Assembly (NCBI GenBank): GCA_038213805.1
Contig: JBBQSO010000014.1
Span: forward strand, 16,607-80,606
Direction of reading: 5' to 3'
Source: Planctomycetota bacterium
GTDB taxonomy: Bacteria; Planctomycetota; UBA11346
Length of the DNA: 64,000 nt
Shown: in pieces, positions 1 through 64,000 of the stretch
How positions within the stretch are numbered: the first letter of the stretch is position 1
Layout of the letters: each line of letters starts with the position of its first letter
Made by a program: the position numbers and the translations under genes
Notes under the pieces: generated by a model
Databases searched by the model: none
The model's input: the letters and a program-made list of their open reading frames with translations, nothing else
What the model was told of the DNA's origin: nothing

Positions 1-610
1 TCAGGCGGCTGCCGCGCTGACCGACCGGGTCCTCGACCTCGCGCTCGCCGCTGCGGTCGCGCACCGTCCATTGCACCGGGATGGCCTCGACCAGCTCGTG
101 GTCGGCGCCGGTCGCCTGGTCGCGCGCGCGCTTGAGCGCCCACGCCGCCTCGTTGGCGGAGAGCACGACCTCGTCACCCGGATCGGCCCAGCCGATGGCC
201 AGGCGCGAGGTGATGCTGGGGTCGGACATCGACAGGTAGACGGAGAAGGCCTCGACCCCGGCGCTGTCGCTGGCCAGGCGCACCACGTCGGCGAGCGCCT
301 CGCGCTTGCCCGACTCGCTGAGTTCGGCCCACACGCAGTCGATCGACTTGTGCGCGACCACCTTGTCGCCGTGCTCGGGGTGCAGCGCGGCGACCGTCGC
401 GGAGACGCGCTGGCTGGCGATCAGGACGATGACGACGACATTTTCGGGGGCGATGGGCATGATGGCTGGCCGTCGTGCAGTGATACGCGGCGCACGCGGC
501 GCGCCACCGGCGAAGGCCAGGCGCGCCAGCGCCGCGCGCCAGCGGCCGGGGTGGGGCAGGGCCGCGGCGGCGCGACCGCTGTCGCTGCTCCAGGCTTCAT
601 CGTTCCTCAT
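1..610 (-). CDS. ftsA: Divergent FtsA-like cell division protein, 5' part (runs off the window edge; not in the ORF track)
   Basis: Manual translation from ATG 610 (GGAG 6 nt upstream; alternative ATG 460): ...MPIAPENVVVIVLIASQRVSATVA...SAGVEAFSVYLSMS...DHELVEAIPVQWTVRDRSGEREVEDPVGQRGSRL. The last segment fits the FtsA 1C subdomain pattern (IP..F.vD...i.dPvG..G.rL), and the gene lies directly after ftsQ. Confidence 0.75.
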   Translation of the reverse strand, partial: MRNDEAWSSDSGRAAAALPHPGRWRAALARLAFAGGAPRAPRITARRPAIMPIAPENVVVIVLIASQRVSATVAALHPEHGDKVVAHKSIDCVWAELSESGKREALADVVRLASDSAGVEAFSVYLSMSDPSITSRLAIGWADPGDEVVLSANEAAWALKRARDQATGADHELVEAIPVQWTVRDRSGEREVEDPVGQRGSRL

Positions 611-662
611 GGTAGGCTCCGGGCGTCTAAGGTCATTACGGTGCGGGCGGCAGGCGGGCGGC

Positions 663-1868
663 TCAGCGCCCGTCGCGCATCACCAGGAAGGGTTGGCGGA
701 AGCGCACGTTGATCAACGCGACGCGGCCCAGGTCGCCCTGGCAGCGGATGGCGTGCACCAGGTCGCGCACCTTGTCGTCGGGCTTGACGCCAAAGCGCTC
801 CTCGGCGGGGTTGCCCCACACCAGGCGGCTGCCCTGGCGGGTGTAGAGCACGATGCCGCGGCTGCTGCCCTTGGCGTCGAGGACGTCGGCGAGGTGGATG
901 TCGGTGACCAAGCCGGGCTCGATCTGCGGTTCGAGCCGCGCCCACAGGTCGAGGGCGGCGCGCGCCGCAGCCAGGCCACCCTGCTCGAGCGCGCGCACCA
1001 GCGGGCGGCGTACCGTCGGGCCGGGCAGGATTCCGGGCAGGACGCGCGCTTCGGCGTCGAGCCAGGCGCGCTCGCCGCTGGCCAGCACCACCGGCATGAC
1101 CGGCTGGCGCAGGCCAAGCTCGAGTGCCAGGGTCCGGCGCACGCGATCGGGCGCGCCCGGTAGCGGCTCGTGCACCACCACCACCTGGCGGACCTCACCG
1201 ATCGCCGGCAGCACGCGCAGCCACGCCGCGAGCTTGTCCAGCACCCACGGCTGCGGCTCGCCGAGCTTGTCGCGGTAGGGGAAGGCGCGCAGCCAGCCGA
1301 TGACCTCGGCCTGGGCCAGGCGCGGGCCGGGCAGGAAATCGACGCGCACGTTGCTGACCGGGATGGGATCCGGGATCTGGCTGCCGGCATAGAAGCTGAA
1401 CAGCACCAGCACGGTGATCACCGCGGCGGCGGCCACGCCCCACGGACCGGCGCGGCGCATGCCCGATTGCACCTGCTGCGCGCCGTCGAGGCCGGCGTGG
1501 ATGCCGCGCGTGAGCGCGCCCTTGTCAGCGGGCATGGCGTCATCCTCCTGGTCGACGGCGTTGAACACCCCGGCACGCGCCGCGCCCTTGAGCGGCTTGC
1601 GGCGCGGCTTGCGCTTCTCAATGGCGCGGCTGCCGGCCTCGCCATCGACCAGGTAGCCCTCGGGCGGGGTCTCCTCGTGCGCTGCGAGGGCGTCGAGGGC
1701 TTCCGACGAGGGGTTGCGCGCGCGGCGGCCGCGGCGCTTGCGGTCGGCGGCGGCGATGATCCCGGCGCCGTCATCGGCACCGTCGTCGGCGGGCGGTGCG
1801 GGCGCACCGCGGCGCCGCGCCGGCGGCAGCGGGTCGAGGGCGGCGAGCAGGTCGTCGTGGTCGCTCAT
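663..1868 (-). CDS. ftsQ: FtsQ/DivIB-like cell division protein with a long disordered N-terminus
   Basis: Sits between ddl and ftsA. About 140 aa charged, low-complexity N-terminus, one TM helix (WGVAAAAVITVLVLFSFY), POTRA-like segment, LDAEARVLP and LYTRQGSRLVWG motifs. Confidence 0.75.
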   Translation of the reverse strand: MSDHDDLLAALDPLPPARRRGAPAPPADDGADDGAGIIAAADRKRRGRRARNPSSEALDALAAHEETPPEGYLVDGEAGSRAIEKRKPRRKPLKGAARAGVFNAVDQEDDAMPADKGALTRGIHAGLDGAQQVQSGMRRAGPWGVAAAAVITVLVLFSFYAGSQIPDPIPVSNVRVDFLPGPRLAQAEVIGWLRAFPYRDKLGEPQPWVLDKLAAWLRVLPAIGEVRQVVVVHEPLPGAPDRVRRTLALELGLRQPVMPVVLASGERAWLDAEARVLPGILPGPTVRRPLVRALEQGGLAAARAALDLWARLEPQIEPGLVTDIHLADVLDAKGSSRGIVLYTRQGSRLVWGNPAEERFGVKPDDKVRDLVHAIRCQGDLGRVALINVRFRQPFLVMRDGR

Positions 1869-2800
1869 GCGTGTTCCTTGGCGCGGGAGCGCGCGGCGGC
1901 GCGGGCCACCAGACGCTCGGCGAGCTCGCCGAAGCCGATGCCGGCGGCGGCGGCGGCCTTGGGCGTCAGGCTCTGGTCGGTGAAGCCGGGCAGGGTGTTG
2001 AGCTCAAGCACCGCGATGCCGCCGTCGGCGCAGCGCATCAGATCGGTGCGCGACAGGTCGCGACAGCCGCAGGCGCGATGCGCGGCCACCGCGAGCGCGG
2101 CGAGCTCGCTGGCCAGGGCGGGATCGGCGACCGGCACCTCCTGGGTGTCGGCGCGCTGGTACTTGGCCTCGAAATCGAAGATCCCCGACGCCGCGCGGAT
2201 GGTCAGCGGCGGCAGCGCCCGCGGCCCCGCGTCCTCGTCGATCACCGCGACCGTGTACTCGGGGCCCGGCAGGCGTTCCTCGAGCAGGTAGGGGATGGGC
2301 CCCGACTCGCGCAGGATCTCTTCGACCGCGGGCAGCAGGAAGCCTGGATTGGCGATCATCTTCAAGCCCACGGAGCTGCCATCGTTCGCCGGCTTCAGCA
2401 CCAGCCCGGCGTGGTGCGGGATGCGCAGGTCACGCGGCGAGAATGGGCGCGTGAGGTCGAGCTTCACCCCCCACGGCACGCGGATGCCGGCCTGCTCCAG
2501 ACGCTTCTTGGCAGCGTCCTTGTCCATGCACAACGCGCTGGCGGCGGCGTCGCTGCCGACGTAGGCGCGGCCGAGCGCCTCAAGCTCGCGCTGCAGCGTG
2601 CCGTCCTCGCCATAGGTGCCGTGCACGATATTGAAGACCACCGACCCCTGCCGCAGCTGACCGGCATCGAGGCGGCCGGCGAGGTCGATGACCAGCACGT
2701 CGAAGCCGCGCGCGCGCAGCGCCGCCGCGATCGCGGTGCCGGAGCGGCGGCTGATCTGGGCCTCGTGCCCCGGCCCACCCATGACCACATCGACGATCAT
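1865..2800 (-). CDS. ddl: D-alanine--D-alanine ligase
   Basis: GGPGHEAQISRRSG, HGTYGEDG, KPANDGSSVG, DFEAKY and LELNTLPGFT motifs. Confidence 0.96.
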   Translation of the reverse strand: MIVDVVMGGPGHEAQISRRSGTAIAAALRARGFDVLVIDLAGRLDAGQLRQGSVVFNIVHGTYGEDGTLQRELEALGRAYVGSDAAASALCMDKDAAKKRLEQAGIRVPWGVKLDLTRPFSPRDLRIPHHAGLVLKPANDGSSVGLKMIANPGFLLPAVEEILRESGPIPYLLEERLPGPEYTVAVIDEDAGPRALPPLTIRAASGIFDFEAKYQRADTQEVPVADPALASELAALAVAAHRACGCRDLSRTDLMRCADGGIAVLELNTLPGFTDQSLTPKAAAAAGIGFGELAERLVARAAARSRAKEHA

Positions 2801-3738
2801 GCCACCACCTCGCTGAGCTGTTCCGGATGGACGTGCAGTTCCGTCGGGCAGGCCCAGGTCTCGATCTCCATCTCCAGCACCACACCGCGCTCACGCCAGG
2901 CGCGACCGCGGATGAGCCGCACCAGCGCGGCGACGTCGGCGGCGCTGGCGTCGCGGCCCGGGTTGACGATGAAGTTGGCGTGCACCGCACTGACCTCGGC
3001 GCCGCCGTGGCGCGCGCCCTTCAGGCCGAGCTCGTCGATCAGGCGGCCCGCGGGCAGGCCCGGCGCCGGATTCTTGAACACGCAGCCGGCGCTGGGTTGG
3101 GCGAGCGGCTGGCTGGTGGCCTTGGCCTTCTTCAGCGTCGCCGCCTGGGCACGCAGACGTTCGGGATCGCCTGCGGCCAACTCCATTTCGCAGCCCAGGA
3201 AGAGCGTGCCGGGCGGCAGCCCGCAGGAGCGGTAGGCGGCGGCGAGCGCCGCGCGCTCCAGCCAGCGCGGCGCGTCCTCGCCGGGCAGCACCACTTCGAC
3301 GCGCGTGACCCAGTCCATGGTCCAGCAGGTGCTGGTGCCGGCATTCATGCGCAGCGCGCCGCCCACCGTGGCCGGTACACCGGCGAGGCCCTCGGGGCCG
3401 GCCAGGCCGGCCTTGATGCAGGCGCTGATCAGTTCGGCGAGGTCGACGGCCGCACCGCACTGGACGGTGGCGCGGCCGGCGCGCAGTGGGCCGAGCACGC
3501 AGCTGGCGAAGGCGCCGCCTAGACGCACCACCGCCTCGGGCACGCCGTCGTCGCCGACCAGCAGGTTGGCGCCCTTGCCCAGCCAGCGGTGCGGCTGAGC
3601 GAGCAGCTCGGGCAGATCGGCGCGGTCGGCGAGCGTGACCAGGGTGGCGGGGCCACCGATGCGCATGGTCGTGCACTGCGCGAGCGCGGTGGTGGCGACC
3701 GGGTTGCGCGCGAGGAAGCCGGGAGTGAAGCGCATCAT
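2797..3738 (-). CDS. murB: UDP-N-acetylenolpyruvoylglucosamine reductase
   Basis: TTMRIGGPA, LGKGANLLV, GGALRMNAG, SAGCVFKNP and HANFIVN motifs. ATG 3738 overlaps the murC stop. Confidence 0.96.
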   Translation of the reverse strand: MMRFTPGFLARNPVATTALAQCTTMRIGGPATLVTLADRADLPELLAQPHRWLGKGANLLVGDDGVPEAVVRLGGAFASCVLGPLRAGRATVQCGAAVDLAELISACIKAGLAGPEGLAGVPATVGGALRMNAGTSTCWTMDWVTRVEVVLPGEDAPRWLERAALAAAYRSCGLPPGTLFLGCEMELAAGDPERLRAQAATLKKAKATSQPLAQPSAGCVFKNPAPGLPAGRLIDELGLKGARHGGAEVSAVHANFIVNPGRDASAADVAALVRLIRGRAWRERGVVLEMEIETWACPTELHVHPEQLSEVVA

Positions 3739-5207
3739 GCCCTCACCTGCTCGCGCTGCTGGGGCGGATACGCATCGGGCTGATGCGCGTCGCACGGGTC
3801 GCCGGCGTGCGGGCCATGCTGATCATGGCCCGGCGCGAAAAAATCGAGGAGCGGCCCTGCAAGCTCTCCGACGTCGCCCGCGCCCAGCACCAGCACGGTG
3901 TCACCTTCGCGCGCATGCGCGGCGACCGCGGCGATGGCCTGCTGGCCGTCGGCCGCAAAGGCGACGGTTTCGGCGGCGAAGCCGGCGCGGCGCGCCGCAA
4001 TGGCCTCGGCCAGGGTGCGGCCGTCCACACCGGGGATGGGTGCCTCGCTGGCGGCGTAGATGGGAAGGATGGCGAGGGCATGCACCTGGTCGAAGGCGGC
4101 GGTGAAGTCGGCGAAGCAGGCGGCGGTGCGGGTGTAGCGGTGCGGCTGGAAGATGACGTGCACGCGACCGCCGCCCAGGCGCGCCGCGGCGATGGTGGCG
4201 CGCACCTCGGCGGGATGATGGCCGTAGTCCTCGACCACGCGGATGCCGCGCGGGCTGCCGTGCACGGTGAAGCGCCGGCGCACACGCTCACAGCGCGCCA
4301 GGGCGGACAGTGCGAGATCGGGCAGCACCTGGCGCGCCGCGGCGACCGCCATCAGCGCGTTGTGCAGCATGTGCGCGCCCGGCAGCGGCACGCTGATCCA
4401 GCCCAGGTCCTGGCCATGCGCGATGACGCGCGCGCGGCTGCCGTCGGCGCCCAGCTCGACCTCGGCGCTGTGATAATCGCCGGCGTCCAGCCCGCAGCGG
4501 ATCACCGGGCAGGCGAGCCCGGCGGTGACGCGCTCCGCCAGGCCGGTGGTCGGCACGATCGCCGCGCCCTGCGCGGGGATGCGCCCGAGCCAGCCGCGGA
4601 AGGCGTCCTCAAGCGCGGCGAAGCTGCCGTAGTGGTCGAGGTGCTCGCGATCGAGGTTGGTGACGATCGCCACGCTCGGCTCGACCTGGGCGAAGCTGCC
4701 GTCGCTCTCGTCGGTCTCGGCCACGAACAGGTCGCTGCGCCCGGCGCGCGCGCCGCCGCCGCCCAGCGCGCCGACCGCGCCGCCGACCATCACCACCGGG
4801 TCGAGGCCGGACTCGACCAGCAGATGGCCGAGCATCCAGGTGGTGGTGGTCTTGCCGTGGCTGCCGGCGACCGCCAAGGTGCGCGTCCCCGACATCAGCT
4901 TGACCAGGCATTCGCCGCGCGTCAGCACCGCCAGTCCGAGCGCGCGCGCTGCGACCAGTTCCGGATGGTCGACAGGCACCGCGGCGGTGTGCACGACGAT
5001 GTCCACGCCCGCGAGATGGGCCGGCGAGTGGCCGAGGTGCACGGCGATGCCACGCCGCGCCAGGCCCGCGGTGACCGCGCCGGCCTGGCCGTCGCAGCCC
5101 GAGACCAGCGCACCGACCTGGATGAGCAGCGGCGCGAGGGCGCTGACGCCGGCCCCACCGATGCCGATGAGGTGGACGTGGCGGTCGCGGAAGAAGCTGG
5201 TGATCAT
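3735..5207 (-). CDS. murC: UDP-N-acetylmuramate--L-alanine ligase
   Basis: HLIGIGGAGVS, GSHGKTTTT, ETDESDGSF, EDYGHHPAE and FQPHRYTRT motifs. ATG 5207 overlaps the murG stop. Confidence 0.96.
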   Translation of the reverse strand: MITSFFRDRHVHLIGIGGAGVSALAPLLIQVGALVSGCDGQAGAVTAGLARRGIAVHLGHSPAHLAGVDIVVHTAAVPVDHPELVAARALGLAVLTRGECLVKLMSGTRTLAVAGSHGKTTTTWMLGHLLVESGLDPVVMVGGAVGALGGGGARAGRSDLFVAETDESDGSFAQVEPSVAIVTNLDREHLDHYGSFAALEDAFRGWLGRIPAQGAAIVPTTGLAERVTAGLACPVIRCGLDAGDYHSAEVELGADGSRARVIAHGQDLGWISVPLPGAHMLHNALMAVAAARQVLPDLALSALARCERVRRRFTVHGSPRGIRVVEDYGHHPAEVRATIAAARLGGGRVHVIFQPHRYTRTAACFADFTAAFDQVHALAILPIYAASEAPIPGVDGRTLAEAIAARRAGFAAETVAFAADGQQAIAAVAAHAREGDTVLVLGAGDVGELAGPLLDFFAPGHDQHGPHAGDPCDAHQPDAYPPQQREQVRA

Positions 5208-6454
5208 GGCGTGGCCGGGGCCGCGGACAGGGCGGAGAGTTCGGCGGACGCATCGGCTTCCACCGCCAGCGCGGACGCGACCCTGCCCGGGGCCGAGCGC
5301 GCAGAGAGCGTCAGCGACGGCAGCAGTTGGGCGACGTGCGCGGTGCGTCCGGCGCTGCGCTGCGCGACGCCCGCGGCGCGCCGACGCTGCGGGCCGAGGC
5401 CCTCGACCAGCGCTGCGACCTCGGCGGCGGCCGTCGGCCGTGCCAGGCGCAGCGCGGCCACGCCCATGCGCGCGACCAGGTCGCGGCGCGCGGCTAGGCG
5501 CGCGAGCAGCGCGGCCAGCTCCAGCGGGGTGGTCGTGCCCTGGGGCAGCACCAGCGCGCCGCCGACGCGCGCGACGGCGCGCGCGTTGGCGGTCTGGTGG
5601 TCTTCGGCCGCCCACGGCAGTGGCACGTAGAGCGCGCCGATGCCGGCCGCGCACAGTTCGGCGACGGTGGTGGCGCCGGCGCGGGTGATGGCGAGGTCGA
5701 TGGTCGCGTAGAGGCCGGGCATGTCCTGGTAGAAGCCGTGCACCTCAGCGGCGACGCCGGCCGTGGCGTAGAGCGCGCGCACGCGCTCCTGGTCCTCGTC
5801 GCCGGCCAGGTGGACGACGCGCAGGCCGGGGATGGCGGCGAGTGTCGGCGCGGCCAGCGCGACCAGGTCGTTGAGGGTGCGCGCCGCCAGGCTGCCGCCG
5901 GCGACCAGCACGGTCAGGCCGGCGCCGCCGCCGCGCGGCAGCGGGGCGATGGCGCGCACCGGATTGCCGATTTGCACGACGCGCGCGCCCGGCAGCTCGC
6001 GGCGCGCCTCGGGGAACTGGGTGACGACGCGGTCGGCGAAGCGCGCTAGCAGGCGGTTGGTGCGGCCGGCGCGCGCGTTCTGTTCCATCACCACCAGCGG
6101 CCGGCCGAGCAGCGGCGCGAGCAGCCCCGGCACCAGCGCGGCGTAGCCGCCGAGCGCCACCACCGCGGCGGGCGGCCGCCGGCGCAGCTCACGCAGGCAC
6201 TGCCACGCCGCCCACGCGGAGGCGAGTAGCCAGCGCGGGCTGCTCAGACGCGGCCGCGACAAGCCCCAGGGCAGCAGCGCGATGCCCGCAGCGGGCACCA
6301 GCCGCGCCTCGATGCGCTGCGGATCGCCGATCCAGCGCAGCGTGCCCTGGCCACGAGCGCGCAGCGCGCTGGCCACGGCCAAGCCGGGCAGCACGTGGCC
6401 GCCGGTGCCGCCACCGCAGAAGAGGATGCCGTCAGCTTTCGGCATGGGTTTCAC
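5204..6454 (-). CDS. murG: Lipid II GlcNAc transferase with a C-terminal extension
   Basis: GGGTGGHVLPG, GGY, EQNARAGRTNR, GNPVR, GGSL, RAGATTVAE and DHQTANA motifs. Start GTG 6454 or ATG 6445. Confidence 0.96.
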   Translation of the reverse strand: MKPMPKADGILFCGGGTGGHVLPGLAVASALRARGQGTLRWIGDPQRIEARLVPAAGIALLPWGLSRPRLSSPRWLLASAWAAWQCLRELRRRPPAAVVALGGYAALVPGLLAPLLGRPLVVMEQNARAGRTNRLLARFADRVVTQFPEARRELPGARVVQIGNPVRAIAPLPRGGGAGLTVLVAGGSLAARTLNDLVALAAPTLAAIPGLRVVHLAGDEDQERVRALYATAGVAAEVHGFYQDMPGLYATIDLAITRAGATTVAELCAAGIGALYVPLPWAAEDHQTANARAVARVGGALVLPQGTTTPLELAALLARLAARRDLVARMGVAALRLARPTAAAEVAALVEGLGPQRRRAAGVAQRSAGRTAHVAQLLPSLTLSARSAPGRVASALAVEADASAELSALSAAPATP

Positions 6455-6663
6455 GCATGGGGCACATCGCGCAGCTCACGGCGCGCGCCGCGCTGCATGA
6501 CGCGCAGGCGGGTGACGACCGAACGCAGGCGCTCGCGCGTGCGCTCGGCGAGGTCGAGGCTCAGCACCACCCCTTCACCGGCCAGCAGCACGGGCAGCAC
6601 CGCGCCGGCTGCAGTGGCGGAGGCGAGCGGATCGCGGCGGCGCACCGCGTGATTGAGCTTCAT
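6451..6663 (-). CDS. Small hypothetical protein (70 aa) between ftsW and murG
   Basis: MKLNHAVRRRDPLAS...RELRDVPHA. Strong GGAGG Shine-Dalgarno sequence; the ATG overlaps the ftsW stop (ATGA) and its stop overlaps the murG GTG (GTGA). Confidence 0.65.
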   Translation of the reverse strand: MKLNHAVRRRDPLASATAAGAVLPVLLAGEGVVLSLDLAERTRERLRSVVTRLRVMQRGARRELRDVPHA

Positions 6664-7853
6664 GAGGCACCTCCTTCGTTCCAACGCCAGGCCTTTTCGC
6701 TGCGCACCGCTGCGCCGATGCGCGTGGTGGTGAGATTGCGCTTCGCCGCCAGCACGTTCGCGGCGGCGACCGCGTCGAGCACGCCGATCAGGCACAGGCA
6801 CACCACCACGCTTGAGCCGCCATAGCTGATCAAGGGCAGGGTCAGGCCCTTGGTCGGCACCGCGCCGGTGACCACCAGCATGTTCCAGAACGCCTGGGTG
6901 CCGAGCACCACCGTCGCGCCGACCGCGAGCAGGCGCAGGTAGCGGTCCTTGGCCTGGGCGGCGATGAGCAGGCCGGTGACCACCAGCAGCAGGTAGACGC
7001 CGGCCACCGCCAAGCCGCCGACCAGACCGAGCTCTTCGCAGATCACCGCGAAGATGAAGTCGGTGTGCTTTTCGGGCAGGAACGAATACTTCGCGGTGCT
7101 CTGGCCGAGGCCGACGCCGAACAGCCCGCCGCTGCCGATGGCGATGAAGCTCTGGCGCAGATGGTAGGCGGCGGGGCCTTCGGCGTTCCACGGATCGAGG
7201 AAGGCGAGCAGGCGGTCGCGGCGGTACGAGACCTGGATGACGGTGACATAGAGCAGCGCCGGCACGCACGGCACCGACACGCCGAGCAGATACCACCACG
7301 GCGCGCCAGCGAACAGCAGCATCGCGCCCAGCACCACCGCCATCACCACCACCGAGCCGAGGTCCTTGGTCATGTACACCAGGCCGGCAACGATGGCGAA
7401 GCCGGCGAGCGGCAGCAGCACGCCGTACCAGTTCGAGCGCACGCGCTCAGCGACGCGCGACAGGTGCCAAGCAGCGGCCACCACCAGCGCGAACTTGGCG
7501 AGTTCGGCGGGCTGCAGGTTGATGGGACCGAGGTCGATCCAGCGCTTGGCGCCGTTGATCTCGCGGCCGATCGCCAGCACGCCGACCAGCGCGCCGAGCG
7601 CGCCAAGCACCACTATCGCGATCAGCCAGCCCGAACGCAGGCGCTCCGCGCCCAGGCTGCTGATGACCATGGCCAGCACCGCGCCCACCGCCATGGCGAG
7701 CGCCTGCTTGACCAGGAAGGCGTAGGACACCGCGGCCTCGCGCCCGGCCGCGCCGATGCCCATGGTCGTGGTGCTGGCGATCATCACCAGGCCGAAGCAG
7801 GCGATCAGGGTGACCAGCAGCCAGAGTTGGAGACGCAGCCAGCGCGGGGTCAT
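6660..7853 (-). CDS. ftsW: SEDS peptidoglycan polymerase FtsW
   Basis: About 10 TM segments; NGAKRWI, QPAELAK, LPEKHTDFIFAVICEELG and PTKGLTLPLISYGGSS motifs. Confidence 0.96.
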   Translation of the reverse strand: MTPRWLRLQLWLLVTLIACFGLVMIASTTTMGIGAAGREAAVSYAFLVKQALAMAVGAVLAMVISSLGAERLRSGWLIAIVVLGALGALVGVLAIGREINGAKRWIDLGPINLQPAELAKFALVVAAAWHLSRVAERVRSNWYGVLLPLAGFAIVAGLVYMTKDLGSVVVMAVVLGAMLLFAGAPWWYLLGVSVPCVPALLYVTVIQVSYRRDRLLAFLDPWNAEGPAAYHLRQSFIAIGSGGLFGVGLGQSTAKYSFLPEKHTDFIFAVICEELGLVGGLAVAGVYLLLVVTGLLIAAQAKDRYLRLLAVGATVVLGTQAFWNMLVVTGAVPTKGLTLPLISYGGSSVVVCLCLIGVLDAVAAANVLAAKRNLTTTRIGAAVRSEKAWRWNEGGAS

Positions 7854-8023
7854 GGGCGGAAGTCCCGGGGACGCGAGGCGGAGGGCGGGTGGCGATGAGC
7901 GGATGCCGCTAAGCGGTCCGCGCTGAGCGCCGCACACGTCGGCAAGCGCGAGGCGCGAGGAGCGAGGCGCGAGGCCGTGCGCACCAGGTGCATGCCGTGG
8001 AAGGGGCGGGCGGTGGTGCTCAT
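7850..8023 (-). other. 57-codon ORF or spacer in the usual murD position, containing repeat motifs
   Basis: [27 protein letters not shown]...RDFRP with ATGA overlaps to both mraY and ftsW. Contains four copies of (C/A)GCGAGG (7947-7974) and a fragment of repeat family A (7857-7875). Confidence 0.4.
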
Positions 8024-9237
8024 CTGACCTTCAACGTGGCGAGAGCGGCCAGGGCGCCGAGCGCCGCGACGATCCAGAAGCGCAGCACGATCTTCGACTC
8101 GGGCCAGCCCTTGTATTGAAAGTGGTGGTGGATGGGCGCGCACAGGAACACCCGCTTGCCGCCGCGCAGGCGGTAGCTGGCGACCTGGATGGCCACCGAG
8201 GCGGCCTCGACCACGAACACCAGGCCGACCAGCAGGATGAGGAATTCCTGCTTGGTGTTGAGCGCGATCAGGCCGAACACCCCGCCCAGCGCCTGGCTGC
8301 CGGTATCGCCCATGAAGACCTCGGCGGGCGCCGAGTTGAACCACAGGAAGCCCAGGCACGCACCGGCGATGGCGGCGCAGTAGATGGCGACGTCCTGACC
8401 GCCGGAGATGTACAGCACCTTGAGGTAGTCGGCGCTGTCGACGCGGCTGGTCAGATAGGCGATGCCCATGAAGGCGAGCGCAGCGATCAGCATGGTGCCC
8501 GAGGCCAGGCCATCCATGCCGTCGGTGAAGTTCACGCCGTTGGCGCACGACACGCTGACGAAAACCACCCACAGCACCGAGCCCACGCCGAGGTTGACCG
8601 CCCACTCCACCGGCACGAACGGGAAGCTGAGCTGGTGCACGCCTAGGCGCACGGTGTAGCTGATGTCGTGGCCCTGCAGCTCGAAGTGCTTCTTGTACCA
8701 GTCGAGCGGGAAGCCCGCCGGGTGGTCGGCGCCGGTCAGCAGCAGGTCGGCGTTGTGCTGGTTGATGATGTAGAGCCCGATGCCGCACACCGCGGCGGCG
8801 AGCAGCTGGATGCCGAGCTTCACCGAGGACGGCGTGCCCTTGGCGCCCTTGAAGATCTTGGTGCGGTCGTCGAGGAAACCGACCAGCGCGAACGACAGCA
8901 GCCCGAACTGCAGCAGCCAGCTGCGCAACTCGAGCGGATCGCACCACAGCAGGCCGGTCACCGCGATGCACGCCACCAACCCCAGCCCACCCATGGTCGG
9001 CGTGCCCTTCTTGCCCTCGCGCATCGCGTCGACCACCACCGCGCCGTCGCCCTTCGCGCCGGACTCGCCGAACTTCTTGCGCTTCAGCCAGCGGATCAGC
9101 GGCGGCATCGCCACCAGCATGAGGATGAACGCGGTCAGCGCCGCCAGCACCACGCGCGTGGTGACATAGTCGAGCAGGCGCAGCGGGCCCCAGTAGATGC
9201 CCCAGTCGGCGAGCAGGTTGTTGAGGCGGCTCATCAT
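8020..9237 (-). CDS. mraY: Phospho-N-acetylmuramoyl-pentapeptide transferase
   Basis: [34 protein letters not shown] and APIHHHF motifs. Confidence 0.97.
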
Positions 9238-10691
9238 GGCGTGCAGACCCCGGCGTGGCGGCCGGTGGGGACGTCGACCAGGGCGCGCACCACGGTCTCA
9301 AGGCCGGCGGAGCGGCTGGCCTTGACCAGGATGGTGGTCGTGCCCGCCGCGAGGCGGCGCGCGATCAGCGGCAGCGCAGTCTCGCGATCAGCGGCGTGCT
9401 CGCCGTCGGGACCGCCGGCGGCGCGGTAGGCGTCGAGGATGGCGCGTGCGCGCTCCCCGACCGTGAGCAGGGGCAGGGCGAGGCGCGCGGCCTCCGCACC
9501 GACCTGGGCGTGGCCGGCGGCGCTGCCGTCGCCCAGTTCGCCCATGCCGCCCAGCACCGCCAGGCGGCGCCCGGCGTAGCCGGCCAGCACCTGCAGGCCG
9601 GCGGCCATGCTGCCGGGGTTGGCGTTGTAGCTGTCATCAAGGACCAGGTGCCCGCCACTGGCCGGGCGCGCGCGCAGGCGGCCCGAGACCGCAGTGATCG
9701 CACCCAGCGCGCGCAGCGCGGCATCGGCGGGCACGCCGGCCGCGACCGCGGTGCGCCAGGCGAGCGCCGCATTGGCGAGGTTGTGCGCGCCGAGCAGGGT
9801 GAGGTCGACGCTGCCGCTGGCGGTGCGCAGGGTGATGCCGGCGTCGCGCACGTCGCCCTCGACCGGCAACGCGCTGGAGCCGACCTCGAGCAGATGCCGA
9901 CCCGCGGCGCGCTCGCGTAGCGCGGCGAGCAGCACCGCGGCGTCCTGGCCGCCCGCGCGCGCCGCGGCCTCCAAGCCGTGCAGGCCGAGCAGCGCCGGCG
10001 CGCCAGCGGGCAACGCTGCGAACAGTTCGCCCTTGGCGCGCGCCACGCCAAGCAGTGAACCGAAGCCCTCAAGATGGGCTGGGCCGATGGCGGTGATGAC
10101 GCCGAGCTGCGGCTGGGCGATGGCGGCGAGCGCGGCGATCTCGCCGGGGTGGTTGGCGCCCAGCTCGATGACCGCGTGCGCCACCCCAGGCGGCGTGTTC
10201 AGCACCGTCACCGGCACGCCCAGGTGGTTGTTGAGATTGCCGCGCGTCGCGTGCACCGCGCCGCCCGCGCCGCAGGCCAGCGCGATCAGCTCCTTGACGG
10301 TGGTCTTGCCGTTCGAGCCGGTGACGCCGATCCAGGTCGCGCCCTGGTAGCGGCGGCGGAACTCCATGGCCAGGGCGGCAAGCGCCAGGGTGACGTCGGC
10401 GACCACCAGCACCGGCACCGGCACCGCCACCGGACGGGTGGCGAGGATCAACGCCGCGCCGTCCCCGACCGCGGTGGCGGCGAAGTCGTGGCCGTCGTGG
10501 CTGGCGCCGGGCAGGCAGGCGAAGAGGTTGCCGCGCCGCACCGCACGGCTGTCGATGCTCGCGCCGTGGACGACGACCTCGCGCGCCGCACCGTGCCACA
10601 CCCCGCCGGTCAGGCGCACCGCAACCTGCTGATCGAGCAGGAACGGAGCCGGGCGGGGAACGCTGGCGACGGGCAGGCGCGCGGAGGTCAT
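9234..10691 (-). CDS. murF: UDP-MurNAc-tripeptide--D-Ala-D-Ala ligase
   Basis: IDSR, DGHDF, GVTGSNGKTTVKE, GNLNNHLGVP, DDSYNANP and VKASR motifs. ATG 10691 overlaps the murE stop. Confidence 0.95.
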   Translation of the reverse strand: MTSARLPVASVPRPAPFLLDQQVAVRLTGGVWHGAAREVVVHGASIDSRAVRRGNLFACLPGASHDGHDFAATAVGDGAALILATRPVAVPVPVLVVADVTLALAALAMEFRRRYQGATWIGVTGSNGKTTVKELIALACGAGGAVHATRGNLNNHLGVPVTVLNTPPGVAHAVIELGANHPGEIAALAAIAQPQLGVITAIGPAHLEGFGSLLGVARAKGELFAALPAGAPALLGLHGLEAAARAGGQDAAVLLAALRERAAGRHLLEVGSSALPVEGDVRDAGITLRTASGSVDLTLLGAHNLANAALAWRTAVAAGVPADAALRALGAITAVSGRLRARPASGGHLVLDDSYNANPGSMAAGLQVLAGYAGRRLAVLGGMGELGDGSAAGHAQVGAEAARLALPLLTVGERARAILDAYRAAGGPDGEHAADRETALPLIARRLAAGTTTILVKASRSAGLETVVRALVDVPTGRHAGVCTP

Positions 10692-12298
10692 GGGCGGGTT
10701 GGCTCCGCACCGGCCGCCGGGTCGCCGCTGGCAACGATGCCGCCCTCGAGTCCGGCCACGAAGGCGCGGTCGTCCCACGGCAGCACGCGGTCCTTGATGA
10801 TCTGGCTGGTCTCGTGGCCCTTGCCCGCGACCACCACCACGCCCTCGGGCCCGGCCAAGGCGCGTGCCAGGCGGATGGCGCGCGCGCGGTCGAGCTCGAC
10901 CACCAGCAGGCGGCCATCGGGCATGCGCTTGCCATCCATCATCACCACCGGCGTGGCGCCAGGGGTGCGCAGCGCGGCGGCCAGGACCTGCAGATCGGCG
11001 CCGGCGCCACTCTCGGCCCAGAACACCTGGGTGCTCTGCGGCAGGCCGGCGATGACCTCCTCGGCGATGCTGCGCGGCTCCTCGCCGCGGCTGTTGTCGG
11101 TGGTCAGCACACCAAGGTCGGCCTCGAGCGCAGCGCAGCCCATCGGCCCGCGCTTGGTGCGGTCGCGGTCGCCGCCGCAGCCGTAGACGCACACCAGGCG
11201 GCGCTGCGGAAACTCGCGGCGCACCGCGCGCAGCATCACCGCGATCTCCTCCGGAGTGTGCGCGTAGTCGACGAAGGTGTCGGGGCCGTGCGCAAGCAGC
11301 TCAAGGCGGCCGGGCACCGCCGGCAGCGTGGCGAGGCGCGCCAGTGCGGTCGCCAGCGGCACGCCGGTGGCGCTAGCCATCAGCGCGCCAGCCGCCGCGT
11401 TCCAGGCGTTGAAGTCGCCGGGCAGGCGCACCGGCAGCGGGTAGTCGATGCCGGCGAAACGCAGCCGCCAACCGCGTTCGGCCTTGACGATGCGCGCCTC
11501 GCCCTTGGCGAAGCCCAGGGTCAGCACGCGCGCGCCCGCGGTCTGCGCGGCGTGGGCGACGGTGTGCGCGTGCGCGTCCTCGGCGTTGACGATCGCCAGG
11601 CCGCCCGGTGCCAGCCAGCGGAAGATGCGCAGCTTGGCCTGCAGGTAGGCGCCAAGCGTGCGGTGGTAGTCGAGGTGGTCCCGGCCCAGGCCGGTGAAAG
11701 CGACCGCGGCGAAGCGCAGCCCGGCGAGGCGCTGCTGGTCGCCGGCGTGCGACGAAGCCTCGAGCGCCACGCCCGGGCAGTCGCCGGGCAGCCCGGCGAG
11801 GAAGCGGTGCAGCTCTTCGGGCGGCGGCGTGGTCTGCGCGTTGGGGCGCTCGGCGGTGCCGTCATGCCAGCCGATGGTGCCGACGCGCGCGGCGCGCGTC
11901 TCGGCCCCGCCCATCGCCCACCACGCGCAGTGGGTGGTGGTCGACTTGCCCGCGGTGCCGGTGACCGCGACCAGCGGCGGGTGCGCCAGATCCAGACCGT
12001 GCGCCGCGGCGCTGGCGCGCGCGAAGGCCCAACGCGGGTGCGCGCTGCGCAGGCCCGGCCCCTCGTCCTCGAGTTCGGCGACGATCACCGCGGCGCCGGC
12101 GGCGTGCGCCTCGGCGCGGTGCCGGGCGCGTTCCGCGGTGCGGCCGCTCGCCACGTAGGCCTCGCCGGGGCGCACCGTGCGGCTGTCGCGCGCGATGCCG
12201 GCGAGCGCGGCCGGCAGCACGAGCGCGCCGCCGGCCGGCTGCGCGGTCAGCGCGGGCAGCAGGGCCTGACCAGCGAAGAGACGGGCGATGGGCATCAT
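10688..12298 (-). CDS. murE: UDP-MurNAc-dipeptide--diaminopimelate ligase
   Basis: VTGTAGKSTT, QTTP, EASSH, DHLDYH, VDYAHTP, GCGGDRDRTKR, DNSR and AGKGHE motifs. Confidence 0.95.
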   Translation of the reverse strand: MMPIARLFAGQALLPALTAQPAGGALVLPAALAGIARDSRTVRPGEAYVASGRTAERARHRAEAHAAGAAVIVAELEDEGPGLRSAHPRWAFARASAAAHGLDLAHPPLVAVTGTAGKSTTTHCAWWAMGGAETRAARVGTIGWHDGTAERPNAQTTPPPEELHRFLAGLPGDCPGVALEASSHAGDQQRLAGLRFAAVAFTGLGRDHLDYHRTLGAYLQAKLRIFRWLAPGGLAIVNAEDAHAHTVAHAAQTAGARVLTLGFAKGEARIVKAERGWRLRFAGIDYPLPVRLPGDFNAWNAAAGALMASATGVPLATALARLATLPAVPGRLELLAHGPDTFVDYAHTPEEIAVMLRAVRREFPQRRLVCVYGCGGDRDRTKRGPMGCAALEADLGVLTTDNSRGEEPRSIAEEVIAGLPQSTQVFWAESGAGADLQVLAAALRTPGATPVVMMDGKRMPDGRLLVVELDRARAIRLARALAGPEGVVVVAGKGHETSQIIKDRVLPWDDRAFVAGLEGGIVASGDPAAGAEPTRP

Positions 12299-14319
12299 CG
12301 GGCGGAATCTCCGGAGATGGTGACGGCGCGCGGGGCGGCGGAACTGGAGACGGTCAGCGGGGCGTCGGCGTCCTCGCGCGGCGCGGCAGGCGCGTGCGCG
12401 GCGGTCGGGCGCGCCGCGCCGCGGACGGGACGGGCGGATCGCGCCGGCGCGGCGCTGGCAGCGGCGACCGGTCGTGCAACCGCGGCAGCCGGAGCGGCCG
12501 GCGCACCGGCGACCGTGCTGGTACGGCCGGCCTTGGCGTCCTTCGCCGCGAGCTTCTCCTGCTCCGCCGCGACCAGGTCCGCACGCTTGGGCACGTGCAG
12601 ATATTCGAGCGATGCCTGCAGCGCCTTCTGCACCACCGGTGCGGCGGTCTCGGCGCCGTAGTGGCCGCCGCGGCTGGGGTCGTCGATCACCACCAGGCAC
12701 AGCAGTTCGGGCTCGACGTTCGGCTCGGCCGGGGCCCAGCACACGAACGAGCCGACGTGGTTGGCGTGCGAATAGTGGCCGCCGACCAGTTTCTCGGCGG
12801 TGCCGGTCTTGCCCGCGGCGGTGTAGCCGGAGAGCTCGGCTTTGCGCCCGGTGCCCTCGGTCATGGTGTGGGTCATCGCCTCCTGGATCTGCGCGGCGTC
12901 GTCGACACTGAAAGTGCGCCGGGCCGGGGGCAGCACCGGCAGCGGCAGCTCGCGGCCGCGCCCGTGCTCGTCGAGCGAATAGATGCGCCGCACCAGACGC
13001 GGCGGCAGCCACACCCCGTGGTTGGCGGTGGCGGCGTGGGCCATGGCCAGCTGCAGCGGCGTAACCGCGATCTCGTGGCCCATCGGGATCGACATGCACG
13101 AGCCGAGCACCGACCAGCGCGGGCGCGCCAGCACGATGCCGGCATCCTCGCCGGGCAGACAGATGCCGGTGCGGCGGCCGAAGCAGAAGGTGCCGACCCA
13201 GCGGAACAGGCGCTCGACGCCCAGGCGGATGCCGAGCTTGGCCATCAGGATGTTGTCGGACAAGGCGATGCCCTGGGTGACGGAGAGGTTGCCGTGGCCG
13301 CCGCTGCCGACGCTGTGGTCAGTGATGGTACGCACCGCCTTGCCTTCGCGGTGCGTCCAGCGCCCATGCTCGCAGAAGATGCTCTCGGCCCAGGTCGTCA
13401 GGCCCTCGGCCACGGTCGCGCCGGCGATCAGCGGCTTCATCGTCGAGCCCGGCTCGTAGACGAAGGCGATGACGTTGTCGCGCAAGGCGCGCGGCTGCAG
13501 CTTGGTCATGTCGGTCGGGTCGAAGGACGGATAGCTCGCCATCGCCACGATCTCGCCGGTGGTCGGGCGGACCATGATCGCCGCGGCGTTCGCGGGCCGG
13601 CTCTTCTCGACCTGCTCGAGCAGGGCCTGTTCGAGGATATGCTGCAGGGTGGCGTCGATGGTCAGCTGGACGTGCGCGCCGCCCTGGGCGGGCACGCTTT
13701 CGGCGTCGGTCAGACTGGGCTTGCCGAGCGCGTCGATGGTCACGGTCTCGTGCCCGGGTACGCCGCCGAGCAGCGCGTTGCAGGTCTGCTCGAGGCCGGC
13801 GCCGCCACTGCCGTCGCTCTGCACGAAGCCGAGCACGTGCGCGGCGAGCGGCCTTTCCGGATAGCGGCGGGTGAACTCGCGGCGCACGTAGACGCCGGTC
13901 AGGTTGAGCTTGCGGATCTGCTCGGCGTGGTCGTCGTCGACGCCCTTGGCGAGCAGCCGACCGTTGCGCGGCGACTCGAACTGTTCGCGCAGATGGTCGC
14001 GCGGCAGGCCGAGCAGGCGCGCCAGCTCGACGGTCGCGCGCAGGCGGTCGTCCATGTACACCGGGTCGCAGCTGATCGTCCAGGTGCCGTCGCTGACCGC
14101 GAGCGGCGCACCCTGCGCGTCGTAGAAGTTGCCGCGCGCCGCGGGCAGCGTCCAGGTGCGGGTGCGCTGCTTCTCGCCCATCTGCGCGAGGTGCTCCGCC
14201 TGGTCGACCTGCAGGTGGTGCAAGCGCATCGTCACCAGTCCGAACAGCCCCGCGAACACCAGCAGGGCAAGGCCGGTGCGCCAGGGTTGTGCGGTGACAG
14301 GGACGAGCGCTTCGTTCAT
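12295..14319 (-). CDS. ftsI: Class B penicillin-binding protein (FtsI/PBP3) with an Ala/Pro-rich C-terminal tail
   Basis: N-terminal TM helix, RGNFYD, EPGSTMK (SxxK), SDN (SxN) and GKTGT (KTG). Confidence 0.95.
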   Translation of the reverse strand: MNEALVPVTAQPWRTGLALLVFAGLFGLVTMRLHHLQVDQAEHLAQMGEKQRTRTWTLPAARGNFYDAQGAPLAVSDGTWTISCDPVYMDDRLRATVELARLLGLPRDHLREQFESPRNGRLLAKGVDDDHAEQIRKLNLTGVYVRREFTRRYPERPLAAHVLGFVQSDGSGGAGLEQTCNALLGGVPGHETVTIDALGKPSLTDAESVPAQGGAHVQLTIDATLQHILEQALLEQVEKSRPANAAAIMVRPTTGEIVAMASYPSFDPTDMTKLQPRALRDNVIAFVYEPGSTMKPLIAGATVAEGLTTWAESIFCEHGRWTHREGKAVRTITDHSVGSGGHGNLSVTQGIALSDNILMAKLGIRLGVERLFRWVGTFCFGRRTGICLPGEDAGIVLARPRWSVLGSCMSIPMGHEIAVTPLQLAMAHAATANHGVWLPPRLVRRIYSLDEHGRGRELPLPVLPPARRTFSVDDAAQIQEAMTHTMTEGTGRKAELSGYTAAGKTGTAEKLVGGHYSHANHVGSFVCWAPAEPNVEPELLCLVVIDDPSRGGHYGAETAAPVVQKALQASLEYLHVPKRADLVAAEQEKLAAKDAKAGRTSTVAGAPAAPAAAVARPVAAASAAPARSARPVRGAARPTAAHAPAAPREDADAPLTVSSSAAPRAVTISGDSAR

Positions 14320-14335
14320 CAGGGGGTCGGCGGGG

Positions 14336-14641
14336 TCAGCGGACGGCGAGCGGGGCGGCGGCGCGGTCGCGCGCAGCGGTGGGTTCCGGACCGGTGAGCG
14401 GCAGCTCGATACGGCGCGCGATGTCCTCGAGCGCGGTCGGGCTGGCCGCCTGGTCGAGGACCGCGCGCAGGCGCTCCTGCTTGTAGGCGAGGTCGGTGCG
14501 CGCCTTGAAGTCGGCACCGCGCTGCTTGGCGAGCGCGGCCTGTTCGTTGCCGAGCAGCGCGACCTTGAGGGCGATGGCCAGGGCCAGGCTGATCCAGGCC
14601 ACCGCGACCAGGGCGTGCAGGAAGAGGTCGGGACGCTTCAT
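14336..14641 (-). CDS. ftsL: FtsL-like septum protein
   Basis: 101 aa with one TM helix followed by a coiled coil ending LEDIARRIEL; lies between rsmH and ftsI. Confidence 0.7.
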   Translation of the reverse strand: MKRPDLFLHALVAVAWISLALAIALKVALLGNEQAALAKQRGADFKARTDLAYKQERLRAVLDQAASPTALEDIARRIELPLTGPEPTAARDRAAAPLAVR

Positions 14642-15537
14642 GGGTGGGCTCCGGCGCGTTCAGCCCAGCGCAGCTTTGCGGGGGCGGAACGCGGGTTGGC
14701 GGACAGTTCGGCTGCACCGGCGGTGATCACGCGGCGCGCAGCGTCGGCATAGGTGCCGGCCTCGCGGCGATCGCGGAAGTCGGTCTTCACGGCGCGGTCT
14801 TCAAGGCTGTGGAAGCTGATCACCACCGCGCGCCCGCCCGGGGCGAGCAGCGCGGGCAGCGCGGCGAGCAGGCGGCCGAGCTGGCCGAGCTCGTCGTTCA
14901 CGGCGATGCGCAGGGCCTGGAAGGTGCGGCCCGCGGGATGGCGGTTATGGTGACCGGGCACCACGCGGCGGATCTCCTCCGCGAGCTCGGCGCCGGTGTG
15001 CAGGCGGCCTTCCGTGCGGCCGCGCTTGAGTGCGGCGGCGATGCGCCGGCTGAGGCGCTCTTCGCCGTATTGGTAGATGATGTCGGCGAGCTCGTCCTGG
15101 CCGAGCGCATCGATCAGCTCCAGCGCGCTGCGCGGGCAGCCGTCGCCCATGCGCATATCGGCCTGCGCGGCCGAGCGGATGGAGAAGCCCCGGTTGTCGT
15201 CGTCAAGTTGCATGCTCGAAACCCCGAGATCCGCCAACACGCCGTCGAAACGCTCCCCCTCCCTGACCAGCGCCTCCATGGCGTCGGCGAAGGTCCCGGC
15301 GCGCACGCTGAAGCGCGCCCCGTAGGCCGCGAGCCGCGTCGTCGCCAACGCGCGCGCCTGCGCATCGCGGTCCACTCCGTGGACCGTGGCCCCGCCTGCA
15401 AGCAGGGCCTCGCTGTGGCCACCCAGACCCAGGGTGCAGTCCAGCACCCGCCGGCCCGGCGCGGGGCGGAGGTGTTCGACCACCTCCGCGAGCAGCACCG
15501 GGATGTGACGCGCCGCGGCGTCGGTCGGCTCAGGCAC
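14638..15537 (-). CDS. rsmH: 16S rRNA m4C1402 methyltransferase
   Basis: HIPVLLAEV, DCTLGLGGHS, DLGVSSMQLD, FQALRIAVN, ISFHSLEDR and NPRS motifs. GTG start inferred. Confidence 0.96.
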   Translation of the reverse strand: MPEPTDAAARHIPVLLAEVVEHLRPAPGRRVLDCTLGLGGHSEALLAGGATVHGVDRDAQARALATTRLAAYGARFSVRAGTFADAMEALVREGERFDGVLADLGVSSMQLDDDNRGFSIRSAAQADMRMGDGCPRSALELIDALGQDELADIIYQYGEERLSRRIAAALKRGRTEGRLHTGAELAEEIRRVVPGHHNRHPAGRTFQALRIAVNDELGQLGRLLAALPALLAPGGRAVVISFHSLEDRAVKTDFRDRREAGTYADAARRVITAGAAELSANPRSAPAKLRWAERAGAHP

Positions 15538-15763
15538 CGACGGCCACGCGCGGCGCCGCCGCGGCCGCGTGGTCGACGGTCCGGCGCAAAAAAGCGAGGT
15601 AGGCACTGTCCTCGGCCACCGCCGGGCCGAGGCGCCGACGCAGGCAGGTAAGGCGCAGGGCGGCGAGTTCGAGGTCGCCCTGCAGGTCGGTGCCGCTGGC
15701 GGTGGAGTGCTCCACCGCGGCGTCGAGGGCGTGCAGCAGGCGACCGAGCGTGACATCGTGCAT
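15530..15763 (-). CDS. Small hypothetical helical protein (77 aa; up to 95 aa from ATG 15817) between mraZ and rsmH
   Basis: MHDVTLGRLLHALDAAVEHS...PRVAVGA. GGAG 6 nt upstream of ATG 15763; the stop overlaps the rsmH start; the ORF fills the mraZ-rsmH gap. Confidence 0.6.
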   Translation of the reverse strand: MHDVTLGRLLHALDAAVEHSTASGTDLQGDLELAALRLTCLRRRLGPAVAEDSAYLAFLRRTVDHAAAAAPRVAVGA

Positions 15764-15819
15764 GGCGGTCTCCATGGTCGTGACGGCGCAGATCCGGGCG
15801 GCGGGGGCGGGGCTCATGC

Positions 15820-16320
15820 CTAGATCATCAGGTAGGAGTTGAGGTCGGCGTTGTAGCTGGGGCCCGCATCGCGGCCCGACCAGGCGAGGTAGTCGGCGGG
15901 ATTCCACACCTGGATGGTGGTGTTGGTGCAGACGAAGAAGACGTCGCGCTCAAGGCCGAGGTAGCCGACCAGGTGGGCGGGCAGCACCACGCGGTGCTGG
16001 GCGTCGATCGCCATCGAGGCCATCTCGCCATTGAGCGCGGTGACCAGGTGCAGGCGCTGCTCGGGACTAAGCCGGGCATCGTCAAGGATGCGCTGCTCGC
16101 GGCGCTGGAGCTCCTTCTCGGTGAGCAGCAGAAGGATCGGGTAGACGCGATTTTCTGCATTTTTCCCGGCATTTCCCGCGCCGCCCACGGTCGGCATCGC
16201 GTGCTTCATGCCGCGCAGATGGTCCACGCCGGCCTCCTGCAGGAGGGCACGGGCCTCGCGCGGGATGGTCACCTGATTCTTCGGCGACAGACGTTGGGTT
16301 GGAAGCACGGCCAGCTCCAC
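15820..16320 (-). CDS. mraZ: MraZ transcriptional regulator (divergent)
   Basis: Two AbrB-like repeats, LSPKNQVTIPREAR and IDAQHRVVLPAHL, plus IQVWNP; first gene of the dcw cluster. Confidence 0.85.
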   Translation of the reverse strand: MELAVLPTQRLSPKNQVTIPREARALLQEAGVDHLRGMKHAMPTVGGAGNAGKNAENRVYPILLLLTEKELQRREQRILDDARLSPEQRLHLVTALNGEMASMAIDAQHRVVLPAHLVGYLGLERDVFFVCTNTTIQVWNPADYLAWSGRDAGPSYNADLNSYLMI

Positions 16321-16335
16321 TGGACTGGGATACTG

Positions 16336-16390
16336 CTAATAGGCTCTACTCTATGCAACCGGAAACTACTTCCTGCAACTGGCAATTACA
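16336..16390 (-). promoter_or_regulatory. Putative MraZ operator: pentamer boxes with an exact 10-bp period
   Basis: Plus-strand boxes CTAAT (16336), CTACT (16346), CAACC (16356), CTACT (16366), CAACT (16376) and TTACA (16386), read as about RGTWG on the mraZ strand, immediately upstream of mraZ. Confidence 0.7.
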
Positions 16391-16502
16391 GATGCCGTGC
16401 AGCGTGCAACCCGCATGCAGTGGGTCGGTTAGGACTCACGAAATGGCCACCTGCCATTCCGGGCCCGTTGCGCGCGCGCGTCACCGGCCACGCTGCGCGC
16501 CC

Positions 16503-16895
16503 ATGAGCCGCTATGACGATCTGGGTGGAGACGCGGTTCTGGAACCGCTGCTCGCCGACTTCTACGGGCGCATCGCCGGCAGCGCGATCGCCCCCCTCTT
16601 CCCACCGACCATGGATGAGACCCGCGCCAAGCAGGCCGCCTTCCAGAGCGAGTTCTGGGGCGGCCCTGCGCGCTATTCACCATGGCGCGGCCACCCCCGC
16701 CTGCGCGCCCGCCACCTGCCCTTTCCGATCGGCCCTGCCGAGGCCCGCGAATGGCTGCGCTGCATGCGCGAAGCCGTCGCGGCGAGCGCCATGCCGGAGG
16801 GACAGCGCGCGATGTTCTTGCTGCAAATGGAGCGCACGGCGGCGGCGATGATCAACCGCGGGGAGGAAGGGGATACGGGAGAGCTGAGACTTTAG
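16503..16895 (+). CDS. Group II truncated hemoglobin (GlbO-like)
   Basis: YDDLGG, DFYGRI, EFWGGPARY, GHPRLRARHLPFPI and WLRCM motifs. Confidence 0.93.
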   Translation: MSRYDDLGGDAVLEPLLADFYGRIAGSAIAPLFPPTMDETRAKQAAFQSEFWGGPARYSPWRGHPRLRARHLPFPIGPAEAREWLRCMREAVAASAMPEGQRAMFLLQMERTAAAMINRGEEGDTGELRL

Positions 16896-16924
16896 GCTCA
16901 CGCCCACGTTCCAGCGCATCGCTA

Positions 16925-17863
16925 TCAAGATTCCCCGACGTACTCCCGCGTCGCCGTCTGCAGCAGCCTCAACAGCACCTCCTGGCGGCTCGTCTCCCAC
17001 GCCTGAGCCTGGTCCTCGAGACTCAGCCCATCGCCCAGCAGCACCACCTCATCACCAGGCCGGTCACCCACCCCGAGTTCGACGAAGGCGGTCTGCATGC
17101 CGACTTCCAGCACCCATCGCCGCGTGCCCGCGACCTGGCACCAGCCGGTGCGCAGGCCATTGCTGTAGCCCATCGGGATGACCCCATGGCGGGTGGCGGC
17201 GAAGCCGGTGTAGCCCGCAGGGCCGCGGGTGTCACGGCACTCGGCGAGGCGCACCGCGATCCGCACAGCATCACGATAGAGCGCCAGCCCTGGACGCACC
17301 CCGTCGAGCCAGGCATCGGGCCGGTCGAGCAGGGCGGTGGCGGCGGCGTGCAGGCGCAGCCCGCGACCGCCGACTGCGGCGAGTAGGCGGGTGACGTGCT
17401 CGGGCCTGGTGGCATGGGTGAAGGCCTCGCTGCACCCGCCGGCGGCAAGCGCGGCCGTGACCTGATCAGCCGGGCAGGCGAAACGCTGCATGCCGGTATC
17501 GACGCACAGCACCGGCCCGGCGGCGCACAAGGTCGCCGCCTGGGTGGCGTCATGGACGGCCGGACGCACCCCGGCCATGCGGTAATCAGCCGCGGGGAGA
17601 TCCACCGGTGGACCCATCGCCAGCACCGGCAGAGCAGTCGCCGCATGGATGCCCGCGCTCGCCGCCTCGGCCAGGGTGAAGGTGGCGAACCCGGCGACGG
17701 TACCTGCCAGTGCGGCTACCACGCGCCCCGCCCCGCAGCCGTACGCGTCCGCCTTGACCACGGCGAACACCGGCACCCCGGTGCGGGCGACGATGGCGGC
17801 AGCGGCGGAACGGATGCGCCCGAGGTCGATGGTGGCCGTGATCGCCGGCGTGCGGAAGGTCAT
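16925..17863 (-). CDS. alr: Alanine racemase family PLP enzyme (short, divergent)
   Basis: IDLGRI, AVVKADAYGCG (PLP lysine), VDTGMQR, VRPGLALY, GY and GYSNG motifs. Confidence 0.85.
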   Translation of the reverse strand: MTFRTPAITATIDLGRIRSAAAAIVARTGVPVFAVVKADAYGCGAGRVVAALAGTVAGFATFTLAEAASAGIHAATALPVLAMGPPVDLPAADYRMAGVRPAVHDATQAATLCAAGPVLCVDTGMQRFACPADQVTAALAAGGCSEAFTHATRPEHVTRLLAAVGGRGLRLHAAATALLDRPDAWLDGVRPGLALYRDAVRIAVRLAECRDTRGPAGYTGFAATRHGVIPMGYSNGLRTGWCQVAGTRRWVLEVGMQTAFVELGVGDRPGDEVVLLGDGLSLEDQAQAWETSRQEVLLRLLQTATREYVGES

Positions 17864-17873
17864 CTCGCCCGGC

Positions 17874-18368
17874 TTACGGATGAGCGGCCAGCTTCTGCAG
17901 CCACTCCCCACTCAACCGGTAGGTGGTCCAGGCGCTCGTCGGAGTCGCCCCAAGCGTCTCGAAGAACTCGATCGCTATCGTATTCCAGAGCAGCACGGTG
18001 AACTCGACGCGACCGTAGGCGCGCTCAACCGCCGTGCGCGCAATGAAGCGTAGGATGCCAGTAGCGATACCGCGATTACGGTACTCTTCTTTCACGAAAA
18101 TATCTTCCAAGTACAGACCACGACGGGCGTTGAACGTCGAGTAAGTCTGGAAGAACACGGCCATGCCCACGGGCACGCCATCCAGGAAAGCGAGCACGGG
18201 TTCGATGACTTTGTCCGGCCGACCGAGCTCACTTTTCAGCGACTCCATCGTCGAATGGTTGGGGAGGCGCTCAAAAGCCGCGAAGGCTGCGACCATGTCA
18301 TTGAGGACGGCCGCGTCATCGAGAGTGGCCATGCGCACGACCAGTCCGGGGACGTCCTTCTTGACCAC
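17874..18368 (-). CDS. GNAT N-acetyltransferase (diamine acetyltransferase-like)
   Basis: YSTFNARRGLYLEDIFVKEEYRNRGIA and VLLWNTIAIEFF. AGGAG upstream of GTG 18368. Confidence 0.92.
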   Translation of the reverse strand: MVKKDVPGLVVRMATLDDAAVLNDMVAAFAAFERLPNHSTMESLKSELGRPDKVIEPVLAFLDGVPVGMAVFFQTYSTFNARRGLYLEDIFVKEEYRNRGIATGILRFIARTAVERAYGRVEFTVLLWNTIAIEFFETLGATPTSAWTTYRLSGEWLQKLAAHP

Positions 18369-18452
18369 CTGCCGCTCCTGGTAGGCCGGGAGTAGAGCCA
18401 CGCATGGGGGGGCGTCAAGCTGCGGAATGCAGCAGTGGACGCTTCGCGCCCG

Positions 18453-18607
18453 GTCCGGCAGTCCGGGGTCCGGAAGTCCGGAAGTCGGCTGCTGACGGAT
18501 CCCGTGCACCCGAGACTTGAGGATGGCCTCCCGACCCAGGCCCAGGGATGACCGGCTCGCACCCTGCCGACAAGACTTCCGGACTTCCGGACCCCGGACT
18601 GCCGGAC
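18453..18607. repeat. Repeat family A, copy 1: perfect 34-bp inverted repeat built from GTCCGGAA-type octamers, 87-bp spacer
   Basis: 18453-18486 (GTCCGGCAGTCCGGGGTCCGGAAGTCCGGAAGTC) is the exact reverse complement of 18574-18607. Confidence 0.92.
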
Positions 18608-18662
18608 TTCCCCAAAACGGCCATTGAGTTCCCCCCCCTCCGCCCTTCAATGCCCGCCCGTT

Positions 18663-19958
18663 ATGGTACAGCGCACCGCCGCCCTCATCAGCCTTGGCTG
18701 CTCGAAGAATCTCGCCGACAGCGAAGATCTGATCACCGCGCTGCGCTCGGTCGACTTCGGCCTGACCAAGGAGCTCGGCGAGGCCGATCTGGTGCTGATC
18801 AACACCTGTGGTTTCATCGAGGGCGCCAAGCAGGAGAGCATCCAGCACATCCTGGATGCCGCGGCCGGGCGCAAGGAGGGTGCCAAGCTCTTCGTGGCGG
18901 GCTGTCTAACCGAACGCTACCTGAGCGAACTCCAGGCCGACATCCCCGAAGTCGACCAGTGGGTGACCTTCAAGGACTACGACCGCTTCCCGGCGGTGGT
19001 GCGCACCCACTTCGGCGACATCCCCGAGCATCGCCTGCGCCACGACCAGCGCAGCCAGCTGACCCCCCCGCACTTCGCCTTCCTGAAGATCGCCGAGGGC
19101 TGCGACAACACCTGCAACTTCTGCGCCATCCCACTGTTCCGCGGCAAGCACCGCTCGCGCCCGCAAGAGGACCTGGTCGCCCAGGCGCGCACCCTGGCCA
19201 AGCGTGGCGTGCGCGAGATCAACCTGATCTCGCAGCACCTCGACTATTACGGCCAGGACCTTTACGGCGAGAAGCGCCTGCCCGGGCTGGTGCGCGCCCT
19301 GGCCGCGGCCGCCCCGGAATCGTGGCTGCGCCTCCACTACTGCTATCCCAACGATTTCACCGACGAGCTGATCGCGGCCATGGCCGAGACGCCCAACGTG
19401 GTGAAATACGTCGACATGCCGATCCAGCACGGCGCCAGCCGCACCCTGGCGGCGATGGGCCGGCGCACCACGCGCGCGCAGATCAGCGAGCGCCTGGCGC
19501 GCATCCGCGCCGCCATGCCCGAGGTGGTGGTGCGCACCTCGTTCATCGTCGGCTTCCCCGGCGAGCGCGACGAGGATTTCGCGGAGCTGCTCGACTTCGC
19601 CAAGGAACAGTCCTTCGACTCGGTCGGCTGCTTCCAGTACAGCGACGAGGACGGCACCACCGCCGCCAAGATGAAGCACAAGGTCCCAGCCGACGTCATC
19701 GCTGCCCGCCACCACGCCTTCATGACCCAGCAGAAGAAGCTGCACCGCGCGCGCCTGAAGCGCTGGATCGGCCGCGAACTGACCGTGCTGGTCGACGCGC
19801 AGCGCGACTTCGGGGTGTTCGCCACCCGCCACTACGGCCAGGCCAGCGAGGTTGACGGCGCCACCATCCTGGCCAGCGAGCTGGCCAGCGTCGGCAGCTG
19901 GGCGAAGGTCAGGATCACCGGCTCCAAGGGGTACGATCTCATCGCCGAGGCGGTGTGA
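18663..19958 (+). CDS. rimO: Ribosomal protein S12 methylthiotransferase
   Basis: SLGCSKN, INTCGFI, KIAEGCDNTCNFC (radical SAM), YVDMPIQH, RTSFIVGFPGE and a C-terminal TRAM domain (ASEVDG). Confidence 0.95.
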   Translation: MVQRTAALISLGCSKNLADSEDLITALRSVDFGLTKELGEADLVLINTCGFIEGAKQESIQHILDAAAGRKEGAKLFVAGCLTERYLSELQADIPEVDQWVTFKDYDRFPAVVRTHFGDIPEHRLRHDQRSQLTPPHFAFLKIAEGCDNTCNFCAIPLFRGKHRSRPQEDLVAQARTLAKRGVREINLISQHLDYYGQDLYGEKRLPGLVRALAAAAPESWLRLHYCYPNDFTDELIAAMAETPNVVKYVDMPIQHGASRTLAAMGRRTTRAQISERLARIRAAMPEVVVRTSFIVGFPGERDEDFAELLDFAKEQSFDSVGCFQYSDEDGTTAAKMKHKVPADVIAARHHAFMTQQKKLHRARLKRWIGRELTVLVDAQRDFGVFATRHYGQASEVDGATILASELASVGSWAKVRITGSKGYDLIAEAV

Positions 19959-20779
19959 GGGCCAGGCGCCGGTGCCTGCTGCTCGCCACCCTGGTTCTCG
20001 CTGGCTGCGGCTCGGCCCCGGTCCGCACCCAGGCCGACGCCCAGCCGCCAGCGACCGCCGACCAGGCCGCGGCTCTGGCCGCCGACGTCCAGCGCGTGCA
20101 CGGCCAGGCCGCGGCGGTGACCGCTGATCTGCTGGTGCGAGTCAAACCGGATGGCGCGGACGCTGAAATCTTCCAGCTGCATCTGTGGTGCGCAGACGAC
20201 GGACGCATCCACCTCGAGGCGACGCGCCTGGAAGTGCCGTTCATCCGCGCCCTGGTCCAAGCTGACGGGCACTTCACCGCGGAGCTGGTGCAGACTCGGG
20301 AGGTGGTCCACGGCACGCTCGCCGATCTCGCTGAGCGCGACGCCCAGGGCAAGCCGCTTGGCCTGCCCTTCCTCACCTACCTGACCCTGCTGGTCAGCGA
20401 GGCCAAGGCCGGTCCCCTGCCGACCGGCACCGCGCCCACCAGCCCGGCCGCTGGCACGCTGCGCTTCACCGACCCGGCCAGCGGACTGGACGCGCAGCTG
20501 ACCGTCGACCACGCCAGCCATCAGGCGGTGGGCAAGCGCCTGAGCGATGCCAGCGGTGCGCCGGTGCTGACCCTCGAGTACGGCAAATACCAGGTTTTCG
20601 ACCTGCTCAACCGCGCCAGCCGCGTGAAGCTGGTGGTCGCCGGCGACAACGGCGAATACTCCCTGCGCCTGCGCGACCTGCGCGCGGTGCCGGCGATCAG
20701 TGACGAGGGCATGCGCTTCGCGCCGCCAGCGGGTCTGACGGAGATCACACCCGCGGAGTTCCTGCAGCGGTTGCATTAA
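19955..20779 (+). CDS. Lipoprotein, possibly LolA/LolB-like fold
   Basis: Lipobox LAGC after a basic then hydrophobic signal; beta-rich body; C-terminal ISDEGMRFAPPAGLTEI resembles LolA-family ends. Confidence 0.7.
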   Translation: MRARRRCLLLATLVLAGCGSAPVRTQADAQPPATADQAAALAADVQRVHGQAAAVTADLLVRVKPDGADAEIFQLHLWCADDGRIHLEATRLEVPFIRALVQADGHFTAELVQTREVVHGTLADLAERDAQGKPLGLPFLTYLTLLVSEAKAGPLPTGTAPTSPAAGTLRFTDPASGLDAQLTVDHASHQAVGKRLSDASGAPVLTLEYGKYQVFDLLNRASRVKLVVAGDNGEYSLRLRDLRAVPAISDEGMRFAPPAGLTEITPAEFLQRLH

Positions 20780-20888
20780 GGGCACGGCAGGCAGGAGTCG
20801 CGGGCTGCGGGCTTCAAGCCACGTTTCCTCGCAGCTCGCAGCTGGTCCCGGGCCCAACTCTCCACACGTGGAAGCCGGGCTTCGGGGC

Positions 20889-20917
20889 TGTAACAACAAG
20901 CCCCTGGAACCGGTATA
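20889..20917 (+). promoter_or_regulatory. Possible ECF-sigma-dependent promoter
   Basis: TGTAAC-N16-CGGTATA about 45 bp upstream of an operon that encodes an ECF sigma factor. Confidence 0.4.
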
Positions 20918-20962
20918 TCCACCGATCCCAGCCGGGATCGTCCCTCTTCCGCCGAGGCGCCC

Positions 20963-21907
20963 ATGTCACTGACCAGCACGATCCTCACCCTACCGCTGGC
21001 CTGCGCCCTGTGGGCCGCCACGACCCCCGCGCAGGCCATGGACCTGGGTCAGATTCCCGGGGACGAACGCTGGCTGGTACAGGTCGACGTCGCCGCGGTG
21101 ATGCAGGGCCGGCTCGGCCAGTGGCTGCTCCAGCATCAGGACGGCATGATCAAGGCGCGCCTGAGCTTGCTCGCCGCGGTCAGCGGCCTCGACCTGACCA
21201 AGGACCTCGACTCGCTGACCCTGTGCGGCGCCGACGCCGGTGAGGACAACGCGCTGATCTATGCGCGCGGCCGCTTCGATGCCAAGCGCCTGACGACCCT
21301 CGTCCAGGCGGCCGAGGGCTACACCAGCATCCCCTACCAGGGGCACGCCATCGCGCAGTGGCACGACACCAAGCGTGGCGCAGGCAAGCTCAACGCCGCC
21401 TGTCTGGTCGGCGACGGCCTGCTGGTGTTCTCGCCGCGCGCAGAATTGGTCGAGCTGGCGCTCGACGTCCTCGAGGGGCGCAACCAGGCGACCGCGGCCA
21501 AGGCCGGTCAGTTCGATGCCGCCGCGTTCCCCGCCGGCGCGCCGCTGGTGCTGGCGGCGACCGTCGACATGCAGAACTGGGCCAGGCTCGCGCCGCAGGC
21601 GGCGATGCTGCGCAACGTGCGCGGGGTGGTCGCGGGCGTCGCCGAGCAGGGCGACGACTTCGTGCTCAGTGCATACCTCAGTGGCCGCGACGCCGCGGCC
21701 GCCGCGCAGCTGCGCGACCTCGCCCAGGGCCTGATCGCCCTGGCCAAGCTCAACCAGGGTGCGGCCATGGAGCCGCTGGTGCAGGCGGTGGTCGACAGCG
21801 CGCAGATCAGCGCGAGCGGTACCGCACTCAGCGCCAGCGCCCACGTCCCGGTCGCGGCGGTGCTCGGCATCATGGAGCGCCGCAACGCCGGGCAGGCGGC
21901 GCCCTGA
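20963..21907 (+). CDS. Secreted or periplasmic hypothetical protein
   Basis: Signal peptide ending AQA; 314 aa; its stop overlaps the ECF sigma start (TGATG). Confidence 0.8.
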   Translation: MSLTSTILTLPLACALWAATTPAQAMDLGQIPGDERWLVQVDVAAVMQGRLGQWLLQHQDGMIKARLSLLAAVSGLDLTKDLDSLTLCGADAGEDNALIYARGRFDAKRLTTLVQAAEGYTSIPYQGHAIAQWHDTKRGAGKLNAACLVGDGLLVFSPRAELVELALDVLEGRNQATAAKAGQFDAAAFPAGAPLVLAATVDMQNWARLAPQAAMLRNVRGVVAGVAEQGDDFVLSAYLSGRDAAAAAQLRDLAQGLIALAKLNQGAAMEPLVQAVVDSAQISASGTALSASAHVPVAAVLGIMERRNAGQAAP

Positions 21908-22503
21908 TGAGCGCCGGCCAGCCGGTCCACATCTCAGGCCCGGTCGCTGACGCCGATGTGCCGCGCCTGGTGGCGGCCGCCCGCGCCGGCGACGGCGAGG
22001 CGTTCGCTGCCCTGGTGCGCGCTTACGCGACGCGCCTGCACCGCTTCGTCACCGCCCTGGGCATCAGCGCCGCCGACGCCGACGACGTCTTGCAGGACGC
22101 TTTCCTGCGCGCCCACCAGAACCTCGACCGCTATGACCCGACCTGGGCCTTCTCGACCTGGCTGTTCACCATCACGCGGCGGCTGGCGCTCAACCAGCTT
22201 GCCAAGCGCCGCACCGTGCCGTTGCCCGAGCAGGCCGCTGAACTGTGCGCAAGCGCACCGCCCGAGCCCGACGAGGATGCCGGACGCCTCTGGCTGCAGG
22301 CGCGCGCAGTGCTGCCCGAGCGCGCCTACCAGGTGTTGTGGCTGCACTATGGCGAGGATCTCGACGCCGGCGGCGTCGGTCGCGTCATGGGCATCACCGC
22401 GCTGCACGCGCGCGTCCTCCTCCACCGCGCACGCGCCCGCCTCGCCAAGGCCCTCGGCCCCGGCCGCGCCCCCATCCAGGTCCCGCACGGAGTTCAGCCA
22501 TGA
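21907..22503 (+). CDS. ECF RNA polymerase sigma factor
   Basis: GDGEAFAALVRAY, DADDVLQDAFLRA, FSTWLFTI and region 4 (LPERAYQVLWLHY...VLLHRARARL). Confidence 0.93.
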   Translation: MSAGQPVHISGPVADADVPRLVAAARAGDGEAFAALVRAYATRLHRFVTALGISAADADDVLQDAFLRAHQNLDRYDPTWAFSTWLFTITRRLALNQLAKRRTVPLPEQAAELCASAPPEPDEDAGRLWLQARAVLPERAYQVLWLHYGEDLDAGGVGRVMGITALHARVLLHRARARLAKALGPGRAPIQVPHGVQP

Positions 22504-22952
22504 GTCCTGAAACCAACGATGAGCAGCAGCGCCTGTCCGGACGGCTGCGCCGCGCCGCGCAGGCGTGGCCGGCGGACGCCCCACTTGGCCTGGGCGAGCG
22601 CATGGCCGCGCGCGTCGCGGTCGCGGTCGCCGCGCCGATGGGCCGACGCCCCCTGACGATGCCGGCGTGGGCCTGGCTGACCGCTGCGGCCGGCCTGCTG
22701 ATCGCGATCGGCGCACTGGCGAGTGCGCGCGGCGCGCCCTCGACGGTGGCAGTGCCGGTGGTCGCGCTGCAGCCCCTTGCACACGCGGCGGACGACGATT
22801 TCACGCTGCCAACCATGCCCAGCGAGATTCCGCTCAACCGTGAACTGCGCAACCTCGACGCCGACATGCGCGCAACCGCGGCATTCCTGGTCGACCGGCT
22901 ACCGGTGATCGAGCTGGCGCAGCGCGAGCCGGGGCCGAAGACGCAGCCGTAA
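22500..22952 (+). CDS. Single-TM putative anti-sigma factor
   Basis: ATGA overlap with the sigma gene; cytoplasmic N-terminus, TM helix (WAWLTAAAGLLIAIGAL) and short C-terminus. Confidence 0.7.
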   Translation: MSPETNDEQQRLSGRLRRAAQAWPADAPLGLGERMAARVAVAVAAPMGRRPLTMPAWAWLTAAAGLLIAIGALASARGAPSTVAVPVVALQPLAHAADDDFTLPTMPSEIPLNRELRNLDADMRATAAFLVDRLPVIELAQREPGPKTQP

Positions 22953-22983
22953 AGGAGAAGGGAGACGTTGAACACGAGACGCA

Positions 22984-23074
22984 TCTCGCGTCTCGCGTCT
23001 CGCGTCTCGCGTCTCGCGTCTCGCGTCTCGCGTCTCGCGTCTCGCGTCTCGCGTCTCGCGTCTCGCGTCTCGCG
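22984..23074. repeat. Perfect heptamer microsatellite (TCTCGCG)13
   Basis: 91 bp of exact 7-mer repeat between the convergent anti-sigma and glmS genes. Confidence 0.97.
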
Positions 23075-23181
23075 TCAGGGCGGGCCACGGCGATCAGCGC
23101 AGCCTCATGTCAAAATTCCTGTGACGCTGCGCGTTATCGTCGCGCCTCGCGCCGAGGTACCCAACCGCGCAACGGGGAGCG

Positions 23182-25086
23182 CTACTCGACCGTCACCGAC
23201 TTCGCCAAATTGCGTGGCTGATCGACGTCGCAGTTCCGGCGCCGCGCGACGTGGTAGGCGTAGCGTTGCAGCGGCAGCACGCTGAGCAGCGGCTGGAGCA
23301 GATCCTCGCCGGCGCGCGCCACGGGAAAGAGATGGTCGCTGAGATCGCGCAGGGCGCGATCGCCCGCCAGGCCGACGGCGATGACGCGGCCGGCGCGGGC
23401 GCGCACCTCTTGCAGGTTCGAGAGCATCTTCTCATAGAGCGCGTCCCGCGGGCACAGGCAGATCACCGGCAGGTGGCTGGTCACCAGCGCGATGGGGCCG
23501 TGCTTGAATTCGCCGGCGGGGTAGCCGACGGCGTGCACGTAGGCCAGCTCCTTGAGCTTGAGCGCGCCCTCAAGCGCGGTCGGGTGCTCGCCACCGCGGC
23601 CAAGGAAGACCGTGGCCTGCGCGGCGGCGAAGATGTCCGCGGCCTCGGCGACGGGCTCTTCGGCGGTGGCCAAGGTTGCGGCCGCGAGTTCGGGCAGGGC
23701 GCGCGCAGCGGCCACGGCCTGGGCCTCGGCGGCGGCGTCGAGCAGGCCCTTGGCGCGCGCCACCTGCAGGGCGAAGAGGTAGAGCGCCAGCACCTGCGCG
23801 GTGTAGGCCTTGGTGCTGGCCACGCCGATCTCGGGGCCGGCGAGCAGCGGCATGACGCCGTTCGATTCGCGCGCGATGGTCGAGGTGACGGTGTTCACCA
23901 GGCCGACGACCGGGATGAACTTGGCGCGCGCCAGGCGCAGACCGGCGAGGGTGTCGGCGGTCTCGCCGGACTGGCTGATCGCCACCACCAGGGTGTTGCC
24001 CGAGGCCACCGGGTTGCGGTAGCGGTACTCGCTGGAGATGTCGACCTCGACGTGGATGCGCGCGAGCTGCTCGAGGAAGCGCTTGCCGAGCAGCGCCGCG
24101 TGCCAGCTGGTGCCGGCGGCGAGGAACACCACGTGGTTGACCGAGGCGAGGTCGAGACCGAGGTCGGGCTCGACCAGTGCGCCGCCGCGCAGGCGGCTGT
24201 CGAGCAGGCGCGCCAGCACCGCCGGCTGCTCGGCGATCTCCTTGGCCATGAAACTGTCGTAGCTGCCCTTCGAGACCGCCTCGGCGGTGACCTCGATCGC
24301 CTTGAACACCGCCTCGGCCGGCTGCCCGGCGAAGTCGCTGAGCGCGAGGCCCTGGTCGGTGAGGTCGGCGATCTGACCGTCGGCCAGGAAGCACACCTGG
24401 TGGGCGTGCGGCAGCAGCGCCGGCACGTCGGAGGCCAACAGCATCTCGCGCACCGGCGTGCGCCCGGCCTTGGCGAAGCTCGCGGTGCTGCCCTCCGCGG
24501 CCGGCTCGTTGAGGTCGTAGGAACGGCCCTTGCCGACCAGGAGCGGCGAGCCCTGGCGCACCGCGACGATGCGCCGCGGGTGGTCGGCGAAGACCACGGC
24601 AAAGGCGAAGCTGCCCTCCAGGCGGGCCACCGCCGCGCGCACTGCAGCCAGCGCGTCGCCGCGGTAATGGTGGGCGATGAGCTGCGGAATGACCTCTGTG
24701 TCGGTCTCGCTGCGGAAGATCGCGCCGGCCTGGGTCAGCTCGCGGCGCAACTGCTCATGGTTCTCGATGATGCCGTTGTGCACCACCGCGATGCGCCCGT
24801 CGTACGGCCCGCCGCTGGCGAGGTGCGGGTGACAATTGATCTCGGTGGGCGCGCCGTGGGTGGCCCAGCGCGTGTGCGCGATGCCGCAGTTGCCGTCCAC
24901 CGGCTGGGCCTCGATGAGATCGCTGAGCTGCTTGAGCTTGCCGGCCGCCCGACGCAGATGGATCTCACCGTCGCTCATCACCGCCAGGCCGGCGGAGTCG
25001 TAGCCCCGGTACTTGAGGCGCTCGAGCGCGACGATCAGCACCGAATCCGCAGGCTTGGGACCGAGATACCCGGCGATTCCGCACAT
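23182..25086 (-). CDS. glmS: Glutamine--fructose-6-phosphate aminotransferase
   Basis: MCGI, YRGYDSAG, HTRWATHG, HNGIIEN, SQSGETADT, ALKLKE and DQPRNLAKSVTVE motifs. Confidence 0.98.
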   Translation of the reverse strand: MCGIAGYLGPKPADSVLIVALERLKYRGYDSAGLAVMSDGEIHLRRAAGKLKQLSDLIEAQPVDGNCGIAHTRWATHGAPTEINCHPHLASGGPYDGRIAVVHNGIIENHEQLRRELTQAGAIFRSETDTEVIPQLIAHHYRGDALAAVRAAVARLEGSFAFAVVFADHPRRIVAVRQGSPLLVGKGRSYDLNEPAAEGSTASFAKAGRTPVREMLLASDVPALLPHAHQVCFLADGQIADLTDQGLALSDFAGQPAEAVFKAIEVTAEAVSKGSYDSFMAKEIAEQPAVLARLLDSRLRGGALVEPDLGLDLASVNHVVFLAAGTSWHAALLGKRFLEQLARIHVEVDISSEYRYRNPVASGNTLVVAISQSGETADTLAGLRLARAKFIPVVGLVNTVTSTIARESNGVMPLLAGPEIGVASTKAYTAQVLALYLFALQVARAKGLLDAAAEAQAVAAARALPELAAATLATAEEPVAEAADIFAAAQATVFLGRGGEHPTALEGALKLKELAYVHAVGYPAGEFKHGPIALVTSHLPVICLCPRDALYEKMLSNLQEVRARAGRVIAVGLAGDRALRDLSDHLFPVARAGEDLLQPLLSVLPLQRYAYHVARRRNCDVDQPRNLAKSVTVE

Positions 25087-25253
25087 CGCATACGCTCCAG
25101 AAGCTCAGCGTAACGCCGGCACCGCAAGGCGGAAGGCCCGGCGCCTCCTGGCATCATCCCACCATCCCCGTGCGTGGGGGGCGACGGCGCTTCCGGGATG
25201 CATTCGGTGGTCGGCGTGGATGATGCGCAACGAGCACCGCCCGGACCGCCACC

Positions 25254-27365
25254 ATGCCCAACGCCCTCGCCACCTCCGCCTCGCCCTACCTCAAGCAGCA
25301 CGCGGACAACCCCGTGGCCTGGCAGCCGTGGGGAGAGTCCGCTTTCGCCGAGGCACGCCGCCGCGATGTGCCGGTGCTGGTCTCGATCGGCTACAGCACC
25401 TGCCACTGGTGCCACGTCATGGCTCACGAGTCGTTCGAGGACGCGCAGACCGCGGCGCTGATGAACGCGCACTTCGTGTGCATCAAGGTCGACCGTGAGG
25501 AGCATCCCGAGGTCGACGCCATCTACATGGACGCGGTGCAGGCGCTCACCGGCCATGGCGGCTGGCCGCTCAACGCCTTCACCGACGCCGACGGACGGCC
25601 GTTCCACGCGCTCACCTACCTGCCGCGCCCCGCCTGGCGCAAGCTGCTTGACCACCTCGCGGCGCTGTGGGCAGGCGACCGCGCACGCATCGCCAAGGCG
25701 GCGGAGCAGATCACCGCCCACCTCCAGGATGCGGGCGTCGCCCCGGGCGCGCTGCCGGCCGACCTGTGGAGCGGCCTCGAGCAGGGCCTGGCGCGCGCCT
25801 GGGACGGCGCCGCGCCGGGCTGGGCGTATGGCGAGGCCAAGGCGCCGAAGTTCCCCTCCAGCCAGGTGCTGCCGCTGCTGCTCGACAGTGGGCGCGCGCC
25901 GGTGCTGCGCCAGGCCGAGCTGGTCCTCGAGGCGATGCAGGACGCCGGCCTGCACGAGCGCGTCGGCGGCGGATTTCACCGCTACAGCGTCGACCGTCAC
26001 TGGCGGCTGCCGCACTTCGAGAAGATGCTCTACGACAACGCGCAGCTCATCGTCGCCTACGCACGCGCGGGGGCGGCGCTCGGGCGACCCGACTTCACGC
26101 GCACCGCGGTCAACGCCGGCGACTACCTGCTGCGCGACCTGCGCGTGGTCGAGGACGGCGTGTTCCGCGGCTATGCCAGTGCCGAGGACGCCGACGATCC
26201 GGATGGCGAAGGCAGTTTCTACGCCTGGCCACCGGCCGAGCTGGCCGCGGCGCTTGGCGCGGCGACGGGCGCCGCGCTGGCAGCCGCCTGGGACATCACG
26301 CCCGGCACGCGTCCGACGAGCGCGCACGGCCACCTCGAGCCGATCGTCAGCCACATCCCACACCCGCGCGGCACCGCGCTGGCGCGGCTCGCCCCGGACG
26401 GCGACGTGCAGGCACTGCGGGCATCGTGGGAGGTGCACCTGCCGGTGCTGCGCGCGCGCCGCGCTGCCCGCCCGCGCCCCGGCCGCGACGACAAGGTGCT
26501 CACCGACCAGAACGCCCTGGCCCTGGAGGCCTTCGCTGCGCTCGGCCGTCACTGTGGCGATGAACGTGGCGAGGCACGCTTCACCGCCGCCTGCAGCGAA
26601 CTCGCCGCCGTGCTGATGGCGCGCCACCATGCGGATGGTCTGATCCGCCTGCCGGGCGCCGCCGGGCAGCCGGCGCGCCCTGCCTACATCACCGACTACG
26701 GCGCGCTGGTGACCGGGCTGTGCGCGGCCTTCGACCTGCTCGGCGAGCCGGCGCTGATCGACGCGGCCGAACGCGTCGCCGACGAGGCCTGGACGCGCCT
26801 GCACGCGGACGACGGCGGCTTCTACACCACCCCAGCGGGCCGCACCGACCTGGTGCGGCGCGGCCGCGAGCAGACCGACAACGCGTGGCCTTCCGGGCAA
26901 AACAGCCTTGCGCTGGGCTGCGTGCGCCTGGCCGCGCTGACCGGCACGGGCCGCTGGCGGGCGCTCGCCGAGGGTGTGTTCTCGGCCAGCGCCGCGATCG
27001 TCGCGCAGGCCCCCAGCGCCTGCGCGACGTTGCTGCGCGCCGCCGTGCAGGCGCGACGCGGAGCGCTCATCGCGGTCGTCGCCGGCGCCGCCGACGATCC
27101 GGCCACCGTCGCGCTGCTCGCCACCTGCCGGCGCGCGACCCTGCCGGGACTGGTGATCGTGCCGCTGGCCACCTGCCGCGAGCGTGCCTGGGCCTGCCTC
27201 GACGGACGCCGCGACATCGACGAGGCGCAGGTGATGCTGTGCATCGGCACCACCTGCCTGCTGCCGGCGCGCGATCCGGAAGCCCTCACGCTGCGCCTGG
27301 TCGAGGCCGGCCGACGCCTGGCGGAACGCCGCGCTGAGCGCTCTGGCGTCGCGGAGGCGCCGTGA
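25254..27365 (+). CDS. YyaL/DUF255 thioredoxin-domain protein (SPATA20-like)
   Basis: [50 protein letters not shown] and DDKVL motifs. Confidence 0.94.
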
Positions 27366-27387
27366 GCGCGGGCGCCGGCGGGTCGCC

Positions 27388-27702
27388 ATGACGACCATTC
27401 CAATCGCCGCTCCACACGATGGCCAGCACGTCGCCGCGCAGGTCGGCGACGTGCTGGATATCGCGCTGGAGGAGACGGCGGGCAGCGGCTTCCAGTGGCG
27501 CCTCGCCGGGCCACCGGCGGGCTGCACCGTCACGGACGAGACGCGCACGCCGGGCGATGCGAAGCACCCAGGCGCCAACGGCAGCCACCGTTGGCGGGTG
27601 GCGCTCGGTGCGGTCGGCGCGCATACGCTGGTCTTTAAGCTGGGGCGCGGGTGGGAGGAGACGTCTCGTCAGCGGTTGGCAATCACCGTCAGCGTGGGCT
27701 GA
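27388..27702 (+). CDS. Chagasin-like cysteine protease inhibitor (family I42)
   Basis: 104 aa Ig-like pattern VGDVLDIALEETAGSGFQW...PGANG...G...LGRGWE; no signal peptide. Confidence 0.75.
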   Translation: MTTIPIAAPHDGQHVAAQVGDVLDIALEETAGSGFQWRLAGPPAGCTVTDETRTPGDAKHPGANGSHRWRVALGAVGAHTLVFKLGRGWEETSRQRLAITVSVG

Positions 27703-27793
27703 CGCATACGACCATGCACACACCTCGACGCGCCGGTCGGGAGTGCGCACGACCATTCCAGTGTTCGGGCCACGGCGACACTGGATGCAGGCA

Positions 27794-28744
27794 TCAATCC
27801 GTGGGCCGATATTCCAGCGTCCAGCTGAAATGCCCACCCGCTGGAACATCGATCCGGATATACGGCTCGGGGCAGAATGCGGCCGCTTCCACATACACTT
27901 CGTAGCGTGATGGCGGCGGCGTGGTGGTGATCTGCAGCCCTCCCGTCGGCGTGGTGACGGAGACCCGTGCGTCCGACCAGGTCCAGGGGATCGTCGTCCA
28001 CGATCCGTTTGGAATCGGATCCGTGAACCACATCCTGGTGCCGTCGACAACCGCTGCCGGTGGGTGGGGCTGCGGTACGGGGATGCCGGGAAAGGTGAGC
28101 CGGTAGGACGAAGCGATGGGTGCCGTCCCAATCCGCAGCATGGCATGACTGTAGAAATCGGTCGCGATCGTCCGGGAACCCGTGTTCTCGAGGCGGTGAT
28201 CAATCGCCACGCCGCCGCCGATGACCAGACGGACCGTCTTCGCATACCGGTAGCCCCAACCATCGGCGCGAAGCGGCAGATCCTGGTGAAACGCCACGCT
28301 GCCCGTAGTCCCGACGACCGTCCATGGGGGGGTTTCGCGGATGGGATAGGCGACGTTGAAGTGGTAGTCCGGAGCGCCCATGCGGGTCAGACGGCCGATG
28401 CCGATCTTTACGAAGGATCCGCCGTCACCCGCCTCGTCCCAACCAGGGGGATCGCGCAGCCCGAATTCCTCGCAGGGTCCGGCCCCATGATCGTGTCCAG
28501 TGGGATCGTGCGCCGGGCGCAACTGGCTGAAATACTCCCGCTCATGCCAGCGCATGCCGACGATCATCCCGCTCCAATCGAAGCGTTGGCCTCGGTACCA
28601 GCCCTTCTCGGCATCAGGCAGGCGGATCTCCACCCGGGTCACGCCATCATCGAGGGTCAGCGCGGGCCACTCCTCGGCTGAAGCGCACATGAGCGTGGCG
28701 CCCAGGATGACTGCGCTGCGCGACGCGCTGGTTGTTGCGCTCAT
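27794..28744 (-). CDS. Secreted protein, likely galactose-mutarotase/aldose-epimerase-like beta-sandwich
   Basis: Signal peptide; WYRGQRFDWSG, LENTG, YSH and C-terminal FCPEPY...W pattern. Confidence 0.6.
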   Translation of the reverse strand: MSATTSASRSAVILGATLMCASAEEWPALTLDDGVTRVEIRLPDAEKGWYRGQRFDWSGMIVGMRWHEREYFSQLRPAHDPTGHDHGAGPCEEFGLRDPPGWDEAGDGGSFVKIGIGRLTRMGAPDYHFNVAYPIRETPPWTVVGTTGSVAFHQDLPLRADGWGYRYAKTVRLVIGGGVAIDHRLENTGSRTIATDFYSHAMLRIGTAPIASSYRLTFPGIPVPQPHPPAAVVDGTRMWFTDPIPNGSWTTIPWTWSDARVSVTTPTGGLQITTTPPPSRYEVYVEAAAFCPEPYIRIDVPAGGHFSWTLEYRPTD

Positions 28745-29012
28745 GACACGTTCCCGATGTGGGCGCAGAATGCCTGGCTCCCGGCAGCAGGCCAGGCGAT
28801 CACCCCAGGCCCTTCCAACAATTTGCTCCGCAGCGAAGTATGCCCAGCAGATGGTCGCGCGATCCCGGTTCGCTGGCGTACGGGGTCGAGGCGTCCGCGA
28901 TCAGCGATGGAGGATCGCAGATGCGTCGTTGCAGGCGGCAGCGACATGTTCGCCGGTGGCAATCCGGGCTCCGTCCGGGGCTGAGCCTCGCCCCCGTGGT
29001 TCCGTGGGCCCC

Positions 29013-30923
29013 TCACCGTCCGGCCCTAAGCAGCGCCCAGCCCTGCCAATCACGTTTGGGCACCGTGTGCACGATGCCGTCGAGCTTCTCCAGCGCCGGG
29101 ACGTTCCAGAAGGCGCCGCCGAAGTTGATCTCCTGATGGCACGCACTGGATAGCGAGCCGTCCTCGACCGCGATGCATGGGTGGTCGTCCCTGATGCCCG
29201 AGGTGTTGTAGATCAGCGTGCCGAGAATCTCGGTCCTGCCGCCACTCCTGGTCAGAACCTTGGTGCCGTCGCCTTCGGTCTTCATGCCCAGGATCCACAT
29301 GGTGCCGCCGTCGTTGCGGGTGTTGACGCGCACGGCCTTGGGGGTTCCTTCGGTGTTCCATTGACGCAGATAGGCGGTGGCGCCCTTTTCGATGTAGGCG
29401 TGGCCGACGCAATTGGTCATGAACAGCGTGGCGCCGGGGCGGGCGATGGCGGCGCCACTGCAGGTGCGCATCAGCACCGCGCGTTTGGTGGAGCGTACCT
29501 CGATGCCGAAGTTCGGCCACGGTGCGAACACCTGGAGGTGTTCGAACACCACCACCGGCGCGGCCTTGGCGGATGGATCGTCCTCGACCACGAACTTGGC
29601 GAGGTTCTCCGGATAGGTGGGCGCATCGGTCGGCCCGCCGAGCAGGCGGATGAAACCGAACCCCCAGATGCGGTTGACCGAACCGTGGACCTTCACGTCT
29701 TTTTTGATCCAGTACCAGTTCGGATCCCCGCCCTTGCCACCGCGCAGATAGACGGTGGTGGCGCCGATCTCGGCCGCGTGATCGATCGCCTTCTGCAGGG
29801 CCGCGCTGTCGTCGTCCTCATCGCCGAACGCGGCGCCGAACTCGTTGGCGCACACCCATTTCTTCGGGTCCTTCTCCAGCGGCACCACCGGCTCCGGCCT
29901 GGGGGTCAGCCCCAAGCCGGAGCCGGGCGCGGCGGACCCGCTGGGCCGGGTGACGGGCTCGCTGCTGAACTCGGCGATGATGCCGCCGGCGAGATCCTTC
30001 TGCGGCGCATGGATGGCGGTGGTGAAGCCCGTGGTGGTCAACCGCTGCGCGTACAGCCGGCCTTTCGCGCCCAGCGACACCGCGGGGCCCGCGGGGCCCG
30101 CGGTACCTGCAGGGGCTTCGAAACGGCAATCGACCAGGCACAGCGAGCCTTCGTCGCTGTCGACGGCGAGGGGCGCGCCGATCACCGTGAGACCTTCCAC
30201 CGCGAACACCTGGCCGCGATGCCGGAGCCCGACCTTGGCCTTGGTCACCGTGACCCGCGAGATGGTCTGGCTGTTGATGCCGCTCGCGGTGTGGATCCCG
30301 GTGGCGAAGCCGTTGATCTCGACGTCCTGGATCAGGTGCGGCCCGTTCTGATCGTGCAGGCCCAGCTCCAGACCGACCACACCGTTGCCGGTGATGCGCA
30401 CGTCCCGCACCAGGCCGGTGTTGTTGGAATAGAACAGCAGTCCGATGGCGCCCGGATTGTTGCCCGTATCGATGGTCAGGTTGACGATCGTGCGATCGAA
30501 GAAGTCGGCATTCATATGCGCGCTATCAGCGCGCGACATGGCGCGGATCGCCGCCTGCGGATGTTCCGGATCGCCAAACCCCGTGGCCTTGTCGTCGAGG
30601 CGGATGATCGTGGTGTCGCGCTCCTGACCATAGAACCAGGGCCCGACCATGGCCCCCTCGCCGCCCTTCGCCTCGGGCTTGAACACCAGTGGACGGGTGA
30701 TGCGGTAGACGCCCTTCGGCAGGTAGATGGTGCGGCTGAAGTCGCTGGCCTGGCAGCGGTACACCGCCTGCTGCAGCGCGTCGGTGTCATCGGCCTTGCC
30801 GTCACCCTTCGCCCCGAGGTCGCGCTTCACGTCGAGCACCGCCTTGGGGTCGTCGGGGAAGATGATCTCCGCTGCCGGGAGCTCAGCGGCAAGCAGACAG
30901 CAGAACAGCAAAGCGAGGCGCAT
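29013..30923 (-). CDS. Secreted beta-helix glycoside hydrolase-like protein (Pectate_lyase_3/GH55-like)
   Basis: Signal peptide MRLALLFCCLLAAELPA; two cap motifs, DVKRDLGAKGDGKADDTDALQ..IYLPKGVY and ANEFGAAFGDEDDDSAALQKAID; GGAG upstream of ATG 30923. Confidence 0.85.
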   Translation of the reverse strand: MRLALLFCCLLAAELPAAEIIFPDDPKAVLDVKRDLGAKGDGKADDTDALQQAVYRCQASDFSRTIYLPKGVYRITRPLVFKPEAKGGEGAMVGPWFYGQERDTTIIRLDDKATGFGDPEHPQAAIRAMSRADSAHMNADFFDRTIVNLTIDTGNNPGAIGLLFYSNNTGLVRDVRITGNGVVGLELGLHDQNGPHLIQDVEINGFATGIHTASGINSQTISRVTVTKAKVGLRHRGQVFAVEGLTVIGAPLAVDSDEGSLCLVDCRFEAPAGTAGPAGPAVSLGAKGRLYAQRLTTTGFTTAIHAPQKDLAGGIIAEFSSEPVTRPSGSAAPGSGLGLTPRPEPVVPLEKDPKKWVCANEFGAAFGDEDDDSAALQKAIDHAAEIGATTVYLRGGKGGDPNWYWIKKDVKVHGSVNRIWGFGFIRLLGGPTDAPTYPENLAKFVVEDDPSAKAAPVVVFEHLQVFAPWPNFGIEVRSTKRAVLMRTCSGAAIARPGATLFMTNCVGHAYIEKGATAYLRQWNTEGTPKAVRVNTRNDGGTMWILGMKTEGDGTKVLTRSGGRTEILGTLIYNTSGIRDDHPCIAVEDGSLSSACHQEINFGGAFWNVPALEKLDGIVHTVPKRDWQGWALLRAGR

Positions 30924-31053
30924 GGCACGCTCCCATGGCAGGTGAGAACAGGGCTGGGCGTCAGCGGAATCGATCGGGAGGGGTTCGCATCCCTGGTCCT
31001 GCCTGAGGATCGAGTACCGCTCCACGCCACCAGGATGATGCGAGCCAGGAAGG

Positions 31054-31677
31054 TCAGTGCCCATATCCACCCGCATGCGCACGCAGGCCCGCGGCGCTGC
31101 TCGCCTGGTCACCCGCCCAGGCGCCTCCCAGCAGCAGGGCCTCAAAGACTTCGGTGTCATTGGGGCCCTTGGCCTTCCCCTTGAAAGACTCCTGGCCATT
31201 GCCACAGAGAAAGGACGCGTTGGAGGTGGTCTTGCTGATGGACAGGTCATCGCCCAGGCTGCCGTCCCCCTGATGATGCGCGAAGGTCGCATCTGCGACC
31301 CGCCACCCGTCATCGATCCACGCCTGGCGTTTGAGCGCGACGCTCATCGCCAGGGTGTGCATGCCGCCACGCTGGTGCCCCGCCTCGAACTCCCTCTGCG
31401 CCTGTTGGAAGCTGACGAATCCGCGGGCGTCACCGGAACCGCCCCGCCAGGGCTCCATCACTGCCGACGGGAGCGAGCGCAGGAGCGCAAGTTCGCTGAC
31501 CACCTGCAGATCGTTCTTCGCTCCGGCCGCAGCGGCGGTAGCGGCGGTAGCGGCGGTAGCGGCGGTAGCGGCGGTAGCGGCGGTAGCGGCGGTAGCGGGG
31601 CCGGAAACCGTACATGCCAGCGCCAGGGCGCACCACAGGACGCGAAAGAAATTCCGGGAGCGCTTGATGTTCTTCAT
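31054..31677 (-). CDS. Secreted hypothetical protein with a (TAA)7 linker; possibly degenerate
   Basis: Basic then hydrophobic signal peptide followed by an in-frame 9-bp repeat; AT-rich promoter-like sequence upstream. Confidence 0.55.
   Translation of the reverse strand: MKNIKRSRNFFRVLWCALALACTVSGPATAATAATAATAATAATAATAAAAGAKNDLQVVSELALLRSLPSAVMEPWRGGSGDARGFVSFQQAQREFEAGHQRGGMHTLAMSVALKRQAWIDDGWRVADATFAHHQGDGSLGDDLSISKTTSNASFLCGNGQESFKGKAKGPNDTEVFEALLLGGAWAGDQASSAAGLRAHAGGYGH
31531..31598. repeat. In-frame 9-bp tandem repeat (AGCGGCGGT) x7.5
   Basis: Seven exact copies (31531-31593) plus a partial copy. Confidence 0.96.
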
Positions 31678-31728
31678 GGTGTGACCGGGGATTCCCAGAA
31701 CAGGGCAGCGCGGGATGTTGCGGTCATG

Positions 31729-31751
31729 GTATTATTAGCACGTACTAATAC
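31729..31751. promoter_or_regulatory. AT-rich palindrome, possible operator
   Basis: TATTAG-CACGTA-CTAATA (31733-31750), overlapping GTATTA-N11-TAATAC, about 55 bp upstream of ATG 31677. Confidence 0.45.
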
Positions 31752-32525
31752 TGCGGATTATGCTCGTTTCTCCACATCGTGAATGAGCCACGGTGCGCGC
31801 CGACGCCAAGCATGGGCGCCCGCATCACCGCCGCGCGGTACAGCGTGCACAGCGAGGCTGACCTTGCCCAGCAAGGTCTGGGCACATGGCGCCAGGCGCA
31901 CCGGGATCGCACGGATGCTGTCCGGGTCCGGCGCTTCCGGCTGTTCGCGAAGGCTGCGGACGAACGCGCCTGGGATCAACGGAATGCTCGCCCTCGCAGA
32001 TCGCGGCCACGGGAATCCCACTCCACCTCCTCCCCAGTGCCCACGTCAAACCACTGGCCGTGCTGGCGGTTGGCACTTGCGAGACTGACGTGTGGGAAGC
32101 TCTGCCGATGGTCGCTCGCAGGGTTCATCCTGGTGATGACCCGCACAAGGGCGACGACCGCGCTCGCGGTGATGGCAGCGGAAGCATCCGCTGATCCACC
32201 GTGGCGGTCGCTGACCGTGACGATCACGATGGCGACACCAGCGCAGGCGTCAGCGCGGGAGGGAGCGCTGCCCGTGCCGGTACCGCCATCGCCGGAGGTC
32301 CGGGCGGAGGTCTGCGTGTCGCCAGCTCCATCGCTGGATTCGACGGTTCACGACGCCATCGGCCTGGATGCGCCTGCGCTCGTGGTCATCGCCGAACATG
32401 CGGCGCCAGGATTCTCATTCCGAATCCCGGCGGCCGCTGGGCCTTACGCCCCCGAAGGGCCACCACCGCACCTGGTGCAGCTCATGCTGGCCCACTGATT
32501 CCGCGGCCGCGGTGGCTGGCCGCGC

Positions 32526-33296
32526 TCACTCCGCGACGGTCTGCAGCGTCCAGAAGTCGTCGGACAGGTCCGGATCGGTGAGGTAGCCGTAGGGCATCGT
32601 GAAATAGCCCTTCATGCCCCACTTGGGGCCCCAGGAATTGCGCACGATGAAGGCCTGCTTGCTCTCGTCGTAGCCGACCGCGAGTACGGCGTGGCCGCCC
32701 AGGGTCGCCTCCTTGGGGCCCGGCATCGAGACGACGCCGGTCTTGGCGACGGCGGCCGATTCGAAGCCCTCATAGACGGTGAAGCCGAAGACGAACGGGA
32801 AGCCGCTGGCCAGGGTGCCCTTGAATTGCGAGAGCAGACGCGGCACGCGCTGGTAGGAGAGCAGTTTGTGCTTCTTCGCCTCGGCGTACACGGCGGCCGG
32901 GGGCTTCTGGGTGAACTTGCCGGGATTGGCGTCGCTGTAAGTCCACGCGGTCTCGGGCGGGGTGCCCAGGTTGTGCACCGACTTGACGCCATCGCGGATC
33001 ATCGCGCCGCTGTCGGACGCGACGGTGTGCTCCATGTCGCGCTCGTTGTAATAGATGAACAGGCGCGATGGGGTGAAGACCTTCTTGGCCTTGGCCTTGA
33101 GCTGCGCGAATTCGAGCGCGCCGGCGATGGCGTTGGCGGTGCAGCTGCCGATCTGGCCCTGATCGTAGACGGTCTTCGGACACAGCTTGCGCAGGTCGAC
33201 CTTGGCGGGCAGGGCGCGCATGATGGCGTGCGGCGCAGCATACAGCAGGTCGCGGTGATCGGGGAGGTCGGGAACCCAGCCATACTTGTTGGCCAT
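32526..33296 (-). CDS. Papain-family (C1A) cysteine peptidase, xylellain-like
   Basis: YGWVPDLPDHRD, DQGQIGSCTANA (Gln/Cys), SRLFIYYNER, GGHAVLAVGY (His) and VRNSWG (Asn); AGGAG Shine-Dalgarno sequence. Confidence 0.95.
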   Translation of the reverse strand: MANKYGWVPDLPDHRDLLYAAPHAIMRALPAKVDLRKLCPKTVYDQGQIGSCTANAIAGALEFAQLKAKAKKVFTPSRLFIYYNERDMEHTVASDSGAMIRDGVKSVHNLGTPPETAWTYSDANPGKFTQKPPAAVYAEAKKHKLLSYQRVPRLLSQFKGTLASGFPFVFGFTVYEGFESAAVAKTGVVSMPGPKEATLGGHAVLAVGYDESKQAFIVRNSWGPKWGMKGYFTMPYGYLTDPDLSDDFWTLQTVAE

Positions 33297-33562
33297 GCGG
33301 TGTCTCCTTGACGGTGCGCCCCCGGGCGGGGACGGGTGATGGCGGAAGGGATCTGCCGCAGCGCGGCGGTGCGCGGCGGACTGCGTGAAGTACTGCGAAT
33401 TCGGCCAGGAACCGGAAGCAGTTCCGACCAGTCGCGGAGTTTGCCGGCCGGGAAGAAGCGGTCCACTACAGAGGGCGGCTGTCGTGGAACCAACCGGACC
33501 GCCGCCTGCCGCAGCGCACGGTCAGATTGCTCTCGCCTCCCACTGCACACGCAAGCGACTCA

Positions 33563-33592
33563 CGCGTCCCGGGACTTCCGGACTTCCGGACC
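33563..33592 (-). repeat. Repeat family A, solo arm
   Basis: The reverse complement reads GGTCCGGAAGTCCGGAAGTCCCGGGACGCG, 6 bp after the thuA stop. Confidence 0.8.
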
Positions 33593-33598
33593 CTCCCG

Positions 33599-34357
33599 CT
33601 AGTGCACGCTGCCACCGCGCACCACCAACGGCTCGAGCGCTTTTTCCGCCGGCACGTGCGGACAGCCCGCCGGGTAGGCGCCGCCCTCGGGGCGCGCCCA
33701 GGCCACCGCGTTGCGCAGCAGCTGCTGCACCAGCGGATGGTGGTAGGTCGGATACGCCTCGTGGCCGGGGCGGAAGTAGAAGATCTTTCCCGCACCGCGC
33801 CGGTAGGTCACGCCGGAGCGGAAGGCCTCGCCGCCCTGGAACCACGACAGCAGGACCACCTCGTCGGGATTGGGGATGCCGAACGGCTCGCCGTACATCT
33901 CCTCCTGCTCGATGTCGAGGTGCGTGCCAGGCAATCCGCGCACGATGGCGTGGCCGGGGTTGCAGAACCACAGGCGCTCGCGCTCGCCGGCCTCGCGCCA
34001 GCTGAGGTCGCAGCTGGTGCCCATCAGACGCTTGAAGATCTTGGAGTGGTGGCCGCTGTGCAGGACGATCAGGCCCATGCCGTCGAGCACGCGCCGCTGC
34101 ACGCGTTCGACGACCGCATCCGCGACCTCGCCGTGGGCGGCGTGGCCCCACCAGGTCAGCACATCGGTCGCGGCGAGGCGCGCGTCGGTCAAACCGTGCT
34201 CCGGCTCCTGCAGAGTGGCCGTGGTGGCCTTGATGCCAGGATCGGCGTTGAGCGCCGCGGCGAGTGCGCCGTGCAGGCCTTGCGGATAGATGCTCGCCAC
34301 CAGCGGCACCCGCTGCTCGTGGACGTTCTCGCCCCACACGGTGACGCGGATGGTCAT
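33599..34357 (-). CDS. thuA: ThuA trehalose/sugar utilization protein
   Basis: [42 protein letters not shown] and FYFRPGHE motifs. Confidence 0.93.
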
Positions 34358-35382
34358 GGGCTCTCCTTGCTGGTGCGCGCGGCGCGCGGCGCGCGGGTGG
34401 TGGCGCGCGGCACCAGCACCACGGGCAGCTCGAGCGCGGCGACGCTCGGCGCCTTGCCGGCGGTGGGGCGGTGGAGCAGGGTGGCGATCGACTGCGCCGC
34501 CCACGCGCCAAACTCGCCCATCGGCTGGCGGATGGTGGACAGCCCGATGATGTCCATCAGCGGCTGGTCATCGAAACCGATCACCTGCACATCGCGCGGC
34601 ACCTGGTGGCCGCGCGCGCGCAGCTCCTCGAGCACGCCAACCGCGATCATGTCATTGACGCAGACGATGCCATCGACTTGCGGGTGCTGGTCGAGCAGCG
34701 CCGCGGCCGTGGCGCGCCCCGCCTCCGGGGTGATGGCGTCGGCGCGCAGCTGTGGGGCCTGGCTGCCGGCCACCGCCACGAAGCCCTCCTCGCGGTCGAG
34801 GAAGGACTGGGTCTCGGCCGAACCGGTGATCAGCGCCAGCGCCTTGCTGCCGCCGCGCTGCAGGTAGCGCGCGGCGCGTGTGCCGGCAGCGACGTTGTCG
34901 ATGGTGACCGAAGGCACCCCGGGCAGCGCGTACTCGACGCTCACCACCGGGATGCCCATCTGCTGGAGCTGCGCGACGCGCTCCGCGGTGATGCCCATGC
35001 TGCACAGCACCAGGCCCTCGCAGGCGTGCTCGCGCACCAGGCGGTCGAGGACGCGGTTCTTGTCGTCGCGGTCCTGGATGTTGTAGAGCACGAAATCGAG
35101 ATCGGCCGCGGCCAAGCCGAGCGACAGCGGCTTCGACACCGAAAAGTAGAAACTGGCGCTGAAGAACGGCATCAGCGCGGCGACGCGCTGGCGGTTGGGT
35201 CCGCGCACCGCCAAGCGGCGCGCCGCGCGGTTGGGTCGGAAGCCCAGCTCGACCATGGCGCGCTGCACCGAGAGGCGCGTGGCGCTGGCCACGCGTTCGC
35301 TGCCATTGAGCACGCGACTGACCGTGGCGATGCCGACGCCGGCGCGTTTGGCGATGTCATAGATGGTCGGGTCGCCGAGCAT
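34354..35382 (-). CDS. LacI-family transcriptional regulator
   Basis: [39 protein letters not shown] and LSTIRQP motifs. Alternative start GTG 35391. Confidence 0.96.
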
Positions 35383-35415
35383 GGACGCCACGGTCGTACG
35401 GACCGGGACGGGGTC

Positions 35416-35428
35416 GGCAACCGCTCTC
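35416..35428. promoter_or_regulatory. Possible LacI-type operator
   Basis: GGCAACCGCTCTC (imperfect palindrome with a central CG) about 35 bp upstream of the LacI gene. Confidence 0.3.
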
Positions 35429-35434
35429 GTCGCT

Positions 35435-35818
35435 CTAGAGCTCGCGCAGGCGCGGCAGGAGCAGGATCACGCCCAACACCGCCATGGTCACCTCGAGCGG
35501 GAAGATGTACCAGGCGTTGCCGCCGGGCTCGGACTGGGTCAGGAAGGCGGCGCTGCGGAAGAGCACGATGCCCACGTAGGTGCAGGCCGCGACCAGCAGG
35601 CCGGCGGTCTGCAGGCCGGGGCGCCACGCCGCGAGCGCGAAGATCACCGCCAGTCCGAACTCAAGGCCACCGTAGACCGCGAAGTACTCGCTGCGCCCGG
35701 CGCCCCCCACCGGCTGCAGGCCGACGAAGGCCGCGGTCTGCGCCGGTTGGATGACGCACCACACCGCGAACACCAGGTAGATGACGGCGTTGACGGCGAG
35801 GTAGATGGTGGCGGTCAT
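35435..35818 (-). CDS. Four-TM membrane protein (DUF4345-like)
   Basis: 127 aa, hydrophobic, with an SEYFAVYGGLEFGL motif. Confidence 0.8.
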   Translation of the reverse strand: MTATIYLAVNAVIYLVFAVWCVIQPAQTAAFVGLQPVGGAGRSEYFAVYGGLEFGLAVIFALAAWRPGLQTAGLLVAACTYVGIVLFRSAAFLTQSEPGGNAWYIFPLEVTMAVLGVILLLPRLREL

Positions 35819-36015
35819 GGCGAAAACCTAGGACCCCGACGACGGGGCGCGAGAGGCTTTCCGGGATCTTCCGGCAGCCGCGCCAGCGCCTGCTGCACGC
35901 GGCAGCGCCCGCGCCGCCCAGGTCGCCCTTGCCCCCGCACTGTGCGCTTCCACAGTCGGCTCCGGGTTCCGCCGCGCGCGCGGCAGGCACATTTCCCCCG
36001 CGCTCCGGAGCGTCC

Positions 36016-37025
<1,010 letters not shown>

Positions 37026-37029
<4 letters not shown>

Positions 37030-38834
37030 GGAGCGGCTGCGCCGCGGTCCGGAAGTCCGGAGGTCCGGCAGTCCGGAAGTCCCGTGACGCGCGGGTCGCG
37101 ACCGCGCCCCGATGCGACGGACCGCCCCCAGGAACGGATTGGCCGCGGCCCCGGACTGCCGGACTTCCGGATTTCCGGACTTCCGGACTCGTGCACGCCG
37201 CCTGCGCGCTCCTGATCCTGCTCACCAGCGCCGTCGCCGTGAACGCCGAAGAGGACCTCGCCGTCACCGTCGCGACCTCATGGCTGGATGGCCACGGCTA
37301 TACGCCGCTGATCATCACCATCGCCGCGCGCATCGAAGCCGATGTCACCCTTGAGGCGACATGCGGCTCCATGCATGCCCGCCTCGCGACGCACGTGACA
37401 CCAGGTGGGCCGGCGCGCCGCACCCTGCTGCTGCCCGCACAGGGCAGCGACTACCTGCCGGGTGGCGAGCTCACGTGGAATGACGGGCACGGCCATGCCG
37501 GCACGGCGGCATTCAATGGCGGCAGCGCGCGCGGGCAGTCCGATCTCTCCCTCGCGGTCATCGACCCGGGTGAGGAACTGCACCTGCCGGCGCTCGTTGA
37601 AGCCCTCGAGAAGGGCAGCGGTGTTAACACGCGCAGCTTGCAGCGCATCGCCCCCGATCTGCTGCCGGAGCGCTGGCAGGGCTATCCCTCGTGGCTGACG
37701 GTCTGCCTGACCCCGGGCGGCGAGGCCGCGCTCGGAAGCGCCCAGCGCGCCGCGCTGGTGCTGTGGACGCAGGCGGGCGGCGCGGTCTTCGTCACCACTC
37801 CGGCCCAGGTGGCGCGCTGGGCGAAGGACGGGGTGGCGGCGACGCCCGTCGACACCGCCGACGCCGCGCAGGTGCGCGCGCTGCATGAGCGCATCGCCGC
37901 CGCCGGCGAGGGCGGCGGGCTGCTCGACCGCCTGTCCGTGCCCGGCACCGAGAACGTGCCGGTGGCCGGCTTCTTCATCCTCGCCATCGGCTTCGCGCTG
38001 GTCGCGGGCCCGCTCAACCTGTGGTGGGCGCGGCGCCGCAACGCGCGGCACTTGTTGCTGCTCAGCACCCCGCTGCTGAGCGCCGCGACCTGCCTGGTGC
38101 TGCTGGTGGTGAGCATGCTCCACGACGGCCTGGGGGTGCGCCGCAGCGTCATCCAGGCGACCTGCCTGGACCTGCGCAGCGGCCGCGCCGTGACCTGGAC
38201 CGCCTGCACCTATTTCGCCGCCTTCGCACGCAGCAGCACGCTGCTCGACCAGGACGCGCGGCTCGAGCGCATCGACTTGGAGGACTCGTCGGAGCGCTAT
38301 GGCCGGCGCGAGCTGCCGCTTAGCGTTGACTGGCGCGCGGGCCAGCTGCTGAGCGGTGACCTGGTGCCGGCACGCCGCAACCGCACGCTGATCTGGGTCG
38401 AGCCGCGGCCCGACCGGCGGCGCATCGCGATCAGCGCCGCGGGCGACGGCTGGACGGTCGGCAACGGTCTGGGCGCGACCATCACCGCGGTGGTGTGGTT
38501 CGATGCACATGGCCAGCCGTGGCGCGCGGACGGCCTTGCCGATGGCCAGCGCAAGCCGCTGGAGCGCATGCCGCGCAATCCCTCGGGCAACGACTGGCGC
38601 CAGTACCCGCCCGCCGCACTGGCCCCCGGTGCCCGCCTGCACCAGGGTTTCCTCGGCCACAGCCACCGTCAGATGGCGCTGCGCCTGGCCGAGGCGCCCG
38701 GGGCCTTCGTCGCGCTGCTCGACCGGCCGTTCGCGGCCGTGCCCGGCCCGGATGGCAGCGAGGCGCAGGCGGTGCAATCCACGGTGTTCGGCACCTGCCT
38801 GCCGGACCCGGCCCCCGCCGCGGGAGGGCGCTGA
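37026..38834 (+). CDS. Membrane-anchored hypothetical protein of the MoxR/ABC cluster
   Basis: Start GTG 37026 (GTGA overlap with moxR) or GTG 37191; signal-like segment, LPERWQGY, and two central TM helices around VAGPLN. Confidence 0.8.
37047..37188. repeat. Repeat family A, copy 2: 36-bp inverted arms (32/36 match), 70-bp spacer
   Basis: Arms 37047-37082 and 37153-37188 are made of GTCCGG(A/C)A octamers. Confidence 0.9.
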
Positions 38835-38835
38835 G

Positions 38836-39807
38836 ATGGCCTTCGTCGAGGTCCGCAACCTGACCCGCACCTTCGGCGCCGTGCACGCGGTGCGCGACAT
38901 CGGCTTCAGCTTCGAGCGCGGCGACATCTTCGGCTTCATCGGCCCCAATGGCGCCGGCAAGTCGACGACCATGCGCATCCTCGCCAGCCTCGACCTGCCG
39001 AGCAGCGGCGACTGCACCGTCGCAGGGCTGAGCACGGTCGACGACGCCGCCGAGGTGCGCCGCATGATCGGCTACATGCCGGACAGCTACGGCACCTACC
39101 CGAACATGGCGGTGCGCGAGTACCTCGACTTCTTCGCGCGCGCCTACGGTCTGGACCCGGCCCGCCGCCGCCGCGCGGTCGCGGACGTGGTCGCCTTCTG
39201 CCAGCTCGGGGCGCTCGCCGACAAGCTCATCACCACGTTGTCGAAGGGCATGAAGCAGCGCCTGTGCCTGGGGCGCTGCCTGATCCACGACCCGCAGCTG
39301 CTCATCCTCGACGAACCCAGCGCTGGCCTCGATCCGCGCGCGCGCATCGAGTTCCGCGAGCTGCTGCGCCTGCTCGCCGGGCAGGGCAAGGCGATCTTCA
39401 TCAGCAGCCACATCCTCGCCGAACTTGAGGAGCTGTGCAGCGGCGTGGCGATCATCGAGCAGGGCCAGCTGGTGCGCACCGGGCGCGTCGCCGAGATCAA
39501 GGCCAGCGTCGCCGCCGCGGTCGCCGAGCGTGGCGAGGCCAGCGCCGACGCCCAGGGCGTGATCATCGAACTGCGCCTGGCCACCGCCCACGACGCGCTG
39601 GCGCGCGTGCTGGCCGAGCAGCCCGAGCTCGCCGAGGTACGCATCGACAACCTGCTGGTCACCGCGCGCGTGCGCGGCGGCGGCGCGGTCCAGGCCGCGC
39701 TGCTGCGCCGCTTGGTCGAAGCCGGCCTGCCGATCTGCCGCTATGCGACCCGCGAGCAGAACCTTGAGGACCTGTTCCTCCATCTGACGGAAGGGAAGGT
39801 GCAATGA
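38836..39807 (+). CDS. ABC transporter ATP-binding protein
   Basis: GPNGAGKST, LSKGMKQR, LILDEP and SSH motifs. Confidence 0.96.
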   Translation: MAFVEVRNLTRTFGAVHAVRDIGFSFERGDIFGFIGPNGAGKSTTMRILASLDLPSSGDCTVAGLSTVDDAAEVRRMIGYMPDSYGTYPNMAVREYLDFFARAYGLDPARRRRAVADVVAFCQLGALADKLITTLSKGMKQRLCLGRCLIHDPQLLILDEPSAGLDPRARIEFRELLRLLAGQGKAIFISSHILAELEELCSGVAIIEQGQLVRTGRVAEIKASVAAAVAERGEASADAQGVIIELRLATAHDALARVLAEQPELAEVRIDNLLVTARVRGGGAVQAALLRRLVEAGLPICRYATREQNLEDLFLHLTEGKVQ

Positions 39808-41402
39808 CCACTCCCGGCGCAGCGGCTGGCGGCGGCACACCCGCGGCGAGCGTCCGGCGTGGCCCGGCAGGACGGCTCCTGGCCTTGATCGCCGACCGCG
39901 CTAATCCCATGCTGGTGCGCTGCGTCCGCCAGGAACTGCGTAGCCGCACCTTCATCAGCGTCTACCTGCTGCTGCTCGCGGTCGCGACCCTGGCCGCGAC
40001 CTTCGCGGCGGGCTGGGCCGACGCCGGGCAGGACCAACGCGCCGGGCAGGGGCTGTTCGGCATCCTCGCCTGGGCGTGGAGCTTCGTGGTCGCGGTACAG
40101 GCGCTCGGCACCTACTCCGCGGTCACGCGCGAGCGCAACGAAGACACCTGGGACCTGGTCGACCTGACCGGCATGCGGCCAGGACAGGTGCTGCGCGGCC
40201 TGCTGCTCGCCAACCTCGCGCACGGGCAGCTCTACACCGCCGCCCTGGCGCCCTTCCTGGCGATGTCCTATCTGCTGCGTGGCCTCGACCTGATGACCAT
40301 CGCCTTCGCCCTGGTGGCGATCCCGCTGGCCGGCATCGCCGCCTCGACCCTGGCGGTGTTCTGCGCCTGCCTGGGCAACAACAAGGGCAGCCGTGCCTTT
40401 CTCGGCGGCCTGCTCGGCCTGTTCCTGACAGGCTGCTGGTGGGTAAGCGGCTATATGTGGACGGGTGGTCAGTCGGCGATCGACGCGGCGATCGGCGGCC
40501 TGCGCGACGGCCAGGCCGACGCCTGGCTGGCCCTGGGCATGCTGGCCAACGCCTGGGCAGCCTTCGTGATCCTGATGCTGGTGCTCAGCGGCGCGCTGCT
40601 CACCCACCGCGCCGGCGACCGCTCGGGCGGTCCACGCCTGATCTGGTTCCTGCTCTGGCTCGACCTCACGCTGTGGCTGCTGGTCGTGACCTGGCGCAAC
40701 GCCGCGACGGGGCGCAGCTTCCTGTGGACCTCGCTGTCCGAACCGCTGCTGACCAGCGGCCTGATCGGCGTGGTCTGGGCCGCGGCGCTGGGCCTCTTCA
40801 GCGTCAGCGAGGACTATGAACTATCGCCGCGCCAGGCGCGCGCGATCACCGCGGCGCGCGGCTGGCGGCGCCCGCTGACGCCGCTGCTCGGGCCGGGCGC
40901 GGCGCGCGGCCGCCTGGCGTTCTGCGCCTTCACCGCGCTTGCGCTGCTCCTCAGCGGCATCGGCGCGGCCTGCGACAGCGGCGACAGCGGCTTCGCATGG
41001 ATGCTCGCCAGCGCGCTCATCGCCGGCCACGCGTCGCTGATCCTGTGGACCACCGATCTGATCTACCGCGGTCCGCTGGCGCGCTGGCTGGACACCCCGC
41101 TGCTGCGCCGCGGCTTCCTGCTGGTGATGGTCGCGGTGTGGAGCCTGGGCCCGGTGCTGGCGGCGCTGGTCTTCGACACCGGCCACGTCGAAAAGAGCTG
41201 GCTGGCGACGCTCAGCCCGTTCTGGGGGGCGGCGCAGATCCTCGACCGCCACGGCAGTGATATCAACCCCTTCGACGTCGCCGTCCCCGTGCTTGGCGGA
41301 CTCGCGGCGTGGCTGGTGCTGCTCATCCAAGGCATCCGCCTGACCATCATCACGCGCCGCGTCCAGGCGCGCGGCGACGACGCCAATCCGCGGGGCGGCT
41401 GA
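39804..41402 (+). CDS. ABC-2-type permease-like polytopic membrane protein
   Basis: NPMLVRCVRQELRSR, ERNEDTWDLVDLTGM and about 12 TM segments. Confidence 0.85.
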   Translation: MTTPGAAAGGGTPAASVRRGPAGRLLALIADRANPMLVRCVRQELRSRTFISVYLLLLAVATLAATFAAGWADAGQDQRAGQGLFGILAWAWSFVVAVQALGTYSAVTRERNEDTWDLVDLTGMRPGQVLRGLLLANLAHGQLYTAALAPFLAMSYLLRGLDLMTIAFALVAIPLAGIAASTLAVFCACLGNNKGSRAFLGGLLGLFLTGCWWVSGYMWTGGQSAIDAAIGGLRDGQADAWLALGMLANAWAAFVILMLVLSGALLTHRAGDRSGGPRLIWFLLWLDLTLWLLVVTWRNAATGRSFLWTSLSEPLLTSGLIGVVWAAALGLFSVSEDYELSPRQARAITAARGWRRPLTPLLGPGAARGRLAFCAFTALALLLSGIGAACDSGDSGFAWMLASALIAGHASLILWTTDLIYRGPLARWLDTPLLRRGFLLVMVAVWSLGPVLAALVFDTGHVEKSWLATLSPFWGAAQILDRHGSDINPFDVAVPVLGGLAAWLVLLIQGIRLTIITRRVQARGDDANPRGG

Positions 41403-41403
41403 G

Positions 41404-42249
41404 GTGCCGGCCTGGGACGAGGCCGGCGTCGCAGCCGCCGCGCGCCGCCTGCGCCTGTCCGCCGATCCGCGCCGCCGCCGCCACGGCAGTGGCACGCGGC
41501 TCGGCTCCGGCCCGGGCGCGAGCCTGGAATTCCACGACCACCGCGCCTTCGTGCCAGGCGACGACCTGCGCCATGTCGACTGGGGGGTGTACGCGCGCAG
41601 CGATCAGTTGGTGTTGCGCCGGCACCGCCAGGAGGTCAGCCCGCGCGTCGAGATCGTGCTCGACGGCTCGGCGAGCATGGCCATCAGCCCAGCCAAGAGC
41701 GCGCTGGCCACCGCGCTGGCAGCGCTGCTCACCACCCTCGCCGAGGCCGATGGCGCGCGCCCGCTGCTGTGGTGGCTGGGCGCCGGCACGCGTCGCCTCG
41801 GCCCTGACTGGCGCGCCGCGCTGCGCGACCAGCAGCCGGCCGGCCAGACCGGCCTGGAGGCGCGCCCGCTGCCGCCGTTCGCCGCCGGCGGCGACCGCAT
41901 CCTGGTTTCCGACGGTCTATGCCCGGCCGGTGGGGCGCAGGCGGTGCGCGCGCTCGGCCAAGGCGCCGGGCGCATCTGCATGCTGCAAATTCTGACCCGC
42001 GATGAGCGCGAGCCGGCAGCGTCCGGCGCGGTGCGCCTGCACGATGTCGAGGGCGGCGAGAGCGACGTGCTGCTCGATGGCGCCGCCTGCGCCGCCTACC
42101 GCCTGCGCCTCGCCCGCCACCAGGGCGAGTGGCAGGCCGCCCTCGCCGGCCGCGGTGCCGGACTGATCACCTGCGCCGCCGAGGATGGCCTGGAAGCCGC
42201 GCTGCGCGCATTGCTCGCCGCTGGCGTGCTCGAGGCGCGCGCCGGATGA
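41404..42249 (+). CDS. DUF58 (vWA-like) protein
   Basis: GASLEFHDHRAFVPGDDLRHVDW, LDGSASM (DxSxS) and VSDG motifs. Confidence 0.93.
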   Translation: MPAWDEAGVAAAARRLRLSADPRRRRHGSGTRLGSGPGASLEFHDHRAFVPGDDLRHVDWGVYARSDQLVLRRHRQEVSPRVEIVLDGSASMAISPAKSALATALAALLTTLAEADGARPLLWWLGAGTRRLGPDWRAALRDQQPAGQTGLEARPLPPFAAGGDRILVSDGLCPAGGAQAVRALGQGAGRICMLQILTRDEREPAASGAVRLHDVEGGESDVLLDGAACAAYRLRLARHQGEWQAALAGRGAGLITCAAEDGLEAALRALLAAGVLEARAG

Positions 42250-42303
42250 TGCGGACGCGGATGGTCAGCGGCGATACGCGTGGGAGAGAAAATGCGGACA
42301 GCC

Positions 42304-42529
42304 GATCGAACATGAGACGCGGAGACGCGGAGATCGGATGAGGACGGCGGGAAGGGTGACTGCCGACGTGCAGACGGCCGAGCGCTCCACTCGCTGGCGG
42401 CTCAGAGGTCGAAGCTCGCGCGCGCCATCAGCGGCTTCGAGCCAGCAGTCCGTTTCCGGTCCGCTAAACTTCCATCCTTCCTTCTTTCCCCTCCTCCGAT
42501 CTCCGCAGCTCCGCGCCTCCTGTTCGATC
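42304..42529. repeat. Repeat family B, copy 1: 40-bp inverted arms (35/40 match), 146-bp spacer
   Basis: 42304-42343 GATCGAACATGAGACGCGGAGACGCGGAGATCGGATGAGG versus the reverse complement of 42490-42529, GATCGAACAGGAGGCGCGGAGCTGCGGAGATCGGAGGAGG. Confidence 0.88.
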
Positions 42530-42564
42530 CCTCCCGCAGCACCCTGATCAGCGCAACCACCCGG

Positions 42565-44538
42565 CTACGCGGGCGGGCGTTCATCCGGCAACGTGAACAA
42601 GAAGGTCGCGCCCTGGTCGGGCGTGGCCTCCGCCCAGATGCGGCCGCCATGGCGCTGGATGATGCGGCGTACCGTGGCCAGGCCGATGCCGGTGCCCTCG
42701 AAGTCGTCGCTGCGGTGCAGGCGCTGGAAGGCGCCGAAGAGCTTGTCGGCCAGCGCCATGTCGAAGCCGGCGCCATTGTCGGCGATACGGAAGACGCGCT
42801 CGCCGTCCTGCTCGATCGCGTCGACGATGATGCGCACGGACGCGCGGCGCGCGGAATACTTCCAGGCATTGCCGAGCAGGTTGATCAGTACGATGTGCAG
42901 CAGGCGCGCGTCGCCGTGCACGCCCAGGCCCGGCGCGATGGTGGTGACGACCGCGCGCCCGGGCTCGGCCAGGCGCAGCTGCCGGTCGACCTCACCGGCC
43001 ATGGTCGAGAGATCGACCGGCGCGCGCACCAGGTCGCCGCGCGCCACCCGCGCCAGGCTGAGCAGCGCCTCGATGAGCTGGCCCATGCTGGTGGCGGCGC
43101 GGGCGATGCGCCCGAGGTAGTCCTGGCCGCGCGCGTCGAGCAGCGGCGCGTAATCCTCGCTCAGCGCCCGACTGAAGCCGGCCAGGCTGCGCAGCGGTGC
43201 GCGCAGGTCGTGGGAAGCGGAATAGCTGAAGGCCTCCAGCTCGTGGAAGCGCGCCTCGAGGTCGTCGAGCAGTGCGGCGCGCGCCTCGGCCTGCTCCTGC
43301 GCGGCGCGCATGCCGGCGGCGAGCAGCTCGCGGCGCTGCTGCTGCTCGCGCTGCGCGCGCACCTCGCCCACCGACTGTTGGCGGCGCAGCAGCGCGCGCA
43401 GGCGGGCGCGCACCACCTCAAGGTCGCCGTCCTTGGGCGCGCTGCCGTCCGCGCCGAGGTCGACGCTGGCGATCTGGGCCTCGCGCGACTCCCCGGCGGT
43501 TGTGATCAGCAGCGGGATGTCGCGCCATGCCGGGGACTGCTTGATGCGCAGACAGGTCTCCGGACCACTGAGGCCGCCGACATCCAGGTCGAGCAGGATC
43601 GCGTCGACCGCCTGCACCGCGAGCAGCTCGAGCGCCTCGTCTCCGGAGCGCGCGGCGATGGTCTCGCAGCCGTCATCGCGCAGGCGGTCGCCCAGACGCT
43701 GCGGCCACGCAGGATCTTCGTCGATCACCAGGATGCGCTTGGGTCCATGCAGGCTCGCGGCGTCCGGCTCGCCACCGGCCGCGAGCCAGCCGCGCACCAG
43801 TCCATCGACGCGCGCCACCGCCACGCCCATCTCATGATCCTTGCGCAGGAACCCGTCGGCGCCGGCCTCGAGCGCGCGCAGCTCCTCATCGGGCGCGTCG
43901 CTGGCGGTCAGCAGCAGACAGGCGGTGAGGCGCATGACGCGGTCGTGGCGCAGGCGCCGGATCACGGTCAGGCCATCGACGCCCGGCAGCACGCGGTCGA
44001 CCACCGCCACCGCCGGGCGCTGCGCGGCGGCAAGTGCGAGACCCTCCTCGCCATTCGCGGCGACCACCACCGCCATGCCGGCGGCGCGTAGCTCGGCCGC
44101 GAAGCGCTCGCGGAAGGTGGCGCTGTCGTCGATGACCAGCACCAAGGCGCGGCGCGCTGCGGTGGGCTGGCGGGCCGCGACCAGGGTGCGGGCGCGGTTC
44201 ACCACATAGGCGGGATCGTAGGGCTTGCCGACGTAATCGTCGGCGCCGGTGCGCAGGCCGCGCACGCGGTCGCGCACCTCGGCCTCACCCGACAGCATCA
44301 TCACCGGCAGGATGGAGGTCAGCGGATCGTCGCGCAGCGCGCGCAACAGATCGATGCCGTCGCCGTCGGGGAGCTGCACATCGAGGACCACCAGCGCGAA
44401 AGCGGCCGCGGCGAGCGCCTCGCGCGCCGCGGCCAGGGTGGCGCAGGTGGTCACCGCGAAACCGGCGGCCGCGAGGTGCTCGGCGAGGTCCATGCGCACC
44501 GTCAGGCTGTCGTCGACGACCAGGACGGCAGGGATCAT
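42565..44538 (-). CDS. Cytoplasmic histidine kinase with three N-terminal receiver domains (REC-REC-REC-HisKA-HATPase)
   Basis: Three receiver domains (VVDDS..LDVQLP; VIDDS..VDRVLP; VIDED..LDLDV), H-box ELEAFSYSASHDLRAPLR, NLLGNAWKY, DNGAGF and GTGIGL. Confidence 0.94.
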   Translation of the reverse strand: MIPAVLVVDDSLTVRMDLAEHLAAAGFAVTTCATLAAAREALAAAAFALVVLDVQLPDGDGIDLLRALRDDPLTSILPVMMLSGEAEVRDRVRGLRTGADDYVGKPYDPAYVVNRARTLVAARQPTAARRALVLVIDDSATFRERFAAELRAAGMAVVVAANGEEGLALAAAQRPAVAVVDRVLPGVDGLTVIRRLRHDRVMRLTACLLLTASDAPDEELRALEAGADGFLRKDHEMGVAVARVDGLVRGWLAAGGEPDAASLHGPKRILVIDEDPAWPQRLGDRLRDDGCETIAARSGDEALELLAVQAVDAILLDLDVGGLSGPETCLRIKQSPAWRDIPLLITTAGESREAQIASVDLGADGSAPKDGDLEVVRARLRALLRRQQSVGEVRAQREQQQRRELLAAGMRAAQEQAEARAALLDDLEARFHELEAFSYSASHDLRAPLRSLAGFSRALSEDYAPLLDARGQDYLGRIARAATSMGQLIEALLSLARVARGDLVRAPVDLSTMAGEVDRQLRLAEPGRAVVTTIAPGLGVHGDARLLHIVLINLLGNAWKYSARRASVRIIVDAIEQDGERVFRIADNGAGFDMALADKLFGAFQRLHRSDDFEGTGIGLATVRRIIQRHGGRIWAEATPDQGATFLFTLPDERPPA

Positions 44539-45596
44539 GGGGTCTCCGGGGCGGTGCCCTGGACCAGGCGGGTGAGTTCGGCGGCGATGCCCCCGAGCGG
44601 CAGGACGCGGCCGGCGGCGCCGATCTCACTGGCCTCGCGCGGCATCCCGAAGACCACCGACGTGGCCTCGTCCTGGGCGATGGTGGTGGCGCCGGCGTTG
44701 CGCATCGCGAGCAGACCCTGCGCACCGTCCCGCCCCATGCCGGTGAGCAGGCAGCCGATGGCGCGCGGGCCGAGCGCGGCGAGCGAGGAGAAGAGCACGT
44801 CGACCGATGGCCGGCAGGAGTGCCGCGGTGCGTCTGCAGTCAGGCGCAGGCAGCCGCCCTGCAGCACCAGGTGGCGCTCGGGCGGGGCGACGATCACGCG
44901 CCCGCCACCGCTGGGCAGCGGCTCGCCGTCGACCGCGTTGGCGACGTGCAGCGGCGTGTACTGGTCGAGCCAGCGCGCGAAGTCGTCGCCGAACGGCGCG
45001 CCGATGTGGATCACCGCCAGGATCGGCACCGGGAACGCCGCATCCAGGCCGCCGAGCAGGCGCACCAGCGCGCCCGGACCGCCGGTAGAGGTCCCGATCG
45101 CCACCGCGGCGAAGCCGCGTGGCTTCGCCTGTTGGCGGCTGAAGCTGTCGGTGCCCGGGGTGCGCACTGGCAAACGCCCGCGCAGGTGGGTGATGACCTT
45201 GATGCGCGAGACCAACTTGGTGCGCGCAACCAGACGGCGCTCCCAGTCATGCCTGGGCTCCGTCCCGGAAGACTTTTCCAAAACCTCGAGCGCGCCCGCG
45301 GCCAACGCCGCATACGTCTGAAAGTGCTCGCCGCGGTTGTCGGCGGCCGAGACCACCAGGATCGGGGTGGGCTGGTGCGCCATGATCTGCTCGGTGACCG
45401 CCAGCCCGTCGACGCCGGGCAGCACCAGGTCGAGGGTGATGACGTCCGGGCGCAGCGCGCGGCATTGGGCGATGGCGTCGGCGCCGTCGGCGGCCTCGCC
45501 AACCACCTCGAGATCGGGATCAGCGGCGAGGACCTCGACCATGCGCCGGCGCACGGTCAGGGAATCCTCGACGACCAGGACGCGGATGCGCGGCAC
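44535..45596 (-). CDS. cheB: Chemotaxis methylesterase response regulator (WspF-like)
   Basis: Receiver domain plus GTSTGGP, IH, RPSVDVLF, LTGMGRDGA and AQDEATSVVFGMP. Confidence 0.96.
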   Translation of the reverse strand: MPRIRVLVVEDSLTVRRRMVEVLAADPDLEVVGEAADGADAIAQCRALRPDVITLDLVLPGVDGLAVTEQIMAHQPTPILVVSAADNRGEHFQTYAALAAGALEVLEKSSGTEPRHDWERRLVARTKLVSRIKVITHLRGRLPVRTPGTDSFSRQQAKPRGFAAVAIGTSTGGPGALVRLLGGLDAAFPVPILAVIHIGAPFGDDFARWLDQYTPLHVANAVDGEPLPSGGGRVIVAPPERHLVLQGGCLRLTADAPRHSCRPSVDVLFSSLAALGPRAIGCLLTGMGRDGAQGLLAMRNAGATTIAQDEATSVVFGMPREASEIGAAGRVLPLGGIAAELTRLVQGTAPETP

Positions 45597-45598
45597 GG

Positions 45599-47647
45599 TC
45601 AGCCCTCCAGCCCGCGGATGATCTCAAGTAGCCGGTTCTGGTCGAACTCGGACTTGGCGATGTAGGCGTGAGCGCCCGCCGCCGCGCCCCGGGCGCGGTC
45701 CTCGGGCGCGTTGCGCGAGGTCACCATGATGGCCGGCACGCGGCCCAGACGCGGGTCCGCGCGGGTGCGCGCCACGAAGGTGTAGCCATCCATGCCGGGC
45801 ATCTCGACGTCGACCACGAAGACCGCGTAGTCGCGCCGCGCCGCCATCGCCAGAGCCTGTTCGGCCGAGGCGGCGCTCTCGACCTCGTAGCCCGCCGCCT
45901 CGAGGATGCTGCGCTCAAGCGCACGCGTGGTGAGCGAATCGTCGATCACCAGAATGGGCGCACGGCGCAGGACAGTCTGGTGATGGCCACGTGCGCCGTA
46001 CCATGCACGCACCGCCTGCACCGTGCCCGGCGCATCCAGCACCAGGCGCGGGCCGCCCCCCTCGTCGAGTTCGGCGCCAGCCAGGAACGCCACCGGCGCG
46101 CAGCCCGCCGGCAGCGGCCGCAACGCGACCTCGGCGGTGCCGAGGAGGCGGTCCACGCCGAGCGCGGCGGTGGACCCGCCGGCCTCGATCAGCACCACCG
46201 TCCAGGTGCCCACGACGCGCGCCACCGGCGCCGCCCCCAGCAGGGTGGCCAGCGCCAGGAATGGCACCGTGGTTTCGTTGACGAGCAGGAAGTCGCAACC
46301 ATTCGAAACCACCAGCTCGCGCACCGCGACGCGCTGCGTGCGCCGCACCGCATCAAGCGGCACCGCCACGGTGCGCCCCTGCGCCTCGACCAGCAACGCC
46401 GGCAGCGACGACAGCGCGACCGGTAGGTCGATGTCGACCACCGTGCCCTGCCCCGGCCGGCTGGCGAGCGCGACCACGCCACCGGCACCCTCCAGCGCCG
46501 CGCGCAAGGCATCGAGGCCGACCCCGCGCCCGGCGAGGGTGGTGGTTGCGGCCATCGTGGAAAGGCCGCCGCGCAGCAGCAAGGCGTGCAGCGCGGCGGG
46601 GTCGAGCGCCGCGGCCTCGGCGGGGGTGAGCCGCCCGCGCTCCGCCGCGCTGGCGCGCACCGCGGCGAGGTCGACGCCACGACCATCGTCGCGCAGCGTG
46701 ACGCGCACCCGCCCGCCGTGGCGCACGACCTCGAGGCGCACCGTGCCGACCCCAGGCTTGCCAGCCGTGGCCCGCACCGCGGCCGGCTCCAGGCCGTGCA
46801 CGACAGCGTTGCGCACTGCGTGCGGCAGGACCTCGGCGAGCAGCCCGTGCAGCGCCGCCTCGATGCCGATGGCGCCGCCGACGGCCTGCCAGCGCGCCGG
46901 CACCGCAAGCTCCTGCGCGGCATCGCGCAGCACGCGCTCGAGCGGCCCGAACAGGCTCGCGGCCGGCAGCAGCCGCATACGCGCAGCGCGCTCGCGAATG
47001 TCGCGCAGATCGCGCTGCGCGCGCTCACGGCCGGCCTCCAGCCGACCCTGCAGATGCTGCAGACGCTCGCCGAGTTCGCCGACGATGGCGCGGCCGCGCG
47101 CCGCGGCGGGGCCCGCCTGCGCCACCACCTCGCCGAGCGCCAGCACCAGGGCACGGGTGGCGGTGAGCTCCTCGGGCTCGGCAGTCATGCTGGCGAGATC
47201 CTGGCCGAGCGTGGCGACTCCGGCGAGCAGCGCCTCGGTCTCGCTGGTCTCGATGCGCACCGCCAATGCCGACCCGCGGACCGGGTCTGCGGCCGTCGGC
47301 GAGGTGGCCGAGGCGGGTACATCAGGCGCAGGCTGCGGCGCGTCGAGCAGTGCCAGCGCGGCGCGCATGGCATCGACCAGCTTGATCGCGGCGTTGATCT
47401 CGTCCGGCGCCGGTGCGCTGCCGTCGCGGTGGCGCACCAGGACCTCCTCAAGCGCGTGCGCATGCGCGGCGATGCCTGCCTGGCGTACCACCCGCGCCGC
47501 CCCCTTGAGGGTGTGGGCGAGGCGCAGCAGCAGCGCCACCTCGGCCGCGCTCGCCCCGCGCTCGAGCACCAGCAGGTGGTCGGCGAGCCCGGCGATCAGC
47601 TCGCGGGCTTCGATGCGGAAGTAGCGGTAAGGATCGGGAGCGGACAT
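45599..47647 (-). CDS. cheA: Hybrid CheA-REC kinase (WspE-like)
   Basis: Hpt AHTLKGAAR; HATPase RNAVVHG, DDGRG and GRGVGLD; CheW-like domain; C-terminal receiver (IDDSLTTR, DVEMP). Confidence 0.95.
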   Translation of the reverse strand: MSAPDPYRYFRIEARELIAGLADHLLVLERGASAAEVALLLRLAHTLKGAARVVRQAGIAAHAHALEEVLVRHRDGSAPAPDEINAAIKLVDAMRAALALLDAPQPAPDVPASATSPTAADPVRGSALAVRIETSETEALLAGVATLGQDLASMTAEPEELTATRALVLALGEVVAQAGPAAARGRAIVGELGERLQHLQGRLEAGRERAQRDLRDIRERAARMRLLPAASLFGPLERVLRDAAQELAVPARWQAVGGAIGIEAALHGLLAEVLPHAVRNAVVHGLEPAAVRATAGKPGVGTVRLEVVRHGGRVRVTLRDDGRGVDLAAVRASAAERGRLTPAEAAALDPAALHALLLRGGLSTMAATTTLAGRGVGLDALRAALEGAGGVVALASRPGQGTVVDIDLPVALSSLPALLVEAQGRTVAVPLDAVRRTQRVAVRELVVSNGCDFLLVNETTVPFLALATLLGAAPVARVVGTWTVVLIEAGGSTAALGVDRLLGTAEVALRPLPAGCAPVAFLAGAELDEGGGPRLVLDAPGTVQAVRAWYGARGHHQTVLRRAPILVIDDSLTTRALERSILEAAGYEVESAASAEQALAMAARRDYAVFVVDVEMPGMDGYTFVARTRADPRLGRVPAIMVTSRNAPEDRARGAAAGAHAYIAKSEFDQNRLLEIIRGLEG

Positions 47648-47661
47648 GCGGGACGGCGCGG

Positions 47662-49122
47662 TCAGGCCTTGATCAAGCGCGTCAGGCCGCGCGCCAGCGC
47701 GGTGAGTTGCGCGGCGGTCTGCAGGATTTGCCCGGTACTGGCCTCGGTCTCCTTGGAGGTCTGCGCGACGTTGAGGGTGGCCAGGTTCACCTGCTCGACC
47801 GCACTGGTCTGCTGCTTGGTGCTCAGACCAATCTCCTGCGCCGCCTCGGTGGTGGTCTCGACCAGTCCGGCGATGGCTGCGAAGGACGCTGCCGCCTCGC
47901 CGACCTGGCGCGTGCCCGCGTCGACCGCCTTGGAACCGGCCTCGGTGACCATCACCGTGGTGTTGACCGCGGCGCGCACTTCATCGACCAGGGTGCGGAT
48001 CTCTTTGGTCGAGCCGCCGACGCGGTCGGCGAGCTTGCGGATCTCATCCGCGACCACCGCGAAGCGCCGCCCGGCCTCGCCCGCCCCTGCCGCCTCGATG
48101 GTGGCATTGATGGCGAGGATGTTGGTCTGCTCCGCGAGCTCGTTGACGAGGTGCAGGATCGAGCCGATCTGCTGCGACTTGCGGCCCAGATCGAGCATGT
48201 GCGTGACGATCAGGTCGACCTGACGCTGCACGCCGCCGACCGCCTCCTTCGCGCGCTGCACGGTGCTGTCGCCGGAGCGCGCCGAGGCCGCGGTCTTCTC
48301 GGCGATCTCGGCGACGCGCTGCGCGCTGCCGGCGATCTGCCGCGAAGTCGCGAGCAGCTCGCTGATGGTGGTCGCGATCTGGGTCATCGCGGTCGCCTGC
48401 TCCTTGGCGCCCGTGGCCTGCTGCTGCGAGGCCGCCTGCAGCTCGGCCGCCGAGCTCTCCATGTCGCGGGTGGCCGCGCCGATCTGGCGGGTCATGGCCG
48501 CGACGATCAGCCACCCGGCCAAGGCCACCAGCAGCACGGCGGCAACGGTGCCGAGGATCACCGTGCTCTTGGCGGTGGCGGCGGCCGCGGTGGCGGCATC
48601 CGCATCGCGCTGGAGGCCGCTACGGCGCTCCTCTTCAAGCAGGCCAAGCTGGACGCGCAGGTCGTCCATCAAGCCCTTGCCGACCTTGCTGGCGACGATC
48701 TCACGCGCTGCCTCGAAGCCAGCGGCGCGGCGCGCGTCGATGACGCTCTTGGCTTGGACGATCTTGGCGTCGATCAGGGCGAAGGCCTTGTCGGCGATCG
48801 CCGCTTGCGCCGGGTCGCCGGCGACGGCCACACGGACGCGCTCCTTTGCCGCGCCGATCTCCTGCAGGGCCGCGTTGTACGGGCTCAGGAAGCTCTCATC
48901 GCCGGTGATCACGAACCCGCGCTGGCTGGTTTCCAGATCCTTCATCACCGACAGCAGCGCGGCGATCGCGTTCAGTTCAAGGTTCTCCTGGGTGACATGA
49001 TGACCCGCGCTGGTCATGACCTCGACGTTGCGGTAGGCCACGCCGCCGACCACGAAGAGCGCGAGCAGGGCGAGGGCGAAGCCCAGGGCGATGCGTTGGC
49101 CGATGGTCCATGGTGCGCTCAT
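47662..49122 (-). CDS. Methyl-accepting chemotaxis protein with a CHASE3-like sensor
   Basis: TM1, [19 protein letters not shown] (CHASE3), TM2 and hairpin [34 protein letters not shown]. Confidence 0.95.
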
Positions 49123-49649
49123 GGGATGACTCCTGGGCGGACGGGACCGCGGGGGGTGAGGAAGGGGCTGACGAGAAGTAGGAGATCCAGGACCGCATAC
49201 GACTGGCCGGCGTGCTCGAGGAGCGCGCCGTTGGCGCCATCTTCGCGCAGGGCGGCGCGCGGCGCGCGCACGTGGCCGGCGAAGCCCGCTGCGACCAGCG
49301 CGACACCGGGCGTCGCCACCGCCAGCCAGCGCGCATGCGCGTCGGGCACCGGCGCGCCGAGCAGCATGGCCAGGCTGAAGGCCGGCACCGCCCGGCCGCG
49401 GAAGCCGGCCAGGCCGAGGCATGCGGGATGCTGGGCGGGCAGCGCGACCAGGTCCGCGCAGGCGGCGAAACCCTCGAGCTGGGCCAGGCGCAGCGCCCAG
49501 GTGCGGCCCGCCACCACCACCAGCAGCAGCGCCACGCCCTCCTCCGGCGGCTGGCCGCGTGGCGCCGCGAAGCCGGCATCGAATTCCGCGCGCAGACGCC
49601 CAGCGAGCGCGCCGAGATCCATTTCCGCAGCGGCGCTGGCGATACTCAT
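49119..49649 (-). CDS. cheW: CheW-like adaptor (WspD-like)
   Basis: [10 protein letters not shown] and [21 protein letters not shown]; coupled within the operon. Confidence 0.85.
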
Positions 49650-51184
49650 GGCGCACCGCCAGCAAGCTGCATGCGACAGAGCTCGACCAGCGTGTCGCGG
49701 CCGAAGCCGCCGCCGAAGAGGCACAGGTCCGACTCCTCGGCGTGGGGCAGCAGGATCAGCGCGCGGGCGAAGCGTGGCCGCGCCGCCGCCGCGTCACCGC
49801 CCTCCGCAGCGAGCAGCGCGAGACGCAGGTGCGCCAGCGCCAACCCGGGCGCGAGCGCGAGAGCCTGCTGGTAGGAGTCGCGGGCGCCGTCAGGCGCACC
49901 GGCGAGCTCCTGGCAGAGCGCCACCGCAACGTGGACGCGCGCCTCCTCGGGCTGGGCGGCGAGCAGCCGCGTGCATTCCGCGGCCGCCTCGCGATGCGCT
50001 CCGAGGTGGGCCAGCGCGAGGGTGCGGACAAGCGCCGCCACGGGGTGAGCGCGCAGCGCCGGCGTGAGCCCGTCGACGGCCGCCAGCGCGGCCGCGAATT
50101 GCTCGTGCCGGAACAGCTCGAGCAGGTCCTGTGTGACCTGATGGGACGGGGCGGCGGCTGCGCCTTCCGGACCGGCGGGTTCCGCCGCCGGTCCCGCCGC
50201 GGCGGACAGCGCAGCGACGCGACGCGACGAGCTGTTGATCGCCGTCATCCACGTCCCGGTGCCGACCTGCGCGCTGGCGACCGCGACCTGCGCGCTGCCG
50301 TGCGCGGACGCCGGTCCGTGCAGCTCGTCGTGGCCGCTGCGCTGGGGCCCGTCCTCGCGGCGGTAGCAGAAGGCCCCCTGGGTGTGGCAGATGCGGAACG
50401 ACTCCGACAGCCCGCGCAGGGTCTCGGCGTGGCCGAGGAAGAGGTAGCCACCCGGGCTCAGCGCGCGGTGGAAGCGCGCGATGGCTGCGCGCGCCACGGC
50501 CGGCGCGAAGTACATCAGCACGTTGCGGCAGAAGATCGCGTCGAAGCGCCCGGGCTGCCAGAATCCTGGATCGTCGACCGCGAGATTGCCGGACAGGAAG
50601 CGCACCGCCGCGCGCACCTCCTCGGCCAGGCGGAAGGCATCGCCGACCGGGGTGAAGTGACGCAGGCGCATCTCCGGCGGGGTCTCGCGCAGCGCCCACG
50701 CGCTGTACACACCTGCGCGCGCACGCTGAAGTTTGGCAGGATTGAGGTCGAGGGCGGTGACCTCCAGGGCGATGCCAGCCTTGCCGAGCCGTGCATGGTC
50801 TGCCCACAGCATGACCAGTGAATACGGCTCCTCGCCGCTGGCGCAGCCCGCGGACAGCACGCGCAGAGAGCCGCGACCGCTGTCGAGCAATTGGGCTGCC
50901 ACCGCACCCGTGAAGGCGGTGAGCTGCGGCTGATGGCGGAAGAAATAGGTCTCGGCGACGGTGATGCGCGCGATCAGGCCGAGCCATTCCTTGGCCCCCT
51001 CGGCGAGGCTGCCCAAGCGCTCAGGCAGCTGCTCCGGCGTGACCCGCCCCGCGCTGGCGCACGCGTGCAGCACGCCGGTCAGGAATGGCAACTGATCAGC
51101 GGCGAACTGCAGGCCGAGACGCGCGACGATGAGGTCGCGCAGACGTAGGACGGCGGGCTCGGGCGAGGCGGCGGCTGCGCTCAT
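49646..51184 (-). CDS. cheR: CheR methyltransferase with C-terminal TPRs (WspC-like)
   Basis: [41 protein letters not shown], then TPR-like helices. Confidence 0.95.
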
Positions 51185-51672
51185 TCGCCACCACGTCCGG
51201 GCCGGCCCCAATCGGCGTCGCTGACCAGACGCACGGCCTGCAGCGCGCGACGCACCCCCTCCTCGAAGACCTGGGAGAGGGGCAGCGGGTGATCTGCGAG
51301 CCGCACCAGTCCCGCGAGCGCCTCGGGGAAGGCACGCCTGACATCGACGATCTGATCTACCGCCAGGACAAACCGCCGACCACCGCCGGGCAGCGCCAGG
51401 AAGCGGGCGGAGGTGGCGGACGCGGATGGACGGGGCGAAGGCGCGGCGATCAGCGCCGGGTCGTGCGCCGCGGGGACGAAGAGCGCAGCGAGGTCCAGCA
51501 CCATCGCCGCTTCGCCGCGCACCGTGGTCTCACCCAGCCCGGGTGGCGGGCAGCCCGCCAATGGGCGCACCGGCAAGGGCCGCATGACCTCGTCCAGCTC
51601 GCGCGCCTCGACCACGACGTGCCGGGCGCCGCAGCGGCATAGCAGCACCGTGCTGGTCAAGGCCTCCGACAT
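51181..51672 (-). CDS. cheW: CheW-like adaptor (WspB-like)
   Basis: EVMRPLPVRPLAGCP..LGETTVRGEAAMVLDL and FVLAVD; GGAAGGAG Shine-Dalgarno sequence. Confidence 0.85.
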   Translation of the reverse strand: MSEALTSTVLLCRCGARHVVVEARELDEVMRPLPVRPLAGCPPPGLGETTVRGEAAMVLDLAALFVPAAHDPALIAAPSPRPSASATSARFLALPGGGRRFVLAVDQIVDVRRAFPEALAGLVRLADHPLPLSQVFEEGVRRALQAVRLVSDADWGRPGRGGE

Positions 51673-51875
51673 GTCGCTCCTTCCGTCCGTCACGCGGCAC
51701 TGGGCCGGCGCCCCACCGGCGGACGGCCGCGCTTCGACAGCATTGTACCGCACAACCAGACGGCGGATGACGCGAAGATCGCAATCCTAGCGCACCGCTG
51801 TGACTGTCCCAGCACAGCTCCGGTCAACCGTCCACCGCCACGCGCGGGCGCACGGTGGCGACGATCGCAAGCGCT

Positions 51876-53066
51876 TCACAGCACCGAGAGCAGGAAGTTC
51901 TTCAGCGCCACCAGCTGCGCGGGCGACATGCGGTCGATGAGTTCGAAGAGCTCGCCCTTGGTGGTGGAGCTCGGCGCCGCCCCGGTCGAAACCGCGACGT
52001 AGCCGCCGGCCGGCGCCTCGTCCTTGTCATCCGAGCCGTCGTTGGCGGCGAGCGCGGCGCGCGAGGAGGCGAGCAGGTCGCGGTAGGCGATCTCGGTCAG
52101 GCCGAGCAGCGTGCGCAGCTTCTCGTGGGTGGTGGCACGGCCCGGCAGCTCACCGCGCTTGAGCAGCTTCGCCGCGGTCAGCACGCTGAGGTCGGCGGCC
52201 TCGGCGAAGGCCTTGGTGGTGAAGTGGCGCTCCTCGACCAGGCGCAGCAGCGCGGCGTGGAAGGGGTTCACGGCGTTGTCCGACTGGCGCGGCGCCTCGG
52301 CCGGCTGCGGGTTGTTCTTGCTCTTCGCCAAGCTGGCTGCGAAGGCCTCGGCCGATACCTGCATGGCGCCCGCCAGGGGATCGAGCACGGTCTTGCGCCG
52401 CGGCGGCTGCCCGGTGTTGATCAGCTTCATCAGGCTGACGTAGGGGATGTCGTGGGTGCGCGCGAAGGACGCCACGCTGGAACCCGTGCGCACGATGGTA
52501 TCGGCTACCAGCTGCGCCAGGTTGGGGACGCTCGCATCGCTTGTCATGATCACCGCCATATCCTCTCCGTTATGTGTATCTACGGCCACCCGGGTGTGGG
52601 CGGCCGCCGCGTCGATGGCCTCGGTCGCGATGCCCAATTGGTTCGCAAAGGCGGCCAGGGTGTCGCCGCGCGGCACGGCGCCGCGCCGCGTCACGCCCAT
52701 GATGGTGGCATAGGGGATGCCCGAGGCACGCGCGAAGCTCTGTTCGGTAAAGCCCTGGCTGAGCAGGTTCTTGAGCACCAGCTGCTGGAGCGTCAAAGGA
52801 CCGTCGGCGGGGATCGCGATGCCGCCACGCCGGCCGCCGGCGACCAGCGTGGCCCAGCCCTCGCGCTCGACGCCCAGCTCCTTGCGCAGGATGTCGAGGT
52901 GCGCGGGCTTGCGCGGCAGCGCGCCCTTGGCGACCAGGGCGAGGATGGCCGGATAGCCGATGCCGCTGCGCGTCGCGAAAGCGCGTGCGCTCTCACCGCT
53001 GCGCGCTAGGTGGGCGGCGAACAGCTTAGGCACGGTGGCAGGCGCGGATGCGGGCAGGGCGGTCAT
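51876..53066 (-). CDS. Hypothetical protein with four tandem XRE/Cro-like HTH repeats
   Basis: Four ~65-aa repeats with consensus L..L......G....FA...(G/D)I.Y.....l...G..PR....L..l...Lg. Alternative start ATG 53117. Confidence 0.85.
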   Translation of the reverse strand: MTALPASAPATVPKLFAAHLARSGESARAFATRSGIGYPAILALVAKGALPRKPAHLDILRKELGVEREGWATLVAGGRRGGIAIPADGPLTLQQLVLKNLLSQGFTEQSFARASGIPYATIMGVTRRGAVPRGDTLAAFANQLGIATEAIDAAAAHTRVAVDTHNGEDMAVIMTSDASVPNLAQLVADTIVRTGSSVASFARTHDIPYVSLMKLINTGQPPRRKTVLDPLAGAMQVSAEAFAASLAKSKNNPQPAEAPRQSDNAVNPFHAALLRLVEERHFTTKAFAEAADLSVLTAAKLLKRGELPGRATTHEKLRTLLGLTEIAYRDLLASSRAALAANDGSDDKDEAPAGGYVAVSTGAAPSSTTKGELFELIDRMSPAQLVALKNFLLSVL

Positions 53067-53715
53067 GCAGTCGGGTGTCTCTGGGAAGGGATGGGAGTAT
53101 TGGTTCCCCGCTGGCATTTCAACCAGCGCTTCGCGACCCTTCGTGCAACCATCCGGCAGCGGTCGGGATGGAATGCAATGTCCTTCCCGTTGGCATGGCG
53201 CGCACCGGCCGGGCGCAACTGGAACACCCTGAAAGGCCGCCTGCCAAAATGGCTAAACCAGAGCGGAGAGGCGCCGCGGGTGGGGGCGCACCGCCTTCTC
53301 CGAGCACGGCGATGACGATACTTCATGACCGTCCCTAGGGCGCCCGGCGCTCGTCGTGCGCTGACCTGCAGACCATCCCTGATGCACAGCGGCATGGCTG
53401 CAACCCATTGCGAGCACATCAGGCAGCGCCTGACCATGCCGCAACCGACAAGAGCCTGTCGCTGGAGGAGCTGCTCCGGACACGCCACCGCGGACCTGGC
53501 ACAGCTGTTCTGTCGCGGCGCGCCAGGTGGCATCCGGACCATAGGTGGGAAATGGACCCTGCCTCCCGTCCCCACCAGATTCCTTGACACTTTCCGAGCC
53601 CGCACCCCATCCATAGGTGAATCAATGCACTGCAATGCATAAACCTCTACCGTGCGCTTCCGCAGAGCGCCAGAAACATGGCCCCGGCGTCCTCCATCGG
53701 GCAACAACTAATGAC

Positions 53716-56196
53716 ATGGTAGTTCAGTCCAGGCGTTGTCGCACCGTCGCGCCCGCCCTCCCGGCCGGGCGGGGACCCCTGGCAACCATCCTCATCGCTG
53801 CGCTGTTCCCGCTCAGGGCGGTGGCCGGCGCTGCGGAACCGTCCACGGGCGACACCCGGCAGGCCGTCCTCAGCGCCTACGAGCAGCAGGTCCACCCCTT
53901 CCTGAAGACCTACTGCGCCACCTGCCACAACGCCCAGAAGCACAAGGGCGACGTCGATTTCGAGAGCGTGGCCGGCGCCGAGGCGGCGCTCGCCAAACCC
54001 GCGTTGTGGAAGACCTGCGCCGAGAAGCTCGCCACGCGCGAGATGCCGCCCGAGAAGGAGCGCAAGCAGCCCAGCGACGCGGAGCGCGGCGTGGTCGCCG
54101 CCTGGGTGCGCAGCGTGCGCCGCCTCAGCCCGCGCGATCCCGGAGTCTCGGCGATCCGCCGGTTGTCCCGCGCGGAATACGCCAACTCCCTGCATGATCT
54201 GCTCGGCTGCGATCCCCAGGTCGCCGCCGAGCTTCCCGCCGACGTGGTCGGCGAAGGCTACAACAACAGCATCTCGCCGCTGCTCATGGAGAAGTACCTG
54301 CTGGTCGCGGACGAGGTCCTCGACCAGCTCATCAAGCCCGACCAGCTGATGCTCACGTGGCGCGCCGGCCAGCTCGATGCAATCGTCGGCGCCCAGCGCG
54401 AGGAGGGCAGGCCGGACGGCGCCGAGCGCCGCTTCACCGGCCCAGGCGAGGTCACCGCCCTGATCCCCGCGCCGGTCGACGGCACCTACACCATTCGCGT
54501 CAAGGCCTCCGCCGAGAAGCTCGGGCGGGATCCAGCCAAGCTGGCGGTGCGCATCGACGGCCAGGTGGTCGGCGAACTCAAGATCACCGCCGCGCCCAAG
54601 ACGCCGGCGGTGCAGACGCTGACCATTAAGCTCGCCGCCGGCAAGGCGCGGCTGTCGCTGCTGATGGCCAACCCCTACGTCGAAGTCGAGGCGCCGAAGA
54701 AGGATCCCGCGGCCCAGGTCGTGACCAAGCCCGGTGCGACCAAGCCCAAGCCGCCCACCGTCACGCCGGCGAAGCCGGGAGGCGTTACCAAGCAGGCGGC
54801 CGGGGCCGCGGGCGCGGGCGATGGCCAGCAGCTGCGCATCGTGACCATCGAGGATATCGAGGTGCTCGGCCCGCCCGGCGCGCTCGCCTCACCGGCACAG
54901 CGCCGCCTGTTGGTGGCCATGCCGGGCAAGGACGTGACCAAGACCGAGGCCGCCCGGCGCATCGCCCAGGCCTTCGCGCGGCGCGCCTTCCGTCGCCCAC
55001 CGGCGGCCGACGAGATCGAGGTGCTGATGAGCGTCTTCGCCTTGGCCGACAGCCAGGACGAGGTCTTCACCGAATCGGTGAAGTTGATGATGAAGGCGGT
55101 ACTGGTCTCGCCGCAGTTCCTGTTCATCACCGCCGACGACCCACCCGGAACGAGCGGCGAGATTGTGCCGCTCGGCGACCACCAGTTGGCGTCGCGGCTG
55201 TCCTACCTGCTGTGGGCGACGATGCCCGACGACGAGCTCAGCGCACTGGCCGACGACGGCCGGCTGCACCAGCCGGCGCTGCTCGCCCAGCAGGTCAGGC
55301 GCCTGATCGCCGACCCGCGCTCGCACGCGCTGTTCGACGGCTTCGGCGCGCAGTGGCTGGGCCTGGACCGGCTCGCCGAGCTGCAGGTCGACGAGAAGAA
55401 GTTCCCGCTCATGACGAAGGACCTGCGCAAGGCGATGTACGCCGAGGCGAGCATGCTGTTCGAGACCATCATGCGCGAGGACCGTCCGCTCGGCGAGTTC
55501 ATCGACTGCGACTACACCTTCGTCAACGGCCTGCTCGCCAAGGTCTACGGCCTGGACGACACCGTCAAAGGCCCGCAGTTCCGCAAGGTGCAGCTGATTG
55601 ACGGCAACCGCGGCGGGGTGTTGACCATGCCCGGCGTGATGGCGGTGACCTCGCTGCCAAACCGCACCAGTCCGGTCAAGCGTGGGCGCTGGGTGCTGGA
55701 GCAGATCCTCGGGCAGAACCCGCCGCCGCCGCCGATGAACGTTCCGCCGCTCGAGAAGCAGAACGGCACGGAGAGCGCCGGGCTGAACCTGCGCAAACGC
55801 ACCGAGCGCCATCGCGAGGACCCGGCCTGCAACGGTTGCCACCGCGTCCTCGACCCGATCGGCTTCGGCCTGGAGAACTTCGACGCGATCGGCCGCTGGC
55901 GCGACCGCGACGACACCGGCGGCGCGGTCGACGCCACCGGCGAGCTGCCCGGCAAGGCGGTGTTCCGCACGCCGCAGGACCTCAAGAAGATCATCGGCGC
56001 GCGCAAGGACGACTTCTGCCGCACGCTGTCCGCCAAGCTGCTCGCCTACGCGCTGTGCCGCCATCTCGAAGGCTACGACGAGGTGGTGGCGGACGAGATC
56101 GCCGCCGCCACCGCCAAGGACGGCTACCGCTTCCAGAGCCTGATCACCGCCATCGTTACCAGCTATCCGTTTCTGAACCGCCACGTCACGCACTGA
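53716..56196 (+). CDS. Cytochrome-c-like DUF1592/DUF1588/DUF1587/DUF1595/DUF1585 multidomain protein
   Basis: CATCH and CNGCH heme motifs, RRLSRAEYANSL, AFRRP, ASRLSYLLW..MPD, TSPVKRGRWV and GFGLENFD. Start uncertain. Confidence 0.93.
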   Translation: MVVQSRRCRTVAPALPAGRGPLATILIAALFPLRAVAGAAEPSTGDTRQAVLSAYEQQVHPFLKTYCATCHNAQKHKGDVDFESVAGAEAALAKPALWKTCAEKLATREMPPEKERKQPSDAERGVVAAWVRSVRRLSPRDPGVSAIRRLSRAEYANSLHDLLGCDPQVAAELPADVVGEGYNNSISPLLMEKYLLVADEVLDQLIKPDQLMLTWRAGQLDAIVGAQREEGRPDGAERRFTGPGEVTALIPAPVDGTYTIRVKASAEKLGRDPAKLAVRIDGQVVGELKITAAPKTPAVQTLTIKLAAGKARLSLLMANPYVEVEAPKKDPAAQVVTKPGATKPKPPTVTPAKPGGVTKQAAGAAGAGDGQQLRIVTIEDIEVLGPPGALASPAQRRLLVAMPGKDVTKTEAARRIAQAFARRAFRRPPAADEIEVLMSVFALADSQDEVFTESVKLMMKAVLVSPQFLFITADDPPGTSGEIVPLGDHQLASRLSYLLWATMPDDELSALADDGRLHQPALLAQQVRRLIADPRSHALFDGFGAQWLGLDRLAELQVDEKKFPLMTKDLRKAMYAEASMLFETIMREDRPLGEFIDCDYTFVNGLLAKVYGLDDTVKGPQFRKVQLIDGNRGGVLTMPGVMAVTSLPNRTSPVKRGRWVLEQILGQNPPPPPMNVPPLEKQNGTESAGLNLRKRTERHREDPACNGCHRVLDPIGFGLENFDAIGRWRDRDDTGGAVDATGELPGKAVFRTPQDLKKIIGARKDDFCRTLSAKLLAYALCRHLEGYDEVVADEIAAATAKDGYRFQSLITAIVTSYPFLNRHVTH

Positions 56197-56209
56197 CTCC
56201 GGAGCGCCC

Positions 56210-57655
56210 ATGCCCGCGAAGAATTGGCTCATCGACCGACGCACCTGCCTGCGCGGCCTCGGCGCCGCGCTGTCCCTGCCGCTGCTCGAGGCGATGGGCT
56301 GGGCCGAGACACCCAAGGCCGGCGGCGCCTACAAGCCGCCGGTGCGCCTGGGCTTCATCTACATGCCGCTGGGCGTGTGGTGCCCGGACTTCTGGCCGAC
56401 CGACCCCAAGATCTTCCCGGTGACCCTGCCGCGCAGCCTGGAGCCGCTGCGCCCGGTCATCGACCAGTGCCTGATCCTGGACGGCATCGACAACGTCGAC
56501 CACGGCCCGGTCGGCAACGCCGCGCACGCCATCGAACTGTCGTCGTGGCTGACCGCGACGCTGCTCAATGTCGATAACCGCGCCAACGTCGACATCGCCA
56601 CCTCTGCCGACCAGGTCGCGGCCAAGCACATCGGCCTCTACACCGCGCTACCGTCGCTCGAACTCGCCTACCAGGGCAACTCGGCCTCCGGCACCGGCCA
56701 GGAGGGCGTCAACAACCGCTACTACACCACCGGCAGCTTCCGCACTCCGACCCAGCCGCTGCCGGTCGAGACCAGCCCGGCCGCGGTGCTCAAGCGGCTG
56801 TTCTCGTCGCGCCAGTCGACGCCGCAGAAGCGCGGCGGGCCGGCGGTCGACACCGCCAAGTTCGCGGGCGGCGCCGCGGCCGCGGACGACGGCCAGTCGC
56901 TCGATCGCAGCATGCTCGACCTGGTGCTGGGCGGCGCCAAGACCCTGCGCGCCCGCGTCGGCGTCGAGGACCAGCGCCAGCTCGACGACTACCTCGACAC
57001 CGTGCGCTCGCTCGAGACGCGGGTCGCGGCGATCGAGCGCCAGCAGGCCGAGGCGATCAAGGCGCGCGCCGGCGCCGGCGCAAAGGGCGGCAAGTCCGAC
57101 TTCTCGTCCTCACCGCCGATCGAGGTCAAGGTCCCCGGCGGCGAGGTCAAATGGAGCGAACACGTCCGGCTGATGGGCGACCTGATGGTCCTCGCCTTCC
57201 AGACCGACGTCACGCGCGTGGTCAGCCTGATGACCTCGCACCCGCAGGGCGTCGGCTATCCCGAGCTGGGCTTCAGCGATGGCCACCACGACGTCAGCCA
57301 CCACGACCAGGACGCCGACAAGATCGCCAAGGTGCAGAAGATCGACACCTTCAACATCACGCAGTTCGCCTACATCATCGCGCGCATGAAGGCCCTCAAG
57401 GAAGGCCCCGGCACGCTGCTCGACAACAGCATCATGATGTGGGGCTCTGGCCAGCAGGACGGCAACAACCACTCCAACCGCCGCCTGCCCAGCATCATCG
57501 CCGGCAAGGGTGGCGGCACCATCCGCACCGGCCGCTACGTACCCAAGTGCAACGGCAACCACGGCGACCTGCTCACCGCCATCCTCGCCCGCGCCGGTGT
57601 GCCGCTCGAGAAGCCGATCGGCATCGGGACCAAGCTGCTTCCCGACCTGTCGTGA
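56210..57655 (+). CDS. DUF1552 (HXXSHH) protein with a Tat-like signal
   Basis: IDRRTCLRGLGAALSLPLLEAM, SADQVAA, LAFQTDVTRV, GHHDVSHH, TLLDNS and GNNH motifs. Confidence 0.94.
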   Translation: MPAKNWLIDRRTCLRGLGAALSLPLLEAMGWAETPKAGGAYKPPVRLGFIYMPLGVWCPDFWPTDPKIFPVTLPRSLEPLRPVIDQCLILDGIDNVDHGPVGNAAHAIELSSWLTATLLNVDNRANVDIATSADQVAAKHIGLYTALPSLELAYQGNSASGTGQEGVNNRYYTTGSFRTPTQPLPVETSPAAVLKRLFSSRQSTPQKRGGPAVDTAKFAGGAAAADDGQSLDRSMLDLVLGGAKTLRARVGVEDQRQLDDYLDTVRSLETRVAAIERQQAEAIKARAGAGAKGGKSDFSSSPPIEVKVPGGEVKWSEHVRLMGDLMVLAFQTDVTRVVSLMTSHPQGVGYPELGFSDGHHDVSHHDQDADKIAKVQKIDTFNITQFAYIIARMKALKEGPGTLLDNSIMMWGSGQQDGNNHSNRRLPSIIAGKGGGTIRTGRYVPKCNGNHGDLLTAILARAGVPLEKPIGIGTKLLPDLS

Positions 57656-57677
57656 GCTGAGGCGGCTCGGACCGCCG

Positions 57678-57863
57678 GATCGAACAGGATGCGCGTAGAC
57701 GCAGAGATCGGACGCGGGGACAGGTCTGGAAAAACGCCCGTCCCTTGTGGAAGCCCGCGTTGCGAGTCGGACATGCAGGGCAGGATTCCTACCGGCTGAT
57801 CACCACTTCCGAGGCGCGGCCGTCATCCTCCGTGCTCCGCGTCTCCGCAGCACCTGTTCCATC
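57678..57863. repeat. Repeat family B, copy 2: imperfect inverted arms; the right arm overlaps a CDS 3' end
   Basis: 57678-57712 GATCGAACAGGATGCGCGTAGACGCAGAGATCGGA and the reverse complement of 57826-57863, GATGGAACAGGTGCTGCGGAGACGCGGAGCACGGAGGA. Confidence 0.8.
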
Positions 57864-59114
57864 AGCTGTCGGTTTGGATCCCCGCGCGTGGTCGGGCAAC
57901 GGCCCCAGCCCCAGGCACAGTCCCAGGGTGAGGCAGAACGCATACGCCGACGCGCTGTGGCGGGCGAGGTCCTCGAAGGACCCGGCGACCAGGAAGGCGG
58001 CGATCAGGCTGGCGGCCAGGGCCCACCGGCCGGGGTTGGCGCGGCGCTGACGGAAGGCGCCGGCCAGCACCGCGCCAATCCAGGCGAGATGGAGCAGCGC
58101 TGCGGGGATGCCGTACGCGGCGGCCAGGGCGAGCTCGCCGCCGCGCCCCTCCGCCGCAGGCAGCACACCATGCTCAAGGGCCCAGAAGCCGCCCGCTCCG
58201 AACAGCGGCAGGTCGGCGATGATGGCGGGGGCGCCATCGGGCAGGGCGTCCGGATGGACCAGGCCCACCAGCCGCGCGGGGACGAACAGGGCGAGCAGGC
58301 TGATGGTCAGGATCACCAGCCCGAGGCCGACCCCAAGCAGCCGGCGCAGGCGCGTACGCGCGTGCGTCGCGGCCCCGACCGCCAGGGCGACCGCGGTGCC
58401 GAGGAAGGCGCCGCGCACGTTGGCGAGCAGCAGCGCCAGCCACGCCACCGCCCGTCCGCCCCACAAGCGCTCGCGGCTGGCGGTCGCGTCGACGCTGCGC
58501 AGGTGCAGGAAGACCAGCGCCGCCATCGCCATGGCGAAGCCCTGCAGGGCGGGATCGGGCAGGAAGCCCGCACCGTGCGCGAAGCGCGCCCCGGCAGGCG
58601 GCGCCGCGATGCGCAGCGGCCCGCCGCCACCCAATCCGATCGCTACCTGAAGAATGGCCACCGTCGCGGTCACGCACATCGTCCCGACCAGGGCCTGCGA
58701 CGCCCAGCGGCGCACGCGGCCATCAGCGAAGGCCGCCTGGGCGATGTACAGCGACAGCCAGACGAACAGCGTGCCGAGGCCGTCGGTGGGCCGGGTCTCG
58801 TGGTGGGCGATGCCCACCCCCAGGCTGAGCGTCTCCCACGCCACGGTGGCCGCGCCCAGCCAAAAGCCGGGCAGGCGGTGCAGGGGTGGGGCGGCAAGCA
58901 GCGCGCCCAGCACCGCGACGGCGAAACAGATGTGCATCATCGCCAGCCCCAGGCACAGGCTGGCCAGGCCCATGACCATGCCGTAGCGCATGATGGTCAG
59001 GCCGATGCGCCGCGGATGGGTGGACGGCACCTGGTCGAAGGTGGCGAACCAGCCGGCCAGCTCTTGGTTAGGGAGCAGCTCCCGCGGGCCGATTTGGAAG
59101 GGCATGTGCGTCAT
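57789..59114 (-). CDS. Polytopic membrane protein, O-antigen ligase/Wzy-like (degenerate)
   Basis: About 11-12 TM segments, LLLANVRGAFLG, PLFGAG and AAYGIPA motifs. Start uncertain. Confidence 0.6.
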   Translation of the reverse strand: MTHMPFQIGPRELLPNQELAGWFATFDQVPSTHPRRIGLTIMRYGMVMGLASLCLGLAMMHICFAVAVLGALLAAPPLHRLPGFWLGAATVAWETLSLGVGIAHHETRPTDGLGTLFVWLSLYIAQAAFADGRVRRWASQALVGTMCVTATVAILQVAIGLGGGGPLRIAAPPAGARFAHGAGFLPDPALQGFAMAMAALVFLHLRSVDATASRERLWGGRAVAWLALLLANVRGAFLGTAVALAVGAATHARTRLRRLLGVGLGLVILTISLLALFVPARLVGLVHPDALPDGAPAIIADLPLFGAGGFWALEHGVLPAAEGRGGELALAAAYGIPAALLHLAWIGAVLAGAFRQRRANPGRWALAASLIAAFLVAGSFEDLARHSASAYAFCLTLGLCLGLGPLPDHARGSKPTADGTGAAETRSTEDDGRASEVVISR

Positions 59115-59415
59115 GGTGCAGCAGCCGCGCGACCCCTTCGAGGAGCCGGCGCCGGAGGCGCGCAGACTGGGCGGCAGTGGGGGCTTTGCCAGAGCCATGT
59201 GCGCGGTGTGGGATGCGCTGTCCTGCGGGCGATGCCTACCGTCCAAGGGGTTGGCGCATGGACGCGCAGCGGCTCACGGAAAGCGCTGCGAAGACGCCGC
59301 CGTCGCCGAACGGCACCGCCCCGTCGGCTACGTCACCGCTCTGCTTCTAGACCCTCTCCGCTGCTGACCTTCCGCCCTCCGCCTGCTTTAGCCTTTTTGC
59401 TCCCCGCCATATTCC

Positions 59416-59443
59416 TTGACCGATCCACCTGCCATCCTATGGT
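59416..59443 (+). promoter_or_regulatory. Sigma70-type promoter of nusA-infB
   Basis: TTGACC-N16-TATGGT, about 128 bp upstream of the nusA ATG. Confidence 0.6.
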
Positions 59444-59471
59444 TCCACCCTCACATTCGGTGGATGTACCG

Positions 59472-59503
59472 AGCGTGGGCCCCTGGGCTCACGCTTTTTT
59501 TAT
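59472..59503 (+). terminator. Intrinsic terminator/attenuator in the nusA leader (rimP-leader-like)
   Basis: AGCGTGGGCC-CCTG-GGCTCACGCT stem-loop followed by a T run (59495-59501), between the promoter and nusA. Confidence 0.8.
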
Positions 59504-59570
59504 CTCTGACCCGCCCATCCGCCCGTCCCGTTCCACTCTGCTGCATCAGCACAACACCTCGGGGAAGCCC

Positions 59571-60923
59571 ATGAATCTCGTTGAATTCATGCGCCTGGTC
59601 GACGCCACCGCGCGCGAGCGCGGCATCGACAAGAACATCATCATCGATCACATCGAGCGCGCCCTGATCCAGGCCGCGCAGAAGCGCTTCGACGCGGTCG
59701 GCGAATTCTCCCTCACCATCGATCGCGTCACCGGCGAGATCCGTGCGTTCGAGGACGAGAAGCCGGTCGACCTCGAGAAGCTTGGGCGCATCGTCGCCAA
59801 CGTCGCCAAACAGGTCTTCGTGCAGGCGCTCAAGGAGAGCGAGCGCGACATGCTGTACGACGAGTTCACCACCCGCGAGCACACCATCATCAGCGGCACG
59901 GTCATGCGCGAGGAGCGCGGCATGATCATCGTCAGCCTGGGCAGCCGCGCCGAAGCCATCCTCCCCAAGGAAGAGCAGATCCCCGGCGAGGTCTACCGCC
60001 CCGGCAGCGTCGTCCGCGCCTACGTCCTGACCGTCGGCAAGAAGGGCCAGCGCGTGCGCATCGTGCTCTCGCGTACCCACAGCCACTTCGTCAAGGAGCT
60101 GTTCAAGGCCGAGATCCCCGAGATCGCCGACGGCCTCATCGAGATCAAGGGCATCGTGCGCGAGCCCGGCCGCCGCACCAAGATCGCGGTCGCCTCAACC
60201 GACCCGCGTATCGACCCGGTCGGCAGCTGCGTCGGCATGCGCGGCAGCCGCATCACCAAGATCACCGACGAGCTCGGCGGCGAGAAGATCGACATCATCC
60301 CGTGGGCCGAGGACCCGGCGCAGTTCATCGAGAACTCGCTCAAGCCGGCGCGCGTGCTGCGCATCAGCTATGACCACTTCCGCGACCGCGCGCGCGTGGT
60401 CGTCAGCCAGGACCAGCTGCCGCTGGCGATCGGCAAGGCCGGCCAGAACGTGCGCCTGAGCGCGCGCTTGACCCGCTACAAGATCGACGTGATGAGCGAA
60501 GAGGCCGCGTCCCAGGCGCGCGCCAAGGGCAGCGAAGAGCTCCAGCAGCTCATCGGCGCCGGTCTGCTTGAGGACTTCATGCGCGAGGTCTTCCTCGACA
60601 GCCACCTCGACAGCCTGGCGGTGCTCGCGGCGCAGACCCCCGAGCGCGTGTGCAGCAACCTTGAGGCGCATCCGATCACCAACGAGCAGGCCGCGACGAT
60701 GATCGCCAAGGCCAACGAGCTGCTCACCGACGATCAGAAGCACGACCGCGACCAGATCATCGACCGGCGCCTGCAGGCCGAGCGCGAGGCCGCCGACGAG
60801 GAGGCCCGCGAGCTGGCCATGGCCGAGGCCCAGATCAAGGCCGACACCGAGGCCGCGGTGCACGCCGCGCTTCTCACCGACGGCGGCTACGGCGCCCAGA
60901 GCCAGCCTCCCAAGTCCTCATGA
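59571..60923 (+). CDS. nusA: Transcription termination/antitermination factor NusA
   Basis: [21 protein letters not shown]1 domain, [32 protein letters not shown] and [15 protein letters not shown]. Confidence 0.97.
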
Positions 60924-60994
60924 GCGCCCGGCGGCGCGCTGCACCGGTATCCAGCATCCCACCGTAATCGAAGATCCAGGCGAGACGAGATTCT

Positions 60995-64000
<3,006 letters not shown>

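Follow-up and report, generated by a model that had tools for sequence, protein, structure and literature searches.

A highly derived FtsA orthologue with rewritten nucleotide-binding loops in an FtsZ-less class of Planctomycetota

Canonical FtsA proteins of known structure, from E. coli, Vibrio maritimus, Xenorhabdus, S. aureus and T. maritima (7q6d, 7q6f/7q6i, 7q6g, 3wqt/3wt0 and 1e4g/4a2a), share a fold made up of subdomains 1A, 1C (SHS2), 2A and 2B. Such proteins bind ATP, polymerise on membranes, to which a C-terminal amphipathic helix targets them, and recruit the late proteins of the divisome; their partner FtsZ, bound through 2B, is usually encoded by the very next gene. The nucleotide-binding motifs of ASKHA proteins canonically read D/E-x-G-T/S in phosphate 1, D-x-G-G/A-G-T in phosphate 2 and T-G-G in the adenosine motif, and bulky side chains at their glycines would crowd the phosphate and ribose space. 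The FtsA-like fold is also found in PilM (2ych, 5eou), the actin-like ATPase-fold protein of type IV pili, which has an SHS2-type 1C subdomain and acts as a scaffold binding the cytoplasmic tail of the bitopic protein PilN, not as a dynamic filament.

Division without FtsZ has been described in the Chlamydiae, where it is organised by MreB/RodZ and where FtsA is reported to be lacking (PMC7029139). For the free-living planctomycetes, PMC5147048, PMC6952346 and PMC12673574 present FtsZ-less division as an open question, and all they record about ftsA is whether it is present or absent, the gene being "lost in most species". The starting premise of the initial annotation, that planctomycetes divide without FtsZ and mostly lack FtsA, agrees with PMC12673574 and PMC12283558. 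Searches of the openly accessible literature turned up such presence/absence statements, but no study of an FtsA that planctomycetes have kept or remodelled.

The window analysed here, a single stretch of 64,000 nucleotides, belongs to a metagenome-assembled genome (MAG) of the Planctomycetota, the host that had been proposed from the sequence. This MAG falls in a lineage of class rank that comprises 48 species genomes, all of them MAGs, and 151 Planctomycetota genomes were sampled overall. At the left edge of the window, on the minus strand, lies the 5' part (codons 1-203; window 1-610) of an FtsA-like gene, delineated by its ORF, Pfam matches, an AF2 model and fold matches. The ORF visible in the window (2-610, 203 aa) is open on its 3' side at the window edge; the entire gene occupies contig positions 15849-17216 (minus strand), encodes 455 aa and extends 757 bases past the left edge, with phosphate 2 and the adenosine motif both encoded outside the window. 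It stands directly after a 401-aa ORF of FtsQ fold (663-1868, minus strand).

The remaining dcw cluster, identified with Pfam, is collinear over 1865-17911 of the same strand and comprises ddl (1865-2800), murB (2797-3795), murC (3735-5654), murG (5204-6454), ftsW (6660-7937), mraY (8020-9237), murF (9234-11192), murE (inside an ORF at 10688-13099), ftsI (12295-14517), mraW (14638-15756), mraZ (15820-16320) and alr (16925-17911). The cluster is hence nearly complete, in the order alr-mraZ-mraW-ftsI-murE-murF-mraY-ftsW-murG-murC-murB-ddl-ftsQ-ftsA, and the FtsA-like gene holds the position of canonical ftsA, after ftsQ at the distal end. The next gene on the contig encodes a cyclophilin. Among the genome contigs, relatives of the locus were restricted to two near-identical MAG loci, L007 and L008. 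At least 20 sequencing runs contain the stretch in whole or in part, two of those listed with half or more of its words, and none of those listed is recorded as RNA.

Profile searches place the encoded protein in the FtsA family. The 203-aa fragment scored 22.5 bits against Pfam SHS2_FTSA, under the cut-off of 25.4; the full-length protein exceeded the cut-offs for both PF02491 (SHS2_FTSA, 27.9 bits) and PF14450 (FtsA, 34.7 bits against 31.8), and its top PDB sequence match was the Vibrio FtsA 7q6f (E 9e-10). The AF2 model (pLDDT 86, pTM 0.80) retrieved FtsA chains at all of Foldseek ranks 1-16 (TMt 0.67-0.75), and VIA-align against 11 FtsA entries yielded Z scores of 28.8-34.8 over 341-358 aligned residues, compared with 17-19 for MreB. 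All four FtsA subdomains, 1C and 2B included, are present in the predicted structure. Subdomain 1C covers approximately residues 129-203 in the window (2-226, minus strand; PF02491), with 30% of its columns at least 90% conserved, within a range of 19-36% across subdomains that reaches 35-36% in the 2A segments. It contains the segment IPVQWTVRD...EVEDPVGQRGSRL (I177-L203; window 2-82, minus strand) from which the initial annotation had recognised an FtsA-like ORF after ftsQ. That recognition and the assignment of the upstream gene to the FtsQ type were both borne out by the present data.

The protein is at the same time remote from its described counterparts, with 17-20% identity to canonical FtsA. 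It scored 74.7 bits against the TIGR01174 equivalog model, which has a cut-off of 175.85 bits that none of the 48 class genomes exceeded; other Planctomycetota FtsA reach 136-298 bits, compared with 70-102 bits in the clade of the host. Likewise, a tblastn search with E. coli FtsA did not recover the gene at E <= 1. With respect to E. coli FtsA, the protein carries a three-residue insertion (GER) in 1C and a seven-residue deletion in the stretch ahead of 1C, the 1A/1C boundary being uncertain, and unlike canonical FtsA it presents a conserved, clade-specific GQQFIW motif in 2B.

Both termini show further features of interest. The first 50 residues (461-610, minus strand) form a subclade-specific extension preceding the start of the short form at M51 (458-460, minus strand); about half of the clade consists of 405-aa forms that lack it. 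The extension is modelled with low pLDDT (33-54) and is under weaker constraint than the core (dN/dS 0.31 against L008). In four relatives (P0003, P0020, P0028 and P0030) a Met is missing where the short form would begin, and their extensions share a conserved motif, RW-x-GR-x-A. The extension, which had been raised as a possibility, is probably real in the host genus and some sister genera. At the C-terminus, W447, W449 and L450 are conserved (W-x-W-L), and a tryptophan (W449) aligns with the membrane-targeting helix of E. coli FtsA (Trp415). In its hydrophobic moment (0.47; 0.78 in the E. coli tail) the tail does not exceed internal windows of the protein (median 0.45, 95th percentile 0.63), and membrane anchoring is therefore only putative.

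The product of the neighbouring 663-1868 ORF is FtsQ by fold alone. This bitopic protein combines a basic cytoplasmic tail of about 140 aa and a single TM helix with a POTRA plus beta domain in the periplasm, and its tail presents three conserved short motifs: LIAAAERKRR, a basic patch and PG-x-VTRG-x-HAGL. With an AF2 model of pLDDT 80 (above 90 over residues ~150-400), its ten best Foldseek PDB matches were all FtsQ chains (E 5.6e-7 to 1.8e-3, TMt 0.51-0.67). Every sequence-level test failed: no Pfam family matched at E <= 0.01, DUF7939 being the only one up to E 10 (E 0.26); no NCBIfam model matched; a PDB profile search returned no FtsQ; and hhalign against E. coli FtsQ gave a probability of 0.2.

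Genes encoding the FtsA-like and the FtsQ-like proteins were each detected in all 48 class genomes, the former at E <= 1e-30 and without internal stops. As counted by hand from coordinates, the two genes are adjacent and co-directional in 35 of the 48, encompassing 18 genera. In the remaining 13 they are convergent neighbours (three), lie 1.5 kb (one) or 22 kb (one) apart, or map to different contigs (eight), some of the latter perhaps being contig breaks. Pairwise dN/dS values for the FtsA-like gene were 0.04 against L007 and 0.15 against L008. The profile search showed a sharp gap between the last full-length clade member (357 bits) and the next sequence (142 bits), and in a FastTree phylogeny of 63 rows (13 from the clade, the first 45 other hits, E. 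coli, and two each from families f17 and f47) the clade was monophyletic with support of 100, its stem measuring 1.19 plus 0.41 substitutions per site. Since most deep forks of this tree are unresolved, no sister group is claimed. The gene is a true but highly derived ftsA orthologue and a core gene of an uncultured FtsZ-less class, and the clade represents a fixed, derived FtsA maintained under purifying selection in a lineage devoid of FtsZ.

The interpretation that we favour, on balance and with modest confidence, is that this derived orthologue works in its FtsZ-less class as an FtsZ-independent scaffold that makes no canonical use of ATP. The clade FtsA would act on the membrane as a cytoplasmic scaffold or regulator independent of FtsZ, with subdomain 1C and the conserved 2B surface (GQQFIW) organising or activating an FtsQ-FtsW/FtsI septal peptidoglycan synthase, and the long cytoplasmic tail of FtsQ, with its conserved basic motifs, could provide the contact. 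The class, on this reading, has lost ftsZ, and it keeps a near-complete collinear dcw cluster, FtsQ, FtsW, FtsI and MreB.

The evidence on ATP use comes from the nucleotide-binding loops. The remodelled phosphate-1 loop VIVLIASQRV (residues 60-69; window 404-433, minus strand) aligns with GLDIGTATV of Vibrio FtsA 7q6f and with GLEIGTAKV of E. coli FtsA, and its acidic residue and glycine are both replaced, as the initial annotation had read. Phosphate 2 reads DCGARCT instead of DIGGGT, and the adenosine motif LGRA instead of TGGA. When motifs were counted over 71 clade sequences and 125 other FtsA sequences, the phosphate-1 Asp/Glu was found in 0/71 and 124/125, respectively, and the glycine in 3/71 and 124/125; the acidic position varies within the clade (L, Q, H, S, M, R). 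The third glycine of phosphate 2 is Arg (R263) in 67 of the 71 clade sequences, and in the others it is Gly in 90/125 and never Arg. The second glycine of the adenosine motif is Arg (R378) throughout the clade (71/71) and Gly in 119 of the 125 others. D259 and G261 are present in 71/71 clade sequences, and the strictly conserved clade positions comprise D259, G261, R263, T265, G377 and R378. The three loops have been rewritten on the clade stem and then fixed. Judging from these substitutions, canonical Mg-ATP binding or hydrolysis has most likely been lost, and the two arginines probably fill or latch the nucleotide cleft.

The conservation of pocket residues could equally reflect a pocket that still binds a ligand. 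Under this alternative, the site would be non-canonical, with the two arginines contacting phosphates, and would accommodate Mg-independent ATP, ADP or another anionic ligand, the nucleotide state controlling assembly. That these residues are among the most conserved of the protein speaks for it, an abandoned pocket being expected to drift, as does the retention of the phosphate-2 Asp, the phosphate-2 first glycine and the adenosine first glycine. The absence or near-absence of the phosphate-1 acid and glycine, with a varying residue at the acidic position, speaks against it, and bulky arginines at two near-universal glycine positions should encroach on the room that phosphates and ribose occupy. 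We consider such a nucleotide-binding FtsA unlikely, although worth serious attention.

Other Planctomycetota families provide a wider frame for these loops. In families f47, f13 and f59 an FtsZ-like gene adjoins ftsA, and families f17, f57 and f31 have no FtsZ match; in f17 and f47, the families examined for this, ftsA likewise closes the dcw cluster. Family f17 resembles the clade in being FtsZ-less and in having degenerate phosphate-1 and phosphate-2 loops, but its substitutions are different (IPLSG, DICDTHTD and SGAA) and it falls outside the clade in the FastTree phylogeny. The loops of f47, f57 and f31, unlike those of the clade, are canonical or near-canonical. A phylum-wide association between loss of the ATP motifs and loss of FtsZ was considered and dropped: f57 and f31 have no FtsZ match, yet largely canonical loops, and f59 has an FtsZ-like gene, but degenerate phosphate-2 and adenosine loops.

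The scaffold interpretation further supposes that the protein still takes part in division. It could instead have left division to serve another envelope machine, in the manner of PilM, or to become an actin-like factor of general use at the membrane, in which case its place in the dcw cluster would be a leftover. Weak matches to PilM models (25.5 bits with PF11104 and 20.6 bits with TIGR01175) point this way, and so does one genome (G066) in which the gene has left the dcw cluster and is flanked by rmuC and the gene for a large surface-repeat protein. The retained dcw genes of Planctopirus limnophila are, moreover, reported to be non-essential (PMC12283558), and dcw position is therefore no proof of a role in division. 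The PilM scores, however, remain below the family cut-offs (27 and 133 bits), the protein is clearly closer in structure to FtsA (Z 29-35) than to PilM (Z 18-25), pilN/O/P/Q-like flanking genes are absent from the loci examined, and adjacency to the ftsQ-like gene persists in most of the class. A protein that has abandoned division appears improbable on this evidence.

The initial annotation had offered, as one of two scenarios, an ancestral FtsA/FtsZ divisome. No FtsZ or tubulin match was obtained in the host genome (90.3% complete, 180 contigs) with TIGR00065, with PF00091 at E <= 1 or with a divergent FtsZ-like query from planctomycete family f47, and tblastn with E. coli FtsZ found nothing (best E 0.8-1.0). 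Across the class, real FtsZ matches numbered 0 of 48 (TIGR00065, E <= 0.001), which places the host outside lineages that normally possess FtsAZ. The lone class match (G004) was rejected as an assembly artefact, consisting of a 38-residue, N-bounded canonical fragment inside an aldo/keto-reductase-like ORF. The genes downstream of ftsA-like are unrelated to FtsZ in each locus examined, the cyclophilin gene of the host among them, and the search yielded no match for SepF or ZapA and just 18 bits for MinC, inside an 894-aa ORF; MreB is present (456 bits). Given the absence of FtsZ from the host genome and the class, the ancestral FtsAZ pair is discarded. A normal FtsA-FtsZ pair in which FtsA alone is unusual, its FtsZ being overlooked through assembly gaps or extreme divergence, could be argued from the incompleteness of the host genome and from the divergent FtsZ-like genes that other Planctomycetota families carry beside ftsA (48-200 bits, cut-off 295), but the agreement of the class-wide, host-genome and downstream-gene results makes it very improbable. 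That the gene is a decaying relic heading for loss, as its low TIGR01174 score and the blank E. coli FtsA tblastn might suggest, is hardly credible for a gene intact in 48/48 genomes, with dN/dS of 0.04-0.15, a confident model and replaced residues that are themselves fixed.

The second scenario of the initial annotation, an intermediate in which a non-canonical FtsA has been repurposed, fits all the genomic evidence, the function itself being a prediction. In its most explicit form, FtsA would be a nucleotide-independent, arginine-latched scaffold that, together with FtsQ and FtsW/FtsI and free of tubulin, organises peptidoglycan-based division, and the class would represent an extant stage on the path from the FtsAZ divisome that the PVC ancestor possessed to budding planctomycetes without a divisome. 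We advance this fuller version tentatively, as a possibility that we are inclined to doubt. The Chlamydiae provide a partial parallel, as a PVC lineage without FtsZ in which an actin-fold protein works with peptidoglycan synthases; there that protein is MreB, whereas the class described here has both MreB and a derived FtsA.

The clade is a natural case of FtsA without its usual partner FtsZ, and its working function is inferred. As such, the class constitutes a defined candidate for asking if septal wall synthesis can be organised by FtsA when FtsZ is missing, and makes the conversion of an actin-fold protein into a nucleotide-independent form testable. Within a single phylum, FtsA with a divergent FtsZ-like protein, canonical-looking FtsA alone, remodelled FtsA alone and neither protein form an ordered series that is useful for reconstructing the loss of the Z-ring. 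If true, the fuller, arginine-latched version of the scaffold interpretation would demonstrate that the arm leading from FtsA to the late divisome is able to function by itself.

The FtsA-like ORF lies at positions 2-610 (-) of the window, the left edge of which cuts it to 203 aa; the complete gene, read from the contig (C14:15849-17216, -), encodes a protein of 455 aa (P0001). Preceding it on the minus strand are a 401-aa FtsQ-like ORF (663-1868) together with ddl, murB, murC and murG; ftsW, mraY, murF, murE, ftsI, mraW, mraZ and an alanine racemase gene lie further upstream on the same strand. This gene set indicates that the dcw cluster is nearly complete and collinear in the host genome (5.5 Mb, 180 contigs, 90.3% complete), of which the window covers C14:16607-80606. 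The usual place of murD is between mraY and ftsW; at this locus ftsW directly follows mraY (7937-8020), with no murD between them. The next gene after the FtsA-like ORF encodes a cyclophilin-type prolyl isomerase, not FtsZ; downstream of the FtsA-like gene, at a distance of approximately 9 kb, is an ORF of 2128 aa with codon bias of the coding type (locus L001, 103-6486, -). The alanine racemase gene (16925-17911, -) immediately precedes mraZ and shares its strand. A 2025 review lists alr, as with ftsA, as lost in most planctomycetes; the presence of both genes here therefore indicates that both were kept by the class of the window.

The FtsA-like protein is FtsA by fold and very divergent by sequence. 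Searches with the full protein matched the Pfam domains FtsA (34.7 bits) and SHS2_FTSA (27.9 bits) slightly above their cut-offs, the NCBIfam equivalog TIGR01174 fell below its own (74.7 vs. 175.85 bits), and tblastn with E. coli FtsA did not recover the gene at E ≤ 1. The closest solved structure by sequence was Vibrio FtsA 7q6f (E 9e-10). Foldseek searches with an AlphaFold2 model built from 63 homologues (pLDDT 86, pTM 0.80) placed FtsA chains on top (TMt 0.67-0.75), and VIA-align comparison with 11 FtsA entries yielded Z scores of 28.8-34.8 over 341-358 aligned residues, with lower values for PilM (18-25) and MreB (17-19). This near full-length alignment indicates that subdomains 1C and 2B are both present.

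The 401-aa neighbour is predicted to be FtsQ by fold only, presenting no sequence match in Pfam, NCBIfam or PDB. Its model is confident from approximately residue 150 on, and in PDB structure searches FtsQ chains took all of the top ten places (E 5.6e-7 to 1.8e-3), with POTRA domains ranking next. The cytoplasmic part of canonical FtsQ is a short stub only; here it is a mostly disordered tail of approximately 140 residues (1450-1868, -). Three short motifs in this tail are conserved in an alignment of 26 homologues: LIAAAERKRR; a basic patch, RR-x-PRRK; and, directly before the membrane helix, PG-x-VTRG-x-HAGL. These motifs make the FtsQ-like protein a candidate partner to which the FtsA-like protein might dock.

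The class-level group of the host genome comprises 48 species genomes, spanning 18 genera of one family. In all 48, both the FtsA-like gene (E ≤ 1e-30, no stops) and the FtsQ-like gene were detected. Counted by hand from coordinates, the two genes are adjacent and co-directional in 35 genomes, convergent neighbours in three, 1.5 kb apart in one, 22 kb apart in another, and on different contigs in eight. FtsZ (TIGR00065, E ≤ 0.001) was matched in a single class genome, G004, and this match was rejected as an assembly artefact: a canonical fragment of 38 residues that lies within an aldo/keto-reductase-like ORF and is flanked by N's. The fragment (L027 1323-2555; G004:C55:36356-36469) is a perfect FtsZ N-terminal match arising from scaffolding or contamination, and automated profiling would score it as FtsZ presence. 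In the host genome, no FtsZ was detected with TIGR00065, PF00091, a divergent planctomycete FtsZ-like query or tblastn. SepF and ZapA returned no match, the sole MinC match (18 bits) fell inside an 894-aa ORF, and MreB was present (456 bits).

The FtsA-like gene is functional and defines a clade. A word-indexed search returned 66 homologues (43-95% identity), every named one belonging to Planctomycetes or a Planctomycetota MAG, and when 1.84 billion representatives were searched exhaustively with a profile, 11 full-length clade representatives scored at least 357 bits, below which the score falls to the 142 bits of ordinary FtsA. A quick tree recovered the clade as monophyletic (support 100), with a long stem (1.19 + 0.41 substitutions per site) and deeper branching lacking resolution. 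Against close relatives, dN/dS was 0.04 (L007) and 0.15 (L008), remoter pairs being saturated. Columns conserved at 90% or more make up 19-36% of every subdomain, including 1C and the former nucleotide loops, and the clade presents a conserved 2B motif, GQQFIW. The 50-aa N-terminal extension, restricted to part of the clade, carries a conserved RW-x-GR-x-A motif and is under weaker constraint (dN/dS 0.31). Within the window's family, G+C content at the orthologous locus is 44.5% in L029 (G066:C34) vs. 69-76% in L001 and L031, an unusually wide spread of approximately 30 points.

The initial annotation had reported a degenerate phosphate-1 motif in this ORF. Residues of the ATP-site loops were counted in 71 clade members and in 125 other FtsA sequences, the next-best matches of the profile search, all aligned to E. 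coli FtsA. The counts bear the observation out: the phosphate-1 acidic residue is absent from the clade (0/71; L 34, Q 10, H 8, S 5, others) and its glycine is kept in 3/71, whereas each is present in 124/125 other FtsA. The phosphate-2 Asp (71/71 vs. 123/125) and first Gly (71/71 vs. 125/125) are retained, but the third Gly is Arg in 67/71 clade members (Gly in 90 and Arg in none of the 125), and the second Gly of the adenosine motif is Arg in 71/71 (Gly in 119/125). The phosphate-1 change is one part of a coordinated three-loop change fixed across the clade, the nucleotide site being rewritten rather than simply eroded. To judge from these motifs, canonical Mg-ATP binding would have been lost; the main rival explanation is a non-canonical pocket that still binds a ligand, consistent with the substituted residues being strictly conserved. 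The adenosine-motif Arg is also seen (VVAGRS) in P0084, an Omnitrophota FtsA by NCBI name and one of only two such cases among the 125, which could reflect convergence in a different PVC lineage.

Among 151 Planctomycetota genomes, evenly drawn from a larger group, strong clade-profile matches were limited to the window's family (7/7), FtsA-type genes were found in 20 genomes, and real FtsZ-like matches in six, none above the family cut-off. Against TIGR01174, scores are 163-298 bits in families f47 (five genomes), f13 and f59, which encode a divergent FtsZ-like gene directly downstream of FtsA, G092, whose contig stops at this point, being the one exception. Families f17 (three genomes), f57 (two) and f31 (one) score 136-177 bits with no FtsZ match in this sample, and the window's family scores lowest (70-102 bits). 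Loop state does not simply track FtsZ presence: loops are canonical in f47 (DVGT, DIGAGT, LTGGT; 257-298 bits) and largely so in f57 and f31, without FtsZ match; in f17, phosphate 1 and phosphate 2 are lost in a way that differs from the clade (IPLSG, DICDTHTD); and f59 loops are degenerate although an FtsZ-like gene is present. In f17 (L032 7499-8755, G119; L034 4715-5986, G094; L044, G034), f57 (L039/L040) and f31 (L041), FtsA lies close to the dcw cluster or at its end. The f47 pair consists of FtsA followed by the FtsZ-like ORF (L023 51-1286, +, and 1177-2376, +, in G067:C25; also G117:C3, G158:C191 and G140). This ORF is very divergent (48-64 bits vs. a cut-off of 295), and its tubulin signature, read by eye against the consensus GGGTGxG, is apparently AAVAGRE. 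For the phylum in its GTDB delimitation, at least, its existence contradicts the statement that every planctomycete has lost ftsZ. Adjoining FtsA and FtsZ-like genes also occur in f13 (G030:C123:13-1979, L043) and f59 (G089:C1:49278-51246, L042), the latter genes scoring 200 and 117 bits, below the family cut-off.

Planctomycetes are described as having no ftsZ and, for the most part, no ftsA (PMC12673574; PMC12283558), a 2025 paper (PMC12283558) mentioning few exceptions for ftsA and alr, and division without FtsZ is posed as an open question in earlier work (PMC5147048; PMC6952346). In the literature searched, no study analysing a planctomycete FtsA that was retained or remodelled came up. 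Membrane anchoring by the C-terminal W-x-W-L tail is plausible, but is not supported by its hydrophobic moment. The FtsA-like protein is a derived FtsA orthologue and a core gene product of a class that lacks FtsZ and has an intact wall-synthesis cluster; rewriting of the protein's nucleotide loops took place on the clade's stem, after which they became fixed. Such a protein would no longer use ATP canonically, and may serve FtsQ-FtsW/FtsI as a scaffold or regulator that is independent of FtsZ.
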